Position numbers and translations under genes: made by a program. Of a DNA stretch of 64,000 bases, positions 1 to 64,000 are shown in pieces. Positions within the stretch are counted from its first letter, which is position 1; each line of letters opens with the position of its first letter. The notes beneath the pieces are model-generated. The model was given only the letters and a program-made list of their open reading frames with translations. It ran no database searches and was not told the origin of the DNA. The stretch is from positions 2,336,001-2,400,000 of the forward strand of contig OY969696.1 of the NCBI GenBank assembly GCA_963702005.1, read 5' to 3'. The DNA is from Candidatus Aminicenantes bacterium. GTDB lineage: Bacteria > Acidobacteriota > Aminicenantia > Aminicenantales > JAFGBC01.

Positions 1-428
1 ATGACCTGTTCCGGAATCAGCTCGTCCTGATGAACGCCGGCGACGGGACTTTTTTCATCGCCAATAAATGCGACAACAGGTTGTTCCGCCGTTATGATGG
101 CGACGGGCGTTTTCTGGGCCGGATCGAGGCCGCGCCGGACCGGAAACCGAGGAGGGTCAGCCTTCCCCTCAAGTCAGGAAAAAAGGAAGTAACTCCCTTC
201 TGTTGGGATTGCGCTTTCGAAAAGGGGAAGTTCTTCGTCCTCCTTCCCGAATTCCCCGATGACCGGGATGTCGGGCCGGGGAGGGTGATCAGGGTTGTCG
301 ACGGCGGGGGCCGGACTGTGGAGGAGATCGAGCTTCCCGGGCCCGTTAAAAGAATCTGGGTCGAGGGCGATTGGATCTTTGCTTTCGACATCGAGAATGC
401 CTTGAGGATATTTCAGGTCGTTCGATGA
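1..428 (+). CDS. Beta-propeller (6-bladed/NHL-like) protein, 5'-truncated by the window edge
   Basis: Frame is open from base 3; beta-strand repeats (IRVVDGGGRTVEEIEL, RIWVEGDWIFAFD); stop overlaps next ATG (ATGA). Confidence 0.55.
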   Translation, partial: DLFRNQLVLMNAGDGTFFIANKCDNRLFRRYDGDGRFLGRIEAAPDRKPRRVSLPLKSGKKEVTPFCWDCAFEKGKFFVLLPEFPDDRDVGPGRVIRVVDGGGRTVEEIELPGPVKRIWVEGDWIFAFDIENALRIFQVVR

Positions 429-916
429 ACATGCTCCGTATCGCGGCCGCCCTCTGCCTCGTCCTATCTTCATCGGTCGCAGCGGCCGGCGTCGGGCAGC
501 CGCCCGATGGATTTGTCCGGCTCTATGGCGAGCTCGGCGACGTCCCCTGTCGGCCGGGACGGCCCATCGTGCTCGTTTTTTTCACGACGGCCTGCCCGAC
601 TTGCTGGGACGACCTGTTCGAGGTCCGCTCCTTCATCGAGGAGCAGGGACTCGAGTTCGAGCTCGTCGGCGTCACCAGGGATTCCGAGTCCGCCGTCCGG
701 GCTTTCCTCGGGAAATACGGCTTCCCCGGGCCCGTTGTCCGGGACGCCCGAAAGCGGCTGTTCAGGGCCTATGCCGTCGAGGCCGAGCCGTTCACGGTTG
801 TGATCAACGACGGCCGGGTCGTATATCGGGACGATAGCTTCTTGGACTTCAAATCACGAAGGGAGGAACTCAAGAAATGGATGATGCGGCACGCCGGGCG
901 ATTTATCTCCGCTTGA
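425..916 (+). CDS. Exported thioredoxin-fold redoxin (TlpA/peroxiredoxin-like)
   Basis: Signal peptide, VLVFFTTACPTC (CxxC), ATGA overlap with the upstream stop. Confidence 0.75.
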   Translation: MNMLRIAAALCLVLSSSVAAAGVGQPPDGFVRLYGELGDVPCRPGRPIVLVFFTTACPTCWDDLFEVRSFIEEQGLEFELVGVTRDSESAVRAFLGKYGFPGPVVRDARKRLFRAYAVEAEPFTVVINDGRVVYRDDSFLDFKSRREELKKWMMRHAGRFISA

Positions 917-1617
917 CCTGGAGGAAACTCATTTTATCCAAGGTCTCATGGGGGGCCGGGGCGGCTTTGATCTTATTCGCCGCCGTCTTCTGGATAAAAG
1001 ATTCGCTCGAAACGGCTTTCAAAGCGTTTCTGACGCTCTGTCCCTATCTCTTTCTTTTTCTGACCCAGGATATGATGAAAGGGGAGATCGACGCCGGCAG
1101 CCTCGAGAACGTCCTTTTTGTAAATGGAGGGTTCAGAAGCTATCTCAAGATGAAGAACCTCGTCGTGGCCGGGGCCGCCGTCGCGTTCGTTTCCGGGGTC
1201 TTTGTTGTTCTTGCCGTCCCCGCCGTCATTACGGGAACGTTTGCCGGAAGGAAGCTCATCCCGCTTTTGCTGTTGGCCGCAGCCGCCGGCGTCTATTATG
1301 TCTTTTTGGGAAACGCGCTCAGCCTCTTCCTCAAGGGGGGATCGAACGTCATGATCGTCATCATCGTCCAGGCCGCCCTTGCGGTCTGGCTGATATTATC
1401 GGTCAAGGATCAGGGAGGGATCCTTACTTACTTGGAGACGGGGACGTTTCCCAACTTCGGCGCAAGACTGCTGTTCATGGGATTCGCGGCCCTCTGTCCC
1501 AATTTCCTGATCAGCGTCAGGTTCGTCCCCTTCGGTTGGGAGTTCTTGCTCCTGGCCGCCGCGCTTTGGCTGGTCCAGAGCTTCACCATCGGCCGCCTGG
1601 AGTTGGTGCGGCGATGA
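877..1617 (+). CDS. ABC-2 type transporter permease-like membrane protein
   Basis: About 6 hydrophobic helices, GEIDAGSLENVL motif, coupled to an ABC ATPase. Confidence 0.65.
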   Translation: MDDAARRAIYLRLTWRKLILSKVSWGAGAALILFAAVFWIKDSLETAFKAFLTLCPYLFLFLTQDMMKGEIDAGSLENVLFVNGGFRSYLKMKNLVVAGAAVAFVSGVFVVLAVPAVITGTFAGRKLIPLLLLAAAAGVYYVFLGNALSLFLKGGSNVMIVIIVQAALAVWLILSVKDQGGILTYLETGTFPNFGARLLFMGFAALCPNFLISVRFVPFGWEFLLLAAALWLVQSFTIGRLELVRR

Positions 1618-2315
1618 ACGAAGATATCATCAGGCTCAACTGCGTCTCGAAACGGTACAGGCGAGTCGAGGCGGTCCGGAACGCGTCCTTCGGCCTGCGC
1701 CGCTTGGCCTTGACGGCCTTCCTGGGCGAGAACGGGGCCGGGAAGACGACGACGATCAAGATGATCCTCGGATTTCTCACCCCGGACGCCGGCGTCATCG
1801 AGAGGCGCATGGGGAGCGTCGGCTACGTTCCTGAACAACCCGCTTTCAGTCCTTGGCTGACTGGCGCGCGTCTCCTGGAGCTCACGGCGCAGGCCGTTTC
1901 CCTGTCCCGGGACGAGCTCGAATCCCGGATTCAAGAATACGGGCGGATTTTGAACTTCGACGAAACCCTCCTCTGGCGGACTGTCAGGACCTATTCCCTG
2001 GGCAACCACAAAAAATTCTCTTATCTCCAGAGTCTGATCCTCGAACCGGACCTCCTCATCGTCGACGAGCCCTTCACGGCGCTCGATCCCGTCGCCATCA
2101 AGAATGTCCGCGACATGTTCATCGAGCTCAAGGGCCGCGGCCGGACCCTTCTTCTAAGCTCGCATCTCATTTCCGAGATGGAAAAGGTTTGTGATGACGT
2201 TGTCATCATCCGCCGGGGCGAGATTGTCTTCCATGACGAGTTCCGGCGTGTCCGCGAGATGGGGAAGGACCTCGAAAGCTTGTTCCTTGAGTTTGCGGGG
2301 CGCAGCCCGAGCTAA
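1614..2315 (+). CDS. ABC transporter ATP-binding protein
   Basis: Walker A GENGAGKTT, Walker B LLIVDEP, SSH switch; start at ATG 1614 overlapping the upstream stop. Confidence 0.9.
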   Translation: MNEDIIRLNCVSKRYRRVEAVRNASFGLRRLALTAFLGENGAGKTTTIKMILGFLTPDAGVIERRMGSVGYVPEQPAFSPWLTGARLLELTAQAVSLSRDELESRIQEYGRILNFDETLLWRTVRTYSLGNHKKFSYLQSLILEPDLLIVDEPFTALDPVAIKNVRDMFIELKGRGRTLLLSSHLISEMEKVCDDVVIIRRGEIVFHDEFRRVREMGKDLESLFLEFAGRSPS

Positions 2316-3265
2316 GCGAGGAGCCTGAGGAGCCGGTAATCGCTCTCGACCGGCGTCGTCTTGGGCAGGACGGCCTTGTCCAGGGGCCAGAGATCTAAAA
2401 CGCCGTGCCTGAGACGGACGCAGCAGTCGGTACGGCCTTCCAGAAGGGCGTCGACGGCGGCATGGCCGAGCCGGGCGGCCATGATCCGGTCCAGGGCGGT
2501 AGGACGCCCGCCCCGCTGGATATGGCCGAGCACGGCCACCCGTGTCTCGAATCCGGTCCGGTCCGTGATCATCCGCGCGACATCCTCGGCCCGGGCTTTG
2601 CCCTCGGCCACGATCATGATCCAGCTGACTTTGCCCTCGGCATAGCCGGCCTTGATCTCCGCGCAGATATGATCCATATCTTGGTCCCGCTCCGGGATCA
2701 GTACCTCTTCGCAGCCGCCGGCCAGGGCGACTTGGAGGGCGATGTATCCGCAATCCCGGCCCATGACTTCGACGACGAAGATGCGCTCAAGGCTGGTCGC
2801 CGTATCCCTGATCTTGTCCAGGGCGTCGAGCGCGACGTTGAGGGCGGTATCCGTGCCCAAGGTTAGGTCCACGCCGTTGACATCGTTGTCGATGGTGGCC
2901 GGAATGCCGACGACGGGGAGGCCGGCTTCGACGCACAGGAGATGAGCCCCGAGAAATGAGCCGTTGCCGCCGATGACGATGAGTCCCTCGATCCCGAGCC
3001 GCCTGACGGTCGCCGCGGCCCGGCGCCGGCCGTCCGGGGAGAAAAAGCGTTCGGAGCGGGCCGTCCGGAGGATGGTTCCGCCCTGGTTGATGATCCCGGA
3101 CACAGACCTCCTGGTGAGCGGCGTGGTCAGCCCGTCGATGAGGCCCTCGAAACCCTTGAGGATACCCAGGACCTCGACGCCGCGCCCCGCCGCGGTCCTG
3201 ACAACGGACCGAATGGCGGCGTTGACGCCGGCGCAGTCCCTAGTCAGAATACCGATTCGTTTCAT
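2312..3265 (-). CDS. pfkA: ATP-dependent 6-phosphofructokinase family protein
   Basis: GGTILRTAR, IGGNGS, PATIDND, VEVMGR, LGHIQRGG motifs; N-terminal GGD motif is degenerate. Confidence 0.9.
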   Translation of the reverse strand: MKRIGILTRDCAGVNAAIRSVVRTAAGRGVEVLGILKGFEGLIDGLTTPLTRRSVSGIINQGGTILRTARSERFFSPDGRRRAAATVRRLGIEGLIVIGGNGSFLGAHLLCVEAGLPVVGIPATIDNDVNGVDLTLGTDTALNVALDALDKIRDTATSLERIFVVEVMGRDCGYIALQVALAGGCEEVLIPERDQDMDHICAEIKAGYAEGKVSWIMIVAEGKARAEDVARMITDRTGFETRVAVLGHIQRGGRPTALDRIMAARLGHAAVDALLEGRTDCCVRLRHGVLDLWPLDKAVLPKTTPVESDYRLLRLLA

Positions 3266-3277
3266 TGCGTCCGGGAT

Positions 3278-5644
3278 TTATTGAGCTTTATAGTTCTGGA
3301 CGGGGGCGACGTTGTCGATGACCCAGACGCCGCGGCCGAAGGTGGCGACGGCGATCGTGTTGTCCCGGGGATGGACGATGAGGTCCCAGACATAGGTGTT
3401 GGGGAGGCCGCTCCCAAGGTAATACCAGATTTTGCCGCCGTCGGCGGTCGTGTAGACGCCGAGGTCGGTTCCGACATAGAGAACGGATTTGTTCTTGGGG
3501 TCTTCGCGGATGACGTTGACCGGCCCGCCCGGGATATTCCCGGAAATGTCGACCCAGGTCTTGCCGAAATCGGTCGACTTGTAAACATAGTCCGCGAAAT
3601 CGTCGTCCCTCCGGCCGTTGAGGGTCAGGTAGACCGTTCCCAGTTCGTATTGGGAGGCGACCAGCCGCGAGACGTGCTTGTTGTAGGGAAGCCCTGCCGT
3701 CGTCTCGGTCCAGACCTCGCCGCTGTTTTTGGTGATCCAAACCCGGCCGTCGTCGGTCCCGGCATAGATGAGCCCGAACTTCAAGGGCGATTCCGAGATG
3801 GCCGTCAGGCAGGCGTAGGGGATGGCGAAAGGCCACTTGCCCCGCTTTTCGGGGTCGTTGTAGCTGAGGTCGGGGCTGATCCGCTCCCAGGTTTCGCCCC
3901 GGTCGAGCGAGCGGTACAGGTACTGGAAGCCGTGGTAGACGATCATCGGGTTGTGGGGGGAGAGGACGGTCGGCGCCAGCCACTGGCCGCGCAGGGGCGG
4001 CTCGCCTTCCCCGGCTTTGGGCGCGATATTTTTGGATTCCCACTGGCCGTTCTTGAATTCCGAGCGCATCAGCCGGCCGTAGTACGTGGAGGAGTAGAGG
4101 ATGGCGGAATTTGTCGGGTCGACGGCGATGTGGGTCCCCTCTCCGCCCGGGCAAGGTTCCCAGCCCGGCAGGCGGCGTCCCATGGCGTCCTCGCGGGTGG
4201 GATGGTAGGCGACGCTCCCCTTATAGGTGCCGTGATCTTGGACCGAGCCGTAGACATGGAACGGCTTGTCCATGTCATAAGCGATGTTGTAGAACTGGAT
4301 GAGGGGGTGGTGGGTGTGGAAGTCGCGCCAGGTCTCGCCGCCGTCGTAGGAAACGTTGACTCCGCCGTCGTTGACGTTGATGAGATAGCGGGAGTCGGAA
4401 GGGTCGATCCACAGGCCGTGATGGTCGCCGTGAAGGCCGGCGAAATAAAGGTTCTTGAAGGATTTGCCGCCGTCGGTCGACTTGGCCAGGTTGAGGCCCA
4501 TGATGTAGACCGTGTTCTCGTCGTTGGGATCGACCCGGATCTGGCCGAATACCCAGCCGTATGTCCCGGAGAACTGTTCCATGCGCTGGTCGGAGGGGCT
4601 GACCTTGCGCCAAGTCTCGCCCTTGTCGTCCGAGCGGTAGACTTCGGCGCCGGTGGGAACCCGCTCTGTCTTCTGCCGGCCGTAGGAGTCGAGCTCGCCC
4701 TGCCGCGGCTCGCGGCCTGGGGTGTGGTTGTCGACGAAAGCGTAGAGGACGGCGGGGTTGCCGCGGGCGATGTCGATCCCGATACGCCCGGTATAATTCG
4801 TGTCGGGCAGGCCCGCCGTCAGGGGCTTCCAGGATTTGCCGCCGTCTGTTGTCTTAAACAGGCCGTCCTCGCCGTTCGGGGCCGGATCGCTCCAGCGCCG
4901 GCGGATCCGGTTCCAAAGCGAGGCGTAGAGGACTTCGCTGTCCTTGGGATCCATGACGAGGTCGATGGCGCCGGCCTTGTCGCTTGTGTACAGGATCTTC
5001 TGCCAGGTTTTGCCGCCGTCCTCCGTCTTGAAGACGCCCCGGTCGGGATTGTAGGTCCATTCGTGTCCTGAGGCGGCGACGTAAACGATGTCGGGGTTGG
5101 CGGGATGGATGACGATCCGGCCGATGGTCTGGGTCGCCGCAAGGCCCATGTGCGCCCAGGTCTTGCCGCCGTCCGTGGATTTGTAAACGCCGGCGCCGGC
5201 CGTCGAGGCGCGGAAGATGTTGGATTCGCCCGTCCCGACCCAGATGATTTCGGGATTGGAGTCCGAGACGGCGATGTCGCCGATGGACTGGGTTGCCGCC
5301 TCGTCCAGAAGGGGCTGCCAGGTGATGCCCGCGTTCTCCGTCTTCCAGACGCCGGACGTCGCTGCGCCGACGTAGAATGAGAACTTGCTGCCCTTGGGGA
5401 CGGCGATGTCGGTGCAGCGGCCGCTGATGAGGTCGGGACCGATGAACCTCCAGGTCATATTCTTGAAGGGGCTCTGGGCCTTGAGGGCCGTGTGCTCCTC
5501 GAACCACTTGAGGCGGACGGCCGGGTCCGTGCTCTCGATCTTTTTGAGGCCCTTGCCAGGGCTTTTGGGGCCGGCCCAGCCCCATAAAGAAGAGATAAAC
5601 AAGACAGCCAGGATAAAGACGGAAATACGCTTAAAGGATTTCAT
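3278..5644 (-). CDS. Exported VPS10/sortilin-like (BNR/Asp-box repeat) glycosyl hydrolase-like protein
   Basis: Signal peptide; many SxDGGKTW Asp-box repeats. Confidence 0.8.
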   Translation of the reverse strand: MKSFKRISVFILAVLFISSLWGWAGPKSPGKGLKKIESTDPAVRLKWFEEHTALKAQSPFKNMTWRFIGPDLISGRCTDIAVPKGSKFSFYVGAATSGVWKTENAGITWQPLLDEAATQSIGDIAVSDSNPEIIWVGTGESNIFRASTAGAGVYKSTDGGKTWAHMGLAATQTIGRIVIHPANPDIVYVAASGHEWTYNPDRGVFKTEDGGKTWQKILYTSDKAGAIDLVMDPKDSEVLYASLWNRIRRRWSDPAPNGEDGLFKTTDGGKSWKPLTAGLPDTNYTGRIGIDIARGNPAVLYAFVDNHTPGREPRQGELDSYGRQKTERVPTGAEVYRSDDKGETWRKVSPSDQRMEQFSGTYGWVFGQIRVDPNDENTVYIMGLNLAKSTDGGKSFKNLYFAGLHGDHHGLWIDPSDSRYLINVNDGGVNVSYDGGETWRDFHTHHPLIQFYNIAYDMDKPFHVYGSVQDHGTYKGSVAYHPTREDAMGRRLPGWEPCPGGEGTHIAVDPTNSAILYSSTYYGRLMRSEFKNGQWESKNIAPKAGEGEPPLRGQWLAPTVLSPHNPMIVYHGFQYLYRSLDRGETWERISPDLSYNDPEKRGKWPFAIPYACLTAISESPLKFGLIYAGTDDGRVWITKNSGEVWTETTAGLPYNKHVSRLVASQYELGTVYLTLNGRRDDDFADYVYKSTDFGKTWVDISGNIPGGPVNVIREDPKNKSVLYVGTDLGVYTTADGGKIWYYLGSGLPNTYVWDLIVHPRDNTIAVATFGRGVWVIDNVAPVQNYKAQ

Positions 5645-5789
5645 AGAATAACCTCCCTGGGAGATGGCGAAAACACAGAGAGCATGCTCATAAGTGAACG
5701 CATCTAAAATATTAGATTTCAGGGACGGATGTCAATAACAAAAAGCGTGCCCGGAAGCCAGCTTCCGTTTCTGCCGGAGATATTAAATC

Positions 5790-6395
5790 CTAGAGCGGAA
5801 TCTCTAAGCTCGCGCCGAATCGGAAGAAACTCGCCGTTGTCGTATCGTCCTCCCTCGGATCGATCAGATGGTGGAACGCGGCCCTGAACGCGAGCGCAAG
5901 GGGTCTGATTCCGTTCGTGAGGTTTATCCTCAATCCGGGGCCGCCCAGGACATCGTAGTATATTCCCTCAAAGCTTCCCCAGTCCGTCCAGCACAAGCCT
6001 CCGCCCCCTTCCAGAAACACGGTCGCAGTCTTGATTTTAATAATGTCCACGATTCCCGTCAAAGCCGCCGACCAAAAATGGTAAGGCTTCGATCCATTAT
6101 CCGGGGGGAGAAACGAGCTGGTGACCTCCCATTGGTAGGTTCCCCTCTGATAGAGGAGGTTGAGCCCGACGGAGAGTCGGTTGCCGAATGAGTAAGTGCA
6201 GATCGCTCCCAGGTGGTAATCCAGCCGATACTTATCCGAGTAGGGACGAACATGCCAGTCAAAAGCATAGCCGCTGCCCACGGACCATCCGAGACTGGGG
6301 CCCAGCGAAAATCCGCCGGGAGTCTGCGCGCAGGCGGCGATCGGCCCGAAAACCAGTAAAGATGAGAGGACCGCCGTATAAACAAACTTCTCCAT
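5790..6395 (-). CDS. Outer membrane beta-barrel protein
   Basis: Signal peptide after GGAGG SD, alternating beta strands, C-terminal FRFGASLEIPL. Confidence 0.55.
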   Translation of the reverse strand: MEKFVYTAVLSSLLVFGPIAACAQTPGGFSLGPSLGWSVGSGYAFDWHVRPYSDKYRLDYHLGAICTYSFGNRLSVGLNLLYQRGTYQWEVTSSFLPPDNGSKPYHFWSAALTGIVDIIKIKTATVFLEGGGGLCWTDWGSFEGIYYDVLGGPGLRINLTNGIRPLALAFRAAFHHLIDPREDDTTTASFFRFGASLEIPL

Positions 6396-6744
6396 TTTCC
6401 TTCCTCCGTTTGTTGATTTGCGGGCTTGCGATTGAAATGAAGTCAGGATGCCAATCCTTCGAGGGATAGGCCAAACATCCTTCCTCAGCAACGGCTTCCT
6501 TCTTTTTCGCGCTCGATAAGCATCCCTTTTTAAATCAATTATAAGCCAGAGACAGACGAAGGTCAAGGAACTCGAGGAGAGGTCCAGCGCGCCGGTTGAG
6601 CGGGCTTCCGTCAATATCCCCGGATTGATTCGGGATCTTTAAGATTGTATTTTTTCCCAAGCCGGGTGTAACATTTACTTAAAGAAATATCCGCTCCGGG
6701 CTGCGGGAGAGGGATATCCTGAAATCGAAAATGGAGGGGAGAGC

Positions 6745-9168
6745 ATGAAGCCGGCGAAACGCGAACGCATTCTTTTTTGGAAGGCGATGGCGGCCCTGGC
6801 CGTCACGATTGTTTTGGTTCCCAGGGCTATTTTCTGCCAGGAGGGTCCCTGGAAGCTCGAGTACCCGCCCTCCGAGAGGACCGATGCCGGCATGGCCTAT
6901 GACGCGGGACAGAAACACGTGGTCCTTTTCGGGGGGGTCGCGGAGGGCCGGGTTTGCCAGGACACCTGGTTCTTCCAAAACGGAATCTGGTCACGGTTTT
7001 CCGGACAACCCTCGGGTCCCTGCCCTTCGGCGCGGGGCCGTTTCGCCATCTGCTATAACAAGGCCAGGGGCGAAACGATGGTTTTCGGGGGATCAGCCTA
7101 CGGATTCCTTCTCGACGATCTGTGGCTGTTCAAGAACGGCTGGGCGAAAGCCGTGGTGACGGGAGGCCCCTCGGCCCGCGAGGGAGCCGCGATGGCCTTC
7201 AACAGCCAATCCGGGGCCGTCGTTCTCTTCGGCGGCCGATCCGCCGCGGGTCTTGAGAATGACACATGGAAATATTTGAACGGCGGCTGGACGAAATTGA
7301 ACGTTTCCGGAGCTCCGCCGGCCCGCTGGCGGCACGCCTTGGTCTATGATTCCGTCCGCGGGGAGTTCATCCTCTACGGCGGCTTAGCCGCCGCCGCCCT
7401 GAACGATACCTGGGTCTTGAAGGGAAACGCCTGGACGAGAATCAGCGGTTCGAGCCCCGGGGCGAGGTCTGCCCACGGCATGGCGTTCGACTCGGTAAAC
7501 CGGCGGATCGTGCTCTACGGAGGCGCCAACGGGGCGAAGCTCCTCGGCGACACCTGGGAGTTCAAGGGCGGGACGTGGAACAAGATCGCGGGGCCGGCGC
7601 CGTCGGCCCGGGCCGGGGTCGCCATGGCCTACGACGCGGAGGCGGACCAGGTCCTCCTCTATGGAGGATGGCGGGGCACGAAGCTTCTCCAGTCGGATAC
7701 CTGGACGTTCAAGAATAACAAATGGGTTCGTATCGACCGTCCGGGCCCGGAGGCGAGGTTCCAGCACGGTCTGGCCTATGACGCATCGCGCAAGAAGCTG
7801 ATCCTGTTCGGCGGTGTGTCGGGATCGGAGGCATCTTATTATAGCCTGACCTTCTACGCCGACACCTGGGAGCGGGACGCATACGGATGGACGAAGCTCG
7901 CGGTCAGCGGTCCCTCGGCGCGGCGGGCCCCCTCGATGGCCTATGACGAGTCGTCGAAGGTCGTCCTCCTCCACGGCGGGCTGGACGCCCAATGGCACGA
8001 CCTGACGGATACCTGGACGTTAAACGGCCTGATCTGGACCCTGGCAGCCAAGAACGGGCCGGCCACCTCGGGAGCCATGGCCTACTATCCGAAGCTGGGG
8101 GCGGTCGTTCTTTTGGACAGGAAATGCCGCACCTATAAGTGGCAGTCCGGGGCCTGGGCTCAGATCACGACGTCCGTCTATCCCGAATCCGACGACGCGG
8201 ATATCTCCGGCGCGGCCATGGTCTATGATGCCCGCCGGGACGTCCTGGTCCTGTTCGGCGGGGAAGGCACTGAGCTGAGCCGGAACTGGCCCCCGCTCTT
8301 CGACACGGTTTGGGAATTCGACGGGACCGACTGGTCCTCGCACGTCAAGGCGACGGCATTCGCTGGGGCCGGAGATTGGCCCCGGAAAAGAGCCGGGCAT
8401 GTTCTTCTCTATGATTCCGCTCGGAAGCGGGTCGTCGTCTCGCAAGGGAAGACGACCTGCTCGGACCCCAACAACGACAACGAATATTACAGTTACCGCT
8501 GGCTCGTCCTGAACGACACCTGGAGTTGGGACGGAGCGGGCTGGACGCTGCTGACGCAGACCGGCCCCGCGCGCGACGGATCGGCCGGCGTCTACGATGC
8601 CGGCGCGGGCGCCTGGACGATGTTCGGCGGAAGGGATTTCGGGGCCGCCCTCAACCTCTTCCACAGCACGGGCCTCCGGGATCACGACGATCTCGTCGTC
8701 TTGAAGCCGCCGCTCCCCGCCGCGGGGACATTCGACCTGGGGATCTCGGCCTTGAGCCTGTCCAAGCTCGTTTGGGAATCCGGCGACCAGGTCAAAGCGA
8801 GCGTCGGGGTCGGCAACCGCGGCGCCTCGGCTTCGCGTCCGACGTTCGTCTGGCTGTACGCGTCCCTCGACGACGTCATCGGCGACGACGATATCCTGCT
8901 TTCCAAGGCCGCGCTTTCCTCGATCCCGGCCGGCGGCGCGCTCCAAGTTAAGCTGAATATCTCCGTCAACAACCTTCAGGCGGCCGTGCCGGCGGGCCTT
9001 TACAACTACGACAACAGCCTTTATTTTTATGTCGGCGCGATCGTCGACAGGTTCGAACAGTCCCGGGACGCCGCGCTCGCCGATAACGTCCGCTTCCTCA
9101 GCGACAACATCACTCTCAAAAAGCCGGGGTCCTCGATAGCGCTCCGTCCGGCCAGGGAGAGCCATTAA
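6745..9168 (+). CDS. Exported Kelch-repeat beta-propeller protein with C-terminal CARDB-like Ig domain
   Basis: About 12 repeats of PSAR..(H)xMAYD...VLFGG...DTW; C-terminal VGNRG...YASLDDVIGDDDILL. Confidence 0.8.
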   Translation: MKPAKRERILFWKAMAALAVTIVLVPRAIFCQEGPWKLEYPPSERTDAGMAYDAGQKHVVLFGGVAEGRVCQDTWFFQNGIWSRFSGQPSGPCPSARGRFAICYNKARGETMVFGGSAYGFLLDDLWLFKNGWAKAVVTGGPSAREGAAMAFNSQSGAVVLFGGRSAAGLENDTWKYLNGGWTKLNVSGAPPARWRHALVYDSVRGEFILYGGLAAAALNDTWVLKGNAWTRISGSSPGARSAHGMAFDSVNRRIVLYGGANGAKLLGDTWEFKGGTWNKIAGPAPSARAGVAMAYDAEADQVLLYGGWRGTKLLQSDTWTFKNNKWVRIDRPGPEARFQHGLAYDASRKKLILFGGVSGSEASYYSLTFYADTWERDAYGWTKLAVSGPSARRAPSMAYDESSKVVLLHGGLDAQWHDLTDTWTLNGLIWTLAAKNGPATSGAMAYYPKLGAVVLLDRKCRTYKWQSGAWAQITTSVYPESDDADISGAAMVYDARRDVLVLFGGEGTELSRNWPPLFDTVWEFDGTDWSSHVKATAFAGAGDWPRKRAGHVLLYDSARKRVVVSQGKTTCSDPNNDNEYYSYRWLVLNDTWSWDGAGWTLLTQTGPARDGSAGVYDAGAGAWTMFGGRDFGAALNLFHSTGLRDHDDLVVLKPPLPAAGTFDLGISALSLSKLVWESGDQVKASVGVGNRGASASRPTFVWLYASLDDVIGDDDILLSKAALSSIPAGGALQVKLNISVNNLQAAVPAGLYNYDNSLYFYVGAIVDRFEQSRDAALADNVRFLSDNITLKKPGSSIALRPARESH

Positions 9169-9271
9169 TCAGCGTTGTCGAAATCGAGAGATTATGGCCG
9201 TATCGCCCAAAAGCGAAGGAAAAATCATGGGGGGGGCGATTCGCCCCGGAAACTCAAGGAGGAGGCTTCGT

Positions 9272-10711
9272 ATGAAAAAGGCATTCATTTTTGGAGGACT
9301 CCTGTTCTGCGTTGCGGCAGCGGCCTCCTTGCAGGCCCAATGGGCCAAGACCTACGGCGGGAAGGGGGACGACCGGGCTTGGTCCGTGATCCAGGACGCA
9401 TCCGGGAATTTTGTCCTGGCCGGGATGAGCGAGTCCTTCGGGAACGGGCAGAGGAACATCTGGATTCTGAAATTGTCGTCTCAGGGCAAGGTCCTCTGGC
9501 AAAGAACGTACGCCAGCGACTCTTCCCCAAACCCGAGCGTCACCGACGAGGCGTTTTCGATCGATCTGGCCGGGGACGGGCGGTATATCATAGCCGGAAC
9601 AACAACGGATATAGACAGGTATTCTGATACACGAGGCAGGTATTATCCTTATATCGATTACCTCAAGCTCAGGACGGACGGCGCCGTTCATTGGCAGAAG
9701 AAGGTGCCGCCGATCATTAATATTCCCGACCGGGCCATTTGGCAAACGACTTTGGAATCGGCCCGTTGCCTTCGCCGGTCAGGCGACGGCAGCTTTATCC
9801 TGGTCGGCCAACTCCAGTGGGGAGAACTCCACGATTTTATCCACTGGCGTACTTATGCTCCTGAAGTTTACGCCTTAAAAATAGATAGCCAGGGAATCGT
9901 CAGGTTCAGGAAGACTTATGGGAGTAGCCTCACAACGGACGATTCCGCGCTCTCGGCCGTCCCCCTCCCGGCGGGCGGATATTTGATCTCCGGCCGGGCG
10001 AAGCTGGCCGGGAGACACGATTACGAGTTTTTACTCCTCAAGATCGGCTACTCGGGGGACGTCGATTGGTCATATTCCTACGGCGGCGCCGGAACCGATG
10101 AAGCGCAGGAGATAGCCCTGACCGATGATGGGGGCTGCGTCCTGGCCGGGCCGACCAACTCGTTCGGGTCGGGAGGCTATGACGCCTGGATCCTCAAGCT
10201 CGACGACTCGGGGCAGATTCAGTGGCAGAAAGCCTACGGCGGTCCCAAGGACGATTATGCTCACGCCATACAGAAGACTTGGGACGGCGGCTATATCGTG
10301 GCCGGCTCGACGTCATCCTTCGGGTCGGGCAATGAGGACGCCTGGGTCTTCAAGCTGGATAAGGACGGGAATCTCGTTTGGGAGAAGACCTACGGGGGGA
10401 AGGGCCTGGACGGGGCCTGGGCCGTCCGGGAGATAAGGCCGAGCGGATATCTCGTTGTCGGGAAGGCGGCTTCTTATGGGGCGGGCGGAGACGACGCCCT
10501 GGTATTAAGGCTGGATAAGAACGGCAACATCGATGCTTCATGCGGGTCCTTTATCGGGACCTCGGCGGCCAAGGTCAAGAAGACGAAGTGTTCCCCCAAT
10601 CCGATGTCGATGGGAGTGTCCGAACATAGTAACGGGCCGTTTGAATTCTCGGCGGATTTAATTCGGTTTCCCGCCAAGGGCTCGCCGACCGTCATCTGCA
10701 AGAAAAAGTGA
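9272..10711 (+). CDS. Exported beta-propeller repeat protein (WxKTYGG repeats), paralog 1
   Basis: AGGAGG SD, signal peptide, repeats WQKAYGG..DD.A..I..T.DGGYIVAG.T.SFG.G..DAWV.KLD. Confidence 0.75.
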   Translation: MKKAFIFGGLLFCVAAAASLQAQWAKTYGGKGDDRAWSVIQDASGNFVLAGMSESFGNGQRNIWILKLSSQGKVLWQRTYASDSSPNPSVTDEAFSIDLAGDGRYIIAGTTTDIDRYSDTRGRYYPYIDYLKLRTDGAVHWQKKVPPIINIPDRAIWQTTLESARCLRRSGDGSFILVGQLQWGELHDFIHWRTYAPEVYALKIDSQGIVRFRKTYGSSLTTDDSALSAVPLPAGGYLISGRAKLAGRHDYEFLLLKIGYSGDVDWSYSYGGAGTDEAQEIALTDDGGCVLAGPTNSFGSGGYDAWILKLDDSGQIQWQKAYGGPKDDYAHAIQKTWDGGYIVAGSTSSFGSGNEDAWVFKLDKDGNLVWEKTYGGKGLDGAWAVREIRPSGYLVVGKAASYGAGGDDALVLRLDKNGNIDASCGSFIGTSAAKVKKTKCSPNPMSMGVSEHSNGPFEFSADLIRFPAKGSPTVICKKK

Positions 10712-10954
10712 TAGAAATTCCGATCGACTCTCGCCCCTTACTATCCTTGATTTTACAGGCGAGACGGTGGAAAGGTTGGGGCAAAGACAAGCTTTTATAT
10801 CTCCGTGAGGCCTTTGACCCGGCCTCTAAGCCCGATGGGCGGCCCTGTCTAATGTCGAATCTTGACATCCCGACCGAAAAGGCCCATTAATAAAAGAGAA
10901 AGGGAAGAGGGGCGTAGCTCCGAAGACGGAGATTACTTAATTTTTGGGGGGAGC

Positions 10955-12343
10955 ATGAAAAACAAAGTGTTCGCGTTGGGAATTTTGCTTTGCTTGGGCG
11001 CGTCGATATCTCTTCAAGCCCAATGGGCTAAGACCTTCGGCGGAAAAAGGAATGACCGGGCCTGGTCCGTGATCCAGGACGCGGACGGGAATTTCGTCCT
11101 GGCCGGGACGGCCGAATCCTTCGGGAAGGGGACGAAGGATATGTGGATTTTTAAATTATCCCCCGAGGGCAAGATTTTCTGGCAAAGAACCTACGGTGAT
11201 AACCCCTACTGGGCACCGAACGATGAGGCGTTTTCGATTCAGCTGACCAGGGACGGGCGATATATCGTGGCGGGAATTACGGAGGACTCCATCGACTACC
11301 TCAAGTTTAAAACCAGCGGCGAGATTGATTGGCAGAAATATGTACCGCAGATGGGGTATCACGATCCAGAACTGGAATACTGGAGCGAGGAATCGGCTCA
11401 GTGCATTCGTCAATCCGCGGACGGCTGTTATATCGCCGTCGGCTCTCTGTGCTGGGCTTGGCGGTGGCTTTGGACCGGAAAACACGGAGAAACCAGTCCC
11501 GGCGTCTACGCCGTAAAAACGGATAGCCGGGGAGCCATCAAGTTCCGGAAAAACTACGGGGGGAACGGCTCCGCGACCTCGGTCGCCGCCGTTCCGGGCG
11601 GAGGATATCTCATGGCCGGCTGGACGAAGTCGTTCGGGATGGGCGATTCTGATTTTTGGCTTCTTAGGATCGATTACACGGGCGAGCTGATTTGGCAATA
11701 TTCCTATGGGGGCATCGGAACAGACGAGGCTCATGACATGGCTTTGACGGCCGACGGGGGCTGCATCCTGGCCGGTCCGACCCGGTCATTCGGGGCCGGC
11801 GGCAACGACGCCTGGGTGATCAAGCTTGACGCTGCGGGCAAGATCCAATGGCAGAAAGCTTATGGAGGCCCTAAGGACGATTATGCCCACGCCATCCGAA
11901 AGACCCGAGACGGAGGCTACATCGTGGCCGGCTCGACTTCGTCGTTCGGGGCGGGCGATTACGATGCCTGGGTCTTCAAGCTGGATAAGAACGGCAATCT
12001 CGTCTGGCAAAAAACATATGGCGGGAAGAAATACGACGGCGCTTGGTCCGTCCAGGAAATCAAGCCGAGCGGCTATATCGTGGCCGGCAAGACGGCCTCC
12101 TACGGCGCGGGCGGGGACGACGACCTGGTGCTAAGGTTGGATAAGAATGGGAACATCGACGCCTCCTGCGCAAGTTTTATCGGCCTTTCCAAGGCTATCG
12201 TTACAACAACGAAATGTTCGGCCAACCGGACGACGACGAGCCTCACAAACTATGTTTATGATTATTTTTTTGGGAATGACGCGCACCTTCTTCGACTCCC
12301 GGCCAAGGGCTCGCCGACGGTCATCTGCAAAAAAGCCCAGTGA
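10955..12343 (+). CDS. Exported beta-propeller repeat protein (WxKTYGG repeats), paralog 2
   Basis: Same repeat architecture; strongly similar to 9272-10711, including C-terminal PAKGSPTVICKK. Confidence 0.75.
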   Translation: MKNKVFALGILLCLGASISLQAQWAKTFGGKRNDRAWSVIQDADGNFVLAGTAESFGKGTKDMWIFKLSPEGKIFWQRTYGDNPYWAPNDEAFSIQLTRDGRYIVAGITEDSIDYLKFKTSGEIDWQKYVPQMGYHDPELEYWSEESAQCIRQSADGCYIAVGSLCWAWRWLWTGKHGETSPGVYAVKTDSRGAIKFRKNYGGNGSATSVAAVPGGGYLMAGWTKSFGMGDSDFWLLRIDYTGELIWQYSYGGIGTDEAHDMALTADGGCILAGPTRSFGAGGNDAWVIKLDAAGKIQWQKAYGGPKDDYAHAIRKTRDGGYIVAGSTSSFGAGDYDAWVFKLDKNGNLVWQKTYGGKKYDGAWSVQEIKPSGYIVAGKTASYGAGGDDDLVLRLDKNGNIDASCASFIGLSKAIVTTTKCSANRTTTSLTNYVYDYFFGNDAHLLRLPAKGSPTVICKKAQ

Positions 12344-12405
12344 GGGAATTCCCCTGCGTTGCTTCTTTCAGACTCGGGACGAGGGAAGAAAAGCGGGGGG
12401 AGGGA

Positions 12406-12669
12406 TTAGCAGCAGGAAGGGCTGCCGTCGCAATTCCCGCCCCGGGCGACGGCATAGGCGCAGCCGACTCCAGGATTGACCGCGACCGCGGCGAAGGGGC
12501 AGTTCCGGCTGCAGGCACCGCATTCCATGCAGGCGTCCCGGTCGGCGATTGCGACCTTGCCGTTCGAGGCCGTCAGCACGCCGTGGGGGCAGACATCCAG
12601 GCAGCGGAGGCAGCCGGTGCACTTGGACTCATCCAAGCTCAAGGTCACGACGTTCTTTAAATACTTCAT
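12406..12669 (-). CDS. hgcB: Mercury methylation 2[4Fe-4S] ferredoxin HgcB
   Basis: MKYLKNVVTL start, two CxxCxxCxxxCP motifs, GVGCA and terminal CC; 7 bp downstream of hgcA. Confidence 0.95.
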   Translation of the reverse strand: MKYLKNVVTLSLDESKCTGCLRCLDVCPHGVLTASNGKVAIADRDACMECGACSRNCPFAAVAVNPGVGCAYAVARGGNCDGSPSCC

Positions 12670-12676
12670 GGGAGCC

Positions 12677-13693
12677 TCAGGATATAAAGGAGATTACGAT
12701 CCCGGCCAGGATCAGGATCGACAGCACGGGGACGGCGATCCTCATCTCTTTTTTGACGCCGGACAAGGACGTGAATGTCGATGAGCCGGTGAAGAAGAGC
12801 GAGAGGAACGAGGCGATGGCCGGAAGGATGGCAAGTTGGGCCGCCGTGCCCGTCGCTCCGAACCGGAATACGCGCGTGTAGATCAAGGCGGCGACAAAGC
12901 CGAAAAGCCAGCCTTTGAAGGCGAAGGATCGGCCCGGGATCCAGGGAAGGAGCGCGGGAACGATGATCGCCCCGGCCAGGATCGCTCCGGCGTAGGGGAG
13001 GAAGGCCGTCCCCAAGTTCCAATTCGCGGCGCCCGCGGACAGATGATGCCGCAGCCAGAGAAAGCCCAGGATGGGAAGCGCGACCATCCATGCATGGAAG
13101 AGCTCGATCGGCGTCAGGGCGAGCCGATCCTTGAAGCCGAAAGTGACTCTCCGCATGGCGGGATCGGCCAGGCATCCCCGGCGAAGGAATTCGGGGAGGT
13201 CGGCGGCCCGGACCGGCCCGTAGACGACCTTGAAACCCGTGAGCCGCGTGACTTCATGGGCCGCGACGCCGGGGGCTGAGAGCTGGGGCAGGATGAGCCG
13301 GCGGTGACGGACGAGCCCCGGGACTCCGCAGGCCAGCAACCTTTGGGAGACCTCTCCCGCCGAGAAAGTCCCCTTGCCCGCGGCGCACCAGACGTTGATG
13401 CCCTTGGTATCGACGACCAGGATCCAGGCGTCGATCCCGGCCAGCCGGGTCCGGAGGCGGTCGAAGCTGATCCTGTAATTGGCGCTGACCAGGACGGGGG
13501 AGTCGGGATCAGGGGCGCCGACGGCGTAAAGCCCCGGCGCGATCGTATAGCGCATCCGGAAATAGCCCCAGCGGGCGAGGACGTTGCGAATCCGCTCCAG
13601 GAGTCTGAGCCGGACCGATACGACAGGGATCGAGCCCGACCCCGTTGCCAGCTTGCTGATGATGAATCCAGGAATCTTGCCTGATCGTCTCAT
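12677..13693 (-). CDS. hgcA: Mercury methylation corrinoid protein HgcA
   Basis: Cap-helix motif TKGINVWCAAGKGTF, PQLSAPGVAAH, YGPVRAADLP, C-terminal transmembrane helices with FTGSSTFTSLSGVKKEM; adjacent hgcB. Confidence 0.97.
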   Translation of the reverse strand: MRRSGKIPGFIISKLATGSGSIPVVSVRLRLLERIRNVLARWGYFRMRYTIAPGLYAVGAPDPDSPVLVSANYRISFDRLRTRLAGIDAWILVVDTKGINVWCAAGKGTFSAGEVSQRLLACGVPGLVRHRRLILPQLSAPGVAAHEVTRLTGFKVVYGPVRAADLPEFLRRGCLADPAMRRVTFGFKDRLALTPIELFHAWMVALPILGFLWLRHHLSAGAANWNLGTAFLPYAGAILAGAIIVPALLPWIPGRSFAFKGWLFGFVAALIYTRVFRFGATGTAAQLAILPAIASFLSLFFTGSSTFTSLSGVKKEMRIAVPVLSILILAGIVISFIS

Positions 13694-14175
13694 GCTTTCT
13701 TCCTTACGGCCGCCGTTTTAGGCCCGGTCGCCGGGCAGCAAGCCCGGCCGGGCGCCAAGGCGTCGGCGAGGAGAGCGATCGCCTCGGTGACCAGGCCTCG
13801 TTTTGCGGCGGGAATCCGTCCGAACATAGCCCTGACCTCGCGGCCTCCTTGGCGGTTGATGTCGGCCGCGGCCCGCCGTCCTCGGGCGGTCAGGGACAGG
13901 CGCTGGCTGCGCCGGTCGCCCGGTACGGCGCGCCGCTCGACCAGGCCGGCCCGGACCAAGCTCTCGATCGTCCGGCTCAGAGTGCTTTTGTCCAAGCCCA
14001 GATCGCCGGCCAGGGCCGTCACCCGGGTCTCTCCCATCTCCTCGACGGCCAGGAGGACGTGGACTTGGGCCATCGTCACTCCGCAGCAGACGGCGTCGAG
14101 GTCGAGGCTGCCGGCCATGGCCCGCTCGAGCCGGCGCAGGGAGCGGCGCAACTCCTTGAGCGTTTCCTCGTTCAA
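13690..14175 (-). CDS. MarR-family transcriptional regulator with two Cys-Cys pairs
   Basis: wHTH LDKSTLSRTIESLVRAGLVER..DRR; AVCCG and ACCP; probable TTG start 14175 after GGAG; stop overlaps hgcA ATG. Confidence 0.88.
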   Translation of the reverse strand: MNEETLKELRRSLRRLERAMAGSLDLDAVCCGVTMAQVHVLLAVEEMGETRVTALAGDLGLDKSTLSRTIESLVRAGLVERRAVPGDRRSQRLSLTARGRRAAADINRQGGREVRAMFGRIPAAKRGLVTEAIALLADALAPGRACCPATGPKTAAVRKKA

Positions 14176-14236
14176 GTTGTAATCTCCAATAGTTTCATTA
14201 TACAACAATAATAGGGTCGGCCAGGCGCTTTGTCAA
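14176..14236 (-). promoter_or_regulatory. Sigma70 promoter and candidate MarR operator for marR-hgcA-hgcB
   Basis: TTGACA (14236-14231), 17 bp, TATTAT (14213-14208); imperfect palindrome 14189-14209; GTTGTA/TACAAC inverted pair at 14176-14181 and 14201-14206. Confidence 0.7.
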
Positions 14237-14258
14237 GTGGTTTTTTGGGCGGCGGCCG

Positions 14259-14891
14259 TCAGCGCTTGGGGCGGCCGATATATATGTTGTCCTCGGCCAG
14301 GAAGGTCTCGACCCTGACAAGCTCGTAGCCGGCTTCGTCCAGACAGCGGGCCATGGCTTCCCGCGAAGTGGCCTCGCCCTTGGACTCGGATTTGGCAGGA
14401 TCGCGCTCCACGATGGCCAGGATGCCCCCGGGTTTGAGGCTGGGGAGAATCGCGACGAGGACGGCCCGGGGTTTCTCCAACTGGTGGTAGACGTTGATCA
14501 TGAAGGCGATGTCCAGGGCCGCTCGCGGCAGGAGGGGATCGTCGGACTTGCCCAGCACGGTCTCGACGTTCTGGAATTTCAGCTTTTTCGTCCGGGCCCA
14601 AAGGTGGTCGAGGACCTCGGCGTCGATGTCGTTGGCGTAGACTTTGCCCTGGGGGCCGACCCGGCGCGCCAGCCAGACCGCGACCCGCCCCGTGCCGGCC
14701 CCGACCTCGGCAATGACCATCCCGGGCTTCAGCCCGATCGCGTCCAGGATCCGCTCCGGGGGCTGGAGCTGGTTGACCCGCTTTTCCCATTCGGCTTCGA
14801 CCAGCTCCTCGTCGGATTGGGCTCTTACGGCCGGGGCGGACAGGATGGTGACGATCGAAAGTAGACACAGGGTCGTGATTGTTCGGTTCAT
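14259..14891 (-). CDS. Class I SAM-dependent methyltransferase with N-terminal signal peptide
   Basis: AEVGAGTG motif I, YANDID, LKPGGILAIVE; hydrophobic N-terminus ending AVRA-Q. Confidence 0.85.
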   Translation of the reverse strand: MNRTITTLCLLSIVTILSAPAVRAQSDEELVEAEWEKRVNQLQPPERILDAIGLKPGMVIAEVGAGTGRVAVWLARRVGPQGKVYANDIDAEVLDHLWARTKKLKFQNVETVLGKSDDPLLPRAALDIAFMINVYHQLEKPRAVLVAILPSLKPGGILAIVERDPAKSESKGEATSREAMARCLDEAGYELVRVETFLAEDNIYIGRPKR

Positions 14892-14996
14892 CGCCATCAC
14901 CTCGGTCCGGACTCCGATCCTATTTTATACCAAATGCGCATCCCATGACATCCTCCTCGATTTGCGGTTCGGTTTCCGATCCTCTACAATCGAGGC

Positions 14997-16544
14997 ATGG
15001 AGCGGCGACGGGGCGCATCGGCCGGGCCGGATGTCATCGTCATCGGCGCGGGCCTGGGCGGGCTTGCCTGCGGAGCGAAGCTCGCCCGGGCGGGCCGCCG
15101 CGTCCTCATCCTGGAACGAAAGCCCCACGCGGGCGGAACCGGCTTTTTTTTTGTGAGGAAGGGCTTTAAATTTCCGATGGGGCCGCTCGGGTTCAGCTTC
15201 CCGGACCGCGTCCGGGCCTTCCTGGCTGAAGCGGGCGCGGACGCGGCCCTGGTTTTCCGCCGCAGCCACTTCCAATTCCTCTCGCCCGCCCTCGACCTCG
15301 TCTATTCCCGCCCGCTGCCCGAGATCGAGGCGGCGCTGTCCGCCGCTTTTCCCGCCGAAGCCGCGGGCCTGGCCCGATTCATGGCTGAGCTCGACGCCTG
15401 CGTCCGGACCGTCCGTTCCGCGGCCGACCTCAACCCGGATTTCCTGGCCGGAGGGCGGCGGACGGCGGCCCTCGCGTCCGGGACGGAAGCGAGCGATTCC
15501 GGACTTAAAAGCGGGGAAGCCTGTCCTGATGTTCCTTCGGCCGAAAGGCTCGCCTTACACCTTGGCGACGCCAACCTTCGCAATTTTCTGGGTTCGATGG
15601 GGAGCGCCGAGCCGCGCCTCTCCCTTGTCCACCTTGCCTTCATGTGGGCGATCATGGCCGAAGAGGGGATCTGGTTCCCCGACGTCGGGATCCATGGGCT
15701 GACCGAGCGGCTGGAGGAAGCGTTCCTGGCGGCGGGAGGAGAGCTCCGGCTGGGGACGCCCGTCCGCGCGATCGTGACCTCGGGAGGCCGGGCGACCGGC
15801 GTCGTCACGGAGGGCGGCGAGACGATCGAAGGCGGCTGGATCGTCTCAAACGCCGACGCCAAGAGGACGCTTCTCGAACTGGCCGGGAGCGGCGCGCTCG
15901 ATCCGGCCGAGCGGGAGCGAATCCGGAGCGTCCCTTACTCGGACTCCGAGTTCTGCGTCTATCTCGGCCTCGACCCGGGCCGGGTCGACTGGAGGCGGAT
16001 GAAGGCGCGGCATCTTTTTTTCCGGAAAGGACTCCATCCCGGCCGCCCCTCCGGCCCCGAGGATTTCGAGGAGCGCGAGATCGAAATCTGCCGCTGGGGG
16101 GAAGGGACTCCGGACCTCGTTCCCGCCGGCAAAGCCGCCCTTGTCCTTCGGGTGGGCTTCCCCTACGACTATTTCGCGTCTTGGCGAACCGGGGACAAGA
16201 TGCGGCGCGTAGGCTATCGCGAATACAAGCTGGGTTTGGCCGGCAGGCTGATCGAGACCATCGAGGCCGCTCTGCCCGGGCTGTCCACAGCGGTCGAAGT
16301 CATGGAGGTGGCTACGCCCTTGACCTACCTGGACTGGGGCGGGCGGTCCTTGGGCTCGATCGCGGGTTGGGCCTGGTCGGCCGAAAGCTTGAGAGCCTTT
16401 CCTCAAAAACTCCTGGTCGAGACCTCGCTCCCCAACCTGCTCCTGGCCGGAGTCTACGCCGTCTCGGAGCTTTTCCTGGGCGGCGTCCCGACCGCCCTTC
16501 ACACCGGGCTTTTGGCCGCGGACCTCATCCTCGAACGAAGCTGA
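14997..16544 (+). CDS. Phytoene desaturase family FAD-dependent oxidoreductase
   Basis: DVIVIGAGLGGL..ILER Rossmann motif, VSNAD, ATPLTY, LPNLLLAG..GGVP. Confidence 0.8.
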   Translation: MERRRGASAGPDVIVIGAGLGGLACGAKLARAGRRVLILERKPHAGGTGFFFVRKGFKFPMGPLGFSFPDRVRAFLAEAGADAALVFRRSHFQFLSPALDLVYSRPLPEIEAALSAAFPAEAAGLARFMAELDACVRTVRSAADLNPDFLAGGRRTAALASGTEASDSGLKSGEACPDVPSAERLALHLGDANLRNFLGSMGSAEPRLSLVHLAFMWAIMAEEGIWFPDVGIHGLTERLEEAFLAAGGELRLGTPVRAIVTSGGRATGVVTEGGETIEGGWIVSNADAKRTLLELAGSGALDPAERERIRSVPYSDSEFCVYLGLDPGRVDWRRMKARHLFFRKGLHPGRPSGPEDFEEREIEICRWGEGTPDLVPAGKAALVLRVGFPYDYFASWRTGDKMRRVGYREYKLGLAGRLIETIEAALPGLSTAVEVMEVATPLTYLDWGGRSLGSIAGWAWSAESLRAFPQKLLVETSLPNLLLAGVYAVSELFLGGVPTALHTGLLAADLILERS

Positions 16545-16560
16545 GCGTCCTCCTCGCGGA

Positions 16561-17430
16561 TTATCTCCAGACGTTGAATTTCTTGATGAGATGATCGGGG
16601 TGGTAGGATTGTTTGGCCCGCCGCAGCCCCTCGATCCCCATATCCTGTTCCCGGTTGATGGCGGCGAATCCCGGCCAGGCGTTCCGGACGAACTCGCGGT
16701 TGATGAGCTGGGCCAGGCCGTCGAAGGAAGGGTCGACGATCTCGATCATGATGACGGCCGTTTCCCGGTTGAGGCGGCCGCCGACCGAAAATGCGGCCAG
16801 ATGGCCGTCGACCTCGATCCCCCCGCCCTTGAGGCCGAGTTCCCCGAAATGGAGCAGGGCTTCTCCGACGACCGCACGCTGGGCCTCGAGATCCCATCCG
16901 TTGCCCGCCTTGGCCTCGAGCCAGTCGTCGAGGAGGCGGCGGCATTCGACGAGGCAATCGCCGCCGACCTCGACGTAGCGGTATCCGTGCTCCCTCTCGA
17001 ATTTGCGAATCCGGTTTCGCTTGCCGTCGTACTTTTTTCCTTTGAGCTCGGCCAGGTCCGAGTTCCGGTAGACATAGTCGAAATTGGCGGGATCGGGCTC
17101 CGACTTGAAATCCGGGCCGAGACTTAGGACCACGGATTCGGGAACCCGGCTGAGCCGGGGGGCGAGCGTCAGGCAGTCTTCGATCGTCTCCCGAAACGGC
17201 TCCTCGCCGACGGGCGGAAGGACAAAGGGCGGTTCGCCGGGCGGTTCGAACAGGATGCACAGGCGGCCGCGGATGATGGTCCAGTGCGGTTTCTCGATGG
17301 ACCGCCAGATGAAGATATTGGCAAAGCTGAGCTCGCAGACCTCGGGCGGGAATCTCTCCAGATAGCCGGTGATGAGGTCCATGTCTTCAAGGCCGACCGG
17401 CTTGAGAGCGGGGAAGTCGGGCGCGCTCAA
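16561..17430 (-). CDS. DUF2156 / phosphatidylglycerol lysyltransferase C-terminal-like protein
   Basis: ELSFANIFIW, DYVY...LKGKKYDGKRN, INREQDMGIEGLRRAKQSYHP; TTG start coupled to the GNAT stop. Confidence 0.85.
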   Translation of the reverse strand: MSAPDFPALKPVGLEDMDLITGYLERFPPEVCELSFANIFIWRSIEKPHWTIIRGRLCILFEPPGEPPFVLPPVGEEPFRETIEDCLTLAPRLSRVPESVVLSLGPDFKSEPDPANFDYVYRNSDLAELKGKKYDGKRNRIRKFEREHGYRYVEVGGDCLVECRRLLDDWLEAKAGNGWDLEAQRAVVGEALLHFGELGLKGGGIEVDGHLAAFSVGGRLNRETAVIMIEIVDPSFDGLAQLINREFVRNAWPGFAAINREQDMGIEGLRRAKQSYHPDHLIKKFNVWR

Positions 17431-17837
17431 CGGCCCCTCCGGACTAAAACGGCACAGCGGGCGACTTCGCAGCCGTCGCACCAGCCGACGGGCCTGGTCT
17501 GGAGCGATCGGGGGACGGTCGGGGCCGGGACGAATCCGAGCGAGGCGAACACCTCCGGCTTGATCGTCGCTAGATAGATGTCTCCGGAGACCTCGGCCAG
17601 GACCGCGGCGATGAGGGCGGTGGCCGTCCCTCGGCCGCGAAATTCTTCGGCGACGCCGACCGCGCAGAATTCACGGCTGTCGGGATGCTGTTTGAGCCCG
17701 CAGGTGGCGATGACGGCGCCGTCCGCCTCCGCGATCCAGAACGGGTCGTCTTCCATTCCGGGATAATCGAGGCCGAGCCTCTCGGCCAGCCGGCGGACGG
17801 CGGACCGGTCCTTGGCTTCCGAACGGCGGATACGCAT
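17427..17837 (-). CDS. GNAT family N-acetyltransferase
   Basis: VGVAEEFRGRGTATALI acetyl-CoA motif, FASLGF; C-terminal WCDGC..C. Confidence 0.8.
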   Translation of the reverse strand: MRIRRSEAKDRSAVRRLAERLGLDYPGMEDDPFWIAEADGAVIATCGLKQHPDSREFCAVGVAEEFRGRGTATALIAAVLAEVSGDIYLATIKPEVFASLGFVPAPTVPRSLQTRPVGWCDGCEVARCAVLVRRGR

Positions 17838-17930
17838 GAGCGGCTATTATACCGGAAATAGCTCCTTGCGACCTATAGCCGCTTCAAATCGTATCCGTTC
17901 AGGGTTGACCCGTTCGCCGACGGCAGCCTT

Positions 17931-17974
17931 GCAGCACTCAGACTAAGCCGAAAACGGCTTAGTCTGGGTACTGC
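17931..17974. repeat. Long imperfect palindrome (REP-like hairpin)
   Basis: Perfect 11-bp stem agactaagccg-aaaa-cggcttagtct, extendable to about 20 bp with gcag/ctgc. Confidence 0.65.
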
Positions 17975-18089
17975 GAAACGCCTGCACTCATGGATTTCAT
18001 GAGGTAACATGATAGCGAAACGCACCCCCTGACGGGTAATGCTGTGATAGATTACACGTCGACTCAAATTCTTTTAAGGAGGTGCGCAG

Positions 18090-19121
18090 ATGTATTTTAT
18101 CGGTGTCGACCATCACAAGCAAGCCTCTCAGCTGACGGTTCTGGCCGAAGACGGACGGGAACTGAAGACGGGGCGCGTCTTCAACCTCAGGAGGAATGTC
18201 GAGACCTTCCTCAAGGGGTTTCATCCGTTCACGGCCGTTCTCGAAGCTGGGCGGTCCTCCTATGTGATGGCGGATCTTCTCAGGGAACTGGGCGGCGAGG
18301 TGAAAATGGCGAATGCGCTTCAGGTCAAAGCGATCGCCCATGCCCGGATCAAGACGGACAAGCGGGATTCCCGGACACTGGCCCAGCTTTTACGGGCGGA
18401 CCTGATTCCGGAAATCTATCAACGAGGCGAGGCGAACCGGCAAGCGCAAAGAGTGCTGAGAGCCCGGGCCTATTGGGTTCGGATCCAGACGGAAATCAAG
18501 AACAAGATCCGGGCGCTCTTGGCTCAGCAGAAGGAAGAGATCCGGCTGGAGGTGGACAAGCGAACGGGCGGGCTGTTCAGCGGCCGCGGGATCGAGTTCC
18601 TCAGCCGGCTTCCCTTGGAGGGACCGGACAAGATGGTCTTGGACGATCTTCTGCGGGGACATCAAGAAACCCAAGCTCATATCAAGGCGTCGGATGGAAG
18701 GGTCCAAGCCTTGTATGGAACGATCGAGGAGGCCTCCCGCATCGACAGCATCCCGGGTTTTGCCACGACGCTGGCGGTACTGGTCGCGGTGGAGATCGCG
18801 GATATCCAACGGTTTTCCAGTCCGGCCCATCTGCACTCCTACGCCGGGGTGATTCCTTCGACCTATGCGTCGGGAGAGCGGACATATCATGGGCGGATCA
18901 CCAAACAGGGGAGCGCCTGGCTGAGATGGGCGGCGCTGGAGGCGGTCTATCCGGCGATCAAGAAAGACCTAGGACTTCGAGTCCTCTACAACCGGCTGGC
19001 CAGGCGGAAGGGGCCGAACGCGGCCAAGATCGCGGTGGCGCGGCGGCTCCTGACCATTATCTATCGCATCTTGACCGAGAAAAGAACGTATCTCCCGGAC
19101 ATGAATCGATCGGCTGCCTAG
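18090..19121 (+). CDS. IS110-family DEDD recombinase/transposase
   Basis: IGVDHHK, VLEAG, KTDKRD (DEDD); YAGVIPSTYASG catalytic Ser; AAGGAGG SD. Confidence 0.95.
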   Translation: MYFIGVDHHKQASQLTVLAEDGRELKTGRVFNLRRNVETFLKGFHPFTAVLEAGRSSYVMADLLRELGGEVKMANALQVKAIAHARIKTDKRDSRTLAQLLRADLIPEIYQRGEANRQAQRVLRARAYWVRIQTEIKNKIRALLAQQKEEIRLEVDKRTGGLFSGRGIEFLSRLPLEGPDKMVLDDLLRGHQETQAHIKASDGRVQALYGTIEEASRIDSIPGFATTLAVLVAVEIADIQRFSSPAHLHSYAGVIPSTYASGERTYHGRITKQGSAWLRWAALEAVYPAIKKDLGLRVLYNRLARRKGPNAAKIAVARRLLTIIYRILTEKRTYLPDMNRSAA

Positions 19122-19277
19122 GACGACACTTAACGGACTCGCGAGAGTCGCGTTCTCCATGAGGTTTAGGAGCCGAGACCGGATATTACAGTGCGCTTAG
19201 AGGCGCGGATAGAAGGGTGGTTCAAGAAACCGAGGCAGCCATAAGGAGCGAAGATAAGAAAAAAGACTCTCGGGGCT
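19122..19277 (+). ncRNA. Candidate bridge/seek RNA of the IS1111-type element
   Basis: Structured right non-coding end containing catgag (19158-19163, matches target left side plus core) and atagaagg (19209-19216, matches circle junction); boundaries approximate. Confidence 0.6.
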
Positions 19278-19308
19278 TGCGTTTCGCCATCATAGAAGTA
19301 TCGAGGGG

Positions 19309-19337
19309 TTGACAGGAAATCGCTTCTCGGCTATATC
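19309..19337 (+). promoter_or_regulatory. Sigma70-like promoter
   Basis: TTGACA-17 bp-TATATC upstream of the URO-D family gene. Confidence 0.5.
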
Positions 19338-19356
19338 GAAACGAGAGATCAGGGAC

Positions 19357-20373
19357 ATGGTGACGCCGCGCGACCTCGTCAAGAGGGCGGTCGAATTCGG
19401 CCGGCCGTCCCGGGTCCCCCTCCAGCTCTGGTTCCTGCCTTGGGCTGAGGAGCATTACCCCCGCGAGCTGAAGGCCATCCGCGACGCCTATCCCGACGAC
19501 ATCCTGAGCGCGCCCTGCATCGCGAAGTCCGGCCTCCTGGCCGATCCTCCCCAGCGCTATCGGACGGGCGTCTTCGTAGACGAGTGGGGCTGCATATTCG
19601 AGAACGCCCAGAGCGGCCTGATCGGACAAGTTCACAGGCCGCTGATCGCCGACTGGGGAGACCTGGATAAGCTCCGCACGCCGGTCCAATACCTCGACCT
19701 GGACCGCGGGGCCATTAACGCTTTCTGCCGGGCCGAGGGCCGCTTCGTCCTGGCCGGCGTCTGGCTCCGGCCCTTCGAGCGCCTCCAGTTCCTGCGGACG
19801 ACCGAGACGCTGTACCTGGACTTGGCCGAGCGCCGCCCCGAGCTGTTCGAGCTCCTCCGGCGCGTCCACGCCTTTTACTGCGCCCAGGCCGAGGGTTGGG
19901 GGCGGACCGAGGTAGACGCGCTCTGCATTATGGACGACTGGGGGGCTCAATCCTCTCTCCTGATCGCGCCGTCGCTGTGGCGGGAGATCTTCAAGCCCCT
20001 CTACCGGGACTATATCGCCATCGCCCGGCGCCACCGAAAATACGTTTTCTTCCATTCCGACGGCTACATTCTCGATATCATCCCAGACCTCGTCGAGCTC
20101 GGCGTCCATGCCTTGAACGCCCAAATCTTCTGCATGGGACTCGAGCCGCTGGCCGCGAGGTTCCGGGGGCGGATCACGTTCTGGGGCGAGATCGACCGCC
20201 AACATCTTCTGGCTTTCGCTGCCCCGGGCGAGGTTGCCCGGGCCGTCCGGGAGGTCCATGCCCGTCTCTCCGCCGAGGGCGGCGTCATCGGCCAGTGCGA
20301 ATTCGGGGCCGGCGCCCGCCCCGAAAACGTCGAGGCCGTTTTCAGGACTTGGCGGGAGGTCGGAGAAGCCTGA
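19357..20373 (+). CDS. Uroporphyrinogen decarboxylase / MtaA-CmuA family protein
   Basis: DEWGC, PFERLQFLR, MDDWGAQ, FFHSDG, FWGEIDRQ motifs. Confidence 0.85.
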   Translation: MVTPRDLVKRAVEFGRPSRVPLQLWFLPWAEEHYPRELKAIRDAYPDDILSAPCIAKSGLLADPPQRYRTGVFVDEWGCIFENAQSGLIGQVHRPLIADWGDLDKLRTPVQYLDLDRGAINAFCRAEGRFVLAGVWLRPFERLQFLRTTETLYLDLAERRPELFELLRRVHAFYCAQAEGWGRTEVDALCIMDDWGAQSSLLIAPSLWREIFKPLYRDYIAIARRHRKYVFFHSDGYILDIIPDLVELGVHALNAQIFCMGLEPLAARFRGRITFWGEIDRQHLLAFAAPGEVARAVREVHARLSAEGGVIGQCEFGAGARPENVEAVFRTWREVGEA

Positions 20374-20374
20374 C

Positions 20375-21364
20375 ATGACGCGTTGGCGGAAGACGGTCGG
20401 TCTGAGCCTCGCCATCGCCGCCGCCGCACTTCTCGCGGCTTGCAGGGGCGGAGATGCGCCGCGGCGCGGCAGGCCCGTCATCGCCGTCATTCCGATGGGG
20501 ACGACCCACGAGTTCTGGAAGACCATCCATGCCGGGGCCCTGACCGCCTCCCGCGAGTGCGGCGTCGAGATCATCTGGAAAGGGCCGCTCAAGGAGGATG
20601 ACCGCAACGAGCAGGTCCAGATCGTCGAAACCCTGGCCGCCTCCGGCATCCAGGCCCTGGTCCTGTCGCCGATCGACGACCGGGCTCTCATCCCCCCGGT
20701 CATCGAGGCCGGGCGAGCCGGTGTCCCGACCGTGATCTTCAACTCCGCCCTGCAGGGCGACCTCCAGGTTGCCTACGTCTCGACCGACAATTATCGGGGG
20801 GGCGTCCTGGCCGCCGAACACGTCGGCCGCCTCCTCGCGGGGAAGGGGAACCTGATCCTGGTCCGGGTCAAGGAGGGCGTCGAGGGGTCGACCAAGCGCG
20901 AGGAGGGGTTCCTGGCCGTGATCCGCTCCCGTTTTCCGGGGATCCGCATCCTGTCCGATAACCAGTACGCCGGGACCTCCACCGAAACGGCCTACCAGAC
21001 CTGCGAGAATTTATTGGGCAGGTTTCCCGAGACGGACGCGATCTTCACGCCCAACGAATCGACCACGTTCGGCTGTTTGCGAGCGATCGAGGATTTGGGC
21101 CTGGCCGGCAAGATCATCCACGTCGGCTTCGACTCGTCGGCCAAGCTCGTCGAAGCACTCGGAACGGGCGTCATCGCCGGCCTCATCGTCCAGGACCCGT
21201 TCGCCATGGGCTATCGGAGCGTCCAAATCGCGGCCGCCGTTATCGAGGGCCGGCCCTATGAAAAGACCGTCGACACCGGCGTCTTTCTGGCGACGCCCGA
21301 GAACCGGAACGATCCCGCCATCCGCAGGCTTCTCCTCCCCGACCTGTCCATCCTGGGCGAGTGA
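20375..21364 (+). CDS. Sugar ABC transporter substrate-binding lipoprotein (RbsB-like)
   Basis: Lipobox LAAC; IAVIPMGTTHEFWK, STDNYRGG, VGFD, IVQDPFAMGY. Confidence 0.85.
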   Translation: MTRWRKTVGLSLAIAAAALLAACRGGDAPRRGRPVIAVIPMGTTHEFWKTIHAGALTASRECGVEIIWKGPLKEDDRNEQVQIVETLAASGIQALVLSPIDDRALIPPVIEAGRAGVPTVIFNSALQGDLQVAYVSTDNYRGGVLAAEHVGRLLAGKGNLILVRVKEGVEGSTKREEGFLAVIRSRFPGIRILSDNQYAGTSTETAYQTCENLLGRFPETDAIFTPNESTTFGCLRAIEDLGLAGKIIHVGFDSSAKLVEALGTGVIAGLIVQDPFAMGYRSVQIAAAVIEGRPYEKTVDTGVFLATPENRNDPAIRRLLLPDLSILGE

Positions 21365-21460
21365 GAGGGCGGTCACTCCCCGCTAAATTGACCCCGGCCC
21401 TGTCTTGTGGTAGAACAAAATCCTCCCATGATTCCGATTCCTGTGACGGAGGTCTTGATA

Positions 21461-23575
21461 ATGAAAAAAATTCTTGGACTCAGCCTCATCGTCTTTATCG
21501 TCCTCCTGACCGCATGTCATTCGAGGTCGGCGAAGCCGACTTATCCGGCTACCAAGAAAGTCGATCAGGTCGACGATTATTTCGGGACCAAGGTTGCCGA
21601 TCCCTACCGCTGGCTCGAGGACGACAACGCCGCGGAGGTCAAGGCCTGGGTTCAGGCCGAGAACGCCGTGACGCTCGGCTATTTGGAGAAGATTCCGTTC
21701 CGGGAAAAACTCCGCCGTCGGCTGACCGATGTTTTTAATTATCCCCGCTACTCGTCGCCGCTCAGGGTCGGTGAGTATTATTTCTTCTACAAGAACGACG
21801 GTCTCCAGAACCAGTCCATCATCTACATCCAAAAAGGGCTGGACGGGACGCCCCAGGTTTTCATCGACCCCAACCTCCTGTCCGAGGACGGAACGGTCCG
21901 GGTCGGCCTCATCGGCGCTTCCCATGACGACCGCTACATGGCCGTTTCGCGCTCGGAGGCCGGCTCCGACTGGTCCGAGATCCGGATCATGGAGGTCGCG
22001 ACCAAACAGGAGCTCAGCGACCGGGTCCGCTGGGTCAAGTTCTCGGGCGCGGCTTGGCAGGGCGGCGGATTCTACTACAGCGGTTACGAGGCGCCGGCCC
22101 CCGGCCAGGAGCTGACCGCCCGCAATGAACACCAGAAAATTTTCTACCATAAGCTCGGCGATCCCCAGGATAAGGACACCCTCGTCTTCGAAGACCGGGA
22201 TCACCCGCTCCGTTACCTGGGCGCCGACATCACCGAGGACGAAAAGTTCCTGTTCCTGAACATTTCGGAAGGGACGTCGGGGAACGAGGTTCGCTGGCGC
22301 GACCTCTCCTCCAAGGACGCGGCCTTCAAGGTCCTCGTGCCCGGCTTCGCCAACGACAGCGGGGTCATCGACGCCGTGGGCGACAAGGTCCTTATCTATA
22401 CCAACATCGACGCCCCGAATTATCGGGTCGTCCTGGCCGATCCCAAGAAGCCGGCCAAAGAGAACTGGGCGGCCGTTATCCCCGAAAAGCCCGAGGTCTT
22501 GAGCGGTGCCGCCACGGCCGGCGGCCGCCTCTACTGCACCTACCTTAAGGACGCCAACACGAAGATCTTCGAGCACGACCTGGCCGGCGCGCTCATCCGC
22601 GAGATCGGGCTCCCGGCCCTGGGGACGGCCGGCGGCTTCTACGGGAAAAGGGACGAAAAGGTCCTGTTCTACACTTTCACCTCGTTCACCTTCCCGCCCT
22701 CGATCTACAAATACGACATCGCCTCCGGGACTTCCGCCCTCTTCCGGCGGGCCGAGGTCCAGTTCAATCCCGAGGACTACGAAACCCGACAAGTTTTCTA
22801 TCCGAGCAAGGACGGGACGCGGGTCCCAATGTTCCTCGTCTTCAAGAAGGGCCTCCGCCAGGATGGCCGGAACCCGATCTTCCTGACCGGCTACGGCGGC
22901 TTCAATATCAGCGAACTTCCCTATTTCAGCCCGAGCCGGATCGTCCTCCTCGAGAACGGCTGCGTCTTCGCCACCCCCAACCTCCGGGGCGGCGGCGAGT
23001 ACGGCGAGACCTGGCACAAGGCCGGGATGCTTCTCAATAAACAGAACGTTTTCGACGACTTCATCGCCGCGGCCAAGTACCTCGTACGGGAGAAGTACGG
23101 CTCACCCGACAAGATCGCCATCTCCGGCGGCTCGAACGGAGGCCTCCTGGTCGGGGCGGCCATGACTCAGCGGCCGGACTTGTTTAGGGTCGCGTTGCCT
23201 GCCGTCGGCGTCATGGACATGCTGCGCTTCCACAAATTCACCGTCGGCTGGGGATGGGCCGTCGAGTACGGCTCGAGCGACAGCGAGGAGAACTTCCGGA
23301 ACCTCTATAAATACTCGCCCCTTCACGCCCTCAAGGACGGCGTCTCCTACCCGGCGACGCTGGCGACGACGGCGGACCACGACGACCGGGTCGTTCCCGC
23401 CCATTCGTTCAAGTTCATCGCCGCCCTGCAGGAGAAAAACAAGGGCTCCTATCCCGTCCTGATCAGGATCGAAACCCGCTCCGGCCACGGTTCCTCGAGC
23501 ACCCAAAAGGCCATCGACGAACTGACCGACGAATACTCGTTCATGTTCTATAACCTGGGCGTCAAGGTTCACTGA
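21461..23575 (+). CDS. Prolyl oligopeptidase (S9A) lipoprotein
   Basis: Lipobox LTAC; VADPYRWLED, GGSNGG, DHDDRV, SGHG catalytic motifs. Confidence 0.93.
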   Translation: MKKILGLSLIVFIVLLTACHSRSAKPTYPATKKVDQVDDYFGTKVADPYRWLEDDNAAEVKAWVQAENAVTLGYLEKIPFREKLRRRLTDVFNYPRYSSPLRVGEYYFFYKNDGLQNQSIIYIQKGLDGTPQVFIDPNLLSEDGTVRVGLIGASHDDRYMAVSRSEAGSDWSEIRIMEVATKQELSDRVRWVKFSGAAWQGGGFYYSGYEAPAPGQELTARNEHQKIFYHKLGDPQDKDTLVFEDRDHPLRYLGADITEDEKFLFLNISEGTSGNEVRWRDLSSKDAAFKVLVPGFANDSGVIDAVGDKVLIYTNIDAPNYRVVLADPKKPAKENWAAVIPEKPEVLSGAATAGGRLYCTYLKDANTKIFEHDLAGALIREIGLPALGTAGGFYGKRDEKVLFYTFTSFTFPPSIYKYDIASGTSALFRRAEVQFNPEDYETRQVFYPSKDGTRVPMFLVFKKGLRQDGRNPIFLTGYGGFNISELPYFSPSRIVLLENGCVFATPNLRGGGEYGETWHKAGMLLNKQNVFDDFIAAAKYLVREKYGSPDKIAISGGSNGGLLVGAAMTQRPDLFRVALPAVGVMDMLRFHKFTVGWGWAVEYGSSDSEENFRNLYKYSPLHALKDGVSYPATLATTADHDDRVVPAHSFKFIAALQEKNKGSYPVLIRIETRSGHGSSSTQKAIDELTDEYSFMFYNLGVKVH

Positions 23576-23613
23576 GGAGGCTCGGCAAGGGGCTCGCCGT
23601 GGACGGAGCGGGC

Positions 23614-24474
23614 ATGGATCGGCCGCCGTTAAAAACCGTCGTCGTCACCGGCGCTTCGAGCGGAATCGGCCGCGCGACGGCGCTGGCCCTCGACAGGGCC
23701 GGCTTCCGGGTTTTCGCCGGCGTCCGGACTCGTGAGGCGGCCGAATCCCTGCGCAGGGAAGCGTCCTCCCGGCTGGCCGCGCTCCGGTTGGATGTGACCG
23801 ACGCCGACGAGGTCGCGACGGCGGCCGAGGAAGTCCGCTCGGCCGCGGGGCCGGAGCCGGAGCTGGCGGCCCTGGTCAGCAACGCTGGGATCGTGTCCGC
23901 GGTCGGCCCGCTCGAATTCATCGGGACGGAGGCCGTTCGACTCCAGCTCGAGGTCAACCTCATCGGCCATCTCACGGTCGTGAAAGCGTTCCTTCCCCTG
24001 CTCAGGATGTCCCGGGGACGGATCGTCGTTATCGGTTCCGGCAACGGCCGGATGCCCCTTCCTCTGCTGGGTCCTTACGACGCGGCCGAGCACGCTCTCG
24101 AGGCCGTCTGCGATGTTCTACGCGCGGAGCTCCGGCCCTGGCGGATCCGGGTCAGCCTGATCGAACCGAGCCTAACCCGAACGGCCCTTTGGGAAAAAGG
24201 CGAAAGGGCGACCATCAAACCGGACGACATGGAGCCTCCCGACGTCCGGGACATTTACGCCCGGATGATTGAGAAAGGCTGGGGCTTGATGAGGAGGATG
24301 TACCGGCGCTCGGCGGCTCCGCCCGAGCGGATCGCCGCCGCGGTGCTCAAGGTCCTGAAGAGCCGAAGACCGAAAGCCCGCTATGCCGTCGGTCCCTTCT
24401 CAAGGCTGTTTCGTTTCTTTCCGCTCCTGCCCAAACGGGTCCTGGATTATTTCAACGACATCGTCCTTCGCTGA
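23614..24474 (+). CDS. SDR family oxidoreductase
   Basis: VTGASSGIG, SNAG; catalytic YxxxK reads YDAAE. Confidence 0.85.
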   Translation: MDRPPLKTVVVTGASSGIGRATALALDRAGFRVFAGVRTREAAESLRREASSRLAALRLDVTDADEVATAAEEVRSAAGPEPELAALVSNAGIVSAVGPLEFIGTEAVRLQLEVNLIGHLTVVKAFLPLLRMSRGRIVVIGSGNGRMPLPLLGPYDAAEHALEAVCDVLRAELRPWRIRVSLIEPSLTRTALWEKGERATIKPDDMEPPDVRDIYARMIEKGWGLMRRMYRRSAAPPERIAAAVLKVLKSRRPKARYAVGPFSRLFRFFPLLPKRVLDYFNDIVLR

Positions 24475-24490
24475 GGACCGGTCGCCGCGC

Positions 24491-25570
24491 TCAGGGGAGA
24501 TAACCAAAGTCCCGCAGGAGCGGGCCGCAGATCCGCTCGACGACGTCGTATTCGCCGTAGGCGTTGGTGTGGCCGATGACGCCGATGCCGTCCCGCTTCT
24601 CCGCGAACAGGCTGTTGTCCGGCCGCGGGGGAGGGAGCTCGCAGAATGCCAGAATACCGTCGATTTCCTCGGCGGGGCGGGCCAGGAGGTCTTCGTAGCG
24701 GACTTCGTGCAGGGCGCGCAGCCGGGGCCGGATGGAGCGAAGGAACGCGGCGGCCTCATTCCAGAGGTGGGCCATGGTCCGGATATCGTCCAGTCCGTAG
24801 GTCTCGGCGATGCGGGCGAATCCGGGAAAACGGGGATAGGGAGCGCTCCCGCCTTTGACCGTCATCCGGAATCCGCGTCGCTGGAGATAGTCTCGGAGGA
24901 TCCGCCTGAGCTTGAGCAGGGAGTTGGCGGTCGGCCTGGGATCCCGGATGATGTGGATGAATCGTGCGTCCGGGAAGAGGTCCTGGACGACGAGGACATG
25001 CGGGTAAAGTCCCAGGATTTTGGAGAAAAACCGGGATCCGGAGACTCCAAAATACCAGATGATTTTGCGCAGGATCGTCCGGATCGTTTCGACGTCTTCC
25101 GGGTTCAAGTCCTGATCGCGGATGTCCCGGTAGGCGAGAGACGCGGGATCTATGCGGAATAGGATGTTCCAGAGGGCGGTCGCGTCGCTGGGCGATCCTC
25201 CGGAGACGGTCAGACTGTCGCCCAGGAAACGCTCGGCCTTGAAATCGAGCCGCAGGCGGCGGCGGATATCTTCGATCGCGCAGGGCCAGCGGGGAAAGAG
25301 CTGCATGGTGTTGGTCAGATAGGCAACTCTGTCGTGGGCGCAGATAAGGTCTTGAAGCACGGTCGTTCCCGAGCGGGGGAGGCCGATCAGGAAAATGGGC
25401 CGGTCGATCTCGATCCGGCTTATATCGACCTTGATGACGTGGTCCTCGTACCAACTGAGGAATCGGCCGATCCAGCGGGGGGAAGGAGAGTCGAAAAAAG
25501 GCTGATCGCGGGCCAAGCGGCGCATCAAGATCCGTGAGCGCAAATTCGGATAGCTGACCGATTTGATCAT
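24491..25570 (-). CDS. Sulfotransferase family protein
   Basis: PIFLIGLPRSGTT (5'-PSB), FIHIIRDPR..ANS (3'-PB), VRYEDL. Confidence 0.88.
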   Translation of the reverse strand: MIKSVSYPNLRSRILMRRLARDQPFFDSPSPRWIGRFLSWYEDHVIKVDISRIEIDRPIFLIGLPRSGTTVLQDLICAHDRVAYLTNTMQLFPRWPCAIEDIRRRLRLDFKAERFLGDSLTVSGGSPSDATALWNILFRIDPASLAYRDIRDQDLNPEDVETIRTILRKIIWYFGVSGSRFFSKILGLYPHVLVVQDLFPDARFIHIIRDPRPTANSLLKLRRILRDYLQRRGFRMTVKGGSAPYPRFPGFARIAETYGLDDIRTMAHLWNEAAAFLRSIRPRLRALHEVRYEDLLARPAEEIDGILAFCELPPPRPDNSLFAEKRDGIGVIGHTNAYGEYDVVERICGPLLRDFGYLP

Positions 25571-25623
25571 CGAATTCTCATATTATCAAGCCGCAAGGCC
25601 CGTTGTCCACACTTCATTCGCGA

Positions 25624-27221
25624 CCCTGGATTGCCGATAGGCGGCCCCTGTTCAAGCATAAAGTCTCCTGGTATAAGGAGTTTGAGAGAACTCATGCCCT
25701 CACCCGGTGGGTGAAGGACCTTAACCAGGAGGGTATTTTTATGATAACGCAAGGGATCTTGCCGTTCAAGCTCGAACGGACCGACGAACTCATCACGCCG
25801 AGAAGCGGGCTGGCGCTGTTCGCCGAAGTCGTCCGGACGCTTAAGGTTCGGGACAAGGTAAGATCGTACTTTCCCCGGCCGGGCTCGAACCGGGGCTACG
25901 AGGCTTGGGCCTATATTGAGCCGCTGCTTCTGATGCTGGAGGGCGGCGGGCGGCATGTCGAGGACCTGCGGGAGATCCGGGACGACGCGGCGTTGAGACG
26001 GATCATCGGGCTGCGGCGGATGCCGTCGCTGTCGACGTTCGGGGACTGGCTGGTCAGGATGGGACGGAGAGGGGTTCGGGCAGTCGTCCGGGTTGGGGAG
26101 GAGACGGCGGAGGCGATCGGGAAGCGGATCGCGACGCCGGATGACACGCTGGATATTGACGGGACGGTGATCGAGTCGGAAAAACGGGCGGCGCAGTGGA
26201 CCTATAAGAAGGTCAGGGGGTACCAACCGATCCTGGGCTTCCTGGCGGAGACGGGGGTCTGTGTGAGCCACGAGTTTCGGGAAGGGCATATCCCCGGCCA
26301 CAGCGGCGCGTTGAAGTTCCTGAAGAGGTGTCTGCGGCTGTGTCCCGGGATTAAGCGCCTGCGGTCCGACAGCGCCTTCTACCAGGCGGATGTCATCAAC
26401 TGGTGTCAGGAGCAAGGGATCGGGTATGCGATCACGGCCGACCAAAACGCTGCGATTAAAGAGGTTATCCCGACGGTGCGGGACTGGAAGCCATTGCCGG
26501 GCGAGGCGACGGACCGGGAGGTGGGCACCGCGATCTATGCGTTGACGAAAGGCCGGGAGCCGTTGCGGTTGGTCCTCCAACGCTGGCGCGATCCGCAGCT
26601 GACTTTGTTCGCGCCTCAGGGCTATTGTTATCACATCCTCGCCACCAACCGGGACGAGCTGACGGCCGAAGAGGTCGTCCGCTTCCATAATCAACGCGGC
26701 CAGGCTGAGAACCTGATCAAGGAGGTCAAGATCGGGTTCGGGATGGAGCAGATGACGAGCGGCGACTTCGCCGCCAACGCTCTCTGGTTCGCCCTCGGCC
26801 TCTTGGCTTATAACTTGACCCAGGCCCAGAAGCTCCTCTTTTTGGATCCGGACTGGAAGACGAAAACGATCGCCACGATTCGCTGGCAGCTGATCGAAGT
26901 CGCTGGCCGCCTGGTGCGCCACGGCCGAAGGTTTGTCCTCCGCTTGGCCGTCTCCCGCGAGAAGTTCGCGCTCCTCTTCCGCATGCGCCATCTTATCTCA
27001 GCCTTCACCTAACAGCCTGTTCGGCGAAGCTCCAACGCTTAATTCCCCCGCGCCCCTCGGCTCAGGCGAGGTCCACTTAAAAAAGCCCCCTAGGACCAAC
27101 TCGGAGTCGGACACCCTTCGTCCGATCCGCGCTGCGCTTGCTCATGCCCCTTTCCACTGTCGCGAAGACTCCCCAGGACCCAAAAATATCAAATCAAAAA
27201 ATCTCTAATGGCAATTTTGGG
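25624..27221 (+). mobile_element. IS1380-family insertion sequence, copy 1
   Basis: Imperfect terminal IRs ccctggattgccg / tggcaattttggg; 6-bp direct repeat TCGCGA at 25618-25623 and 27222-27227. Confidence 0.85.
25741..27012 (+). CDS. IS1380-family DDE transposase
   Basis: TLDIDGT, GYQP, LRSDSAFY, HNQRGQAENLIKEVK, AYNL. Confidence 0.93.
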   Translation: MITQGILPFKLERTDELITPRSGLALFAEVVRTLKVRDKVRSYFPRPGSNRGYEAWAYIEPLLLMLEGGGRHVEDLREIRDDAALRRIIGLRRMPSLSTFGDWLVRMGRRGVRAVVRVGEETAEAIGKRIATPDDTLDIDGTVIESEKRAAQWTYKKVRGYQPILGFLAETGVCVSHEFREGHIPGHSGALKFLKRCLRLCPGIKRLRSDSAFYQADVINWCQEQGIGYAITADQNAAIKEVIPTVRDWKPLPGEATDREVGTAIYALTKGREPLRLVLQRWRDPQLTLFAPQGYCYHILATNRDELTAEEVVRFHNQRGQAENLIKEVKIGFGMEQMTSGDFAANALWFALGLLAYNLTQAQKLLFLDPDWKTKTIATIRWQLIEVAGRLVRHGRRFVLRLAVSREKFALLFRMRHLISAFT

Positions 27222-27224
27222 TCG

Positions 27225-27251
27225 CGAATTAAGTCGTGTGTCCCCGGAATT
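27225..27251. repeat. 27-bp inverted repeat, left copy (REP-like)
   Basis: cgaattaagtcgtgtgtccccggaatt; reverse complement of 30298-30324 at 26/27. Confidence 0.8.
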
Positions 27252-27330
27252 GACCGGGGAGAGGGGCTGTGCTATATCTAAGGACGGTCCGACGCCTCCG
27301 CGCCGGTCCTATCGTCCCATGGAGATTTCA

Positions 27331-28606
27331 ATGGCCCGAGTCCGTTTTGCGCCCAGCCCGACCGGATTCCTCCACGTCGGGAGCGCGCGGACGGCCGTCT
27401 TCAACTGGCTGTTCGCCCGCCGCTACGGCGGACGCTTCCTGCTCCGGATCGAGGACACCGATCAAAAGAGGTCCGAGGCGCGCTATCTCGAAGAGATCCT
27501 CAAGGACCTGCGCTGGCTGGGGATCGATTGGGACGAGGAGCCCGTCTTCCAGAGCCGGCGCTTCGACGTCTACCGGGCCAAGGCCGAGGAGCTTATCGCC
27601 GCGGGCCAAGCTTACCGAGAAGGGGAGGCCGTCCTGTTCCGGGTCGAGAAAGGGCGGACGATCGAATACAAGGACATGATCCACGGCTCGATCGCCTGGC
27701 AGACGGACGACATCAAGGACCAGGTCTTGATCAAGTCCGACGGCTCCCCCTCTTACAACTTCGCCTGCGTCGTGGACGACTCGTTCATGGGGATCAGCCA
27801 TATCCTGCGCGGCGACGATCACATCTCGAACACGCCCAAGCAGATCCTGCTCTACGAGGCCTTCGGCCTCCGGCCCCCCGAGTTCGGGCACATGCCGCTC
27901 ATCCTGGGACCGGACGGTTCCAAGCTCTCCAAGCGCCACGGCGGAGTGTCCGTCGAGGAGTACAAGGGCGAAGGGTTCCTTCCCCAAGCTCTGGCCAACT
28001 ACCTGTTTCTGTTGGGCTGGTCGCCCGGCGAAGGGCGCGAGGTCCTGACCCTGGGCGAGGCGGTCAAGATCTTCGAGGTCTCGGCCATGAACGCCGTCCA
28101 GGCTAAGTTCGATGTCCAGAAGCTCCGCTGGTTCAACGCCGAATACATCATGAAGGCCGAGGCGGACGAGCTCTTGCCCCTTCTCAGGACCCAGCTCCTC
28201 GAGGCCGGCACCGAACTCGCGCCCTACGACGACGCCTATATCGGCCGGGTTCTCGATCTTTATCGGATTCGGATCAAGACGCTCCGCGAGTTCCCGGCCA
28301 TGACCGAATATTTCTTCCGGGACGATTTCGCCGCCGAAGACGAGGGCAAGGTTCTTCTCGCGGACGCCGTCAACCGGGAGCGGATCGCCCTCCTGGCCGG
28401 CCGCCTCGAGAGCGTCGACCCGTTCGGCCGCGAAGCCCTCGAGAAGCTCTTCCGGGAAACGGCCGCCGAGCTCGGGATCAAGTCCGGCCAGCTCATCCAT
28501 CCCGTCCGGATGGCCGTCAGCGGCCGGAGCAAGGGGGCGGGACTGTTCGAGATGATGGAAGTCCTGGGGAAGGCCGTCGTCCTTCGCCGACTGAGGAGAG
28601 TCGCTC

Positions 28607-28629
<23 letters not shown>
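27331..28629 (+). CDS. gltX: Glutamate--tRNA ligase
   Basis: [32 protein letters not shown]; anticodon-binding domain present. Confidence 0.95.
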
Positions 28630-30295
<1,666 letters not shown>

Positions 30296-30297
30296 AT

Positions 30298-30324
30298 AAT
30301 TCTGGGGACACACGACTTAATTCG
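30298..30324. repeat. 27-bp inverted repeat, right copy (REP-like)
   Basis: aattctggggacacacgacttaattcg, 2 bp after the glnS stop. Confidence 0.8.
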
Positions 30325-30447
30325 AAGGGGCTTTGTGATGAGGATTCCTCGCTGGGGAATCCGAAGTGCGCCTTCGAGTCGACTATCCCGAACCCCTTCG
30401 GCTTGCCTTTCGGGGCGATTTAGGCTATAAAAGAGTCCAATCCGGGC

Positions 30448-30523
30448 GCGGCTGTAGCTCAGCGGATAGAGCATCGGCCTCCGGAGCCGAGGGTCGGAGG
30501 TTCGAATCCTCTCAGCCGCGCCA
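30448..30523 (+). tRNA. tRNA-Arg(CCG)
   Basis: Acceptor GCGGCTG/CAGCCGC, anticodon arm tcggc-ctCCGga-gccga, GGTTCGAATCC, encoded CCA. Confidence 0.95.
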
Positions 30524-30539
30524 GACGTTCCTGGCTCGC

Positions 30540-31559
30540 ATGACCAACAAGAAACGGATCCTGGCCTCGCTCGCGATATTCGCCTCCATCATCGTCATCG
30601 GGGCGGCCGGCTTCAAAATCCTGGGGGGGCGGGACTGGAGCCTGCTCGACGCCCTCTACATGACCGTCATCACCGTCGCAACGATCGGCTACGGCGAGGT
30701 CCACGACCTCAGCGCCAACCCGGCCGCCCGCGTTTTCGGGCTCGTCTTCATCGTCCTCAGCCTGGGGACGATCGCCTACGCCGTCTCCTCGATCACGGCC
30801 TTCGTCATCGAAGGCGAGCTCAAGAACCTGCTCGGGAGAAGAAAAATGGACAAGGCCATCGCTAAGCTCAAGGGTCACTACATCGTCTGCGGCGGCGACG
30901 AGACCGCCCGGACCATCGTCCGGGAGCTCCGGCAGACCAAACGGAGCTTCGTCGTCGTCGAGCCCGCCCGGGAGAGGATCGAGCGCATGGCCGAGGCAGG
31001 GTCGGTCCTCTCCATTCAGGGCGATCCCGCCGAGGACGGGGTCCTGGTTAAAGCCGGGATCGAGCGGGCGAAAGGGATTTTCCTTTGTCTGGCCACGGAC
31101 GAGGCCAACCTGTTCGCCGCCATCACCGCGCGCGGCCTCAACCCTGGGCTCAAGATCAGCGCCAAGGGCGTCGACGTCCGCTCCGAAGCCAAGATAAAAA
31201 AGGCGGGGGCGGACTATGTCGTTGCGCCGGCCTTCATCGGCGGGATGCGGATGGTCTCGGAGATGGTCCGGCCGGCGGCCGTGACCTTCCTGGACTTGAT
31301 GCTTCGCGACCGGGAGAAGGGCCTCCGCGTCGAGGAGATGGCTGTTCTGGCCGGGTCCCGCCTGATCGGAAAGACCGTGGCCCAGGCCAAAATAGGGGAG
31401 AGGACCGGAGCCCTGTTGGTGGCCTTGCGCAGGGAGGAGAGCCGGGATTACGACTTCAACCCGGCGCCCGATGTGCGCCTCAAGAAAGGCGATGTCCTGA
31501 TCCTCATGGCCAGTCCCGGGATGCTCCAGCGCATCGAGAAGTTCGTTCATGAGGGTTGA
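30540..31559 (+). CDS. Potassium channel protein with TrkA-N/TrkA-C (RCK) domains
   Basis: TVATIGYGEV selectivity filter, HYIVCG, C-terminal TrkA-C. Confidence 0.9.
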   Translation: MTNKKRILASLAIFASIIVIGAAGFKILGGRDWSLLDALYMTVITVATIGYGEVHDLSANPAARVFGLVFIVLSLGTIAYAVSSITAFVIEGELKNLLGRRKMDKAIAKLKGHYIVCGGDETARTIVRELRQTKRSFVVVEPARERIERMAEAGSVLSIQGDPAEDGVLVKAGIERAKGIFLCLATDEANLFAAITARGLNPGLKISAKGVDVRSEAKIKKAGADYVVAPAFIGGMRMVSEMVRPAAVTFLDLMLRDREKGLRVEEMAVLAGSRLIGKTVAQAKIGERTGALLVALRREESRDYDFNPAPDVRLKKGDVLILMASPGMLQRIEKFVHEG

Positions 31560-31570
31560 CGGCTAAAGGT

Positions 31571-31599
31571 TTGACAACACCGGCCGGTTTGACTAAACT
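31571..31599 (+). promoter_or_regulatory. Sigma70 promoter of tRNA-Lys
   Basis: TTGACA-17 bp-TAAACT. Confidence 0.65.
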
Positions 31600-31613
31600 A
31601 TGTCCGTTTTTTC

Positions 31614-31686
31614 GGCCCGTTAGCTCAATAGGTAGAGCAGCGGACTCTTAATCCGCGGGTTGTAGGTTCGAGTCCTACACGGGTCA
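31614..31686 (+). tRNA. tRNA-Lys(CTT)
   Basis: Acceptor GGCCCGT/ACGGGTC, anticodon arm gcgga-ctCTTaa-tccgc, GGTTCGAGTCC; CCA not encoded. Confidence 0.93.
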
Positions 31687-31772
31687 TTTACTTTTTCCCA
31701 GATTATTCAATCACTTACCCTGATTTTCGTTTTTAGCCTGAGTCATCTAAACTGAGCTATTTTTAGGGGTTT

Positions 31773-31792
31773 TGTCCACACCGTGTCCACAC
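31773..31792. repeat. Tandem 9-bp direct repeat, possible integrase arm-type sites
   Basis: tgtccacac-cg-tgtccacac about 85 bp inside attL. Confidence 0.45.
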
Positions 31793-31835
31793 GGGATTGC
31801 AAAGGTCTGGGAAAATTCGATAGGAACGCTAGCCG

Positions 31836-31878
31836 GTCACGCCGGAGGTCGCGAGTTCAAGTCTCGTCGGCCCCGCCA
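31836..31878 (+). pseudogene. 3' fragment of a tRNA-Asp(GTC)-like gene (att scar)
   Basis: gtcacgccggaggtcgcgagttcaagtctcgtcggccccgcca: anticodon, T arm, acceptor 3' strand and CCA, with no 5' half. Confidence 0.65.
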
Positions 31879-31912
31879 CTTTTCCTTGATAATCCGGTTC
31901 TTCCCAAACGAT

Positions 31913-31953
31913 GCGCCCGCAGCTCAGTGGATAGAGCGCTGGACTTCGAATCT
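31913..31953 (+). pseudogene. 5' fragment of a tRNA-Arg(TCG)-like gene
   Basis: gcgcccgcagctcagtggatagagcgctggacttcgaatct: acceptor 5' strand, D arm and TCG loop, with no T arm. Confidence 0.65.
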
Positions 31954-31971
31954 AATACGGCCGGTTTCCCT

Positions 31972-32094
31972 TTCTTTACGGATTTCTCCATGGTCGATCG
32001 TATCATCGGCCACCTTGAGCTCACCTTTGTTGCGGAGAGGCCACCAGCCGCCGCGCAGGAGCTATTGATGGCCGCGGATCCCCCGGCCGAATAG
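31972..32094 (+). pseudogene. C-terminal remnant resembling an IS91-like (Y2) transposase
   Basis: FTDFSMVDRIIGHLELTFVAERPP resembles the ..D..V..RIL.HL...PP tail of IS91-like transposases; recognised from memory only. Confidence 0.4.
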
Positions 32095-32357
32095 TTCTCA
32101 TAAAGCTCTCTTACATGTTCCCAGCCCTGATTTATGCTTCCGTACGGTGGCGAGATGGGATAATCAAGATGAATTTTAATACGGAATGAAAGCCGTTCGC
32201 AACACCCCCAGTCCTCCACATCGACGGATTCTTTACTAACTCTTGACATCTCCTTGGCAACTCAGGCGCTCGAAGCCGCTATATTCAGAGCGGATAAACC
32301 AAGATCATGATGCCCCTCCGGCCGCCGGACGCGCCGCAGGGCTTTGGGGAGGGACCG

Positions 32358-33737
32358 ATGAAGATCAAACTTATCTCACCCGACCTGCAATGGGATTCGA
32401 CGATCTCGAGCTCCGAGACGCACAAGGTCCTCAAGGTCAGCCTGCCGCTCCTGGCCGCGCTCACCCCGCCGGAACACGAGGTCAAGATCGTGGACGAGGC
32501 CTTCGTGGCCGACGACATCGACGAGGATGTCGACCTGGTGGGGCTGACCGTCATGACCGAGCTCGCGCCGAGGGCTTATCTCCTGGCCGACCTCTATCGC
32601 CAGCGCGGCGTTCCGGTCGTGATGGGCGGGATCCATCCCACGGTCCTGCCCAAGGAGGCCCTACGCCACGCCGACGCCGTCGTGGTCGGCGAGGGGGAAG
32701 AGGCCTGGCCGAGGCTCGTCCGGGACGCGGCCGCCGGCAAGCTCACCCCGCTCTATCGGTCCGCGGGACTATCCGACCTGAGTCGGCTGCCCGTGCCCGC
32801 CCGCCGTCTTTACCCAAGGCCGACGCGGCGGACCCTGACTCCGCTGGGTATCGGGCTCGAGTCCTCGCGCGGCTGTCCGTACGATTGCGAGTTCTGCTCA
32901 ATCGGCCGGGTCATGGGCCGTGCCTACCGCGCCCGGCCCGTCGGCCAGGTGCTCGACGAGATCGCCGCCATCGAAAGCGAGTATCTCTTCTTTGTCGACG
33001 ACGCCTTGGCCCTCGACCGGCGTGCGGCCAAGGCCCTTTTTGCAGAAATGGTGCCGTTTCGATCGAAGTGGATCGGTCAAGGGACCCTCTCCCTGGCCGA
33101 AGACCCCGGCCTGCTGCGGTTGATGAGAAGGTCGGGCTGCCACGGGCTCCTAGTCGGCTTCGAAACGGTCACCCCCGCCACTCAGGAAACGATGAGAAAG
33201 AGTCGTTCGCTCAAGATCAGCCCGGGCGAGGCGGCGCGGCGCTTTCACGAGGAGGGGATCCCGCTCCTCGGCGCCTTCATTTTCGGCTTCGACGACGAGA
33301 CCGAGGATGTTTTCGACCGGACGACCGAATTCGCTCTGAAGCATCGCCTCGACGCCCTCCAAGTGAGGCTCTTATGTCCCTTCCCCGGGACGGTCCTCTA
33401 CCAGAGGCTTCTCGCCGAAGGGCGCTTGGCCGAGCCCGACTGGTGGCTCAAGGGCTATCAACCGGGAACGCTCGTCTATCGACCCAAAGGGATGACACCG
33501 GAGGCGCTTCTCGCGGGTGTCGCCCGGGTCCAGAAAGAGCTCTATACCCTTTCGGCGATCGTGCGCCGTTTCTTCGGCATCAACCTGATGAAACGCCGGG
33601 CGATGGACCTGGCCATGTACGTCGGCCTGAATCTCGGCCAGCGCAAACGCTACTACAAGGGCCTCCGGTGCCGGACTGACAAAGGTCCGGCCGCCGTCGC
33701 CCGGACGTCGGATATCAAGATGGGAGGAACAAGCTGA
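32358..33737 (+). CDS. B12-binding domain radical SAM protein
   Basis: VVMGGIHPT, VVGEGE, SRGCPYDCEFC (CxxxCxxC), FFVDD, VGFE, PFPGT. Confidence 0.9.
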   Translation: MKIKLISPDLQWDSTISSSETHKVLKVSLPLLAALTPPEHEVKIVDEAFVADDIDEDVDLVGLTVMTELAPRAYLLADLYRQRGVPVVMGGIHPTVLPKEALRHADAVVVGEGEEAWPRLVRDAAAGKLTPLYRSAGLSDLSRLPVPARRLYPRPTRRTLTPLGIGLESSRGCPYDCEFCSIGRVMGRAYRARPVGQVLDEIAAIESEYLFFVDDALALDRRAAKALFAEMVPFRSKWIGQGTLSLAEDPGLLRLMRRSGCHGLLVGFETVTPATQETMRKSRSLKISPGEAARRFHEEGIPLLGAFIFGFDDETEDVFDRTTEFALKHRLDALQVRLLCPFPGTVLYQRLLAEGRLAEPDWWLKGYQPGTLVYRPKGMTPEALLAGVARVQKELYTLSAIVRRFFGINLMKRRAMDLAMYVGLNLGQRKRYYKGLRCRTDKGPAAVARTSDIKMGGTS

Positions 33738-33797
33738 AGCTGGACGTCCGGCGTTTGAAAGAGCTCCCGTCTTGAGGCGCTCACCAGTTCGATCTTT

Positions 33798-33846
33798 CGG
33801 ACTCTTAATCCGCGGGTTGTAGGTTCGAGTCCTAAACGGGTCATTT
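33798..33846 (+). repeat. attR: duplicated 3' half of tRNA-Lys(CTT)
   Basis: cggactcttaatccgcgggttgtaggttcgagtcctaaacgggtcattt. Confidence 0.9.
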
Positions 33847-33878
33847 CTCTTTTATCCCCGCTGTCTTTCCTGTCCCGT

Positions 33879-35473
33879 CCCGAAATTGCCGTTAGAGATT
33901 TTTTGACTTGGTATTTTTGAATCCTGGGGGGCTTTGCGGACGGCAGGGGTCAACGGCAAGCGCAGCGGCGAGCCGGACGACGGGCATCGGACTCAGAGTT
34001 GGCCATAAGAGGCGTTTTTAAACAGACCTTGCCTGATCCGAGGGGTACAGGGGATGAAAGGCGGGGGCTTCGCCGAACAGGCTGTTACGTAAAGGCGGCG
34101 ATGAGCTGCCGCATCCGGAGGAGGACGACGAACTTCTCTCGGGAGACGGCCAGACGGAGGACCAGCCTCCGGCCGTGACAGATGAGACGCCCAGCGACGT
34201 CGATCAGCTGCCAGCGGATCGTCGCGATCGTTTTCGTCTTCCAGTCCGGATCCAAAAAGAGGAGCTTCTGGGCCTGGGTCAAGTTATAAGCCAAGAGGCC
34301 GAGGGCGAACCAGAGAGCGTTGGCGGCGAAGTCGCCGCTCGTCATCTGCTCCATCCCGAACCCGATCTTGACCTCCTTGATCAGGTTCTCAGCCTGGCCG
34401 CGTTGATTATGGAAGCGGACGACCTCTTCGGCCGTCAGCTCGTCCCGGTTGGTGGCGAGGATGTGATAACAATAGCCCTGAGGCGCGAACAAAGTCAGCT
34501 GCGGATCGCGCCAGCGTTGGAGGACCAACCGCAACGGCTCCCGGCCTTTCGTCAACGCATAGATCGCGGTGCCCACCTCCCGGTCCGTCGCCTCGCCCGG
34601 CAATGGCTTCCAGTCCCGCACCGTCGGGATAACCTCTTTAATCGCAGCGTTTTGGTCGGCCGTGATCGCATACCCGATCCCTTGCTCCTGACACCAGTTG
34701 ATGACATCCGCCTGGTAGAAGGCGCTGTCGGACCGCAGGCGCTTAATCCCGGGACACAGCCGCAGACACCTCTTCAGGAACTTCAACGCGCCGCTGTGGC
34801 CGGGGATATGCCCTTCCCGAAACTCGTGGCTCACACAGACCCCCGTCTCCGCCAGGAAGCCCAGGATCGGTTGGTACCCCCTGACCTTCTTATAGGTCCA
34901 CTGCGCCGCCCGTTTTTCCGACTCGATCACCGTCCCGTCAATATCCAGCGTGTCATCCGGCGTCGCGATCCGCTTCCCGATCGCCTCCGCCGTCTCCTCC
35001 CCAACCCGGACGACTGCCCGAACCCCTCTCCGTCCCATCCTGACCAGCCAGTCCCCGAACGTCGACAGCGACGGCATCCGCCGCAGCCCGATGATCCGTC
35101 TCAACGCCGCGTCGTCCCGGATCTCCCGCAGGTCCTCGACATGCCGCCCGCCGCCCTCCAGCATCAGAAGCAGCGGCTCAATATAGGCCCAAGCCTCGTA
35201 GCCCCGGTTCGAGCCCGGCCGGGGAAAGTACGATCTTACCTTGTCCCGAACCTTAAGCGTCCGGACGACTTCGGCGAACAGCGCCAGCCCGCTTCTCGGC
35301 GTGATGAGTTCGTCGGTCCGTTCGAGCTTGAACGGCAAGATCCCTTGCGTTATCATAAAAATACCCTCCTGGTTAAGGTCCTTCACCCACCGGGTGAGGG
35401 CATGAGTTCTCTCAAACTCCTTATACCAGGAGACTTTATGCCTGAACAGGGGCCGCCTATCGGCAATCTACGG
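33879..35473 (-). mobile_element. IS1380-family insertion sequence, copy 2 (inverted relative to copy 1)
   Basis: Ends cccgaaattgccg / cggcaatctacgg; 6-bp direct repeat TCCCGT at 33873-33878 and 35474-35479. Confidence 0.88.
34085..35356 (-). CDS. IS1380-family DDE transposase
   Basis: Same protein as 25741-27012 except in the last 40 or so residues. Confidence 0.93.
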   Translation of the reverse strand: MITQGILPFKLERTDELITPRSGLALFAEVVRTLKVRDKVRSYFPRPGSNRGYEAWAYIEPLLLMLEGGGRHVEDLREIRDDAALRRIIGLRRMPSLSTFGDWLVRMGRRGVRAVVRVGEETAEAIGKRIATPDDTLDIDGTVIESEKRAAQWTYKKVRGYQPILGFLAETGVCVSHEFREGHIPGHSGALKFLKRCLRLCPGIKRLRSDSAFYQADVINWCQEQGIGYAITADQNAAIKEVIPTVRDWKPLPGEATDREVGTAIYALTKGREPLRLVLQRWRDPQLTLFAPQGYCYHILATNRDELTAEEVVRFHNQRGQAENLIKEVKIGFGMEQMTSGDFAANALWFALGLLAYNLTQAQKLLFLDPDWKTKTIATIRWQLIDVAGRLICHGRRLVLRLAVSREKFVVLLRMRQLIAAFT

Positions 35474-35592
35474 TCCCGTCCGAACTCTTGACAAAAAAAA
35501 TATCTAAAGGCTATATAATGAAAGCGCCGGCCTTAGCGATGAGCGAACGGGCGAAAGGACAAAGGCGGTCTCGCCGCCGAGAAGGGGGAGAC

Positions 35593-36783
35593 ATGAAAAA
35601 AGATAAACACAACCGGGTCCTTTTTATCGGCGCGGGCTTCTCGGTCGGAATGGGGTATCCGACCGGTCAACAACTCATGCAGAAGCTCGTGGAATATCTG
35701 ATGGGCAAAAAGACCAGGGCCAAAAAGCAAAGCCCCTTCTTCAACACCCTGCGATCTAGCAGAGCGAATCGTGAATTAGCCCAGGAGTTTCTGGAGATCA
35801 TAGACCAAGTCCTCAAGAGGTACTTTTCGGTCAAGCTCAAGGACATCAAAGACGTCAACATCGGCGAATTCTTCACCGTGGCCCAGACGATCACGGAGAC
35901 GCCCAGCCTGCTCGAAGCCCAATCCTCATCGCCGTCGGGGCCCGTGAGCCCTACCAAGAATTTTTTCCGATCGACGTTCTACGACGTCCTGGCCGCCGCC
36001 ACCCGCACCTATTTTTTCGATATCTGCTCGGCGGGGGACCTAAGCCGCTTCCCGCCGGATATCGAGTCGGTTCTCAAAACGATCAAGCCGAAATCGCACG
36101 CGATCGTCAGTTTCAACTGGGATGAGGAGGTCGAAGTTTTCCTGACGGAGGTTCGCGATCTGGACGTGGCCTACAACTTGCCCCATTGGAGCAAACGGGC
36201 CGGGCTGTTGATCCTCAAGCCGCACGGCTCGATCGGATGGTACGACGTCCGTCAGGGCATGAGCAATGAGGAAGCCTACTTCATTTCCGAGGACGATGAC
36301 CGGATTCAGGACGCGGAAAAACGGATCATCTCTTATTATGAGGTCGAAATGCCCCGGAGTCTCGATAAGAAGAACGCTTACCCGGCGCTTTCCTGTCCGC
36401 CGGTCATCACGCCCCCCACCTTCGCCAAGCGGTTTGCCTACCAGGAACAGCACTCGGTCTGGCGGGACGTTCTGGAGGTCTGCCGGGAGGCCAGCGAGTT
36501 CGTCTTTCTCGGATATTCGCTGCCCCCCGACGATTTCCTGACCCGGGCCGCCATCCGAAGCGCTTTCCAGAATCGGGATTTGGGACGATTACGTTGTCTC
36601 ATCGTCAACAACGACCCCAAGGATCCTCTCCTGAATTTCCAGGGCCTGTTCCAGAACGGCCTCGCCATAGACCGGAATTTCCTGCCCTGGAAGTTCGGCG
36701 GCCCAGATGCGACTTTACATCGGAAAATCGAGGAAAAACTCAAAAAGGCCGACCTGAGGATCGCAGCGAAAACGAAAAAATGA
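35593..36783 (+). CDS. SIR2-like domain protein (putative NADase, possible antiphage defence)
   Basis: LFIGAGFS, IVSFNWD, LKPHGS, ITPPT..K, FLGYSLP..D motifs of the SIR2_2 family. Confidence 0.8.
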   Translation: MKKDKHNRVLFIGAGFSVGMGYPTGQQLMQKLVEYLMGKKTRAKKQSPFFNTLRSSRANRELAQEFLEIIDQVLKRYFSVKLKDIKDVNIGEFFTVAQTITETPSLLEAQSSSPSGPVSPTKNFFRSTFYDVLAAATRTYFFDICSAGDLSRFPPDIESVLKTIKPKSHAIVSFNWDEEVEVFLTEVRDLDVAYNLPHWSKRAGLLILKPHGSIGWYDVRQGMSNEEAYFISEDDDRIQDAEKRIISYYEVEMPRSLDKKNAYPALSCPPVITPPTFAKRFAYQEQHSVWRDVLEVCREASEFVFLGYSLPPDDFLTRAAIRSAFQNRDLGRLRCLIVNNDPKDPLLNFQGLFQNGLAIDRNFLPWKFGGPDATLHRKIEEKLKKADLRIAAKTKK

Positions 36784-36829
36784 TATATGATTCCCATGCC
36801 CTATCCGGTGATCCCACAAGGAGGTCGAT

Positions 36830-39340
36830 ATGTGCCCCAAGACGTTAAAAGAAGTCCGTTCGTACCTTCGTATCCTGAGCTTGCTTTGGGTCCTTGCTCT
36901 TATTCTTTGCCTCGGCTTCGCCTCGGCGCAGGATAAGTATCAAAAACCGTCCGAGGAAATCCTGAACGTCCTTAACGCGCCGCTTCCGCCGACGCCCGTC
37001 TTCAGCCCGAAGCGCGACATGCTGGTGCTCGCCCAGCCGATAATCTATCCCTCCATTTCGGACCTTGCCGAGCCCATGCTTCGCCTGGCCGGTGTTCGAT
37101 TCAATCCCCGCAACAATGCCGACCGGAGTTATATTTTCTACTATACCGCGCTGACCCTGAAAAGAATCTCCGACGGCGTCGAGACTCCGATCGTCCTTCC
37201 CGCCGAAGTCCGCCGCATCGGCCGACCTCAATGGAACGCCGACGGAACCCTGTTCGCTTTCACCAACATAACTCCCGATAGTGTTGAGGTGTGGGTGACG
37301 GACGTCGCTTCTCAAAAGACGCGTCTATTGCCCGGGCTGAGGATCAACCCGCTTCTATACTCCTCGCTTCAGTGGATGCCGGACCAGCGGACGCTCCTGG
37401 TCAAGCTCATCCCGGACGACCGCGGCACGCCCCCTCCGCCGCCCTCCGTCCCGCCCGGTCCGAAGATCCAGGAAAGCCTGGGTGTGACGGCGGCTTCCAG
37501 CACCTATGAGGCCCGCGACGTCCTGAAGAGTCCCTACGACGAAGACCTCTTCGACTACTACACCCGGTCCCAACTCGCCTTGGTGCGTCTGCCCTCGGGC
37601 GAAGTGACCCGAATCGGCAAACCCGAGATCTTCGGAAGGGTGTCTCCCGCGCCGGGCGGCCGCTATTTGCTCGTGGAACGCTTCCACCGGCCGTACTCCT
37701 ACCTGTGCGCCTTTTACCGGTTCCCCACCGAGGTCGATATTTTAACGACGGCCGGCGAGCCCGTCGAAAAGCTGGCCAGTCTGCCCCTGTTCGAGCAGGT
37801 TCCGATCGAAGGCGTTCCCACCGGGCCGCGCAATTTTTATTGGCGTCCGACCGAACCGGCGACGGTCTATTGGACGGAGGCGCTGGACGGCGGAAATCCC
37901 AAGACCAAAGTTCCCCACCGCGACCGCGTGATGCTCAAGACGGTCGGGGCCCCCGCCGTCGAGCTCGTCCAAACCGAGGAGCGGCTCGATAATCTGCAGT
38001 GGATCGAGAAGGGCGGCCTGGCTCTCGTGTCCGATTTTGACCCCGACCGCCGCTGGACCCGGACCTTCGTGCTCAATGCCGACAAGCGCTCGATCCCGCC
38101 CCGCCCGCTGTGGAGCATGAGCGCCGACGAAAAATACAAGAATCCGGGCTATCCCGTTTACCGCGTGCTGCCGACGGGGGAGTATGCCGTCATGCAACAG
38201 GACGGTTGGATCTATCTTGACGGCGCCGGCGCATCGCCGGATGGGGACCGGCCGTTCATCGACCGTTTGGATATTCGCACGTTCAAGACCGAGCGGCTGT
38301 TTCGCTGCGATCGTTCGAGCTACGAATATTTCGTCGCCTGGGTGAATCCCGCCGCCGGAACGTTCATCACCCGGCGCGAGTCGCCCGTCGACCCTCCCAA
38401 CTTCTTCCTGCGGATATTGGGAAAAACGTTGAAGGGAGCCGCGGCGGGGGAGGCCATCCGGATGTCGACATCGCGGGCCATCACCAACTTCCCGAATCCC
38501 GCGCCTCAGATCGCGGGCATCCAGAAAAGTCTCGTGACCTATAAACGCGCCGACGGCATTCCTCTGTCGTTCATGCTCTACTTGCCGCCCGGGTATAAGA
38601 AGGGGACGCGCCTGCCGACCGTCCTGTGGGCCTACCCCCTCGACTACGCGGAACAGTCCGTGGCGGGCCAGATCGAGGGTTCATCCAAGCTCTTTACGAC
38701 GATCCGGGGCTCCTCGGAGCTCTTTTTCCTGCTCGCGGGGTACGCCGTCCTTGATGACGCGGCCATGCCCGTGGTGGGGCCGCCCGAGACCGTTTACGAC
38801 ACGTTCGTCGAGCAGATCACGGCCAACGCCAAGGCCGCCATCGATAAGGCGGTCGAACTGGGTGTCACCGATCCGGACCGCGTCGGTGTCGCCGGCCACA
38901 GCCACGGCGCGCTCATGACGGCCAATTTCCTGGCCTACACGGACCTCTTCCGGGCCGGGATCGCCCGCAGCGGAGCCTACAATCATACCCTGCGCCCCTT
39001 CGGTTTCCAGAATGAGCGCCGCACGCTGTACCAGGCGCGCGATACGTACATCAAGCTGTCTCCGGTCATCCAGGCCGATAAGATCAACGAACCGCTGCTC
39101 CTGATCCACGGCGAGCTCGACGCCAACCCGGGAACCGTGCCCCTGCAGTCCGAAAAACTCTATGAGGCCCTGCGCGGGGCCGGCAAGACCGTACGCCTGG
39201 TCATGCTGCCTTACGAGAGCCACGGATACCAGGCGAGAGAGTCGATCGAGCATGTGCTCTATGAGATGATCTCCTGGTTCGACCGGTTTGTGAAAAACGC
39301 GCCGTCCCGGGGCGGTCAGCCGGGCGCCGCGACTAAATAG
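36830..39340 (+). CDS. Exported S9-family serine peptidase (glutamyl/acylaminoacyl peptidase-like)
   Basis: AGGAGG SD, signal peptide, GHSHGA, ARSGAYN.TL.PFGFQNE, HGELDAN, ESHGY. Confidence 0.9.
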   Translation: MCPKTLKEVRSYLRILSLLWVLALILCLGFASAQDKYQKPSEEILNVLNAPLPPTPVFSPKRDMLVLAQPIIYPSISDLAEPMLRLAGVRFNPRNNADRSYIFYYTALTLKRISDGVETPIVLPAEVRRIGRPQWNADGTLFAFTNITPDSVEVWVTDVASQKTRLLPGLRINPLLYSSLQWMPDQRTLLVKLIPDDRGTPPPPPSVPPGPKIQESLGVTAASSTYEARDVLKSPYDEDLFDYYTRSQLALVRLPSGEVTRIGKPEIFGRVSPAPGGRYLLVERFHRPYSYLCAFYRFPTEVDILTTAGEPVEKLASLPLFEQVPIEGVPTGPRNFYWRPTEPATVYWTEALDGGNPKTKVPHRDRVMLKTVGAPAVELVQTEERLDNLQWIEKGGLALVSDFDPDRRWTRTFVLNADKRSIPPRPLWSMSADEKYKNPGYPVYRVLPTGEYAVMQQDGWIYLDGAGASPDGDRPFIDRLDIRTFKTERLFRCDRSSYEYFVAWVNPAAGTFITRRESPVDPPNFFLRILGKTLKGAAAGEAIRMSTSRAITNFPNPAPQIAGIQKSLVTYKRADGIPLSFMLYLPPGYKKGTRLPTVLWAYPLDYAEQSVAGQIEGSSKLFTTIRGSSELFFLLAGYAVLDDAAMPVVGPPETVYDTFVEQITANAKAAIDKAVELGVTDPDRVGVAGHSHGALMTANFLAYTDLFRAGIARSGAYNHTLRPFGFQNERRTLYQARDTYIKLSPVIQADKINEPLLLIHGELDANPGTVPLQSEKLYEALRGAGKTVRLVMLPYESHGYQARESIEHVLYEMISWFDRFVKNAPSRGGQPGAATK

Positions 39341-39415
39341 GGGAGCGAGCCGGGCAGTTTTTAGAGAAAGGGATTAAATTCGTTTGGACTGTCCGATCGG
39401 CGTTGGCATCGGCGC

Positions 39416-40786
39416 TCAGGCGGCCGGGGCTTTCCGGCGGTTTTTCCAGATGAGATAGACGGGGACGCCGATCGCGATCAGGGCCAGGCCGGCGAAGGAA
39501 TTCCAGAAGGTCCGGATCAGGGAATTGACTGTCAGGAAAACGGACGAGAGGATGAACAGGATCGCTGTCGCCGGATACCCCCACGTTTTATAGGGCCGCG
39601 GCAGGTCGGGGCGCTTCTTGCGAAGGATGATGACGCCGGCCACGGTCAAGCCCATGAAGATCCAGAATCCGAAGATGACGTAAGAATAGAGCTGCTCGAA
39701 GCTGCCGCTCAGGCTGAGCAGGGCCGCCCAGGACGCGAGCATCATGATGGAGATATAGGGCGTTAGATACCTGGGATGGACTTTGGCGACGCTTCTAAAG
39801 AACAAGCCGTCTTTGGCCATGGCGTAGAAAACCCGGGGCGTCGTCAGGATGTGGCCGTTGGCCGTGCCGGTCATGGACATCAGGATGATCAAGGCAACGA
39901 CCGAAGCCCCGACCGGGCCGAGGGCTTCTTCCATGACGTCGGCGGCGATCCGGCCGGACTCGGCCATCCGGGCGGCCGGGAACACGTAGAGGTAGGCGAG
40001 GTTGGCCAGGATATAGAGGAAGACGACCGACAGGCTGCCGATGAAGAGCCCGAGCGGAAGATTTTTTTTGGGATTTTTGATCTCGCCGGCGCTGTAGGTG
40101 CTCGTCTCCCATCCTTTATAAGCCCAGAGCGCGGCGACCATGGCCACGCCGAAGCTGCTCAGGATTCCGCCGGCCGGCGGCGCCGCCGGCCCCGATGAGA
40201 GGAAGTTCCCGGTCGAGCCTTTGGCGAACATGAAGACGACGGCGCAGACGCCGATGAGCCCGATGAACTTGATCCCGGTCAGGAAGTTCATCAGCAAGGC
40301 GCCTTTCTTGACGCCGAGGATGTTGACGAAGGCCAGGATCGCGATCAGGCCGACCGCGACGACCTTGGTCTGAAGACCCGACAGGTTGACGAAATAGGGA
40401 AGATATTTCGAGGAGAAGCCGACGGCCAGTGTGGCGACGGTGCCGGATTCGATGACCAGGAAGAGGGCCCATCCGAACAGGAAGGCGACGAGCGAACCGT
40501 AGGCCTCGCGGAGATAGACATAGATGCCGCCGGCCTGGGCATAGGACGCCGCCAGCTCGGAGATGGCCAGGGCGCCGAAGAAGCTCAGGATCCCCGCCGC
40601 GACCCAGACGGCCAGCATGAGCTCGGGCGTTCCGACGTCCTTGGCGACCTTGGCGGGATTGATGAAAATGCCGGATCCGATCATGGTCCCGACGACGATC
40701 CCGATAATGCTGAGCAGGCCGAGGACCCGGGGCAGTTCGGGCCCCGTCGAGGAGGGCGGTTGGAGATTGGCTTTTGCCGGGTTCAT
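39416..40786 (-). CDS. APC-family amino acid permease
   Basis: GTMIGSGIF, AGGIYVYL, WAYKGW, GEIKNP, RPYKTWGYP; about 12 TM helices. Confidence 0.92.
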   Translation of the reverse strand: MNPAKANLQPPSSTGPELPRVLGLLSIIGIVVGTMIGSGIFINPAKVAKDVGTPELMLAVWVAAGILSFFGALAISELAASYAQAGGIYVYLREAYGSLVAFLFGWALFLVIESGTVATLAVGFSSKYLPYFVNLSGLQTKVVAVGLIAILAFVNILGVKKGALLMNFLTGIKFIGLIGVCAVVFMFAKGSTGNFLSSGPAAPPAGGILSSFGVAMVAALWAYKGWETSTYSAGEIKNPKKNLPLGLFIGSLSVVFLYILANLAYLYVFPAARMAESGRIAADVMEEALGPVGASVVALIILMSMTGTANGHILTTPRVFYAMAKDGLFFRSVAKVHPRYLTPYISIMMLASWAALLSLSGSFEQLYSYVIFGFWIFMGLTVAGVIILRKKRPDLPRPYKTWGYPATAILFILSSVFLTVNSLIRTFWNSFAGLALIAIGVPVYLIWKNRRKAPAA

Positions 40787-40882
40787 GGAACCTTTATAAT
40801 TCGGAAAGGCCGGCCGAGGCAACCGGTTTCTTGCGGCTTGAGGCCGCGGGCGGATTCATCTATTTCGCGACTCGGAAAGAAC

Positions 40883-42226
40883 CTAAGTAACGAGGGATCG
40901 GACGACTCGGAAGGAAGGGTCGCCCGCGCCCGGGATCTCGGAGACGGCGTCGACCGAGAGGCCGACGGCCGGCCCCAGGATCGCGGCCAGCGCGGCGGCG
41001 GCCTTTTCCTTCAAAGCCTCTCTGCCGACGTCCGTCGCCGCCCCTCTTCCGGGAACGATGAGAATCCTGACCTTGTCGCGCGCATCCTGGATGACTTGAA
41101 AAGCCGCGATACCGTCGATGGCTTCCAGCGCGAGCGTCAGGCTGTAGGGATGAACGGTCCTTCCGTCCGGCAGCCGGAACGTCTCGGGCCTCCGTCCCTT
41201 GATGCGGGCAAGGCGCGGCCAGTGATTTCCGCAGGGGCACGGTTCCGGCGCGAAGGCGGCTCGATCCCCCAAGCCCGCATAGCGGATGATCGGCGTCGAA
41301 CGGTTCCAGAGATCTGTGACGACGACGTCGCCCTCGGACCCGGGCGGGGCCGGCCGTCCGTCGCGGAGGATTTCGAGAATGACCTCGTTGGCCTGGACAT
41401 GGAGGCCTTTATGCGATCCGCATTCGATGGCGATCGAGACGGCCTCGACGCTGGCATAGATATTGAAGATCTCCCCGGCGAAGACCTCGCCGGCGGTCTT
41501 GCGCATTTCGGACGTCAGGGGCTCGGCCGAGACCGCCCAGGCCGCCGGCTGATAAGGCGGCGAACCTCCGCTCCGCTTGAGGACTTCCTCGGTAAGGAGC
41601 ATGAGAACGCTGGGGTAGCTGAAGACGATATCGGGCCTGGTTCGGTTTAGAGCGGCCAGGATCTCCGCCGGATTCGTCCGGGCGTCGATGAAGCTCCAGA
41701 TCCCGGGAAGGAGTCTGAGGAATCCGGGACTGGATTCCGTAATGGCCAGTTCGATCGATTCGTGGTCGACCGCGAAGACGGCCAGGATTCGGGGGAAGCG
41801 CGGCCTGTTCCAGCGCAGCTTGAGCGCCATGGGCAGCGCGATTTTCAGGAGCGCGTGGCGGGCAAGGAGGGCGCGGTCCTTGAAGACCGTGAGGGGGACG
41901 CCCGTCGATCCCGATGTCTTGACGGGGCGGAACCGGCGGGACGACAGGGAGGCGTCCAGGATATCGCCCGGAGCGCTTTGGGCGAGCTCGCGCTTGGTCA
42001 GGAGGGGAAGCCGGCTCAGGTCGTCGAGGGAACGAATCTCCTCCGGGCGGAGGCCGGCCTCGTCGTATTTTCGCCGATAGAGGTGGACGTTTGTATAGGC
42101 GGTTCTGACCAAGTTTCTGAGCATCCGGCCTTGCCATTCCCGGATGAAACCTTCGTCGGTCTTTCTTCTCGTCCCGAGGATGGCGGCGATTTGACGTCCC
42201 CACCTCGCATAGTCGCGCGGCGTCAT
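40883..42226 (-). CDS. Phenylacetate--CoA ligase family (PaaK/CapK-like) protein
   Basis: LPLLTK, KTSGSTGVP, YASVE, PIIRY..GD, CPCG..GR. Confidence 0.8.
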   Translation of the reverse strand: MTPRDYARWGRQIAAILGTRRKTDEGFIREWQGRMLRNLVRTAYTNVHLYRRKYDEAGLRPEEIRSLDDLSRLPLLTKRELAQSAPGDILDASLSSRRFRPVKTSGSTGVPLTVFKDRALLARHALLKIALPMALKLRWNRPRFPRILAVFAVDHESIELAITESSPGFLRLLPGIWSFIDARTNPAEILAALNRTRPDIVFSYPSVLMLLTEEVLKRSGGSPPYQPAAWAVSAEPLTSEMRKTAGEVFAGEIFNIYASVEAVSIAIECGSHKGLHVQANEVILEILRDGRPAPPGSEGDVVVTDLWNRSTPIIRYAGLGDRAAFAPEPCPCGNHWPRLARIKGRRPETFRLPDGRTVHPYSLTLALEAIDGIAAFQVIQDARDKVRILIVPGRGAATDVGREALKEKAAAALAAILGPAVGLSVDAVSEIPGAGDPSFRVVRSLVT

Positions 42227-43431
42227 GCGTTTTTCCCATCGACGGTGGGGCGCAGGACATTTTTTTTAAAGTGGGATTGGAAGGCCGGTCTGAAGAGCCG
42301 CCGGACGAGGACGGATGCCCATCCGGTGGACAGCCCGCCCGGAATGAATCGTCTTGGGAATCGTTCGGCATTCCGCTTGACGAGGAGGAACCGTTCGGCG
42401 GCCAGCTGGCGGGCGCAGTCCTCGAGCGGCATCCGTTCCCGGGCCGCCCTCTCCAGAAGGGAGCGGACGATCGCGCCGTAGCGGCTTCGGATGAAGGAGT
42501 CCGCGAATCGGGCGTCGCCGATGACGGCGTCCAGGGCCGTGCCGACGACTCCTCCGCAGTTGGCGACGAAGTCGGGAACAGCCAGGATCTTTTTTTCGGC
42601 CAGGATACGCCCGGCCTCCTCCGTCCAGGCCAGGTTGGCGCCGGGCACGATCAGCCGGGCGGCGATCCGGCCGGCATTGGCGCCGTTGATCGAGAAGGGC
42701 CTGGCGCAGGGCGCGAGGATATCAACCTCGAGTTCGAGGAGCTCCTCGCGCTCGATCCGGACGGCCTTCCCGAGCTCCTGGATCAGGCCCGAGCCCGCCT
42801 TTTCGGACGCGGCATGGAGCTCGGAGAAGTCGAATCCCCGTTCACGATAAATGGCGCCTCGCTTCGTCGAAAGGGCGACAATCTTGACCCCCAGCGAAGC
42901 CAGGACAGCCGCGGCGGCGCTCCCGACCGCTCCGAAGCCTTCAATGGCGGCGGTCAGGCCGTCCACCCCGAAACCGAGAAACCGGGCAGCCTCGGCCGCT
43001 GCCAAGCCGACCGTAAGTCCCGTCCAGGCACCCGAGTCGATAGGACCGAATAGCCGCTTTCGTCCGGCCGCCCGCAGCAGGCTCTCGATATCCCGGCCGG
43101 TCGTCCCCATATCGGTCCAGGGAAGATAGCGGATGTCGCCCGCAAGTGACCTCAAGCCTCGTCCGAAGGCTTCCAGGGATTGTCTTTTAGCTTCGGCGGG
43201 CATCTCGGGGTCCGCGATGATCCCGGCCTTGGCGCCGCCCAGCGGCAGGCCGACGAATCCGTACTTCAGCGTCATAAGGCGCGCCAATCCCGCCACTTCA
43301 TCGGCCGTAACGTCCGGGTCCATCCGAACGCCGCCGCAGCAGGTTCCGTTGACGGTCGAATCGACCGCGATGAAGCCGAGAAGGCGGGACCTCTCGTCCC
43401 GGATTTCATGGAGGCTGGGGTCTTGGATCAC
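42223..43431 (-). CDS. Glu/Leu/Phe/Val dehydrogenase family protein
   Basis: GGVRM, MTLK, GGAKAG, DMGT, EGFGAVG, PDFVANCGGV. Confidence 0.88.
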   Translation of the reverse strand: MIQDPSLHEIRDERSRLLGFIAVDSTVNGTCCGGVRMDPDVTADEVAGLARLMTLKYGFVGLPLGGAKAGIIADPEMPAEAKRQSLEAFGRGLRSLAGDIRYLPWTDMGTTGRDIESLLRAAGRKRLFGPIDSGAWTGLTVGLAAAEAARFLGFGVDGLTAAIEGFGAVGSAAAAVLASLGVKIVALSTKRGAIYRERGFDFSELHAASEKAGSGLIQELGKAVRIEREELLELEVDILAPCARPFSINGANAGRIAARLIVPGANLAWTEEAGRILAEKKILAVPDFVANCGGVVGTALDAVIGDARFADSFIRSRYGAIVRSLLERAARERMPLEDCARQLAAERFLLVKRNAERFPRRFIPGGLSTGWASVLVRRLFRPAFQSHFKKNVLRPTVDGKNA

Positions 43432-43621
43432 GGCGGACTTTCCCTACGGGCCTCATGCTATCTCAGAAGATCAAGATCGTCAATTCGGCGAAGCGGCATC
43501 GGCTGAATCCGCTCGAGGAAGTCGGACGGTTGAGGAGGTCGGGAGCGGAACGCACGATCACGAACGGCTTTTAAGAAAGGCGGCATTGTGACATAATTAT
43601 ACTCATAGATGGAGGCATGCC

Positions 43622-43993
43622 ATGAGACTCGGGGGAGCCCTGGTCGGATTGCTGGTGGTCGTGGTCATCATTTATGCCCTGTTGTTCATGAAAACTGGCC
43701 AGAAGAGCCATATCGAGGCGGCGGAGGACGCGCTCTCCAAGGCCGGGATCGTCACGACGCAGGCGAACCTGTCCCAACTCGAAAAAGTCGTCGAGTCCTT
43801 CGTCGCCGGCGAGGGCCGCTCTCCGGAGGGCTGGCAGGAAATGAGGTCTCTCCGCTATATCATGACCGGGACGATCGACGGCTGGGGGCGGACCGTCCGC
43901 TACGAAAAAACCTCAGAGACGGGCTTCCGGCTCGTCTCGGCCGGGCCGGACGGCCGCTTCGATACGGCCGACGACATCACCGTCGAGGATTGA
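43622..43993 (+). CDS. Type II secretion GspG-like / pilin-like small protein
   Basis: N-terminal TM helix; DGWGRTVRY...LVSAGPDGRFDTADDI. Confidence 0.7.
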   Translation: MRLGGALVGLLVVVVIIYALLFMKTGQKSHIEAAEDALSKAGIVTTQANLSQLEKVVESFVAGEGRSPEGWQEMRSLRYIMTGTIDGWGRTVRYEKTSETGFRLVSAGPDGRFDTADDITVED

Positions 43994-44008
43994 CATGGGG
44001 CGGGAATT

Positions 44009-44037
44009 TTGACTTTGCCCGGGGACTATGGTATAAA
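44009..44037 (+). promoter_or_regulatory. Sigma70 promoter with extended -10
   Basis: TTGACT-17 bp-TATAAA preceded by TGG. Confidence 0.6.
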
Positions 44038-44110
44038 AATTAAGATTTCCCATGAACGCCCTAACCTTACTGTCTGAGGAAGGGCAATCCATCTCACTCA
44101 AGGAGGAGGG

Positions 44111-45088
44111 ATGAGAAAAGCGCTCGCAATCATCATCCTGGTGCTGGTGGCCTTCGTCGGGGTTTCTTCGGCTAAGGCAACCGTCCTTAAGGTCAAGGTT
44201 CAGACGGCCAACGTCCGGTCGGAGCCGGATACGTCGGCCTCCGTCGTCGCCCAACTCAAGGTCGGAACCCTGATCGAAGCCAGGTCCAAGGTCGACTCCT
44301 GGTATGAGATCTCCGTCACGGGCAAGAACGGCGAGGAGATCGTCGGCTACATCCACGCCAGCGTCGTCGAAATCGTCGGCGGCGAAACCCCCGCGCCCCA
44401 GGAACCCCGGCCGGCTCGAACGGAACCGGCTCGCGAGGTTTCCAAACCCGCGCCGAGCTACGCCCGGGCCGCCGCCCCGTCCGGCGCCAAGAAGTTCAAG
44501 ATCATGGCCGGGTTGGCCATGGCCAACCAAAGGCTGGACAGCGACAGCCAAAAAGCTATCGATGATAGCGGCCTGACCAAGGGCAATTTGATGGGGATCG
44601 GAGCCGGCGTCGGCTACGAATTCAGCCTGTCCCAGAATCTGTTCCTCGAGTTGGACGGCTTTTTCGTCCCGGGCGGCGTGAAAGTCTCCGGCAAGTACTT
44701 AGGCACGGACATTGTGGCGAAGACGCACGGCAGTGCCGTCGGCGCCGGCCTGCTCGGCAAGTTCAAGTTCATGCCGGAGGGCTCCACGCCCTATGCCATG
44801 GTCGGCGCGGATGTCGGCTACGTCCTGTCCATGAAGGCGAAGACGGACAGCGGCTCGGAAAAAGGAACGGACGAGGACATTCTCAAGAACATCAACCGGA
44901 TGTACTACGGCATCGACCTGGGGATCGGGTACGAGCTCGAGTTGAGCGGCATGACCTTCGTCATCGAGGGCCGCTATCTGATGGGGCTCAGCAATATGCT
45001 CAAGAAGCCCGCCGAGGTCGCGGACAAGGATTGGAAGAGCTACGCCAAGCCCACGACCATGGGCTTCATGGTCGGCATCAAGCTCTAA
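44111..45088 (+). CDS. SH3b domain plus outer membrane beta-barrel protein
   Basis: Signal peptide, ANVRSEP..WYEI..GYIH (SH3b), Pro-rich linker, beta-barrel ending GFMVGIKL. Confidence 0.8.
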   Translation: MRKALAIIILVLVAFVGVSSAKATVLKVKVQTANVRSEPDTSASVVAQLKVGTLIEARSKVDSWYEISVTGKNGEEIVGYIHASVVEIVGGETPAPQEPRPARTEPAREVSKPAPSYARAAAPSGAKKFKIMAGLAMANQRLDSDSQKAIDDSGLTKGNLMGIGAGVGYEFSLSQNLFLELDGFFVPGGVKVSGKYLGTDIVAKTHGSAVGAGLLGKFKFMPEGSTPYAMVGADVGYVLSMKAKTDSGSEKGTDEDILKNINRMYYGIDLGIGYELELSGMTFVIEGRYLMGLSNMLKKPAEVADKDWKSYAKPTTMGFMVGIKL

Positions 45089-45116
45089 GAACCGGCTAGA
45101 GATCCAACGCACGTTC

Positions 45117-45150
45117 AGGGGTGAGGGCCGAAAGGCTTTCACCCCTTTTC
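45117..45150 (+). terminator. Rho-independent terminator
   Basis: aggggtgagggcc-gaaa-ggctttcacccct followed by a T-tract, between convergent genes. Confidence 0.8.
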
Positions 45151-45205
45151 TATTTTAAAGACCAAGGACGGCCGCCGGACCTCGGCGACCGTCCGGAGCG
45201 CCCGC

Positions 45206-46354
45206 TCAGGGGAGGTGGTCGGCAAGCTCGGGGTCGAACCTGGGGCCGACCTCGCGGCGGAACCGTTCGAGCTTGCCGCGCAGCCCGTCGCGGCCGAGCT
45301 TTCTCATCCGGGCAACCGGACCTTCGGTCATGCCCAGGGCGTCCTGAACTCCGAAATCGAGGTCGTCGGCTTCGGCCCTTCCCAAGGAAAGGATGAATAG
45401 CGTGGCTGCCATGATGACGAGGTTCAGACGCTCGAGGCAATCCTTCCCCCTAGACGGCCCCGGCGAATGACGCTGTCCGGGATCGACGTAATAGTCGAGG
45501 GGGCTTTGGCCGGGCGACTCCCCGCTATAGAGAAAGACGCCCCGGCCCGCGTCCCGTCCGGTTCGGCCGTCGGCCAAGAGCTTGGGGACGAGCGCGGGCA
45601 GCGGGATGTTTGGGGGCCTGATCTCCGAGGTCCGGTCGAAAACGTCGCGGAAGAAAGCGATACCGACCGTGTCCAGGGCTTCGCAGGGACCGACCCGGAA
45701 TTCGCGCTCGGCCAGCCGGTCGATGTCTCCGGGTAGGGCCAGGCCCTGCTCCAGGATGTAGAGGGCCTCGCAGGAATAGCAGCCGATGATGGGGTTGAGG
45801 ACGGATCCGGGGCAGTCCTTGACGATGAGGGGGCGGCGTCCGAGACGGGCGCTGACGTCGGCGGCGATCTCGAGCGCCCGGGACGAAAGGCCGTCCCAGC
45901 GGATGATCTCGATCGTCGAGGTCAAAAGGACCGGGTTGATGAAATGAAACCCGCAAAATCGTTCGCCCCTGGCCAGGGCTCCGGCCAGGCGGGCCAGGGA
46001 AAATGAGGATGTGTTGGAGGCGATGACCGCGTCCGGAGCGACCAGGGATTCCACGGTCCCGAGGACCCCCGCTTTGAGGTCGAAATCCTCGGGGAGGCAT
46101 TCGATGATGAACCCGCAATCCGTCAGGACGGCCGGGTCCGTCGAGAACAGGATTTTTCGGTTCCGCGCCTCGTCCCGGCCGGGGACCGCTATCCCCTGGC
46201 GAACACGCCTCTCGAGCCGCCTCGCATACCGGTCCTGGCAGCGGGCGGCTTGTTGCGGGGTCCGGACGACGACGGCGAGATCGAATCCCGCCGCGTCGAA
46301 AAGGTTGAAGGCGCTTTGTCCCATCTTGCCGTAGCCGATGATCCCTACCTTCAT
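45206..46354 (-). CDS. 3-hydroxyacyl-CoA dehydrogenase family protein
   Basis: GIIGYGKMG, IIECLPED..LK, ASNTSS, GFHFINP; duplicated C-terminal domain. Confidence 0.88.
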   Translation of the reverse strand: MKVGIIGYGKMGQSAFNLFDAAGFDLAVVVRTPQQAARCQDRYARRLERRVRQGIAVPGRDEARNRKILFSTDPAVLTDCGFIIECLPEDFDLKAGVLGTVESLVAPDAVIASNTSSFSLARLAGALARGERFCGFHFINPVLLTSTIEIIRWDGLSSRALEIAADVSARLGRRPLIVKDCPGSVLNPIIGCYSCEALYILEQGLALPGDIDRLAEREFRVGPCEALDTVGIAFFRDVFDRTSEIRPPNIPLPALVPKLLADGRTGRDAGRGVFLYSGESPGQSPLDYYVDPGQRHSPGPSRGKDCLERLNLVIMAATLFILSLGRAEADDLDFGVQDALGMTEGPVARMRKLGRDGLRGKLERFRREVGPRFDPELADHLP

Positions 46355-46400
46355 CGGGGCCTCCTCCCCGACGGCGGCGCCTGCGCTGCCGACCCTGCCG

Positions 46401-47018
46401 TCAGCCGCCATACGCCCCGGAGATCTTGTCCAAGGATTTCCGGCCCGTCCGGACCTCGGGCTCGCCCGGCTCCGGATAGCCGACGGCCAGAAGAGCGGCA
46501 ATCGTGCCCCTGACCCCGAATTCTTGACTGAAGCGGCGGGCGAGGCTCTCGCCGGCCATGATCCAGACCATGCCCAGCCCCAGGGCTTGGGCCATGAGCC
46601 ACATGTTTTCGACGGCGCAGGCGACCGCGTCCTGCTCGGCGCGGACGTAGTTTTTGTAGTAGAGGCGTCCGATCAATCCCTGGATTTTCTTGAGGCGGCC
46701 CGAGAGGTGGCCCATGTTCCAGACGGCGATGACATGCGGGGCTTCCTTCAGGATCCGGGCCGCGTCGGCGGCGATCGCCCGGAAGCCGGGGATTTGAATG
46801 CTCCGGACGCGCGAGGCGATGATCCGTCCGGCTTTCTCCGTGTCCGCGCCCGAGATGACCAGGAAATACCAAGGCTGAGAGTTGGTGGGGGAGGGGGCGA
46901 GCCGACCCGCGTCCAGGACTTCGCGGAGGAGCCCGGCCGGAACCGGCTCGGGCTTGAAACGGCGGATGCTCCGTCGTTCCGCGAGAATACTCTTAAGCGC
47001 GGCGGCCCTCGGGTTCAC
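46401..47018 (-). CDS. Nitroreductase family flavoprotein
   Basis: RRSIRRFK, APSPTNSQPW, ENMWLMAQALGLG, AVGYP; GTG start overlaps the fabF stop. Confidence 0.88.
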   Translation of the reverse strand: MNPRAAALKSILAERRSIRRFKPEPVPAGLLREVLDAGRLAPSPTNSQPWYFLVISGADTEKAGRIIASRVRSIQIPGFRAIAADAARILKEAPHVIAVWNMGHLSGRLKKIQGLIGRLYYKNYVRAEQDAVACAVENMWLMAQALGLGMVWIMAGESLARRFSQEFGVRGTIAALLAVGYPEPGEPEVRTGRKSLDKISGAYGG

Positions 47019-48256
47019 GGTGCTTTCTCCAGGACCAGGGAACAGTTGTGGCCGCCGAACCCGAAGGAATTCGAAAGGGCCGCCTTCAGGTCCGGGGCCG
47101 GACGGGCCCGGTTGGGGACGTAGTCGAGATCGCAATCCGGGTCCGGCTCCCGATAGTTGATGGTCGGCGGAATGATCCCTTCGTGGAGGGCGAGGGCCGT
47201 GGCCGCGCACTCGATGGCGCCCGCCCCGCCGATCGTGTGTCCGATCATGGATTTCTGGGAGGAGACGGCCAGATGGGCGGCGTGGGCCCCGAAGACTTGC
47301 TTGATGGCGACCGTCTCGCTCAGGTCGTTGTGGCGGGTCGAGGTCCCGTGGGCGTTGATGTAGCCGACGGCTTGGGGCGGAAGGCTGGCGTCCTCGAGAG
47401 CCGAGGTCATGGCTCGGGCGATCTCCTTGCCGCTGGGCTCGGGCGCCACGATGTTGTAGGCTTCCGAAACGATACCGACGCCGGTCAGGACGGCATAGAT
47501 CCTCGCCTCCCGGCGGCGGGCCGCCTCCAGGGACTCGAGGACGAGGGCCGCCCCGCCGTTGGCCAGAACGAATCCGCCGCGCCGGTTGTCGAAGGGGCAG
47601 GACGCCTCTTCGGGCGCGCTGTTGTTTTCGGACAGGGCCAGGAGCTCGCTGAATCCTTGGATGCTCTGCCGGTTGAGCATCATGTCGGCGCCCAGGACGA
47701 CGGCCGCGTCGCCCCGTCCGGCCCGGATGAAGTCGATGCCGGCCGCGATGGCGAACGCGCCCGAAGCGCAGGCCGCGGCGACATTGTAGGTCGGTCCCTT
47801 GAGCCCGTACTTGATCGAGATCCAGGCCGAGATGGCGTTGACCATTTCCTTGACGATGAGATATTTGACGCCGTTCCCCTGGACCAGCTCTTGGCCTTCC
47901 TGGAGAAGGGACTGGCTGCAGCCTGAGATGACGGCGACGCGGTAGGGGTCGAACGGCGAGGCGAGGATGCGGCTGTCCTGGAGGGCTTCCTTGGCGCACA
48001 GGAAGCCGAGCCTGGCCGGAGGCAGGGTTTGGTTCCGAAGACGGCGGGGGAACTCGGCCTCTTCCAGCTTATAATAAGCGTCGGGGAGTTCCCCTCCGAT
48101 CCGGGTCGCCAGCCCTTCCGTGTCGAAGCGGGTGATCCTCCGGATCCCCGAGCGGGCTTCGCGCATCCCCTTCCAGGTCGAAGCGGCGTCGGGTCCGAGA
48201 GGCGTGATCATGCCGACGCCGGTAACGGCCACGGAAGGAATCCCGAGACGGGCCAT
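47015..48256 (-). CDS. fabF: Beta-ketoacyl-ACP synthase II (FabF-like)
   Basis: AACASG, NAHGTST, KSMIGH, SNSFGFGGHN (Cys-His-His triad). Confidence 0.88.
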   Translation of the reverse strand: MARLGIPSVAVTGVGMITPLGPDAASTWKGMREARSGIRRITRFDTEGLATRIGGELPDAYYKLEEAEFPRRLRNQTLPPARLGFLCAKEALQDSRILASPFDPYRVAVISGCSQSLLQEGQELVQGNGVKYLIVKEMVNAISAWISIKYGLKGPTYNVAAACASGAFAIAAGIDFIRAGRGDAAVVLGADMMLNRQSIQGFSELLALSENNSAPEEASCPFDNRRGGFVLANGGAALVLESLEAARRREARIYAVLTGVGIVSEAYNIVAPEPSGKEIARAMTSALEDASLPPQAVGYINAHGTSTRHNDLSETVAIKQVFGAHAAHLAVSSQKSMIGHTIGGAGAIECAATALALHEGIIPPTINYREPDPDCDLDYVPNRARPAPDLKAALSNSFGFGGHNCSLVLEKAP

Positions 48257-48567
48257 CAGGCGGTTCCTTCGATGATGCCTTCGCCCTTTTCCACAATATC
48301 GTAGACGGCTTGGGCCGTCTCGCTCACCGTCCGGATCGGGTGCTTTTGGAAGTATTTCCCGATGACCCGGATTTCGATCGTGACGCTGAACTTTTTCTTG
48401 AACTCCTCGATGAGCTCGAGGTAGATGATGGAGTCCCCGCCCAGGTCGTCGATGATTCTCGTCTGCGGCTCGATCTTGTCAAGGGGGATGCCCAGCTCAT
48501 CGGACAGGAACTGGCGGATGTGCTCGTAGATCTGCTTTTTTTCGTCTTCGCTGAGGACGCGGTTCAT
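48256..48567 (-). CDS. Acyl carrier protein
   Basis: DDLGGDSIIYLEL phosphopantetheine Ser motif; acidic, 103 aa. Confidence 0.85.
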   Translation of the reverse strand: MNRVLSEDEKKQIYEHIRQFLSDELGIPLDKIEPQTRIIDDLGGDSIIYLELIEEFKKKFSVTIEIRVIGKYFQKHPIRTVSETAQAVYDIVEKGEGIIEGTA

Positions 48568-49268
48568 GAATGACTCCTTTCAAACAACCAGGCGACGGCC
48601 AGAACCCAGCCGGGCCCGACGCGATAGCGACCGGACAGGACGCGGCCGTCTCCGCTTTCGATGCGGCAGAGCGTCCCTTCGACCCGACGGACCGCGCTGT
48701 TCAGGGCTCCTCCCAGGCCGGTCCCGAGCGCCTTGGACGCCGCTTCTTTGAGGGTCCAGAGGACGGCCCCTTGATCCGCGGCTTCAAGGTCCGGGTCCGC
48801 CTCGTCCTCGGGCCGGATGAAGGCCGAACACAGGCGGGCCCAACCGGCCGAACGCATCACCAGGTCGGCGCCGACTTGGACGCCCGAGGCGGGCATCCAG
48901 GCCGACAGGGCCAAGCGGCCCGCGTGGGATAGGGCGCAGTCGATTCGGGGCGCTCCGTCCCGCCGGGATCGAATCCTTAGCCGGGGCCGGCCTTGATCAT
49001 CCTTGCCGACCTCGCAGTCCTGCGGATTCCGGATGATCCGCTGCCTCAGGAGCGATTCTTTTAAGCAAACCCTGGCGGCCAGCCATTCCGTCTTCCTGCG
49101 CTCCGAGCCGAGACGGCCGCGCTCGGTCCTTTCGGCCGGCGTCAGATGGGTTTGTTCGCAATCCGAGAGTCCGGCCGCTTCATTCCATTCCAGGATGCCG
49201 ACGACGGTCTGATTTTCCAGCAGAGGCCAAGGCTGTGCGAAGTTAAAAATACGCGCCTTCGGGATCAT
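48564..49268 (-). CDS. Sfp-type 4'-phosphopantetheinyl transferase
   Basis: EWLAAR..K, GRP, SHAG, GADL, WTLKEAASKALGTGL; start uncertain. Confidence 0.8.
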   Translation of the reverse strand: MIPKARIFNFAQPWPLLENQTVVGILEWNEAAGLSDCEQTHLTPAERTERGRLGSERRKTEWLAARVCLKESLLRQRIIRNPQDCEVGKDDQGRPRLRIRSRRDGAPRIDCALSHAGRLALSAWMPASGVQVGADLVMRSAGWARLCSAFIRPEDEADPDLEAADQGAVLWTLKEAASKALGTGLGGALNSAVRRVEGTLCRIESGDGRVLSGRYRVGPGWVLAVAWLFERSHS

Positions 49269-49320
49269 CCTCAAAATCATATTAGCATACTTCGGGGGAA
49301 GGTCCAACCCGCCGAAAGAA

Positions 49321-50049
49321 TCAGGATTTATTCGGGGGCGGGAAAGGAAGCAGGCGGATGAAGCTGTCGATGGCGTCCCCGATCCCGGCGTCGGCCGCGA
49401 CCTCCGGGATGAGCCCCAAGAGCCTGATCGTCTCCCGAAGGAGCTCGGGGTCGACCATGAGCAGAGTGCGGGCAAACGCCTTGACCCGGTCCAGGAAAGC
49501 GTCTCGGGGAAGGATCCGGTTGACGAGGTTGAGACGGTACGCTTCTTCGGCCGTGATGAGGTCTCCCAGGGCGATGAGCTCAAGGGCCTTGGCGCGGCCA
49601 ACGAGGGCGGCCAGCCTGGAAATCCCTCCCAGCCCGGGGAGGAGGCCGCTGGTGAGCTCCGGAAGCCCCATCCGGACCTTCGCGGCGCAGAGACGAAACT
49701 GGCAGGCCAGGGCGATCTCGAGCCCCCCGCCGAAGCAATGTCCGTTGATGGCCGCGATCGTCGGTTTCGTCGAACGGGCCAGCCTGGCCAGGACCCGGTT
49801 GCCCGCCTCAATGTCCCGGCGTGCTTCCTCGGCGCCCGTCCAGGACCGAATGACCTCAAGGTCGAAACCGTAGGAGAAGACGGCGCCGGTTCCGGTCACG
49901 ACGGCGGCGTCCATGCTCGAGTCGAGAAGGTCGAGGGCCTCGTCGAATTCCTCGAGGAGCGATGGGGTCAGCCGGTTCTCGGGGGGCCGGTCGAGAGCGA
50001 GGATCAGAAGGCCGCGCTCGCGGGTCAGATGGAGGAAACGGGCCCTCAC
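49321..50049 (-). CDS. Enoyl-CoA hydratase/isomerase family protein
   Basis: FSYGFDL, AAINGHCFGGGLEIALAC, GLPE..GLLPG. Confidence 0.9.
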   Translation of the reverse strand: MRARFLHLTRERGLLILALDRPPENRLTPSLLEEFDEALDLLDSSMDAAVVTGTGAVFSYGFDLEVIRSWTGAEEARRDIEAGNRVLARLARSTKPTIAAINGHCFGGGLEIALACQFRLCAAKVRMGLPELTSGLLPGLGGISRLAALVGRAKALELIALGDLITAEEAYRLNLVNRILPRDAFLDRVKAFARTLLMVDPELLRETIRLLGLIPEVAADAGIGDAIDSFIRLLPFPPPNKS

Positions 50050-51197
50050 GCGGGGCCTCGCCGGGCCGGATCGCCGCCGGTTCTATTTTCGCCGGCGTAT
50101 TCCAGGACGAATCCTGCGTGCATCCATTTGGAGGATTCGCTGACGAGGCTCATGACGAGATCTCCGGGGCGCAGCGCGACCTCGCGCCTGAACTCGTCGA
50201 GGGCGATCAGGATGGCGGGCGGCCCCGGGTAGCCCTGATCGGCGAGCTTGGTGTAGAGGGCGACGTCTCGGAAACGGGCGTCTTTCTTGAGGCTATCGAC
50301 GAGGAGGTCGTTGAGGTGACGGGTCGGGATGTTGGCCAGGAAATAGCGGACCCGGGAGAGATCGACGCCGGTCCGGGCGATCATCGCGTCTTTGGCCTCC
50401 TTGAACAGCTGCGGCGAAATCTTGGCCACCGATTCGAAGTTCTGGTTGAGGTGGTGCCAGCCTTTTTCGTAAACCTCGAGGGGCTGACAGCGATGGCCTC
50501 CCATGACGCAGTACATATCCGGCCCCAGCCCGAGTCCCGACGATTCGACGAAGGTGTCCACGATTCTGAATCGATTCGGACCCTGCGGCCGCGACGTCAG
50601 GACGAGGGCCCCGGCCCCGTCGCTGAGAAACCAGCGGAGCAGGATCTGTTTTTTTTCGAGGACGGCCTGGTTGAAGAACTCGGCCCGGAGGAAGGCCGAG
50701 GAGACCTGGGAAGAGACGACGAGCGCGTTCCGGTAGCGCCCGATCCGCAGAAAGTCGGCCGCGACCTGGATGGCCTTGTAGATGGAGGTGCAGTTGGAAT
50801 GGATCGAAAACTCGGCGCAGCGCGGGATCTTGAGCTCTTCCTGAAGGAGGACGGTCGTGGGTGGGCAGGCGTATTCCATGGCGATGCCCGCGAAAAGGAT
50901 GAGGTCGATGTCCTCGGGCTTGAGCCCGGCTTCGTCCAGGGCCTTCCGGGCGCTCCGGACGGACATGGTTAGGTTGTCGTCGGTCGGCCGGCGGGTTATA
51001 GGGTCGAGAGCGTAATGATAAAAGCGGATGCCGAGGAGCTCCTTGAAGATGGGCCGGACCCGTTCAATCCAGGCGCGAAGCTTGGCCGGGGCCCGGTCGA
51101 GCGGGCCCAGAACACGATCAGCCTCATCGAATGGGACGGGCGCCCCGGGCAAGGCCGACCCGACCCCGCTGATATAGACGTCGTTGAGCTCGGCCAT
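50046..51197 (-). CDS. KS III (FabH/DarB-StlD-like) condensing enzyme, non-canonical
   Basis: VYISGVGSALPG, HSNCTS (Cys), LRWFLSDGAGA, ESSKW; His/Asn positions read NIPT and GYPG. Confidence 0.75.
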   Translation of the reverse strand: MAELNDVYISGVGSALPGAPVPFDEADRVLGPLDRAPAKLRAWIERVRPIFKELLGIRFYHYALDPITRRPTDDNLTMSVRSARKALDEAGLKPEDIDLILFAGIAMEYACPPTTVLLQEELKIPRCAEFSIHSNCTSIYKAIQVAADFLRIGRYRNALVVSSQVSSAFLRAEFFNQAVLEKKQILLRWFLSDGAGALVLTSRPQGPNRFRIVDTFVESSGLGLGPDMYCVMGGHRCQPLEVYEKGWHHLNQNFESVAKISPQLFKEAKDAMIARTGVDLSRVRYFLANIPTRHLNDLLVDSLKKDARFRDVALYTKLADQGYPGPPAILIALDEFRREVALRPGDLVMSLVSESSKWMHAGFVLEYAGENRTGGDPARRGPA

Positions 51198-51282
51198 CTT
51201 TGGACGATTATTATACATTGTTTTTCGACCGCCTCCCAGGGGCGTTTGGACAGAAAGCCGCCGCTATGCTATAAAATACGTC

Positions 51283-52494
51283 ATGAGAGCGAAGCCGCTC
51301 ATCGCCGTCCGGTCCTGGGGGTCCGTTTCCGCGCTCGGGACCGACCCGGCCCGGATCCTGGAAAGCTACAAAGACAAAAAGAGCCTGGCCGTCCTGCGGA
51401 CGTTCAACGGCCTCGCCCAGCCCGTCGTCCCCCTCGGACCGGACGGGGAGGCTCTTCTCAAGGACGTCGTCGGCCGCGTCCCCAAGACCAGAAGGTTCGA
51501 CCGCTGCGTGCTGATGGCCGTCGCCGCCTCCGAAAGCGCTTTCCGCGCCAGCGGCTGGGAGGCCGACAAGGACCGCCTCCAGATCGGCGTCAACATCGGT
51601 TCGTCGCGGGGCGCGACCGGTTTCTGGGAGAGAAGCTACGAGGAATTCCTCCGTTCGCCCGGAGAGCGGACGCCCATCCTGACCTCGCCGCTGACGACGT
51701 TGGGCCATCTTTCGAGCGCCGTGGCGAACGTCCTCGTCCTCGAAGGCCCCATCATCTCCTCCTCGATGACCTGCAGCACGGCCGCCCAGGCCGTTTTCAA
51801 CGCCATGGCTTGGCTCAAGGCCGGCATGGCCGATCGCTTTCTGGCCGGAGGCAGCGAAGCTCCCTTGACACCCTTCACGCTGGCCCATGTCGGAGCCCTG
51901 GGCATCTTATCGGACAAGGCGAGCGATCCCTACCCCTGCCGGCCCTTGGCCGCCGAACCGGATGACAACACGGTCATCGTGGGGGAAGGCGCCTGCGTTT
52001 TCGCCTTGGAGGCCTTGCCGCCCGGCCGGCTAGCGGCGGCTCGAGTCGCCGGGATTATCGAGTCCATCGGCTACGGATTCGAGAAGATCCCTTCTCCGGT
52101 CGGCCTGACCCCGGAGGGGGAGGCCCTCCGGAAAGCGATGGCCATGGCCCTCCACGGACAGATGACGAACCCTCCGGTCGACCTCGTCATCATGCACGCG
52201 CCAGGGACCCTCCAGGGCGATGAGGCCGAGCTCACCGCCCTCCGCCGCGTTTTCGGGGACTCCCTCCCCGACCTCTATTCCAACAAATGGAAGATCGGCC
52301 ATACCTTCGGGGCGTCGGCGGCCTTCAGCCTTGAGCTGGCCCTACTCGTCCTCCGTCATCAGCTCGTCCTCAGCTTTCCCTATCCAAGCCTAGTCCGGAA
52401 TAGGGGCGGAATCGTCCGAAAAGTCATGGTCAATTCGACCGGTTTCGGGGGGAACGCGGCCTCGTTGATTGTGTCCTCGTCCAGCCTGTTCTGA
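51283..52494 (+). CDS. Beta-ketoacyl synthase (FabB/FabF-like), divergent from the cluster
   Basis: GSSRGAT, SMTCST, MHAPGT, KWKIGHTFGAS, NSTGFGGN. Confidence 0.85.
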   Translation: MRAKPLIAVRSWGSVSALGTDPARILESYKDKKSLAVLRTFNGLAQPVVPLGPDGEALLKDVVGRVPKTRRFDRCVLMAVAASESAFRASGWEADKDRLQIGVNIGSSRGATGFWERSYEEFLRSPGERTPILTSPLTTLGHLSSAVANVLVLEGPIISSSMTCSTAAQAVFNAMAWLKAGMADRFLAGGSEAPLTPFTLAHVGALGILSDKASDPYPCRPLAAEPDDNTVIVGEGACVFALEALPPGRLAAARVAGIIESIGYGFEKIPSPVGLTPEGEALRKAMAMALHGQMTNPPVDLVIMHAPGTLQGDEAELTALRRVFGDSLPDLYSNKWKIGHTFGASAAFSLELALLVLRHQLVLSFPYPSLVRNRGGIVRKVMVNSTGFGGNAASLIVSSSSLF

Positions 52495-52594
52495 GGACGA
52501 AGGGAGGCGGGATGCTCGGTCACTTGAATTTTTCCCCGTTTTTTGGTATCTTATCGCATCGTCCCGGCAAACCCGACCAAGGAGACAGATCCCT

Positions 52595-52999
52595 TTGAGA
52601 AATTACGGCGACGTCGATAGCAAATTCCGTTTCGTCATCCTGGCCGCTAAGAGGGCCAAGCAACTCCTCAAGGGCGCCAAGCCCAAGGTCAAAACGCGAT
52701 CCCGCAATCCGATCCGGATCGCTCAGATGGAGCTCCAGGACGGCCTCATCGAATACAACATCGTCACGGACGTCAAGGAGGATGTTCCCGAGGTCGAGGA
52801 GCAGGTTTTTCTCGGAGATGACCTGGGAGGGGACATCGATACCGGCGACGTCGCGGCCGGACATGACGAGGACGAGGAGAAAGAGGCCGAACCGGAGCAC
52901 GGGGAAAAGGGCGAGGGAGAGGGCGAGGAAGAGGAGGGCGACGAGGAAGAGACCGGCGGCGAGGGCGGCGGGGGTGGCGGGGGGGGCGAGGAAGCTTAG
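52595..52999 (+). CDS. rpoZ: RNA polymerase omega subunit with long acidic tail
   Basis: DSKFRFVILAAKRAKQL...NPIRIAQMEL; TTG start after AAGGAG; upstream TTGAAT-17-TATCTT. Confidence 0.88.
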   Translation: MRNYGDVDSKFRFVILAAKRAKQLLKGAKPKVKTRSRNPIRIAQMELQDGLIEYNIVTDVKEDVPEVEEQVFLGDDLGGDIDTGDVAAGHDEDEEKEAEPEHGEKGEGEGEEEEGDEEETGGEGGGGGGGGEEA

Positions 53000-53514
53000 C
53001 CCCGTTCGGCGGCCCCTTCGGCCAGCAGTTCGATATAATCCGACTTGATAAAGGCTCCGGAGCCGTATCCCAAGGCCCGGGCCCACTTGACGATATCGCT
53101 CCGTTTCCCTTCCATCTCCATGAAATGCCCGATGGTAAGCTCGTCCAGGCAGATGGTGGCGTGGCCGAGCTTGTAGACGGTCCTGAACTTGTGATAGCGG
53201 ACGGCCGGCCGGAGGCCGAGGGATTTGAGGATCTTCAGGAGGGCGCCGGAGGACCGGACCTCGGTCTCGTGCTCCTCCCGGACCTTGAACCTCCGCGAGC
53301 GCTGGGGCTGACCTTTGAAGGTCAGGAAGCACTTCTTTCCGACGATCCTGACACGGAGCGCCTCATGCCGCCGGCGGAGCTCGCCGGACGGGAAATCATA
53401 GAGGGCGTTGTCTTCGCTGACGCGGGCTTTGACGAGAGTCGCGCCCAAGGCGCGGAGCTTTTCGGCCAGGGCGTCGACGCCGGGGATGCGGATTTTGACC
53501 TCGATTTCGGTCAC
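52996..53514 (-). CDS. CYTH domain protein (class IV adenylate cyclase-like)
   Basis: EIEVK, LRVR, LTFKG, REEHET, YHKFR, FMEMEG. Confidence 0.88.
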   Translation of the reverse strand: MTEIEVKIRIPGVDALAEKLRALGATLVKARVSEDNALYDFPSGELRRRHEALRVRIVGKKCFLTFKGQPQRSRRFKVREEHETEVRSSGALLKILKSLGLRPAVRYHKFRTVYKLGHATICLDELTIGHFMEMEGKRSDIVKWARALGYGSGAFIKSDYIELLAEGAAERG

Positions 53515-53530
53515 GGCCGTTCCCTTCGCC

Positions 53531-54562
53531 TCAATAGGTCCTGTCGAGGATGAACGCGGCCAGGCCCTGCAGACTTTCCTTGAAGACTGAGTCCGGGAAC
53601 CGATCCAAACAGGGGAGAGATTCCTTCATTCGCTGGGACGCCTTGCGGCGCGTTTCGTCCAGGGCGCCGTCGGATGTGACGAAGGCCAGGATTTCGTCTC
53701 GCGCCGACGCGGAGAACGTCCCGCTTCGAATGAGGGCGGCCATCCGTTCCCGCCGGGCCGGCTCGGCGCGGCGCAAGGCCGTGATCAGTGGGAGCGTGAT
53801 GCGGCCTTCGGCGAGGTCGCGGAGAATGGGCTTGCCAAGATCCTTGGCGTCGCCGACGAAATCGAGATAGTCGTCGACCATCTGGAAAGTGATTCCGAAT
53901 CCGGCGCCGAATTGGGCCAGGTCCTCGATCCGCTCCTGGGGTTGTCCTCCCAGGATTCCGCCGATCGCGCAGCCGGCCCTGAACAGGGCGGCTGTTTTCT
54001 TGGTGATGATCTCCAGGTAGTCCTCCTCGGAGGTGTCCGGGTCGTGGCTGAGCGCGCACTCCAGGAGGACTCCCTCGATCATCTCGGCCGAAGCCCGAGC
54101 CAGGCTCCTGACGATCCGTTCATCCTTGAAGTCAAGGGAGAGCTGGAGCGCCTTGATGTAGAGGTAATCGCCCAGCAGGACCGAAATCTGCGGTCCCCAG
54201 CGGAGATGCGATGTCGCTTGTCCTCTGCGGAGCGCGGCGTTGTCGATAATGTCGTCATGGATCAGGCTGGCCGTATGGATGGTCTCGACCAGGGCCGACA
54301 GGACGAAGTGGGTTTCGCCCTGGTAGCCGGCCATCCTGGAGCTGAGGATGAGAAGAGCCGGCCGGAGCCTCTTCCCCGAGTTGCGGAGGAGGTAGGAGGT
54401 CGCCTCCTGGATGAAGGGATGGGACGATTCGGACAGCAGCCCGATCTCGTCCTCGAGCCGTTCGAGATCCTCCCGGATGGGGGCGTAGATGGACTGGATA
54501 TCGGGGCCGGAAGAATCGGTGGCCGCGCAGGACGCGGGAGCGGGGATCGTGATATCGGGCAT
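53531..54562 (-). CDS. Polyprenyl diphosphate synthase
   Basis: GKRLRP, HDDIID..RRG, KKTA, FQMVDDYLD; alternative TTG start at 54601. Confidence 0.9.
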   Translation of the reverse strand: MPDITIPAPASCAATDSSGPDIQSIYAPIREDLERLEDEIGLLSESSHPFIQEATSYLLRNSGKRLRPALLILSSRMAGYQGETHFVLSALVETIHTASLIHDDIIDNAALRRGQATSHLRWGPQISVLLGDYLYIKALQLSLDFKDERIVRSLARASAEMIEGVLLECALSHDPDTSEEDYLEIITKKTAALFRAGCAIGGILGGQPQERIEDLAQFGAGFGITFQMVDDYLDFVGDAKDLGKPILRDLAEGRITLPLITALRRAEPARRERMAALIRSGTFSASARDEILAFVTSDGALDETRRKASQRMKESLPCLDRFPDSVFKESLQGLAAFILDRTY

Positions 54563-54597
54563 GGCGCGCCCTATATTAGCACCCGGGTCGGCATTTT

Positions 54598-55392
54598 TCA
54601 AACGGAAAAAAGGGCACTGAAGTTCTCGGTCGTGACGGCCGCGAGTTCCTCGTACGACTTGTTCGCGATTCCGGCCAGAACCCGGGCCGTCTCGACGACC
54701 CAGGCCGGTTCGTTCCGCCGGGCCTTTCCCCGGAAGGGGACGGGCGCGAGGTAGGGCGCATCGGTTTCAACGAGAAGCCGTCCGGCCGGAATCTTGCGGG
54801 CCGTATCTCTGAGGTCCGCCGCGCCGGGAAAGGTCAGAATCCCCGAAAACGAAATATAAAAGCCGGCATCCAGGGCTCGGCCGGCGATGTCCCAAGTTTC
54901 GCTGAAGCAGTGGAGAATCCCGCCCCGGTCGCAGCCGGCTTCGCGGACCGCCTCGAGGATCTTGGCGCCCGCCTCCCGGCTGTGGACGATGACGGGAAGA
55001 CCCAGGTCGCGGGCGATCTCGAGTTGAGCCCGGAAGGCCCGCCGCTGGTCTTCAGCGGGGGAGAAGTCATAATGAAAATCGAGGCCGATTTCTCCGACGG
55101 CGATGATTTTGCCTTGGGCGGCCAGGGAGCGGAGCCGGACCTCGCAGGCCGAGTCGAACAGCCGGGCTTGATGGGGATGGACGCCGGCGGCGGCGAAGAT
55201 CCGCGGATATTTTTGACACAGGCCGAGGACGGTCTCGACGCTTTGAGCGCCGCTGAGGTCGGCGGGACACAGGATGGCTTCCAGACCCGCTCCGAAGGCC
55301 CTAGCGACGACCTCCTCCCGGTCGGGATCGAACGCCTCCATGTCGAGGTGGGCGTGGGAGTCGACAAGTCCAGGGCGCTCAGGACCATTCAT
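54598..55392 (-). CDS. tatD: TatD family deoxyribonuclease
   Basis: DSHAHL, GVHPH, GEIGLD, HSRE, HCFS, ETDAPYLAP. Confidence 0.92.
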   Translation of the reverse strand: MNGPERPGLVDSHAHLDMEAFDPDREEVVARAFGAGLEAILCPADLSGAQSVETVLGLCQKYPRIFAAAGVHPHQARLFDSACEVRLRSLAAQGKIIAVGEIGLDFHYDFSPAEDQRRAFRAQLEIARDLGLPVIVHSREAGAKILEAVREAGCDRGGILHCFSETWDIAGRALDAGFYISFSGILTFPGAADLRDTARKIPAGRLLVETDAPYLAPVPFRGKARRNEPAWVVETARVLAGIANKSYEELAAVTTENFSALFSV

Positions 55393-55414
55393 AAGCGGCT
55401 AATCCTCCCCAAAT

Positions 55415-55451
55415 AAAACGGGGCCGACGTCCCGGACGGCAGCCCCGAAAA
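55415..55451 (-). terminator. Rho-independent terminator
   Basis: GC hairpin cggggctgccgtcc-g-ggacgtcggccccg followed by TTTT on the minus strand. Confidence 0.65.
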
Positions 55452-55467
55452 AGACTCGAGAGGGGCC

Positions 55468-57231
55468 TCACTGGGCCATTTTGACTTTGAGGGCACGCAG
55501 CGGGATAGCGCCGAAGCTGAGGAGCTTCTGGAGGAATTCCTTCTGGCTGTAGGCGTCGCCCTTGAGCGCCTTATAATCTTTTTCCATATCCAGGATTTCC
55601 TGGTAGCCGATGTAGGTGATGGCCGCCTCGCCCGGATTCAGGACGATCTCGTCAAACCTCTGTTCGGCCTCGGCCTGGGTCGTGAACCCGAATTGAGTCA
55701 TATATTTTACGACCTGGTCTTTATTATAGGTTCCCTGGTGGATGTTGATGTCCATCTGGAAGTCGATGGCGTTCTTGAGGAGGAGCTTGAGCTGGTTGAG
55801 CCGCATCCGAAGGTCATAGTTTCCGTAGCCCGAGAACATGAGCGTCTCGCCCAGGCAGACCGGCCAGGCCTTGAGCAGCGCCTGGTTGGCGGCCATACGC
55901 CTGACGAGAGAGGGATTCTGCCGGGAGACGACGGTCGGGACGAATCGACCGGGGTAGACTTTCTGCACGATCTGGAAATCCAGGAAGAAATGATTCTGTT
56001 CTTCGAGATACTGCCTGGCTTGCTCATCCGTCCAGCTGTCCGGGATCGGTCGAATCCAGAGGGTGAAGGGACCGGCCTGATCGAACGGGCCGGGACCGAT
56101 CAAGAGGCTCCAAGCGGTCCCGCGCGCGTAGGGCGGCATGGGCTCGATTTTCAATTCATCGGCCGGGAGGTCGACGATCTGCTTCTGCGCGAGGAATTCC
56201 TTGATGTTGGCGGTCGCCTTGACGATCTGCCCGACATAATCTTCGCGGGAGGGATGTTCGACCTTGAGCTTGTCCAGGACGCCCTGGATGACCGTGTTCA
56301 GCCCCGCCTCCTCGCCCCGCTGGGCGACGATCTGGTCGGCGTTCACGGTCGGATACATGATCTTGAAGAACGGCAGGCAGGCCAGCCCCATCGACCGGCG
56401 GATGTTGGTGACATCCGCCTTGGAGCGAGCCACCACCTCTTCGTTGATGGCCAGCGTCCCCTGCGTTTTATCGCGCAGGATCCTGGGGTGGGCTTCGCCG
56501 ACCCGGAAATTCTCGGTGGACTTGGGCAGAAGCTCGTTCTGGAGGAAGCTCCTGTAATCTTCCAGGGCCGCGATGACCTTTGCGGTCTCGGCGACGAGGG
56601 CCGCCTGGTTCGCCGACGAACCGGCCAGTCCGGGGACATCGTTCCTGTAGAAATCGATGATGGCCGGAATCTGGGCGAGAGCGGTCTCCACGTAAAAACG
56701 GGGAGGAGTCTTGAGATTGTCCTTGGCTCTCTTGACCAAGCCGGGCAGGAGCTTGGCCCGTTCCGTCGCGCTCTTGACCCGGGCGTCCAACGGGCCGGCG
56801 TTTTTCATCAGAAGACTCCAGACGCTGTTGAGAAACAGCCCGTTATAGCAGAGGGGGTTGTACTCCCAAGGAAGGAGCATTTCGAAATCGATGAAAACGG
56901 TGTCCAGGAAATTGACCATCATATCGTGATCGATCTGGAGATCGGGCGAAAGCTTGGTCCTGTCGATTTTAGCGATGAGCTCGCTGTTGGAGGCGTCCAG
57001 GCTGTCGTGGAACTTTTCGACCGCCCCGTTGCTCAGATCCTCGAGCTTGTCGTTGTACTTCACAAATCCGGCGAGAGTCCCGGCCGTGGGGAAGAACCTG
57101 AAGTAACCGTCCCAAAAGTTGTCCAGAAACTTCTGGAATTTAGCGTCCTCCCCGTTCTGCTGAGCCAGGATCCCTCCGGCCCAGCCGAGGCAGACGGCGA
57201 GCGCGACGACGGCGATGATGGCTTTCTTCAT
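55468..57231 (-). CDS. Exported DUF885 family protein
   Basis: Signal peptide; FPTAGTLAG..YNDKLED, PGEAAITYIG..EI, F..KLLSFGAIPL. Confidence 0.75.
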   Translation of the reverse strand: MKKAIIAVVALAVCLGWAGGILAQQNGEDAKFQKFLDNFWDGYFRFFPTAGTLAGFVKYNDKLEDLSNGAVEKFHDSLDASNSELIAKIDRTKLSPDLQIDHDMMVNFLDTVFIDFEMLLPWEYNPLCYNGLFLNSVWSLLMKNAGPLDARVKSATERAKLLPGLVKRAKDNLKTPPRFYVETALAQIPAIIDFYRNDVPGLAGSSANQAALVAETAKVIAALEDYRSFLQNELLPKSTENFRVGEAHPRILRDKTQGTLAINEEVVARSKADVTNIRRSMGLACLPFFKIMYPTVNADQIVAQRGEEAGLNTVIQGVLDKLKVEHPSREDYVGQIVKATANIKEFLAQKQIVDLPADELKIEPMPPYARGTAWSLLIGPGPFDQAGPFTLWIRPIPDSWTDEQARQYLEEQNHFFLDFQIVQKVYPGRFVPTVVSRQNPSLVRRMAANQALLKAWPVCLGETLMFSGYGNYDLRMRLNQLKLLLKNAIDFQMDINIHQGTYNKDQVVKYMTQFGFTTQAEAEQRFDEIVLNPGEAAITYIGYQEILDMEKDYKALKGDAYSQKEFLQKLLSFGAIPLRALKVKMAQ

Positions 57232-57308
57232 GAAGTCCTCCTTGCGTCAATCACGTTCAAATCCTAACATATGCCGAGCCCGGCGGCAAGCCGCGGGCGT
57301 CGAGGACC

Positions 57309-58310
57309 CTACCATCGGATGACGGCCGAGGCCCAGGTAAACCCGGAGCCGAAGGCGGTCAGGACGACCAGGTCCCCGGCCTTGATGCGGCCGTCCTTGA
57401 CGGCTTCGTCGAGCGCGATCGGGATCGAAGCGGCCGTCGTGTTGCCGAGCCGGTCGATGTTGCGGATGACCTTCTCGGGGGCGATCTTGAGCTGCCGGGC
57501 GACCATCTGGCTGATCCGGTCGTTGGCTTGGTGGGGGATGAGGTGGTCGACTTGGTCGATGGTCAGGCCGTTGTGGCGGAGTCCGGCCAGGACGGCCTCG
57601 GGCATCTTCTCCACGGCGTTCTTGAACACGTTCTTCCCGTCCATCTGGGGGAAGAATTTGCCGGTCTGGAGGAGTTCCGGCGAAAAGGTCGGCTTATCCT
57701 TGGAGCTGGGCTTTTCCATGCAGAGATCCGCGACATGCCGGCCGTCGGCGAAAAGATGAGTCGAAAGGACGCCCCGCCCCTTGGCGGCCTCGGCCGGCTC
57801 CAGGATGACGGCGCCCGCGCCGTCTCCGAACAGGACGGCCATGTCGCGGCCCGAATCCGAGTAATTGAGGTTGTGGGATTGGACCTCGGCGGCGACCAGG
57901 AGGATCTTTTTGAAGGTGCCCGTCCTGATGTATTGGTCGGCGGCCGACAGGCCGTAGATGAACCCGCTGCATTGGGCGCGAACGTCGAGCGCCCCGATTT
58001 CCGCCAGCCCCAGCTTGGCCTGAATCATGACCCCGATGCCGGGGAAATAGTGGTCGGGCGAGATGGTCGCGGCGATGATGAAGTCGATCTCGGACTTGTC
58101 GATCCCGGCGTCGGCGATAGCCCGCAGCGAGGCCTCGACACCCAGGTCCGAGCTTCCGATCCCGGTCTCGGCATGACGACGGGTGAGGATGCCCGATCGC
58201 TGACGGATCCACTCGTCGGACGTGTCCATGAGCTTGGCCAGGTCTTCGTTGGTGACGACATCCGGGGGGACGTAGTGGCCGGTGCCGGTGATGACCGTCC
58301 GTGTGTTCAT
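57309..58310 (-). CDS. fabH: 3-oxoacyl-ACP synthase III
   Basis: DTSDEWIRQRSGI, AQCSGF, LFGDGAGA, PHQAN, GNTTAASIP, AFGSGFTW. Confidence 0.93.
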   Translation of the reverse strand: MNTRTVITGTGHYVPPDVVTNEDLAKLMDTSDEWIRQRSGILTRRHAETGIGSSDLGVEASLRAIADAGIDKSEIDFIIAATISPDHYFPGIGVMIQAKLGLAEIGALDVRAQCSGFIYGLSAADQYIRTGTFKKILLVAAEVQSHNLNYSDSGRDMAVLFGDGAGAVILEPAEAAKGRGVLSTHLFADGRHVADLCMEKPSSKDKPTFSPELLQTGKFFPQMDGKNVFKNAVEKMPEAVLAGLRHNGLTIDQVDHLIPHQANDRISQMVARQLKIAPEKVIRNIDRLGNTTAASIPIALDEAVKDGRIKAGDLVVLTAFGSGFTWASAVIRW

Positions 58311-58483
58311 TTCAGGTCCGGGCAATTATAATCAAAAGAGAAGAAAAAATAAAGGCGGATTTTTTTAATAAATTGGATATTACGTATTTTTGGATATCGG
58401 AGTCTCTCCCCGCCCGCCGGGAGGATGACGTGTTGACCGCGCGGAAGGGAGCGGATATCATGTTCTTGAGGACCGGATCGGGA

Positions 58484-58984
58484 ATGAAACGCGCACGGAT
58501 TTCTCTTGGCATCGCCTTAGGGTTTGTCTTGGCCGTCGCGTTCGGTCAGGCCGGGACGGCTCAGGATACGGAAATGCTCAAGGCGGACTGCACGGTCGTG
58601 CCGCCCCGCCTGTCCCGAGGCCAGTCCGGGAAAGTCGTCATCCGCTTCACGGTCCGGGAGGGCGTCGAGATCAGCCCGCACCCCGATTTCATCATCGAGT
58701 TCAACCCCGGGCCGGAGTTGATTTTTTCCAAGAATTTCTTCACGGCCCGGGATTTGGAGATCGAGGTCGATGAAAAAGCGGAGGGGGAAGCCTTGAAGCT
58801 GGGCCGATCGGTCGAGATCCCCTTCACGGTCAGCAGCGAGGCGAGGCGCGGCACTCATCGCTTCGAGGGGCGGGTCAAATATTTCGCCCGCTCCCGCCGG
58901 GAGAACTGGTGCGTCAAAGAGACCGTCCGGTTTGCCGCCGGCTATTATACGCGCTCGTCTATCGTGCGCAAGCCGGGCTCTTGA
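58484..58984 (+). CDS. Exported hypothetical protein (DsbD N-terminal/Ig-like)
   Basis: Signal peptide; beta-rich; GRVKYFA...WC. Confidence 0.5.
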   Translation: MKRARISLGIALGFVLAVAFGQAGTAQDTEMLKADCTVVPPRLSRGQSGKVVIRFTVREGVEISPHPDFIIEFNPGPELIFSKNFFTARDLEIEVDEKAEGEALKLGRSVEIPFTVSSEARRGTHRFEGRVKYFARSRRENWCVKETVRFAAGYYTRSSIVRKPGS

Positions 58985-59006
58985 GCGGGCCGGGCGGCTC
59001 CCGGCC

Positions 59007-59978
59007 CTACAGCCAGCCCCGTTCCCGGTACCAGCCGATGGTCTCTTGAATCCCGTCCTCGAGCGGAATGGACGTCCGGAATCCGAGGACGGCTTCAGCT
59101 TTCCCGACATCCTGGACCCAACCCTCCTGGATCATCTCCCGGTATTTATCGCGGCCGAATATCCCCGGGCGGCCGATCAGCCGTCCGACCAGGTCGGCCG
59201 TTGAGGCGGCTCCCCAAGCCAGAAGCCGCGGCACCCGGACCGGCCGGACTTTTCGTCCCAAGGTCCGCGCGGCGGCCCGGCCGATCTCGTCCCAGCTCGC
59301 CGCTTTCCGGTCGGCGATGTTGAAGATTTCCCCCGATCCGACCTCGGTCCGGGCGGCCCTCCACAGGGCTTCGACCAGGTCGCTGACATGGCAGATGCTC
59401 AGAAGCGGCGTCCCGGAACCATGGCGGGGCAAGAGGCCCAGCCGGACGATTTTGAAGTACTGGAGGAAATCCTTATCGCGGGGTCCATAGACGGCGCCGA
59501 CCCTGAGGATGACGAGCCGAAAGCGGTCTTTGAAACGGAGGGCTTCCCGTTCGGCGGCGAGCTTGCTCTTGCCGTAGTGGGAGACGGGCCGGGCGGGATC
59601 GCCTTCCAGGATGGGCCGGCCTTCGAAGAGGGGACCGGCCGCCGCCAAGCTGCTGAGGAGGACGACCTTAGGCCGGATTCCCTGGCTGGCCAGGCTGTCG
59701 AAAAGACTTGCCGTTCCTTTTTGGTTTACAGTATAATAAACAACCGATTTGGACGCTTTGGTCGCGCCCGCCAAGTGGAAGACGGTATCGATATCGGACG
59801 GGAGAGGCGGGATCGTCAGGAGATCCCCCCGGACGCAGTCGACCCCGAGGCCTTTCAGCCATTTCAGCCGCGCCGGGTCCCGGACAAGGGCGATGACGCT
59901 TGTCTCCGGCCGCGCGAGCAGAAATTCGATGAGGTGGCTTCCGATGAATCCGGTGCCGCCCGTGATGAAGGCCTTCAC
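59007..59978 (-). CDS. NAD-dependent epimerase/dehydratase (extended SDR)
   Basis: FITGGTGFIG, HLAG, SSLAA, YGKSK, VYGPRD; GTG start. Confidence 0.88.
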   Translation of the reverse strand: MKAFITGGTGFIGSHLIEFLLARPETSVIALVRDPARLKWLKGLGVDCVRGDLLTIPPLPSDIDTVFHLAGATKASKSVVYYTVNQKGTASLFDSLASQGIRPKVVLLSSLAAAGPLFEGRPILEGDPARPVSHYGKSKLAAEREALRFKDRFRLVILRVGAVYGPRDKDFLQYFKIVRLGLLPRHGSGTPLLSICHVSDLVEALWRAARTEVGSGEIFNIADRKAASWDEIGRAAARTLGRKVRPVRVPRLLAWGAASTADLVGRLIGRPGIFGRDKYREMIQEGWVQDVGKAEAVLGFRTSIPLEDGIQETIGWYRERGWL

Positions 59979-60075
59979 GGCCGGGATTGTATGACATCGG
60001 GAGCGGCCGGTCAAATCGGGGCCCGGACCGTCTCGGACCCCGGCGAGACGATCGGAATCGAACGAGGAGGCTGGA

Positions 60076-61260
60076 ATGGATCTTTTTGATAAATGCCTGA
60101 GCTTCACCCGGGCCGGAGAGATGCAGGCCCTGGACCTCTATCCTTACTTCACGCCCATCCAGGAAGCCCAGGGGGCGCACATCAAGGTCAAGGGCCGGCC
60201 CATGATCATGGTCGGGTCGAACAACTATCTAGGCCTGGCCGACGACCCCCGCGTCAAGGCGGCGGCCAAAGCGGCCGTCGACCGCTACGGCGTCGGGACC
60301 TGCGGCTCGCGCTTCCTGACCGGGACGATCGACCTCCATGAGCAGCTTGAGGCCGCCCTGGCCCGCTTCATGAAGAAAGAAGCGGCCCTGACCTTCAGCA
60401 CCGGCTTCCAGACCAACCTCGGCATCATCTCGACGATCGCCGGCAAGGGGGATGTCATCCTGGCCGACCGCATGGTCCACGCCAGCATCATCGACGCCTG
60501 CCGGCTGTCCTTCGCCGACGTCGTCAAGTTCAAGCATAACGACCCGGGAGATCTCGAGCGGCTCCTGGCCTCCCTCCCTCCCGACGCCGGGAAGCTCGTC
60601 GTCGTCGACGGCGTCTTCAGCATGGAGGGCGATATCGCCGATCTCCCCGGCATCGTTCCGATCGCTAAAAAATATAAAGCCCGCGTCCTGGTCGATGACG
60701 CCCACGGCATCGGGGTCTTGGGCGCCAACGGACGGGGCACGGCCGAGCACTTTGGGATAGAGGACGAGGTCGACCTGATCATGGGGACCTTCTCCAAGTC
60801 CTTCGCCTCGATCGGCGGATTCGTGGTCGGAATTCCCCCGGTCGTCTCGTACATCAAACACCACGCCCGCTCCTTCATTTTCAGCGCCGCGGCGACGCCG
60901 GCCTCGGTGGCCTCGGTCCTGGCCATCGTCGAGATCATGCAGAAGGAGCCCGAGCGAAGAAATCGTCTCTGGGCGATCACCAAGAAAATGCGGACGGGCT
61001 TCCGGTCCATGGGCTACGACACGGGGCCCTCCCAGACTCCGATCATCCCCATCCTGGTCGGGGACGACGAGAAGGCCTTCATGCTCTGGAAGCTGCTCCG
61101 GGAAGCGGGGATCTTCACCACTCCCGTCGTCTACCCGGCCGTTTCCAAGGGCCAAGCCCTGATTCGGACGAGCTATGCGGCGAACCACACCGATCAAGAC
61201 TTGGACGCGATCCTGGCCGGCTTCAAGGCCTGCGGCCGGACGCTCGGCCTAATTCCCTGA
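60076..61260 (+). CDS. Alpha-oxoamine synthase, probable serine palmitoyltransferase
   Basis: YPYF, GSNNYLGL, GTCGSRFLTGT, HASIID, DGVFSMEGD, DDAH, GTFSKSFAS (PLP Lys). Confidence 0.8.
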   Translation: MDLFDKCLSFTRAGEMQALDLYPYFTPIQEAQGAHIKVKGRPMIMVGSNNYLGLADDPRVKAAAKAAVDRYGVGTCGSRFLTGTIDLHEQLEAALARFMKKEAALTFSTGFQTNLGIISTIAGKGDVILADRMVHASIIDACRLSFADVVKFKHNDPGDLERLLASLPPDAGKLVVVDGVFSMEGDIADLPGIVPIAKKYKARVLVDDAHGIGVLGANGRGTAEHFGIEDEVDLIMGTFSKSFASIGGFVVGIPPVVSYIKHHARSFIFSAAATPASVASVLAIVEIMQKEPERRNRLWAITKKMRTGFRSMGYDTGPSQTPIIPILVGDDEKAFMLWKLLREAGIFTTPVVYPAVSKGQALIRTSYAANHTDQDLDAILAGFKACGRTLGLIP

Positions 61261-61267
61261 GGCGGGG

Positions 61268-63091
61268 ATGAAAACCCTTCCGATGGTGCCGACCAGAGGC
61301 CGCCTTCCGGTTTTTCTCCTGGCCCTCGTCCTGGGCGCCGGGGCGGCCCGGGCCGCGACCTTAACGATGCCCCTGCACGATGTCAAGCCCGGCATGGCCG
61401 GCAAAGCCCGGAGCGTCTTCGCCGGCAACGCGATCGAGGAATCGGACGTCGAGATCCTGGGCGTCCTCTCCAACATCCAGCCTCAGCGGAGCTTGATCCT
61501 GGCCCGGCTCCGGGGCAAGACCGTGGACCAGGCCGGGATCATCCAGGGCATGAGCGGCAGTCCCGTCTTCATCGACGGCAAGATCATCGGCGCGATCGCC
61601 TACAGCTTTCCTTACGCCAAGGAGGCCATCGCGGGGATTACGCCCATCGATGAGATGCTGGCGATCGTCGATCGGGCGACGCCGCGGACCGTTCCTTCGC
61701 TCAGTCTGTCCCTGACGAACCGGCTGAGCCTGGAAGACCTGTTCGAGAGGAACAAGGACCTGATCCCGGCCGAGGTCTCCCTCGAGGCGGGCGGCCGGAT
61801 GGCCCGGCGGCTCCGCCTGCCCTTGGTCTTCGGCGGATTTTCCAGCCGCGCCGTCGAAAGGGCCAGGCCCTTCCTGGAGCGAATGGGTTTCATCCCGGTC
61901 TTGAGCGGGATATCCTCCCAGGCCCGGGACATGGTTCTGGGCACGGATCTCTCCCTCCACGAAGGCGACGCGGTCGGCATCCAGCTTGTCGGCGGCGACG
62001 CCGACGCTTCGGCGGTCGGGACCGTGACCTACGTGGACGGGAACCGGGTTCTGGCTTTCGGCCATCCCTTCTACAACCTCGGCGCCGTCGATTACGCCAT
62101 GACCAAGGCGCGCGTCGTCGCGGTCGTCCCCAGCCTGGAGAGCTCGTTCAAGCTTTCCGAGACCGAGGCATTGATCGGCGCCTTCAGCCAGGACCGGTCG
62201 GCGGGCGCCCTGGGCGAGATCGGGAGGATGCCGCGCCTCATCCCCGTCAACCTCCGGCTCGAGGAAGAGGGGCGGCCCGTCCGCGAATTCAAGCTCAAGG
62301 TCGTCAACGATAAAATCCTCGGTCCGGCCTTCCTCAATATCACGCTCTCTTCTCTTCTGACGGGGGAGGAGCGCTCCTACGGCGACCTGACTCTCGATTT
62401 CATGGGAGATGTCTACCTCGATAACGGAATGGGGATCCATCTCGAGGATCTCTACTCGGGGAATCTCGACAATTCGGCGACGAACGTCTCCGGCTTGGTC
62501 GCGGCCGTCGTCTACCTCCTCTCGAACAACGAATTCAAGGACCTCGGCATCCACCGGATCGACCTGGCCGTCCGCTCCTCGGATCGGCTCCGTCAGGCCT
62601 CGCTCGAGCGGGTCTGGCTCGACAAGTACGAGGTCTTGCCGGGGGAGCGAATCCAGATCAAGGTCTACTTGAAGGGTTTCAAGGAGGAGAGCATCGTTCA
62701 AGACGTCCAGCTCCAGGCGCCCAGCCTCCCGGCCGGCTCCGAGTTCCAGATCGTCGTCGCCGACGCGGCCTCGATGCAGCTTCTCGAGGCGGCGCAGTAC
62801 AAGACCCGCGAGTTCGTCCCGCGCAGCCTGGCCCAGCTCGTCCGGCTCCTCAACAACCTCCGTAAGAACAACCGCATCTACTTCAAGATCATAGCCTCCA
62901 AGCCGGGCCTCTTCTTGCGCGGCGAAGAACTTCCCAACCTGCCGCCTTCGCTGAAGGCCATGTTCGCTTCCCCGCGGGCGGCGGCCTCCGGCCCGACCGA
63001 GCTGACCCGTTCGACCTTGAGCGATTACCAGCTGCCGATCCCGTTTGTCTTTAAAGGCGCCGTCCTGATTCCCGTCCAAATCCGAAGATAG
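61268..63091 (+). CDS. Exported SpoIVB peptidase S55 domain protein
   Basis: GIIQGMSGSPV..DGKIIGAIAY, AGITPIDEM, GTVT, AFGHPF. Confidence 0.85.
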   Translation: MKTLPMVPTRGRLPVFLLALVLGAGAARAATLTMPLHDVKPGMAGKARSVFAGNAIEESDVEILGVLSNIQPQRSLILARLRGKTVDQAGIIQGMSGSPVFIDGKIIGAIAYSFPYAKEAIAGITPIDEMLAIVDRATPRTVPSLSLSLTNRLSLEDLFERNKDLIPAEVSLEAGGRMARRLRLPLVFGGFSSRAVERARPFLERMGFIPVLSGISSQARDMVLGTDLSLHEGDAVGIQLVGGDADASAVGTVTYVDGNRVLAFGHPFYNLGAVDYAMTKARVVAVVPSLESSFKLSETEALIGAFSQDRSAGALGEIGRMPRLIPVNLRLEEEGRPVREFKLKVVNDKILGPAFLNITLSSLLTGEERSYGDLTLDFMGDVYLDNGMGIHLEDLYSGNLDNSATNVSGLVAAVVYLLSNNEFKDLGIHRIDLAVRSSDRLRQASLERVWLDKYEVLPGERIQIKVYLKGFKEESIVQDVQLQAPSLPAGSEFQIVVADAASMQLLEAAQYKTREFVPRSLAQLVRLLNNLRKNNRIYFKIIASKPGLFLRGEELPNLPPSLKAMFASPRAAASGPTELTRSTLSDYQLPIPFVFKGAVLIPVQIRR

Positions 63092-63103
63092 GAGAGCAAG
63101 GGG

Positions 63104-64000
63104 ATGAAAAAACGCACCGCCCTCGTCCTGGCCATCGTGATCGGCTCGGCCCTCCTGGCCTGGGGCGTCGCCCCTCAGAAGTGGGAATTCCGGAGTCAGA
63201 CGGATTTCCTGAAGGGGAAGTTCGACGGCATTTCCTTGTCATGGGACGGAGTCCTGAGCCTGGCGCCCCGGGAAGAGAAGAGCGCCGGCCCCTCGGAGGA
63301 ATTTTACCTCTCTTGCGTCGCCGGCGAGGAGGGCATTTTCTACCTGGGGACGGGCCACGGCGGCAAAGTCTATCGGATCGCCAAAGACGGGAGCGCCAAG
63401 GTCTATTATCAAGCGGCCGAGATGGACGTGACGGCCCTCGTCCTCGACGAAAAGGGCGTCTTGTTCGCGGCGACATCCCCCAACGGAAAAGTCTACAGGA
63501 TCACGGACAAGATGAAAGGCGAGGTCTTCTTCAATCCCGGTGAACGCTACATCTGGGACTTGGCCTTCATCCAAGCGGGGAATCTGCTTGTCGCCGTCGG
63601 CGAGAGCGGCGGCGTCTACGCGGTCAATCGCCTGGGGGAAGGGGAGTCCATCCTGAAGACGGCCGAGAATCACATCCTCTGTTTGAAACAGGACGGGCAG
63701 GGAGGCATTTATGCCGGGAGCGGAGGGAAAGGGGCCGTTTATCGGATCGCGGCGGGGAAGACCTCGCTGCTGTTCGAGTCGCCCTTCGAGGAAGTCAAGG
63801 GTCTCGTCCTTGCCGAGGACGGAAGCCTGTTCGCCGCGGCCGGCGGACCGTCCCCGGCCGTTAAAAAAGACGAGGCGGCCGGCTCTGCCCTCAAGACCGG
63901 GACCGATGTCGCGGTGACCGTGACCGCCTCCGCCTCCGAAAGCGCGGCCCTGGCCCTTCCGGGCAAGGAAACGGCGGCGATTTTCAAGATCGCTCCCGAC
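63104..64000 (+). CDS. Exported beta-propeller (WD40-like) protein, truncated by the window end
   Basis: ATG 63104 after GGAG; signal peptide MKKRTALVLAIV; repeats such as YLGTGHGGKVYRI, FAATSPNGKVYRI, YIWDLAF; no stop before 64000. Confidence 0.7.
   Translation, partial: MKKRTALVLAIVIGSALLAWGVAPQKWEFRSQTDFLKGKFDGISLSWDGVLSLAPREEKSAGPSEEFYLSCVAGEEGIFYLGTGHGGKVYRIAKDGSAKVYYQAAEMDVTALVLDEKGVLFAATSPNGKVYRITDKMKGEVFFNPGERYIWDLAFIQAGNLLVAVGESGGVYAVNRLGEGESILKTAENHILCLKQDGQGGIYAGSGGKGAVYRIAAGKTSLLFESPFEEVKGLVLAEDGSLFAAAGGPSPAVKKDEAAGSALKTGTDVAVTVTASASESAALALPGKETAAIFKIAPD

What the first reader, a model, noticed from the sequence alone, without database searches (positions are those of the whole stretch)
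18002..19298. IS1111-type recombinase whose guide RNA can be decoded from the sequence
Seen: IRs 7 bp and 3 bp inside the ends and an AG core at both junctions. Circularisation would create TTGCGT-17 bp-TAACAT. The reconstructed target is ttcatgAGtatc and the donor is catagaAGgtaac. The right non-coding end contains tccatgag (19156-19163, 7/8 to the target left side), a hairpin, gata (19182-19185, complement of tatc), ttac (19186-19189, complement of gtaa), a hairpin, then atagaagg (19209-19216, 8/8 to the donor). Established: IS110/IS1111 elements use a bridge/seek RNA with target- and donor-pairing guides. Inference: this is an intact programmable recombinase with an AG core and possibly an unusual guide order (right-target and right-donor guides adjacent). 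The 4-nt matches are weak on their own.
Basis: partly seen in the sequence, partly recalled or inferred. Interest (0 to 1): 0.75.

Follow-up and report, generated by a model that had tools for sequence, protein, structure and literature searches.

The report
IS1111-type insertion sequence with bridge RNA

Summary
Window 18002-19298 holds an intact IS1111-type element: a 343-aa DEDD/serine recombinase, subterminal inverted repeats, an AG core at both junctions, a short left end and a 177-nt right non-coding end. The genome carries five copies in three guide variants. Each variant has 12-15 exact empty target sites in hairpin-rich host repeats.

Its 'ttac' is part of a 7-nt right-donor guide (19183-19189). 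Its right-target guide 'gata' (19182-19185) is a chance match.

The real right-target guide lies just after the stop codon (19124-19130). It tracks the right flank in 31 natural guide/flank pairs (mean run 6.4 nt against 2.6 in mismatched pairs; 0 of 10000 permutations). The left-target guide tracks the left flank in 23 pairs (5.9 against 2.4). The donor guides change together with the element ends in three distant relatives.

The order is right-target guide, hairpin, left-target guide, then right-donor guide, hairpin, left-donor guide. That is the published IS1111 order, so the "unusual order" is not supported.

This is a new member of a known kind, from Aminicenantes. RNA expression, the circle form and activity remain untested.

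The parts
17990..18001 (+). Left half of the target: the 3' arm of a hairpin in a dispersed host repeat. The window copy reads ATGGATTTCATG; the consensus is ATGGCTTCCATG.
   Evidence: 12 exact empty sites in the genome.
18002..18003 (+). Core dinucleotide AG, left copy.
   Evidence: The empty sites carry a single AG. All 20 left junctions listed end in AG.
18004..18089 (+). Left end, 86 nt non-coding. Contains the donor right half GTAACAT (18004-18010), a -10-like TAACAT (18005-18010), the left subterminal inverted repeat (18009-18032) and a GGAGG ribosome-binding site (18078-18082).
18090..19121 (+). Recombinase gene, 343 aa. Candidate catalytic residues D7, E52, D90, D93 and S261.
   Evidence: PF01548 (9.8e-16) and PF02371 (6.1e-19). 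Aligns to the ISCro4 (9t56_A, 9.5e-9) and IS621 (8wt6_A, 1.3e-8) transposases. Motif positions. The catalytic role of each residue is recalled from IS621 and was not tested here.
19110..19121 (+). 5' strand of the basal stem of the target-binding loop (TCGGCTGCCTAG). It overlaps the last three codons and the stop codon.
   Evidence: RNAalifold. 11 pairs, 4 with compensatory changes, 97.4% of cells paired. 23 of 26 relatives carry this 12-nt string unchanged, while the 5-6 nt immediately upstream vary.
19124..19130 (+). Right-target guide CGACACT, the reverse complement of AGTGTCG (core plus right target, top strand). It lies in the loop 19122-19131.
   Evidence: 31 pairs, mean contiguous match 6.4 against 2.6 in controls, 0 of 10000 permutations. 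Distant relatives.
19132..19154 (+). Apical hairpin P1 of the target-binding loop, with a GCGA loop.
   Evidence: 9 pairs, 4 with compensatory changes, 99.6% paired.
19156..19163 (+). Left-target guide TCCATGAG, identical to the target's top strand (left half plus core).
   Evidence: 23 pairs, 5.9 against 2.4, 0 of 10000 permutations.
19166..19176 (+). 3' strand of the basal stem of the target-binding loop (TTTAGGAGCCGA).
19183..19189 (+). Right-donor guide ATATTAC, complementary to the left-end top strand GTAACAT at 6 of 7 positions. It has no complement of the core.
   Evidence: 5-7 of 7 in 27 elements. Changes together with the end in the Ensifer element and L051.
19192..19207 (+). Apical hairpin P3 of the donor-binding loop (TGCGC, 6-nt loop, GCGCG).
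   Evidence: 5 pairs, 2 compensatory, 100% paired.
19209..19216 (+). Left-donor guide ATAGAAGG, identical to the right-end top strand ATAGA plus core AG plus the first base of the left end.
   Evidence: Invariant in 26 close relatives, apart from the base before it. Changes together with the right end in the Ensifer element and in G053.
19233..19240 (+). Second segment complementary to 19112-19119 (AGGCAGCC). It is an alternative outer closing helix that would enclose both loops.
   Evidence: RNAalifold. 8 pairs, 1 compensatory, 4 one-sided changes, 92% paired. Weaker than the inner stem.
19270..19293 (+). Right subterminal inverted repeat. It contains the -35-like TTGCGT (19277-19282).
19297..19298 (+). 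Core dinucleotide AG, right copy.
19299..19313 (+). Right half of the target. It reads TATCGAGGGGTTGAC here; the consensus is TGTCGAGGGGTTGAC. The terminal TTGAC is the end of the host repeat.

Best explanation
The element is an intact IS1111-group member of the IS110 family. I infer the following mechanism.

Its 343-aa DEDD/serine recombinase works with a bridge (seek) RNA transcribed from the end of the gene and the right non-coding end, about 19110-19240. The RNA has two internal loops of the same design.

The target-binding loop is closed by a basal stem (19110-19121 with 19166-19176) and capped by hairpin P1. [quoted passage not shown] The donor-binding loop is capped by hairpin P3. Its 5' strand is the right-donor guide (19183-19189) and its 3' strand is the left-donor guide (19209-19216). 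These read the joined element ends.

Recombination at the shared AG core inserts the circular form, in one orientation and without target duplication, into a hairpin of a dispersed host repeat.

Shown here: the anatomy, the copies and empty sites, covariation of all four guides with DNA, and the helices.

Inferred from the family: the circle intermediate, transcription from the junction promoter, RNA processing and binding to the recombinase, and activity.
For: Family features:
- Pfam PF01548 plus PF02371. Local alignment to the IS621 and ISCro4 recombinases covers the D, E, D..D and SG motifs.
- 24-nt subterminal inverted repeats. Left end 86 nt, right end 177 nt.

Copies and targets:
- Five genomic copies. 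Four have intact 343-344-aa frames; copy E stops at 134 aa.
- Three guide variants (A/B/C, D, E), with 12, 15 and 15 exact empty 15-mers in the genome.
- Copies A, B and C all sit in the same orientation relative to the repeat.

Target guides:
- The variable stretches of the RNA are exactly the two target guides, flanked by invariant columns.
- Right-target guide against own right flank: 31 distinct pairs, mean contiguous match 6.4 (median 7) against 2.6 in 908 mismatched pairs, 0 of 10000 permutations.
- Left-target guide: 23 pairs, 5.9 against 2.4 in 498 mismatched pairs, 0 of 10000.

Donor guides:
- Right-donor guide pairs at 5-7 of 7 positions in 27 elements. The A/G at left-end position 4 is matched by a pairing base (Watson-Crick or G-U) in 24 of 27.
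- In the Ensifer plasmid element (41.7% protein identity), L051 (42%) and G053, the left-donor and right-donor guides change together with the element ends. Their target guides match their own flanks.

Structure:
- 98.4% of cells paired, 10 pairs with changes on both sides, 0 of 500 shuffles reach this; slid controls give 30-44% paired.

Promoter:
- No sigma-70-like promoter inside the integrated element. The joined ends give TTGCGT-17-TAACAT.

Literature:
- IS1111 seekRNAs lie downstream of tnp, with the top-strand match 5' of the bottom-strand match (PMC11187229, sections 6, 8-10, 13, 14 read).
- IS1111 bridge RNAs lie in the right end (PMC11208160, passages).
Against: - No direct evidence that the RNA is made or that the element moves. 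No run held half of the sampled words, only contigs could be laid, and no circle joint was seen.
- The window copy's own flanks each carry one mismatch to the guides (left 7/8, right 6/7). In ISEc11 matching flanks were needed for movement (PMC11187229, section 14), so this copy may excise poorly.
- Some natural pairs match badly. For the right-target guide, 7 of 31 pairs have a contiguous match of 3 or less, among them L110, L047, L071 and the window copy. For the left-target guide, 3 of 23 do. E and L037 share a left guide that fits their common target only with a 1-nt bulge.
- Three elements (D, L037, L102) have two mismatches in the 7-nt right-donor guide.
- Unlike IS621, the right-donor guide here has no complement of the core.
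- The junction promoter is 7 of 12 to the consensus, and the host's promoter rules are unknown.
- Relatives are not independent, the structure alignment was fitted to the model, and the close relatives contribute little helix variation.
- A second segment (19233-19240) can also pair with 19112-19119, so the fold is not settled.
Confidence: 0.88

Rival explanations
1. One reading: the right-target guide is 'gata' at 19182-19185, directly next to the right-donor guide. This would give an unusual guide order with only one hairpin-flanked target guide.
For: gata is the reverse complement of tatc in the window copy's own right flank.
Against: - Copies B and C have the identical RNA but a TGTC flank, as do the 12 empty sites.
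- Across 29 distinct pairs the site matches its own flank no better than other flanks (0.76 against 0.73 of 3). Only 1 of 29 matches fully.
- The region varies with the left end of the element, not with the flank.
- Another segment, 19124-19130, covaries strongly with the flank.
Confidence: 0.02
2. Same element and same guides, but the RNA folds differently. An outer helix (19112-19119 with 19233-19240) encloses everything. The target guides then sit in a three-way junction, and 19163-19175 pairs with 19219-19231. Alternatively, the two folds alternate and correspond to a long (about 130 nt) and a short (about 67 nt) RNA form.
For: - RNAalifold predicts this fold when the 3' part is included.
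- The helix is 92% paired with 4 wobble-type one-sided changes and 1 compensatory pair. G053 and the Ensifer element keep it in part.
- Siddiquee et al. found long (145-170 nt) and short (70-100 nt) transposase-bound RNAs (PMC11187229, sections 8 and 14).
Against: - The inner stem has more compensatory pairs (4 of 11 against 1 of 8) and is also kept in L051, where I saw no outer partner by eye.
- One column of the outer helix is unpaired in 7 of 28 sequences.
- The alignment was fitted to the inner-stem model, which biases the comparison.
Confidence: 0.3
3. The copies are relics. The guides record past insertions, but the element (or at least the window copy) no longer moves.
For: - The window copy's flanks mismatch its guides on both sides.
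- Copy E is broken.
- There is no promoter in the integrated form and no circle joint in the contigs laid.
Against: - Three copies are 99-100% identical with intact frames, and there is a fourth intact variant.
- Guides are perfect for B and C, and many empty targets remain.
- Lack of an internal promoter is normal for this family (PMC11187229, section 8).
Confidence: 0.15
4. Target choice is made by the protein recognising the hairpin shape of the repeats, and the RNA matches are incidental.
For: All three target types in this genome lie in palindromic repeat modules.
Against: - Guide and flank sequences covary across 31 and 23 pairs with many unrelated targets, some not obviously palindromic.
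- Experimental reprogramming has been shown in the family (PMC11187229, section 10).
Confidence: 0.03

Closest known systems
IS1111-family elements with seekRNA: ISEc11, ISPa11, ISKpn4 (Siddiquee et al. 2024, PMC11187229)
   Same: - Transposase of about 340 aa, subterminal inverted repeats and a long non-coding region downstream of tnp.
- RNA with the top-strand match 5' of the bottom-strand match.
- Insertion into REP-like or hairpin targets in one orientation, and no internal promoter.
- Natural retargeting between relatives (ISEc11/ISXne4 there; variants A, D and E here).
   Different: - Protein identity to anything in the plasmid collection is at most 41.7%.
- The host is Aminicenantes.
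- Donor-pairing segments are not described in the sections I read, whereas here they are mapped and covary.
- The published RNA folds are in figures and supplements that I could not see, so a stem-by-stem comparison was not possible.
IS621 bridge RNA (Durrant et al. 2024, PMC11208160; structures 8wt6 and others)
   Same: - Two internal loops, each with a left guide that pairs with the bottom strand and a right guide that pairs with the top strand. One loop reads the target and one reads the donor.
- Dinucleotide core.
- DEDD plus serine recombinase.
   Different: - The RNA is in the right end, after the gene, not in the left end.
- Within each loop the right guide is on the 5' strand and the left guide on the 3' strand. 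Siddiquee et al. report the opposite order of target matches for the IS110 type (section 14); that IS621's donor loop is also in the opposite order is my recollection.
- The core is AG, not CT.
- The right-donor guide lacks the core complement. In IS621 all four pairings include the core (passage read).
- The inverted repeats are long.
ISPpu9 of Pseudomonas putida (PMC12288879)
   Same: Inserts into repetitive extragenic palindromes and recombines at an invariant AG (passages read).
   Different: ISPpu9 belongs to the IS110 group, lacks terminal inverted repeats, and carries a separate downstream small-RNA module that can move on its own.

Membership tests
IS110 family (DEDD transposases) | N-terminal DEDD/RuvC-like domain (PF01548) and C-terminal PF02371 domain with the conserved SG | tested here: met
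   both domains are above their cut-offs; aligns to the IS621 and ISCro4 transposases across GxD, KTDxxD and YxSG.
IS1111 group | Subterminal inverted repeats of 7-17 bp or more, set a few bases inside the ends | tested here: met
   arms 18009-18032 and 19270-19293. The best stretch is 16 nt with one mismatch. They lie 5 and 3 nt inside the ends when the core is not counted.
IS1111 group | The longer non-coding region lies downstream of tnp | tested here: met
   Left end 86 nt, right end 177 nt. The criterion is from PMC11187229 section 6 and PMC11208160.
IS1111 group | Transposase of 330-350 aa with a G(L)xPxxxxS/TG motif | tested here: met
   343 aa. It reads GVIPSTYASG, ending at S261-G262, with V in place of L. 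The criterion is from PMC11187229 section 6.
IS1111 group | Site- and orientation-specific insertion without target duplication | tested here: met
   Copies A, B and C sit in the same site and orientation. The empty sites carry a single AG.
IS1111 seekRNA / bridge RNA | [quoted passage not shown] | tested here: met
IS1111 seekRNA / bridge RNA | The RNA is transcribed, bound by the transposase and required for transposition; a circular intermediate forms with a junction promoter | not testable with these tools
   Only contigs of relatives were available, one run being from an RNA library. The junction motif is present but weak.
IS1111 group | The transposase clusters with IS1111-group proteins in a phylogeny | not tested

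The most novel reading that the evidence does not exclude
The RNA may have two nested, mutually exclusive closing helices that both use the strand overlapping the recombinase stop codon (19110-19121).

The inner helix would give a target-only RNA of about 67 nt. The outer helix would give an RNA of about 130 nt holding both the target and donor loops.

This would be a built-in switch. It could explain the short and long seekRNA forms seen experimentally, and it would couple RNA maturation to the end of translation.

Together with a right-donor guide that skips the core, it would mean that this lineage handles the donor differently from IS621.
Probability: 0.2. Interest if true: 0.55.

Novelty: new member of a known kind. 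Interest (0 to 1): 0.35.

Why it matters
The element adds a well-resolved natural example of RNA-guided recombination from an uncultured lineage. One genome holds three retargeted variants, and 31 right-guide and 23 left-guide natural pairs were collected across relatives.

These pairs show how much mismatch, bulging and register shift the system tolerates in nature. All four guides can be located by covariation alone, which is useful for annotating such elements and for choosing compact recombinases to test.

It does not change the picture of how the family works.

Tried and rejected
- Rfam scan of 17500-19800 at E up to 10: four weak hits, 13.9-18.7 bits against gathering scores of 70-197, none relevant.
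- Single-sequence fold of the right end: z-score -0.72, uninformative on its own.
- Sequencing runs: no run held half or more of the words. The four runs laid were contigs only.
  - No circle joint was seen and no contig spanned the element.
  - An X2 contig that leaves the left flank at 18003 and continues as an uninterrupted target matches another repeat copy of the genome, listed near C1:3834821. It is therefore not an empty allele of this locus.
  - Contigs of relatives in the RNA-library run X20 overlap 19072-19220. DNA carry-over cannot be excluded, so I draw nothing from this.
- Covariance-model search of 151 genomes sampled from the phylum: matches in 2, including the window's own genome. 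The family is patchy, and I could not gather more intermediate relatives that way.
80 became loci, of which 16 carry the RNA; the rest are chance 15-mer matches.
- L052, L053, L056 and L181 gave no usable RNA alignment. L058 and L060 were not analysed.
- No structure prediction, complex prediction, protein database search or tree was run. The family assignment did not need them.
- Supplementary figures of PMC11187229, which hold the long seekRNA folds, are closed. They may already show the nested helices or donor matches that I describe.
Full report
**What is there**

The window holds one long frame in this region, 18090-19121 on the + strand, 343 aa. It carries the two Pfam domains of IS110-family transposases, PF01548 (9.8e-16) and PF02371 (6.1e-19).

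It aligns locally to the solved ISCro4 and IS621 transposases (9t56_A, 9.5e-9; 8wt6_A, 1.3e-8). The alignment covers the GxD, KTDxxD and YxSG motifs. These fall at D7, E52, D90, D93 and S261. The catalytic role of these residues is recalled from IS621, not tested here.

Inverted repeats lie at 18009-18032 and 19270-19293 (24 nt, 83% complementary). The left non-coding end is 86 nt and the right one is 177 nt.

The neighbours are a GNAT acetyltransferase gene on the minus strand and a URO-D-family gene on the plus strand. The element sits between these divergent genes.

**Copies and target**

The window lies in a 4.31-Mb single-contig genome. Related elements come mostly from records titled Candidatus Aminicenantes. 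The genome has five copies:
- A, the window copy.
- B and C, 99% identical to A.
- D, about 80% identical.
- E, 80-87% identical, with an internal deletion.

A, B, C and D have intact frames of 343-344 aa. E stops after 134 aa.

Aligning A, B and C with their flanks shows where identity ends. On the left it stops just before AG+GTAAC. On the right it stops just after CATAGA+AG. All three copies sit in the same site and orientation of a repeated sequence.

The uninterrupted site TTCCATGAG|TGTCGA occurs 12 times exactly. With up to 3 mismatches it occurs 100 times, against 25 for the reversed control. The core is therefore a single AG with no target duplication.

The site is the 3' arm of a hairpin (CACTCATGG ctt CCATGAGTG) near the end of a dispersed repeat that terminates in TTGAC. 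Earlier notes of this scan describe that repeat as a small mobile element that nests at promoter -35 boxes. I saw the TTGAC ends and the -10-like sequences after them, but I did not test that reading.

The window copy's own flanks differ from the consensus by one base on each side.

**Three natural guide variants**

Aligning A, D and E shows that the right ends are nearly identical except for two short blocks. One block lies directly after the stop codon and the other about 30 nt further on.

- D sits in TATGAG|TACTGC. This is another hairpin module of the same repeat family, about 20 nt upstream of the A site.
- E sits in CGCGAAG|GGGATT, in a different palindromic repeat.

Each target type has 12-15 exact empty 15-mers in the genome.

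The block after the stop codon is the reverse complement of the core plus right flank in each variant:

| Variant | Block after the stop codon | Core plus right flank |
|---|---|---|
| A | CGACACT | AGTGTCG |
| D | GCAGTACT | AGTACTGC |
| E | ATCCCCT | AGGGGAT |

**Wider test**

A protein-pattern scan of one genome per species gave 24 loci, mostly from Candidatus Aminicenantes assemblies. Of these, 80 became loci and 16 carry the RNA.

From 36 element rows I extracted the two variable blocks and the flanks.

Right guide:
- 3 of 36 rows were dropped for lack of a guide or a flank, and duplicates were merged. This left 31 distinct pairs.
- The mean contiguous match from the core is 6.4 (median 7). 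In 908 mismatched pairs it is 2.6. None of 10000 permutations reaches the observed mean.

Left guide:
- 27 rows have a left flank, giving 23 distinct pairs.
- The mean is 5.9 against 2.4 in 498 mismatched pairs, again 0 of 10000.

Poor pairs exist:
- 7 of 31 right-guide pairs have a contiguous match of 3 or less. Among them are L110, L047, L071 and the window copy itself.
- 3 of 23 left-guide pairs do.
- E and L037 share a left guide that fits their shared target only with a 1-nt bulge.

In one clade the right guide sits one base closer to the hairpin.

- tccatgag (19156-19163) is the left-target guide. It matches the consensus target 8/8.
- atagaagg (19209-19216) is the left-donor guide.
- ttac is the 3' part of ATATTAC (19183-19189). 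This pairs with the left end GTAACAT at 6 of 7 positions. In 27 elements the segment pairs at 5-7 of 7. The A/G at left-end position 4 is met by a pairing base in 24 of 27.
- gata (19182-19185) fails. Its match to its own flank (0.76 of 3) equals the match to other flanks (0.73), and only 1 of 29 pairs, the window copy, matches fully.

The proposed adjacency of the right-target and right-donor guides therefore falls.

**Donor guides in distant relatives**

The close relatives have nearly invariant ends, so I looked at three distant elements: L051 (42% protein identity), a plasmid-borne element of Ensifer adhaerens (41.7%) and G053.

The covariance model aligned the Ensifer and G053 RNAs at 35-37 bits. 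It aligned only the first stem of L051, at 6.8 bits. For L051 the positions are therefore my own reading.

| Relative | Guide | Guide reads | DNA it matches |
|---|---|---|---|
| L051 | right-target (reverse complement) | AGAATGAC | right flank, 8/8 |
| L051 | left-target | CGTTCAG | left flank, 7/7 |
| L051 | right-donor (reverse complement) | AGGTAATAT | AG plus left end GTAGTAT, one G-U pair |
| Ensifer | left-donor | ATTGGAG | right end CATTGGAG |
| Ensifer | right-donor (reverse complement) | GTGGCGT | left end GTGGCAT |
| Ensifer | target guides | - | both match 6 nt of the flanks |
| G053 | left-donor | AGAGAAG | right end CAGAGAAG |
| G053 | right-target (reverse complement) | AGCCAC | right flank |

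Both donor guides thus change together with the element ends.

**RNA fold**

RNAalifold on 26 relatives pairs 19110-19121 with 19166-19176. This strand covers the last three codons and the stop codon. The pairing closes an internal loop whose two strands are the target guides and whose cap is hairpin P1 (19132-19154).

The donor guides flank hairpin P3 (19192-19207) in the same way. A possible 4-bp stem (19177-19180 with 19219-19222) lies below them.

On a model-fitted alignment of 28 sequences this structure has 98.4% of cells paired. Ten pairs show changes on both sides. In all five measures 0 of 500 shuffles reach the observed value, and slid controls give 30-44% paired. The basal stem has 4 of 11 compensatory pairs, P1 has 4 of 9 and P3 has 2 of 5.

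The 12-nt 5' strand is unchanged in 23 of 26 relatives, while the 5-6 nt immediately upstream vary. This argues for an RNA constraint on top of coding.

A second segment, 19233-19240, can pair with the same 5' strand. That outer helix is weaker: 92% paired, 1 of 8 compensatory pairs and 4 one-sided changes. It is partly kept in G053 and the Ensifer element. The two helices exclude each other.

The spans they close, about 67 and about 130 nt, lie a little below the published ranges for the short (70-100 nt) and long (145-170 nt) transposase-bound RNAs (PMC11187229, sections 8 and 14). That link is my inference.

**Expression**

No sigma-70-like promoter is found in the integrated element. The joined ends give TTGCGT, 17 nt, TAACAT, which is 7 of 12 to the consensus.

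In ISEc11 the only promoter seen is the one formed at the circle junction. The RNA there is thought to be processed from the tnp transcript (PMC11187229, sections 8 and 14). I could not test either point here.

**Comparison and novelty**

The anatomy meets every sequence-level criterion of the IS1111 group that I could test. The guide order is the one published for IS1111 seekRNAs.

An AG core in a REP-type target is also known from ISPpu9 (PMC12288879, passages read).

Differences from IS621:
- The RNA lies in the other end of the element.
- The target matches are in the opposite order within the loop. Siddiquee et al. report this for the IS110 type; that IS621's donor loop is also reversed is my recollection.
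- The right-donor guide has no core complement. In IS621 all four pairings include the core (PMC11208160, passage read).

Protein identity to anything in the plasmid collection is below 42%. No paper in the searched library holds both 'Aminicenantes' and 'IS110'.

I rate this a new member of a known kind. The 'unusual guide order' is withdrawn.

Noticed in passing
G000:C1 about 3156100-3156135 (copy D, locus L004); seen in the alignment: Copy D carries an insert of about 30 nt between its ribosome-binding site and the start codon. The insert is a piece of the host repeat that variant A targets (it ends in ...GGGCTTCCATGAGT). The frame is intact (344 aa). The origin of the insert is unexplained.
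   Followed up: partly
L091:208-300 and L133:128-219 (metagenome contigs): Two fragments hold only the donor-loop half of the RNA and the right end. Unrelated sequence is joined exactly after an AG, at the boundary where the left-target guide normally ends (...AG|GTTTAGG).

The DNA that encodes the left-target guide imitates a left junction. These fragments could therefore be products of recombination at that pseudo-junction.
   Followed up: partly
L071:2196 onward: The right flank of this element repeats the element's own right-end tail, starting at an AG inside ...GAG|GCAGC. It may be a tandem or self-targeted event.
   Followed up: no
L047 right junction: The right core reads GG instead of AG, while the left core is AG. 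The protein match to this locus covers only residues 51-342.
   Followed up: no
window 19299-19356: The host repeat ends in TTGAC 10 nt beyond the insertion point. It is followed after 17 nt by TATATC, upstream of the URO-D-family gene. The element thus sits just outside a likely promoter without breaking it. This fits earlier scan notes on this repeat family.
   Followed up: partly
G000 genome-wide: Variant E targets a second repeat family built of two hairpins (CACGGAC..GTCCGTG and GAATCCC GCGA AGGGGATT). Ten copies carry the exact left context.
   Followed up: partly
L042 and L044 (same genome): Two copies with identical guides sit in targets that share the right half (AGATATTTC) but differ in the left half (TTAAG against TTCAG). 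This suggests that the right-target pairing tolerates less mismatch than the left one.
   Followed up: no

Follow-up and report, generated by a model that had tools for sequence, protein, structure and literature searches.

What kind of pathway is encoded where ketosynthases and a dedicated carrier protein share an operon with enzymes of the beta-oxidation type? The question is raised by eight genes at positions 45206-52494 of a 64,000-nucleotide stretch of a Candidatus Aminicenantes genome (contig OY969696.1), hereafter the window. The gene cluster is real, intact, widely conserved and uncharacterised. Literature searches found no published description of such a cluster, in line with a preliminary description of this DNA that had recognised no known counterpart.

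Layout of the locus

The operon consists of seven minus-strand genes running from 51218 to 45206. The first, KS3 (50046-51218; Pfam ACP_syn_III), encodes a KAS III-like protein. It is followed by ECH (49321-50049; Pfam ECH_1, E 1e-36), a crotonase-fold enoyl-CoA hydratase/dehydratase; by PPTase (48564-49280; Pfam ACPS superfamily, E 8e-11), an Sfp-type, Sfp-sized 4'-phosphopantetheinyl transferase of 238 aa; and by ACP (48256-48567; Pfam PP-binding), a carrier protein of 103 aa with a GGDS serine attachment motif. Next come a FabF-like KS (47015-48256), the nitroreductase-fold flavoprotein NTR (46401-47018; Pfam Nitroreductase, E 7e-29), and the dehydrogenase HADH (45206-46354; Pfam 3HCDH_N and 3HCDH), which resembles the C-terminal half of FadB/FadJ and matches FadJ residues 311-691. 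There are 4-bp overlaps between KS3 and ECH, PPTase and ACP, and FabF-like KS and NTR, ACP and FabF-like KS overlap by 1 bp, and the remaining gaps are of 40 and 46 bp. Directly past the HADH stop, a minus-strand hairpin (45194-45166) of 12 pairs, 10 of them G-C, is followed by a T-rich tail, and this terminator-like element marks the end of the operon. On the other side, a 64-bp divergent intergenic region (51219-51282), where a sigma-70 scan called no site, presumably holds the promoters of KS3 and of KSx (51283-52494, plus strand), a divergent KAS I/II-type ketosynthase (Pfam, NCBIfam). All eight genes and their strands are as first described; the outer limits 46501 and 51184 given then are those of the longest open reading frames, and the likely starts lie further in. 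The eight reading frames are open, with their catalytic motifs intact.

As had been claimed, no FabG, FabZ or FabD domain is found across the interval (Pfam). Housekeeping FabD, FabZ, two FabF and a FabK-like gene sit elsewhere in the genome, and the separate gene at 57309-58325 is a true fabH, with 389 bits where the cut-off is 249. The specialised pathway suggested earlier is borne out in that it is a discrete, accessory one. Like canonical type II FAS (FabH, FabD, FabG, FabZ, FabI, FabF, AcpP), the cluster has discrete KS, ACP and KAS III-like proteins, and the related loci together hold condensing, reducing, dehydrating and enoyl-reducing activities. Unlike it, HADH and crotonase-fold proteins replace FabG and FabZ, the reductase is FabI-type or nitroreductase-fold, and KS3 is without the His and Asn of FabH.

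Aligned to solved hydratases, ECH keeps both catalytic glutamates (E111 and E131) and the GGGxE and GLPE motifs. Its nearest solved relatives, like those of HADH, are all CoA-dependent enzymes. Acyl-ACP is nevertheless the substrate of two crotonase-fold proteins, FabM and RpfF, and FkbK and ZmaG, which have the HADH fold, take ACP-bound substrates. PDB relatives of NTR are generic NADH oxidases and nitroreductases. PPTase, single-copy in the genome (tblastn), matches HetI weakly (NCBIfam), ACP scores under every NCBIfam ACP cut-off, and the FabF-like KS reaches 417 bits on the NCBIfam fabF model, under the equivalog cut-off of 494. A check of the triad columns shows Cys-His-His intact both in this KS and in KSx. 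The latter is present in 3 of 41 relatives (G000, G002 and G003); among its named homologues the nearest comes from Candidatus Aminicenantes (77%), and those from Bacteroidota are 45-50% identical.

Two probable tailoring genes that the preliminary description missed lie at 23599-25570: an SDR oxidoreductase (23599-24474, plus strand) and a convergent sulfotransferase (24491-25570, minus strand; Sulfotransfer_3). In G003, a genome of the same order, the pair is also convergent and abuts the operon, and in the window it is displaced by 20 kb. The SDR is 45-46% identical to the one beside the G003 operon and has orthologues in eight KS3 loci; sulfotransferase orthologues, too, recur among the KS3 loci. 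The sulfotransferase shares 48% identity with its G003 counterpart and 45% with that of L023, a close relative in which it lies directly upstream of KS3.

Conservation and related architectures

G003 carries all eight genes in the same order, at 41-74% amino-acid identity (74% for ACP), and because of this shared order the grouping is beyond chance. The same seven-gene operon is found on a metagenome contig (L018); the gene set, whose conservation in any other genome had been left in question, is thus conserved. In L023 the order is KS3-ECH-PPT-ACP-FabF-HADH-FabI. Within the full set of 85 KS3 loci, 28 are well flanked, with 5 kb or more to either side. ECH is found in 28/28 of these, KS in 27, ACP and HADH in 25 each, acyltransferase in 21, PPTase in 14, FabI in 12, a ring-forming type III PKS in 10, sulfotransferase in nine and NTR in three. 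Pooled, the loci provide every member of a FAS-like set, ECH and HADH replacing FabZ and FabG, and the counts for these two fit the earlier proposal that beta-oxidation-type enzymes replace ketoreductase and dehydratase. In 35 of 47 loci an ECH is encoded no more than 400 bp away from KS3.

NTR occurs in 4 of the 85 loci and a FabI-type enoyl reductase in 20, never together. This exclusion is not significant alone (chance would give about 1.3 co-occurrences in the 28 well-flanked loci, with P of none about 0.17), and neither enzyme is present in 13 of the 28. Of the two roles first suggested for NTR, flavin redox is favoured, since it stands in the slot of the FabI-type reductase of sister loci; with such rarity, the aromatising role is without comparative support.

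Where the architecture differs, the KS encoded after ACP is degenerate at its active site (CNH, SNH, DNH or AAH) and resembles a chain-length factor; genes for acyltransferase, thioesterase and LolA/ABC/FtsX export are attached too. This is a reducing type II layout. Comparable known systems are initiation modules, reducing type II PKS and aryl-polyene/flexirubin-type clusters, with ZhuH/ZhuC/ZhuG, DpsC, ApeO/ApeC and Lol-like export. The likeness to these lies in a KAS III-like enzyme, an acyltransferase and a dedicated ACP beside a KS, and, in the related loci, in the degenerate KS partner, the thioesterase and the export genes. The window differs in that both its KS are intact, acyltransferase, thioesterase and exporter are missing, and the reductive enzymes are of the beta-oxidation type, not FabG/FabZ-like. 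KS3 itself has Cys/Asn/Tyr in place of Cys/His/Asn or Ser/His/Asp.

Across the loci the tailoring genes act on hydroxyls (sulfotransferases, a PEMT-type methyltransferase, a macrolide-type glycosyltransferase), and some carry two sulfotransferases and O-methyltransferases. In the G003 version a GH3 gene shares an operon with KSx, and a methyltransferase is present; GH3 was found nowhere in the window's genome, and that methyltransferase is also missing there. The best NCBIfam model for the G003 gene is OlsH, a GH3-like lyso-ornithine-lipid synthetase that attaches a 3-hydroxy fatty acid to an amino acid by N-acylation (PMC12493201), an intermediate of the kind that the cluster's HADH would make. 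The G003 protein differs in that it scores 108 bits where the OlsH cut-off is 620, and no OlsI-like partner was seen.

The KAS III-like protein KS3

The best NCBIfam model for KS3, as for 20 of 20 family members tested, is StlD/DarB, whose namesakes act with DarA/StlC in dialkylresorcinol, cyclohexanedione and bacterial stilbene pathways. With 109 bits, KS3 falls far short of the cut-off of 450; true members reach 506-526. StlD is also the top Foldseek match (TM 0.84/0.86, with FabH at about 0.70, query-normalised) for the AF2 model of KS3 (pLDDT 92.3), the two proteins share the KAS III fold and a similar size (about 375-390 aa), and the LRWxLSDGAGA motif is common to KS3 and true DarB-family proteins. 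In the alignment to StlD, Cys143 is kept, Asn296 takes the place of the catalytic His302, and Tyr330 that of the triad Asn; both replacements are invariant in 52 KS3-family sequences. An unrooted ML tree places KS3 in a clade apart (97/92), separate from that of StlD/DarB (100/100), and by branch lengths KS3 is no closer to the latter than to FabH-like proteins. Score, replaced residues and separate clade rule KS3 out as a StlD/DarB member, so that the link first drawn with this type is not supported at the level of membership; nor does any cluster gene match the DarA/StlC-like aromatase family (Pfam, NCBIfam). Judged by the alignment, KS3 is unusual in that, of the three catalytic residues of a KAS III triad, just the Cys nucleophile is kept. 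FabH-type decarboxylative condensation should thus be impossible for it. CerJ and DpsC, KAS III homologues with altered triads, reportedly act as acyltransferases. By HMM and by structure, however, KS3 is matched best by condensing enzymes (StlD, AbyA1) and not by acyltransferases.

Proposed pathway and alternatives

We tentatively favour, at a probability of roughly 0.4, a reducing FAS/PKS-like pathway to a specialised lipid that is accessory to the housekeeping one, self-contained and dependent on ACP. PPTase would activate the dedicated ACP, housekeeping FabD would supply malonyl units, and the two catalytically intact ketosynthases, FabF-like KS and KSx, would extend the chain. HADH, as the proposed ketoreductase, would reduce the 3-oxoacyl thioester, which ECH, as dehydratase, would then dehydrate, whether on ACP or on CoA. 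Such beta-oxidation-type loops are (S)-specific, as known for these families, and FabG and FabZ are (R)-specific; the stereochemistry would insulate the pathway from the housekeeping enzymes. NTR is proposed as the enoyl reductase, in the place of the FabI-type enzyme of sister clusters. KS3 would be a non-decarboxylative loader, most likely selecting the acyl starter and transferring it to ACP, or would shift the chain between carriers. The distant SDR/sulfotransferase pair would modify a hydroxyl, and the product, probably a specialised lipid made on the cluster's own carrier protein, is possibly sulfated. Several observations count against this model: a mere loader role does not explain why KS3 is most tightly partnered by ECH; the best matches of KS3 are condensing enzymes; ECH and HADH are most closely related to CoA-dependent enzymes; no thioesterase or other enzyme for product release is encoded in the window operon; and account must be taken of the loci with neither reductase and of the missing GH3 and methyltransferase.

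The main rival, possible and rather doubtful, is a DarB/StlD-like head-to-head reaction in which KS3 would join 3-oxoacyl and 2-enoyl chains by Michael addition and Claisen condensation, itself releasing a dialkyl-cyclohexanedione. The KS enzymes would make 3-oxoacyl-ACP, HADH and ECH would turn part of it into the 2-enoyl thioester, and NTR would oxidise or reduce the ring, its hydroxyls then being sulfated, methylated or glycosylated. The substrates of DarB are 3-oxoacyl and 2-enoyl thioesters (PMC13748660, PMC6836626), and the invariable partners KS, HADH and ECH would be exactly the makers of these two types. As in the classical dar cluster (PMC6836626), a dedicated ACP lies close by, and cyanobacterial DarB homologues without DarA, their product not known, are already on record. 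The HMM and structural matches and the shared motif speak for this reaction as well, a thioesterase would not be needed, and the tailoring genes of all loci target hydroxyl groups. Against it stand the score far under the family cut-off, the replaced His and Asn, the separate clade, the unmatched aromatase family, the rarity of NTR and the type III PKS that already provides ring formation in 10/28 loci. The ECH, HADH and KAS I/II-type KS genes that always accompany KS3 are not needed by dar/stl clusters.

One turn of reverse beta-oxidation consists of four activities, namely condensation, HADH, ECH and a reductase, and KS3, HADH, ECH and the cluster's reductase correspond to them. A starter could then be built at the CoA level, with KS3 acting thiolase-like and non-decarboxylatively on acyl-CoA, HADH, ECH and NTR reducing on CoA, and FabF-like KS, KSx and ACP taking over the acyl group. 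The missing malonyl-decarboxylation residues of KS3 and the CoA-dependent relatives of ECH and HADH agree with this. We nevertheless consider it improbable: no thiolase-type second Cys was identified in KS3, thiolase models score far below KAS III models on it (NCBIfam), the operon is without a CoA ligase or acyl-CoA handling gene, and nothing in silico tells CoA substrates from ACP ones.

In CurM chemistry a sulfated 3-hydroxyacyl intermediate loses CO2 and sulfate to give a terminal alkene. HADH would provide the 3-hydroxyl and the sulfotransferase does recur, but such an olefin synthase-like route is very improbable, with the sulfotransferase 20 kb from the window operon and missing from most loci, no CurM-type thioesterase, and, in some loci, sulfotransferase pairs and O-methyltransferases that look like decoration, not a leaving-group strategy. 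Just as improbable is a decaying remnant that no longer makes the finished product: the GH3, the methyltransferase and the contiguity of the SDR/sulfotransferase pair are lost relative to G003, an IS110 transposase lies at 18090-19121, and in the same-genus genomes G001 and G002 KS3 was not found and KSx only in G002, but against decay stand the eight open frames with intact motifs, the translational coupling of the genes, the terminator-like hairpin still in place and the matching seven-gene operon of L018.

Gene content of the cluster

A type II FAS/PKS-like cluster of eight genes, built round a KAS III-like enzyme, occupies 45206-52494, where the preliminary description had placed it; only some start coordinates differ. 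On the minus strand, transcription starts with this enzyme, KS3 (50046-51218, Pfam ACP_syn_III), and continues through an enoyl-CoA hydratase (ECH, 49321-50049), a phosphopantetheinyl transferase of 238 aa (PPTase, 48564-49280), an acyl carrier protein of 103 aa (ACP, 48256-48567), a FabF-like ketosynthase (47015-48256), a nitroreductase-family protein (NTR, 46401-47018) and a 3-hydroxyacyl-CoA dehydrogenase (HADH, 45206-46354) whose match in FadJ/FadB is their C-terminal half. The junctions between these genes comprise three 4-bp overlaps, one 1-bp overlap and gaps of 40 and 46 bp, and the operon's last stop is followed by a terminator-like hairpin (45194-45166). A divergent KAS I/II-type ketosynthase, KSx (51283-52494), lies on the plus strand, separated by 64 bp from the start of KS3. 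Neither neighbour of the cluster is related to it: an SH3/outer-membrane beta-barrel protein on the HADH side (44111-45088), and rpoZ on the KSx side (52469-52999, plus strand). As listed, the rpoZ ORF has a long N-terminal extension and a long acidic, Glu/Gly-rich C-terminal tail. GC content varies from 0.57 to 0.67 in the 2-kb windows of the stretch, and from 0.63 to 0.67 over the cluster. As had been noticed previously, FabG, FabZ and FabD domains are absent from 45206-52494, and a separate FabH is encoded at 57309-58325 (389 bits, with a cut-off of 249).

The individual enzymes mostly retain their expected catalytic features. In ECH, residues E111 and E131, within GGGxE and PE motifs, align with both catalytic glutamates of the solved hydratases (Glu144 and Glu164 in the rat enzyme), as in a true crotonase. 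The GGDS serine is present in the ACP, and the match of HADH to solved 3-hydroxyacyl-CoA dehydrogenases covers both domains. NTR resembles generic NADH oxidases and nitroreductases, with weaker likeness to BluB, iodotyrosine deiodinase and albonoursin synthase, so that its fold serves C=C as well as other redox chemistry. Both the FabF-like ketosynthase and KSx have Cys-His-His (CHH) in the triad columns, as elongating ketosynthases do, and the former, at 417 bits, passes the cut-off of the PRK07314 subfamily (387) but not that of the fabF equivalog (494). Two other assignments were considered and rejected. The window's two ketosynthases are not a type II PKS KS/CLF pair, since both are CHH. 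An HMG-CoA-synthase beta-branching cassette does not fit either: the HMGS models cover only KS3 residues 78-174 and give 36 bits where 244 are required, there is a single ECH, and both ketosynthases keep their Cys.

A separate KAS III clade

The best NCBIfam model for KS3 is the StlD/DarB family beta-ketosynthase (NF005293), that is, the family of cyclohexanedione and dialkylresorcinol ketosynthases, at 109.1 bits against a cut-off of 450. The same model comes first for all 20 of the 20 KS3-family members tested, far under its cut-off (best E-value 1.9e-40); proteins that pass it reach 506-526 bits. With the FabH models TIGR00747 and NF006829, KS3 scores 84.7 and 89.5 bits, the cut-offs being 292 and 249. 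The phmmer alignment with StlD, whose catalytic His is identified by the H302A mutant entry 5gk2, shows that KS3 keeps Cys143, while the catalytic His302 is replaced by Asn296 and the triad Asn by Tyr330. At these two positions, the proteins passing the StlD/DarB cut-off have PH(F/Y)SS and GNTGSAS. Residues C143, H256, Q259, N296 and Y330 are invariant in 52 KS3 sequences, down to 36% identity, and H255 is found in 51 of them (partial rows were left out of this set, as were 19 further near-full-length rows in which a stop codon fell at the edge of the tblastn range). In more distant representatives Tyr330 is kept and position 296 is variable. Because its score is below the cut-off and the decarboxylation His and Asn are replaced, KS3, judging from its sequence, cannot be a FabH-type decarboxylating primer.

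The AF2 model of KS3 (pLDDT 92.3, pTM 0.91) has StlD as its best PDB match (TM 0.84/0.86), followed by the tetronate enzyme AbyA1 and then by FabH at about 0.70, query-normalised. An unrooted maximum-likelihood tree of 26 sequences separates the KS3 clade (97/92) from the StlD/DarB clade (100/100, long branch), with FabH and FabH-like proteins as a third group (98/95). Branch lengths do not put KS3 any nearer to DarB than to the FabH-like group and, since the tree is unrooted, KS3 cannot be called a sister of DarB. The proposal that KS3 is of the DarB/StlD type is thus not borne out by score, triad or clade; KS3 is a separate KAS III clade, StlD-like in fold and profile but outside the StlD/DarB family by these tests. 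The KS3 family is small: of 1.84 billion protein clusters at 50% identity, 44 representatives match at E <= 1e-30, and an ESM Atlas search with KS3 returned only generic KAS III clusters. The best 120 of 437 KS3 matches are 53-73% identical, the named ones belonging to Acidobacteriota, KSB3, Thiococcus and Desulfatirhabdiaceae.

Distribution and alternative architectures

The host genome G000 is a single contig of 4.31 Mb, 94% complete, and its housekeeping FAS genes lie elsewhere: FabD at 1.43 Mb, FabZ at 2.42 Mb and FabF at 0.48 and 3.41 Mb, the second FabF being adjoined by a FabK-like gene. Among 41 related genomes, KS3 orthologues occur in two, G000 and G003, the latter from the same order and another family; all other matches in these genomes are at FabH level (next-best E-value 1e-20). 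When the phylum is sampled evenly, only one of 401 genomes has an orthologue at E <= 1e-60, and this is G000 itself. KSx is found in three of the 41 (G000, G002 and G003). In G002, a genome of the same genus that is 83% complete, KSx lies at a contig end; only 177 bases follow it on the contig, and these hold no KS3 start. The closest named KSx homologue comes from Candidatus Aminicenantes (77%), which points to this lineage. The cluster is accessory and patchily distributed. In G003 the eight genes are complete and ordered as in the window, with amino-acid identities of 58% for KSx, 65% for KS3, 54% for ECH, 41% for the PPTase, 74% for the ACP, 71% for FabF, 61% for NTR and 42% for HADH. On the metagenome contig L018 the order is again KS3-ECH-PPT-ACP-FabF-NTR-HADH.

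A single-protein KS3 scan of genome contigs yields three loci only. Scanning metagenomes with a KS3 alignment gives 80, and together with the genome loci there are 85 loci with KS3, whose genes were labelled from homology-supported ORFs and tblastn. Neighbours were counted wherever KS3 has 5 kb or more on either side, which holds for 28 loci, window included. ECH accompanies KS3 in all 28, and lies within 400 bp of it in 35 of 47 judgeable loci. A KAS I/II-type ketosynthase is present in 27 of the 28, ACP and HADH in 25 each, a FabD-like acyltransferase in 21, a PPTase in 14, a FabI-type reductase in 12 and NTR in 3. Other recurrent neighbours are ABC (11/28), type III PKS (10/28), sulfotransferase (9/28), and FtsX, LolA-like and B12-radical-SAM genes (7/28 each). 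The preliminary description was to fall if the gene set proved to be conserved nowhere else; since it is kept in G003, in L018 and across these loci, it stands on this point, and both the anatomy and the conservation of the cluster are solid. The family extends over Aminicenantes, Desulfobacterota, KSB3, Chromatiales and others, in anoxic sediments and wetlands; the eight runs listed include no RNA, the DNA coming from wetland and sediment metagenomes.

Several architectures can be distinguished. The window type is shared by the window, G003 and L018; L025 has NTR too, but in another gene order. In L027, a type III PKS is flanked by two ECH genes, with sulfotransferases and a PEMT-like methyltransferase. 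A third arrangement reads KS-KS3-ECH-ACP-KS'-acyltransferase-HADH and adds ABC/FtsX/LolA export and a YbgC-like thioesterase, the active site of KS', after the ACP, being degenerate. A fourth includes a B12-radical-SAM enzyme, a 4HBT thioesterase, an aldehyde:ferredoxin oxidoreductase, a macrolide-type glycosyltransferase and a dTDP-glucose dehydratase. Of 69 ketosynthase sequences from loci other than the window, 15 have degenerate active sites (CNH, SNH, DNH, YNH or AAH). These proteins (L016 13722-14933 and 14 others) are encoded downstream of the ACP and lack the active-site Cys and/or the first His; with the upstream ketosynthase intact, they resemble chain-length factors. Crotonase-family genes are seen on both sides of a type III PKS near KS3 in L027 (6901-9706), L029, L032, L051, L060 and L065. 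DpgA with DpgB/DpgD is a comparable arrangement, and by analogy the starter of those clusters may be aromatic. Three gene families without Pfam or NCBIfam match also recur in KS3 loci: f8 (~478 aa, for example L061 6360-7793), which adjoins the LolA-like gene, f17 (~325 aa, L062 11916-12890) and f14 (~177 aa, L087 4629-5159). They are candidates for pathway steps.

The gene set had not been recognised as a described cluster, and we likewise found no description of it in the text of open PMC papers and bioRxiv preprints. A 2019 review (PMC6836626) mentions cyanobacterial DarB homologues that are “DarA-less” and whose product is unknown. Of such enzymes the KS3 family is a case both defined and widespread, with a characteristic neighbourhood. 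If the reading given below is right, such enzymes are now tied to a gene neighbourhood that is defined, expressible and assayable.

Possible reactions and tailoring steps

Taken across loci, the set would amount to a complete reducing FAS/PKS-like system. The ketosynthase, acyltransferase, ACP and PPTase would work with HADH as ketoreductase, ECH as dehydratase and FabI as enoyl reductase; in the window operon, NTR is found in the slot that FabI holds in close relatives such as the KS3 locus L023. NTR is present in 4 of the 85 loci, FabI in 20 and both together in none; this mutual exclusion is suggestive of a shared slot, though of limited statistical strength, and both genes are missing from 13 of the 28 well-flanked loci. 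HADH and crotonases act on (S)-3-hydroxyacyl thioesters, FabG and FabZ on the (R) form. An (S)-specific HADH/ECH loop would insulate the pathway from the housekeeping FAS, and this stereochemistry would explain the constant co-occurrence of both genes. KAS III homologues with altered triads function as acyltransferases, and because of this precedent the role that we prefer for KS3 is non-decarboxylative acyl loading or transfer. We give the whole model, a reducing FAS/PKS-like pathway with KS3 as its non-decarboxylative loader, a probability of roughly 0.4. If true, this is a compact fatty-acid/polyketide machine in which enzymes of beta-oxidation type and of nitroreductase fold stand in for FabG/FabZ/FabI, KS3 defines a small KAS III clade, sharply conserved, whose active site has been rebuilt, and the gene set's recurrence in uncultured sediment and wetland anaerobes means that the product could be an environmental lipid yet to be assigned.

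The main rival is that KS3 acts as DarB does, joining a 3-oxoacyl chain to a 2-enoyl chain. The substrates of DarB are given as 3-oxoacyl and 2-enoyl thioesters (PMC13748660, PMC6836626), and the cyclohexanedione-forming condensation is described as assayed with SNAC substrates (PMC13748660). Such a reaction would account for the ketosynthase, HADH and above all ECH as invariable partners of KS3, for an operon that needs no thioesterase, and for tailoring genes that all act on hydroxyl groups. Against it, KS3 fails the StlD/DarB membership tests and NTR is rare among the loci; we hold this rival to be somewhat less likely than the loader model. Neither the eight genes nor f8, f14 and f17 have a Pfam or NCBIfam match to the partner aromatase DarA/StlC, although these libraries may hold no DarA model. 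It is a little less likely again that KS3 represents a new thiolase-fold class (Cys143/His256/Asn296/Tyr330), carrying out non-decarboxylative C-C- or ring-forming reactions on the intermediates of an insulated FAS with an (S)-specific HADH, a crotonase and a nitroreductase-fold enoyl reductase, in a cluster family that would make undescribed sulfated, methylated or glycosylated lipids, possibly of the outer membrane. Smaller weight goes to a starter module that runs reverse beta-oxidation at the CoA level, to olefin formation assisted by sulfate, and to the cluster being a decaying remnant.

The G003 version of the cluster is larger. After HADH come a UbiE-like methyltransferase, an SDR and a convergent sulfotransferase, and then the same SH3/beta-barrel gene that flanks the operon in the window. 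The window has orthologues of the SDR (23599-24474, 45-46% identity) and of the sulfotransferase (24491-25570, 48%), convergent as in G003, yet 20 kb from the operon. SDR orthologues are found in eight KS3 loci, and sulfotransferase orthologues at 45-48% in G003 and in L023, where the gene is directly upstream of KS3. Because these orthologues recur and the convergent layout is kept, the pair are probable tailoring genes of the pathway. An IS110-family transposase (18090-19121, plus strand), ~4.5 kb from the pair, indicates that the neighbourhood has been rearranged, and it may be linked to the separation of the pair from the KS3 operon. A 474-aa ORF (25567-26991, minus strand) without Pfam or NCBIfam match is probably co-transcribed with the sulfotransferase, since it overlaps the start of that gene by 4 bp; no homologue of it was found in any KS3 locus. 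Further on, two adjacent class I Glu/Gln-type aminoacyl-tRNA synthetase genes (27208-30295, plus strand) overlap by 23 bp.

Of the two genomes' cluster versions, only that of G003 has a GH3-family gene, in an operon with KSx (L013 6059-9224). The single contig of G000 (94% complete) has no GH3 match (PF03321), which is not what an OlsH/OlsI pathway would call for. The G003 gene is similar to OlsH, a lyso-ornithine-lipid synthetase described recently (PMC12493201), and this likeness hints at an N-acyl amino-acid lipid in G003. KSx homologues at 45-50% identity are mostly from Bacteroidota, a phylum credited in the same paper with ~90% of bacterial GH3 homologues (PMC12493201), and a possible conserved GH3-KS module in Bacteroidota is a lead. 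In the window, an apparent operon on the minus strand (39416-43431) encodes a Glu/Leu/Phe/Val dehydrogenase, a PaaK-like AMP-dependent ligase and an amino-acid permease. The best model for the ligase is the DVU_1553 family (135 bits, with a cut-off of 300), the flexirubin ligase FlxY being weaker, and the step that it catalyses could be the activation of a starter acid. Two KS3 loci, L045 and L046, have a ligase 24% identical to it near their cluster.
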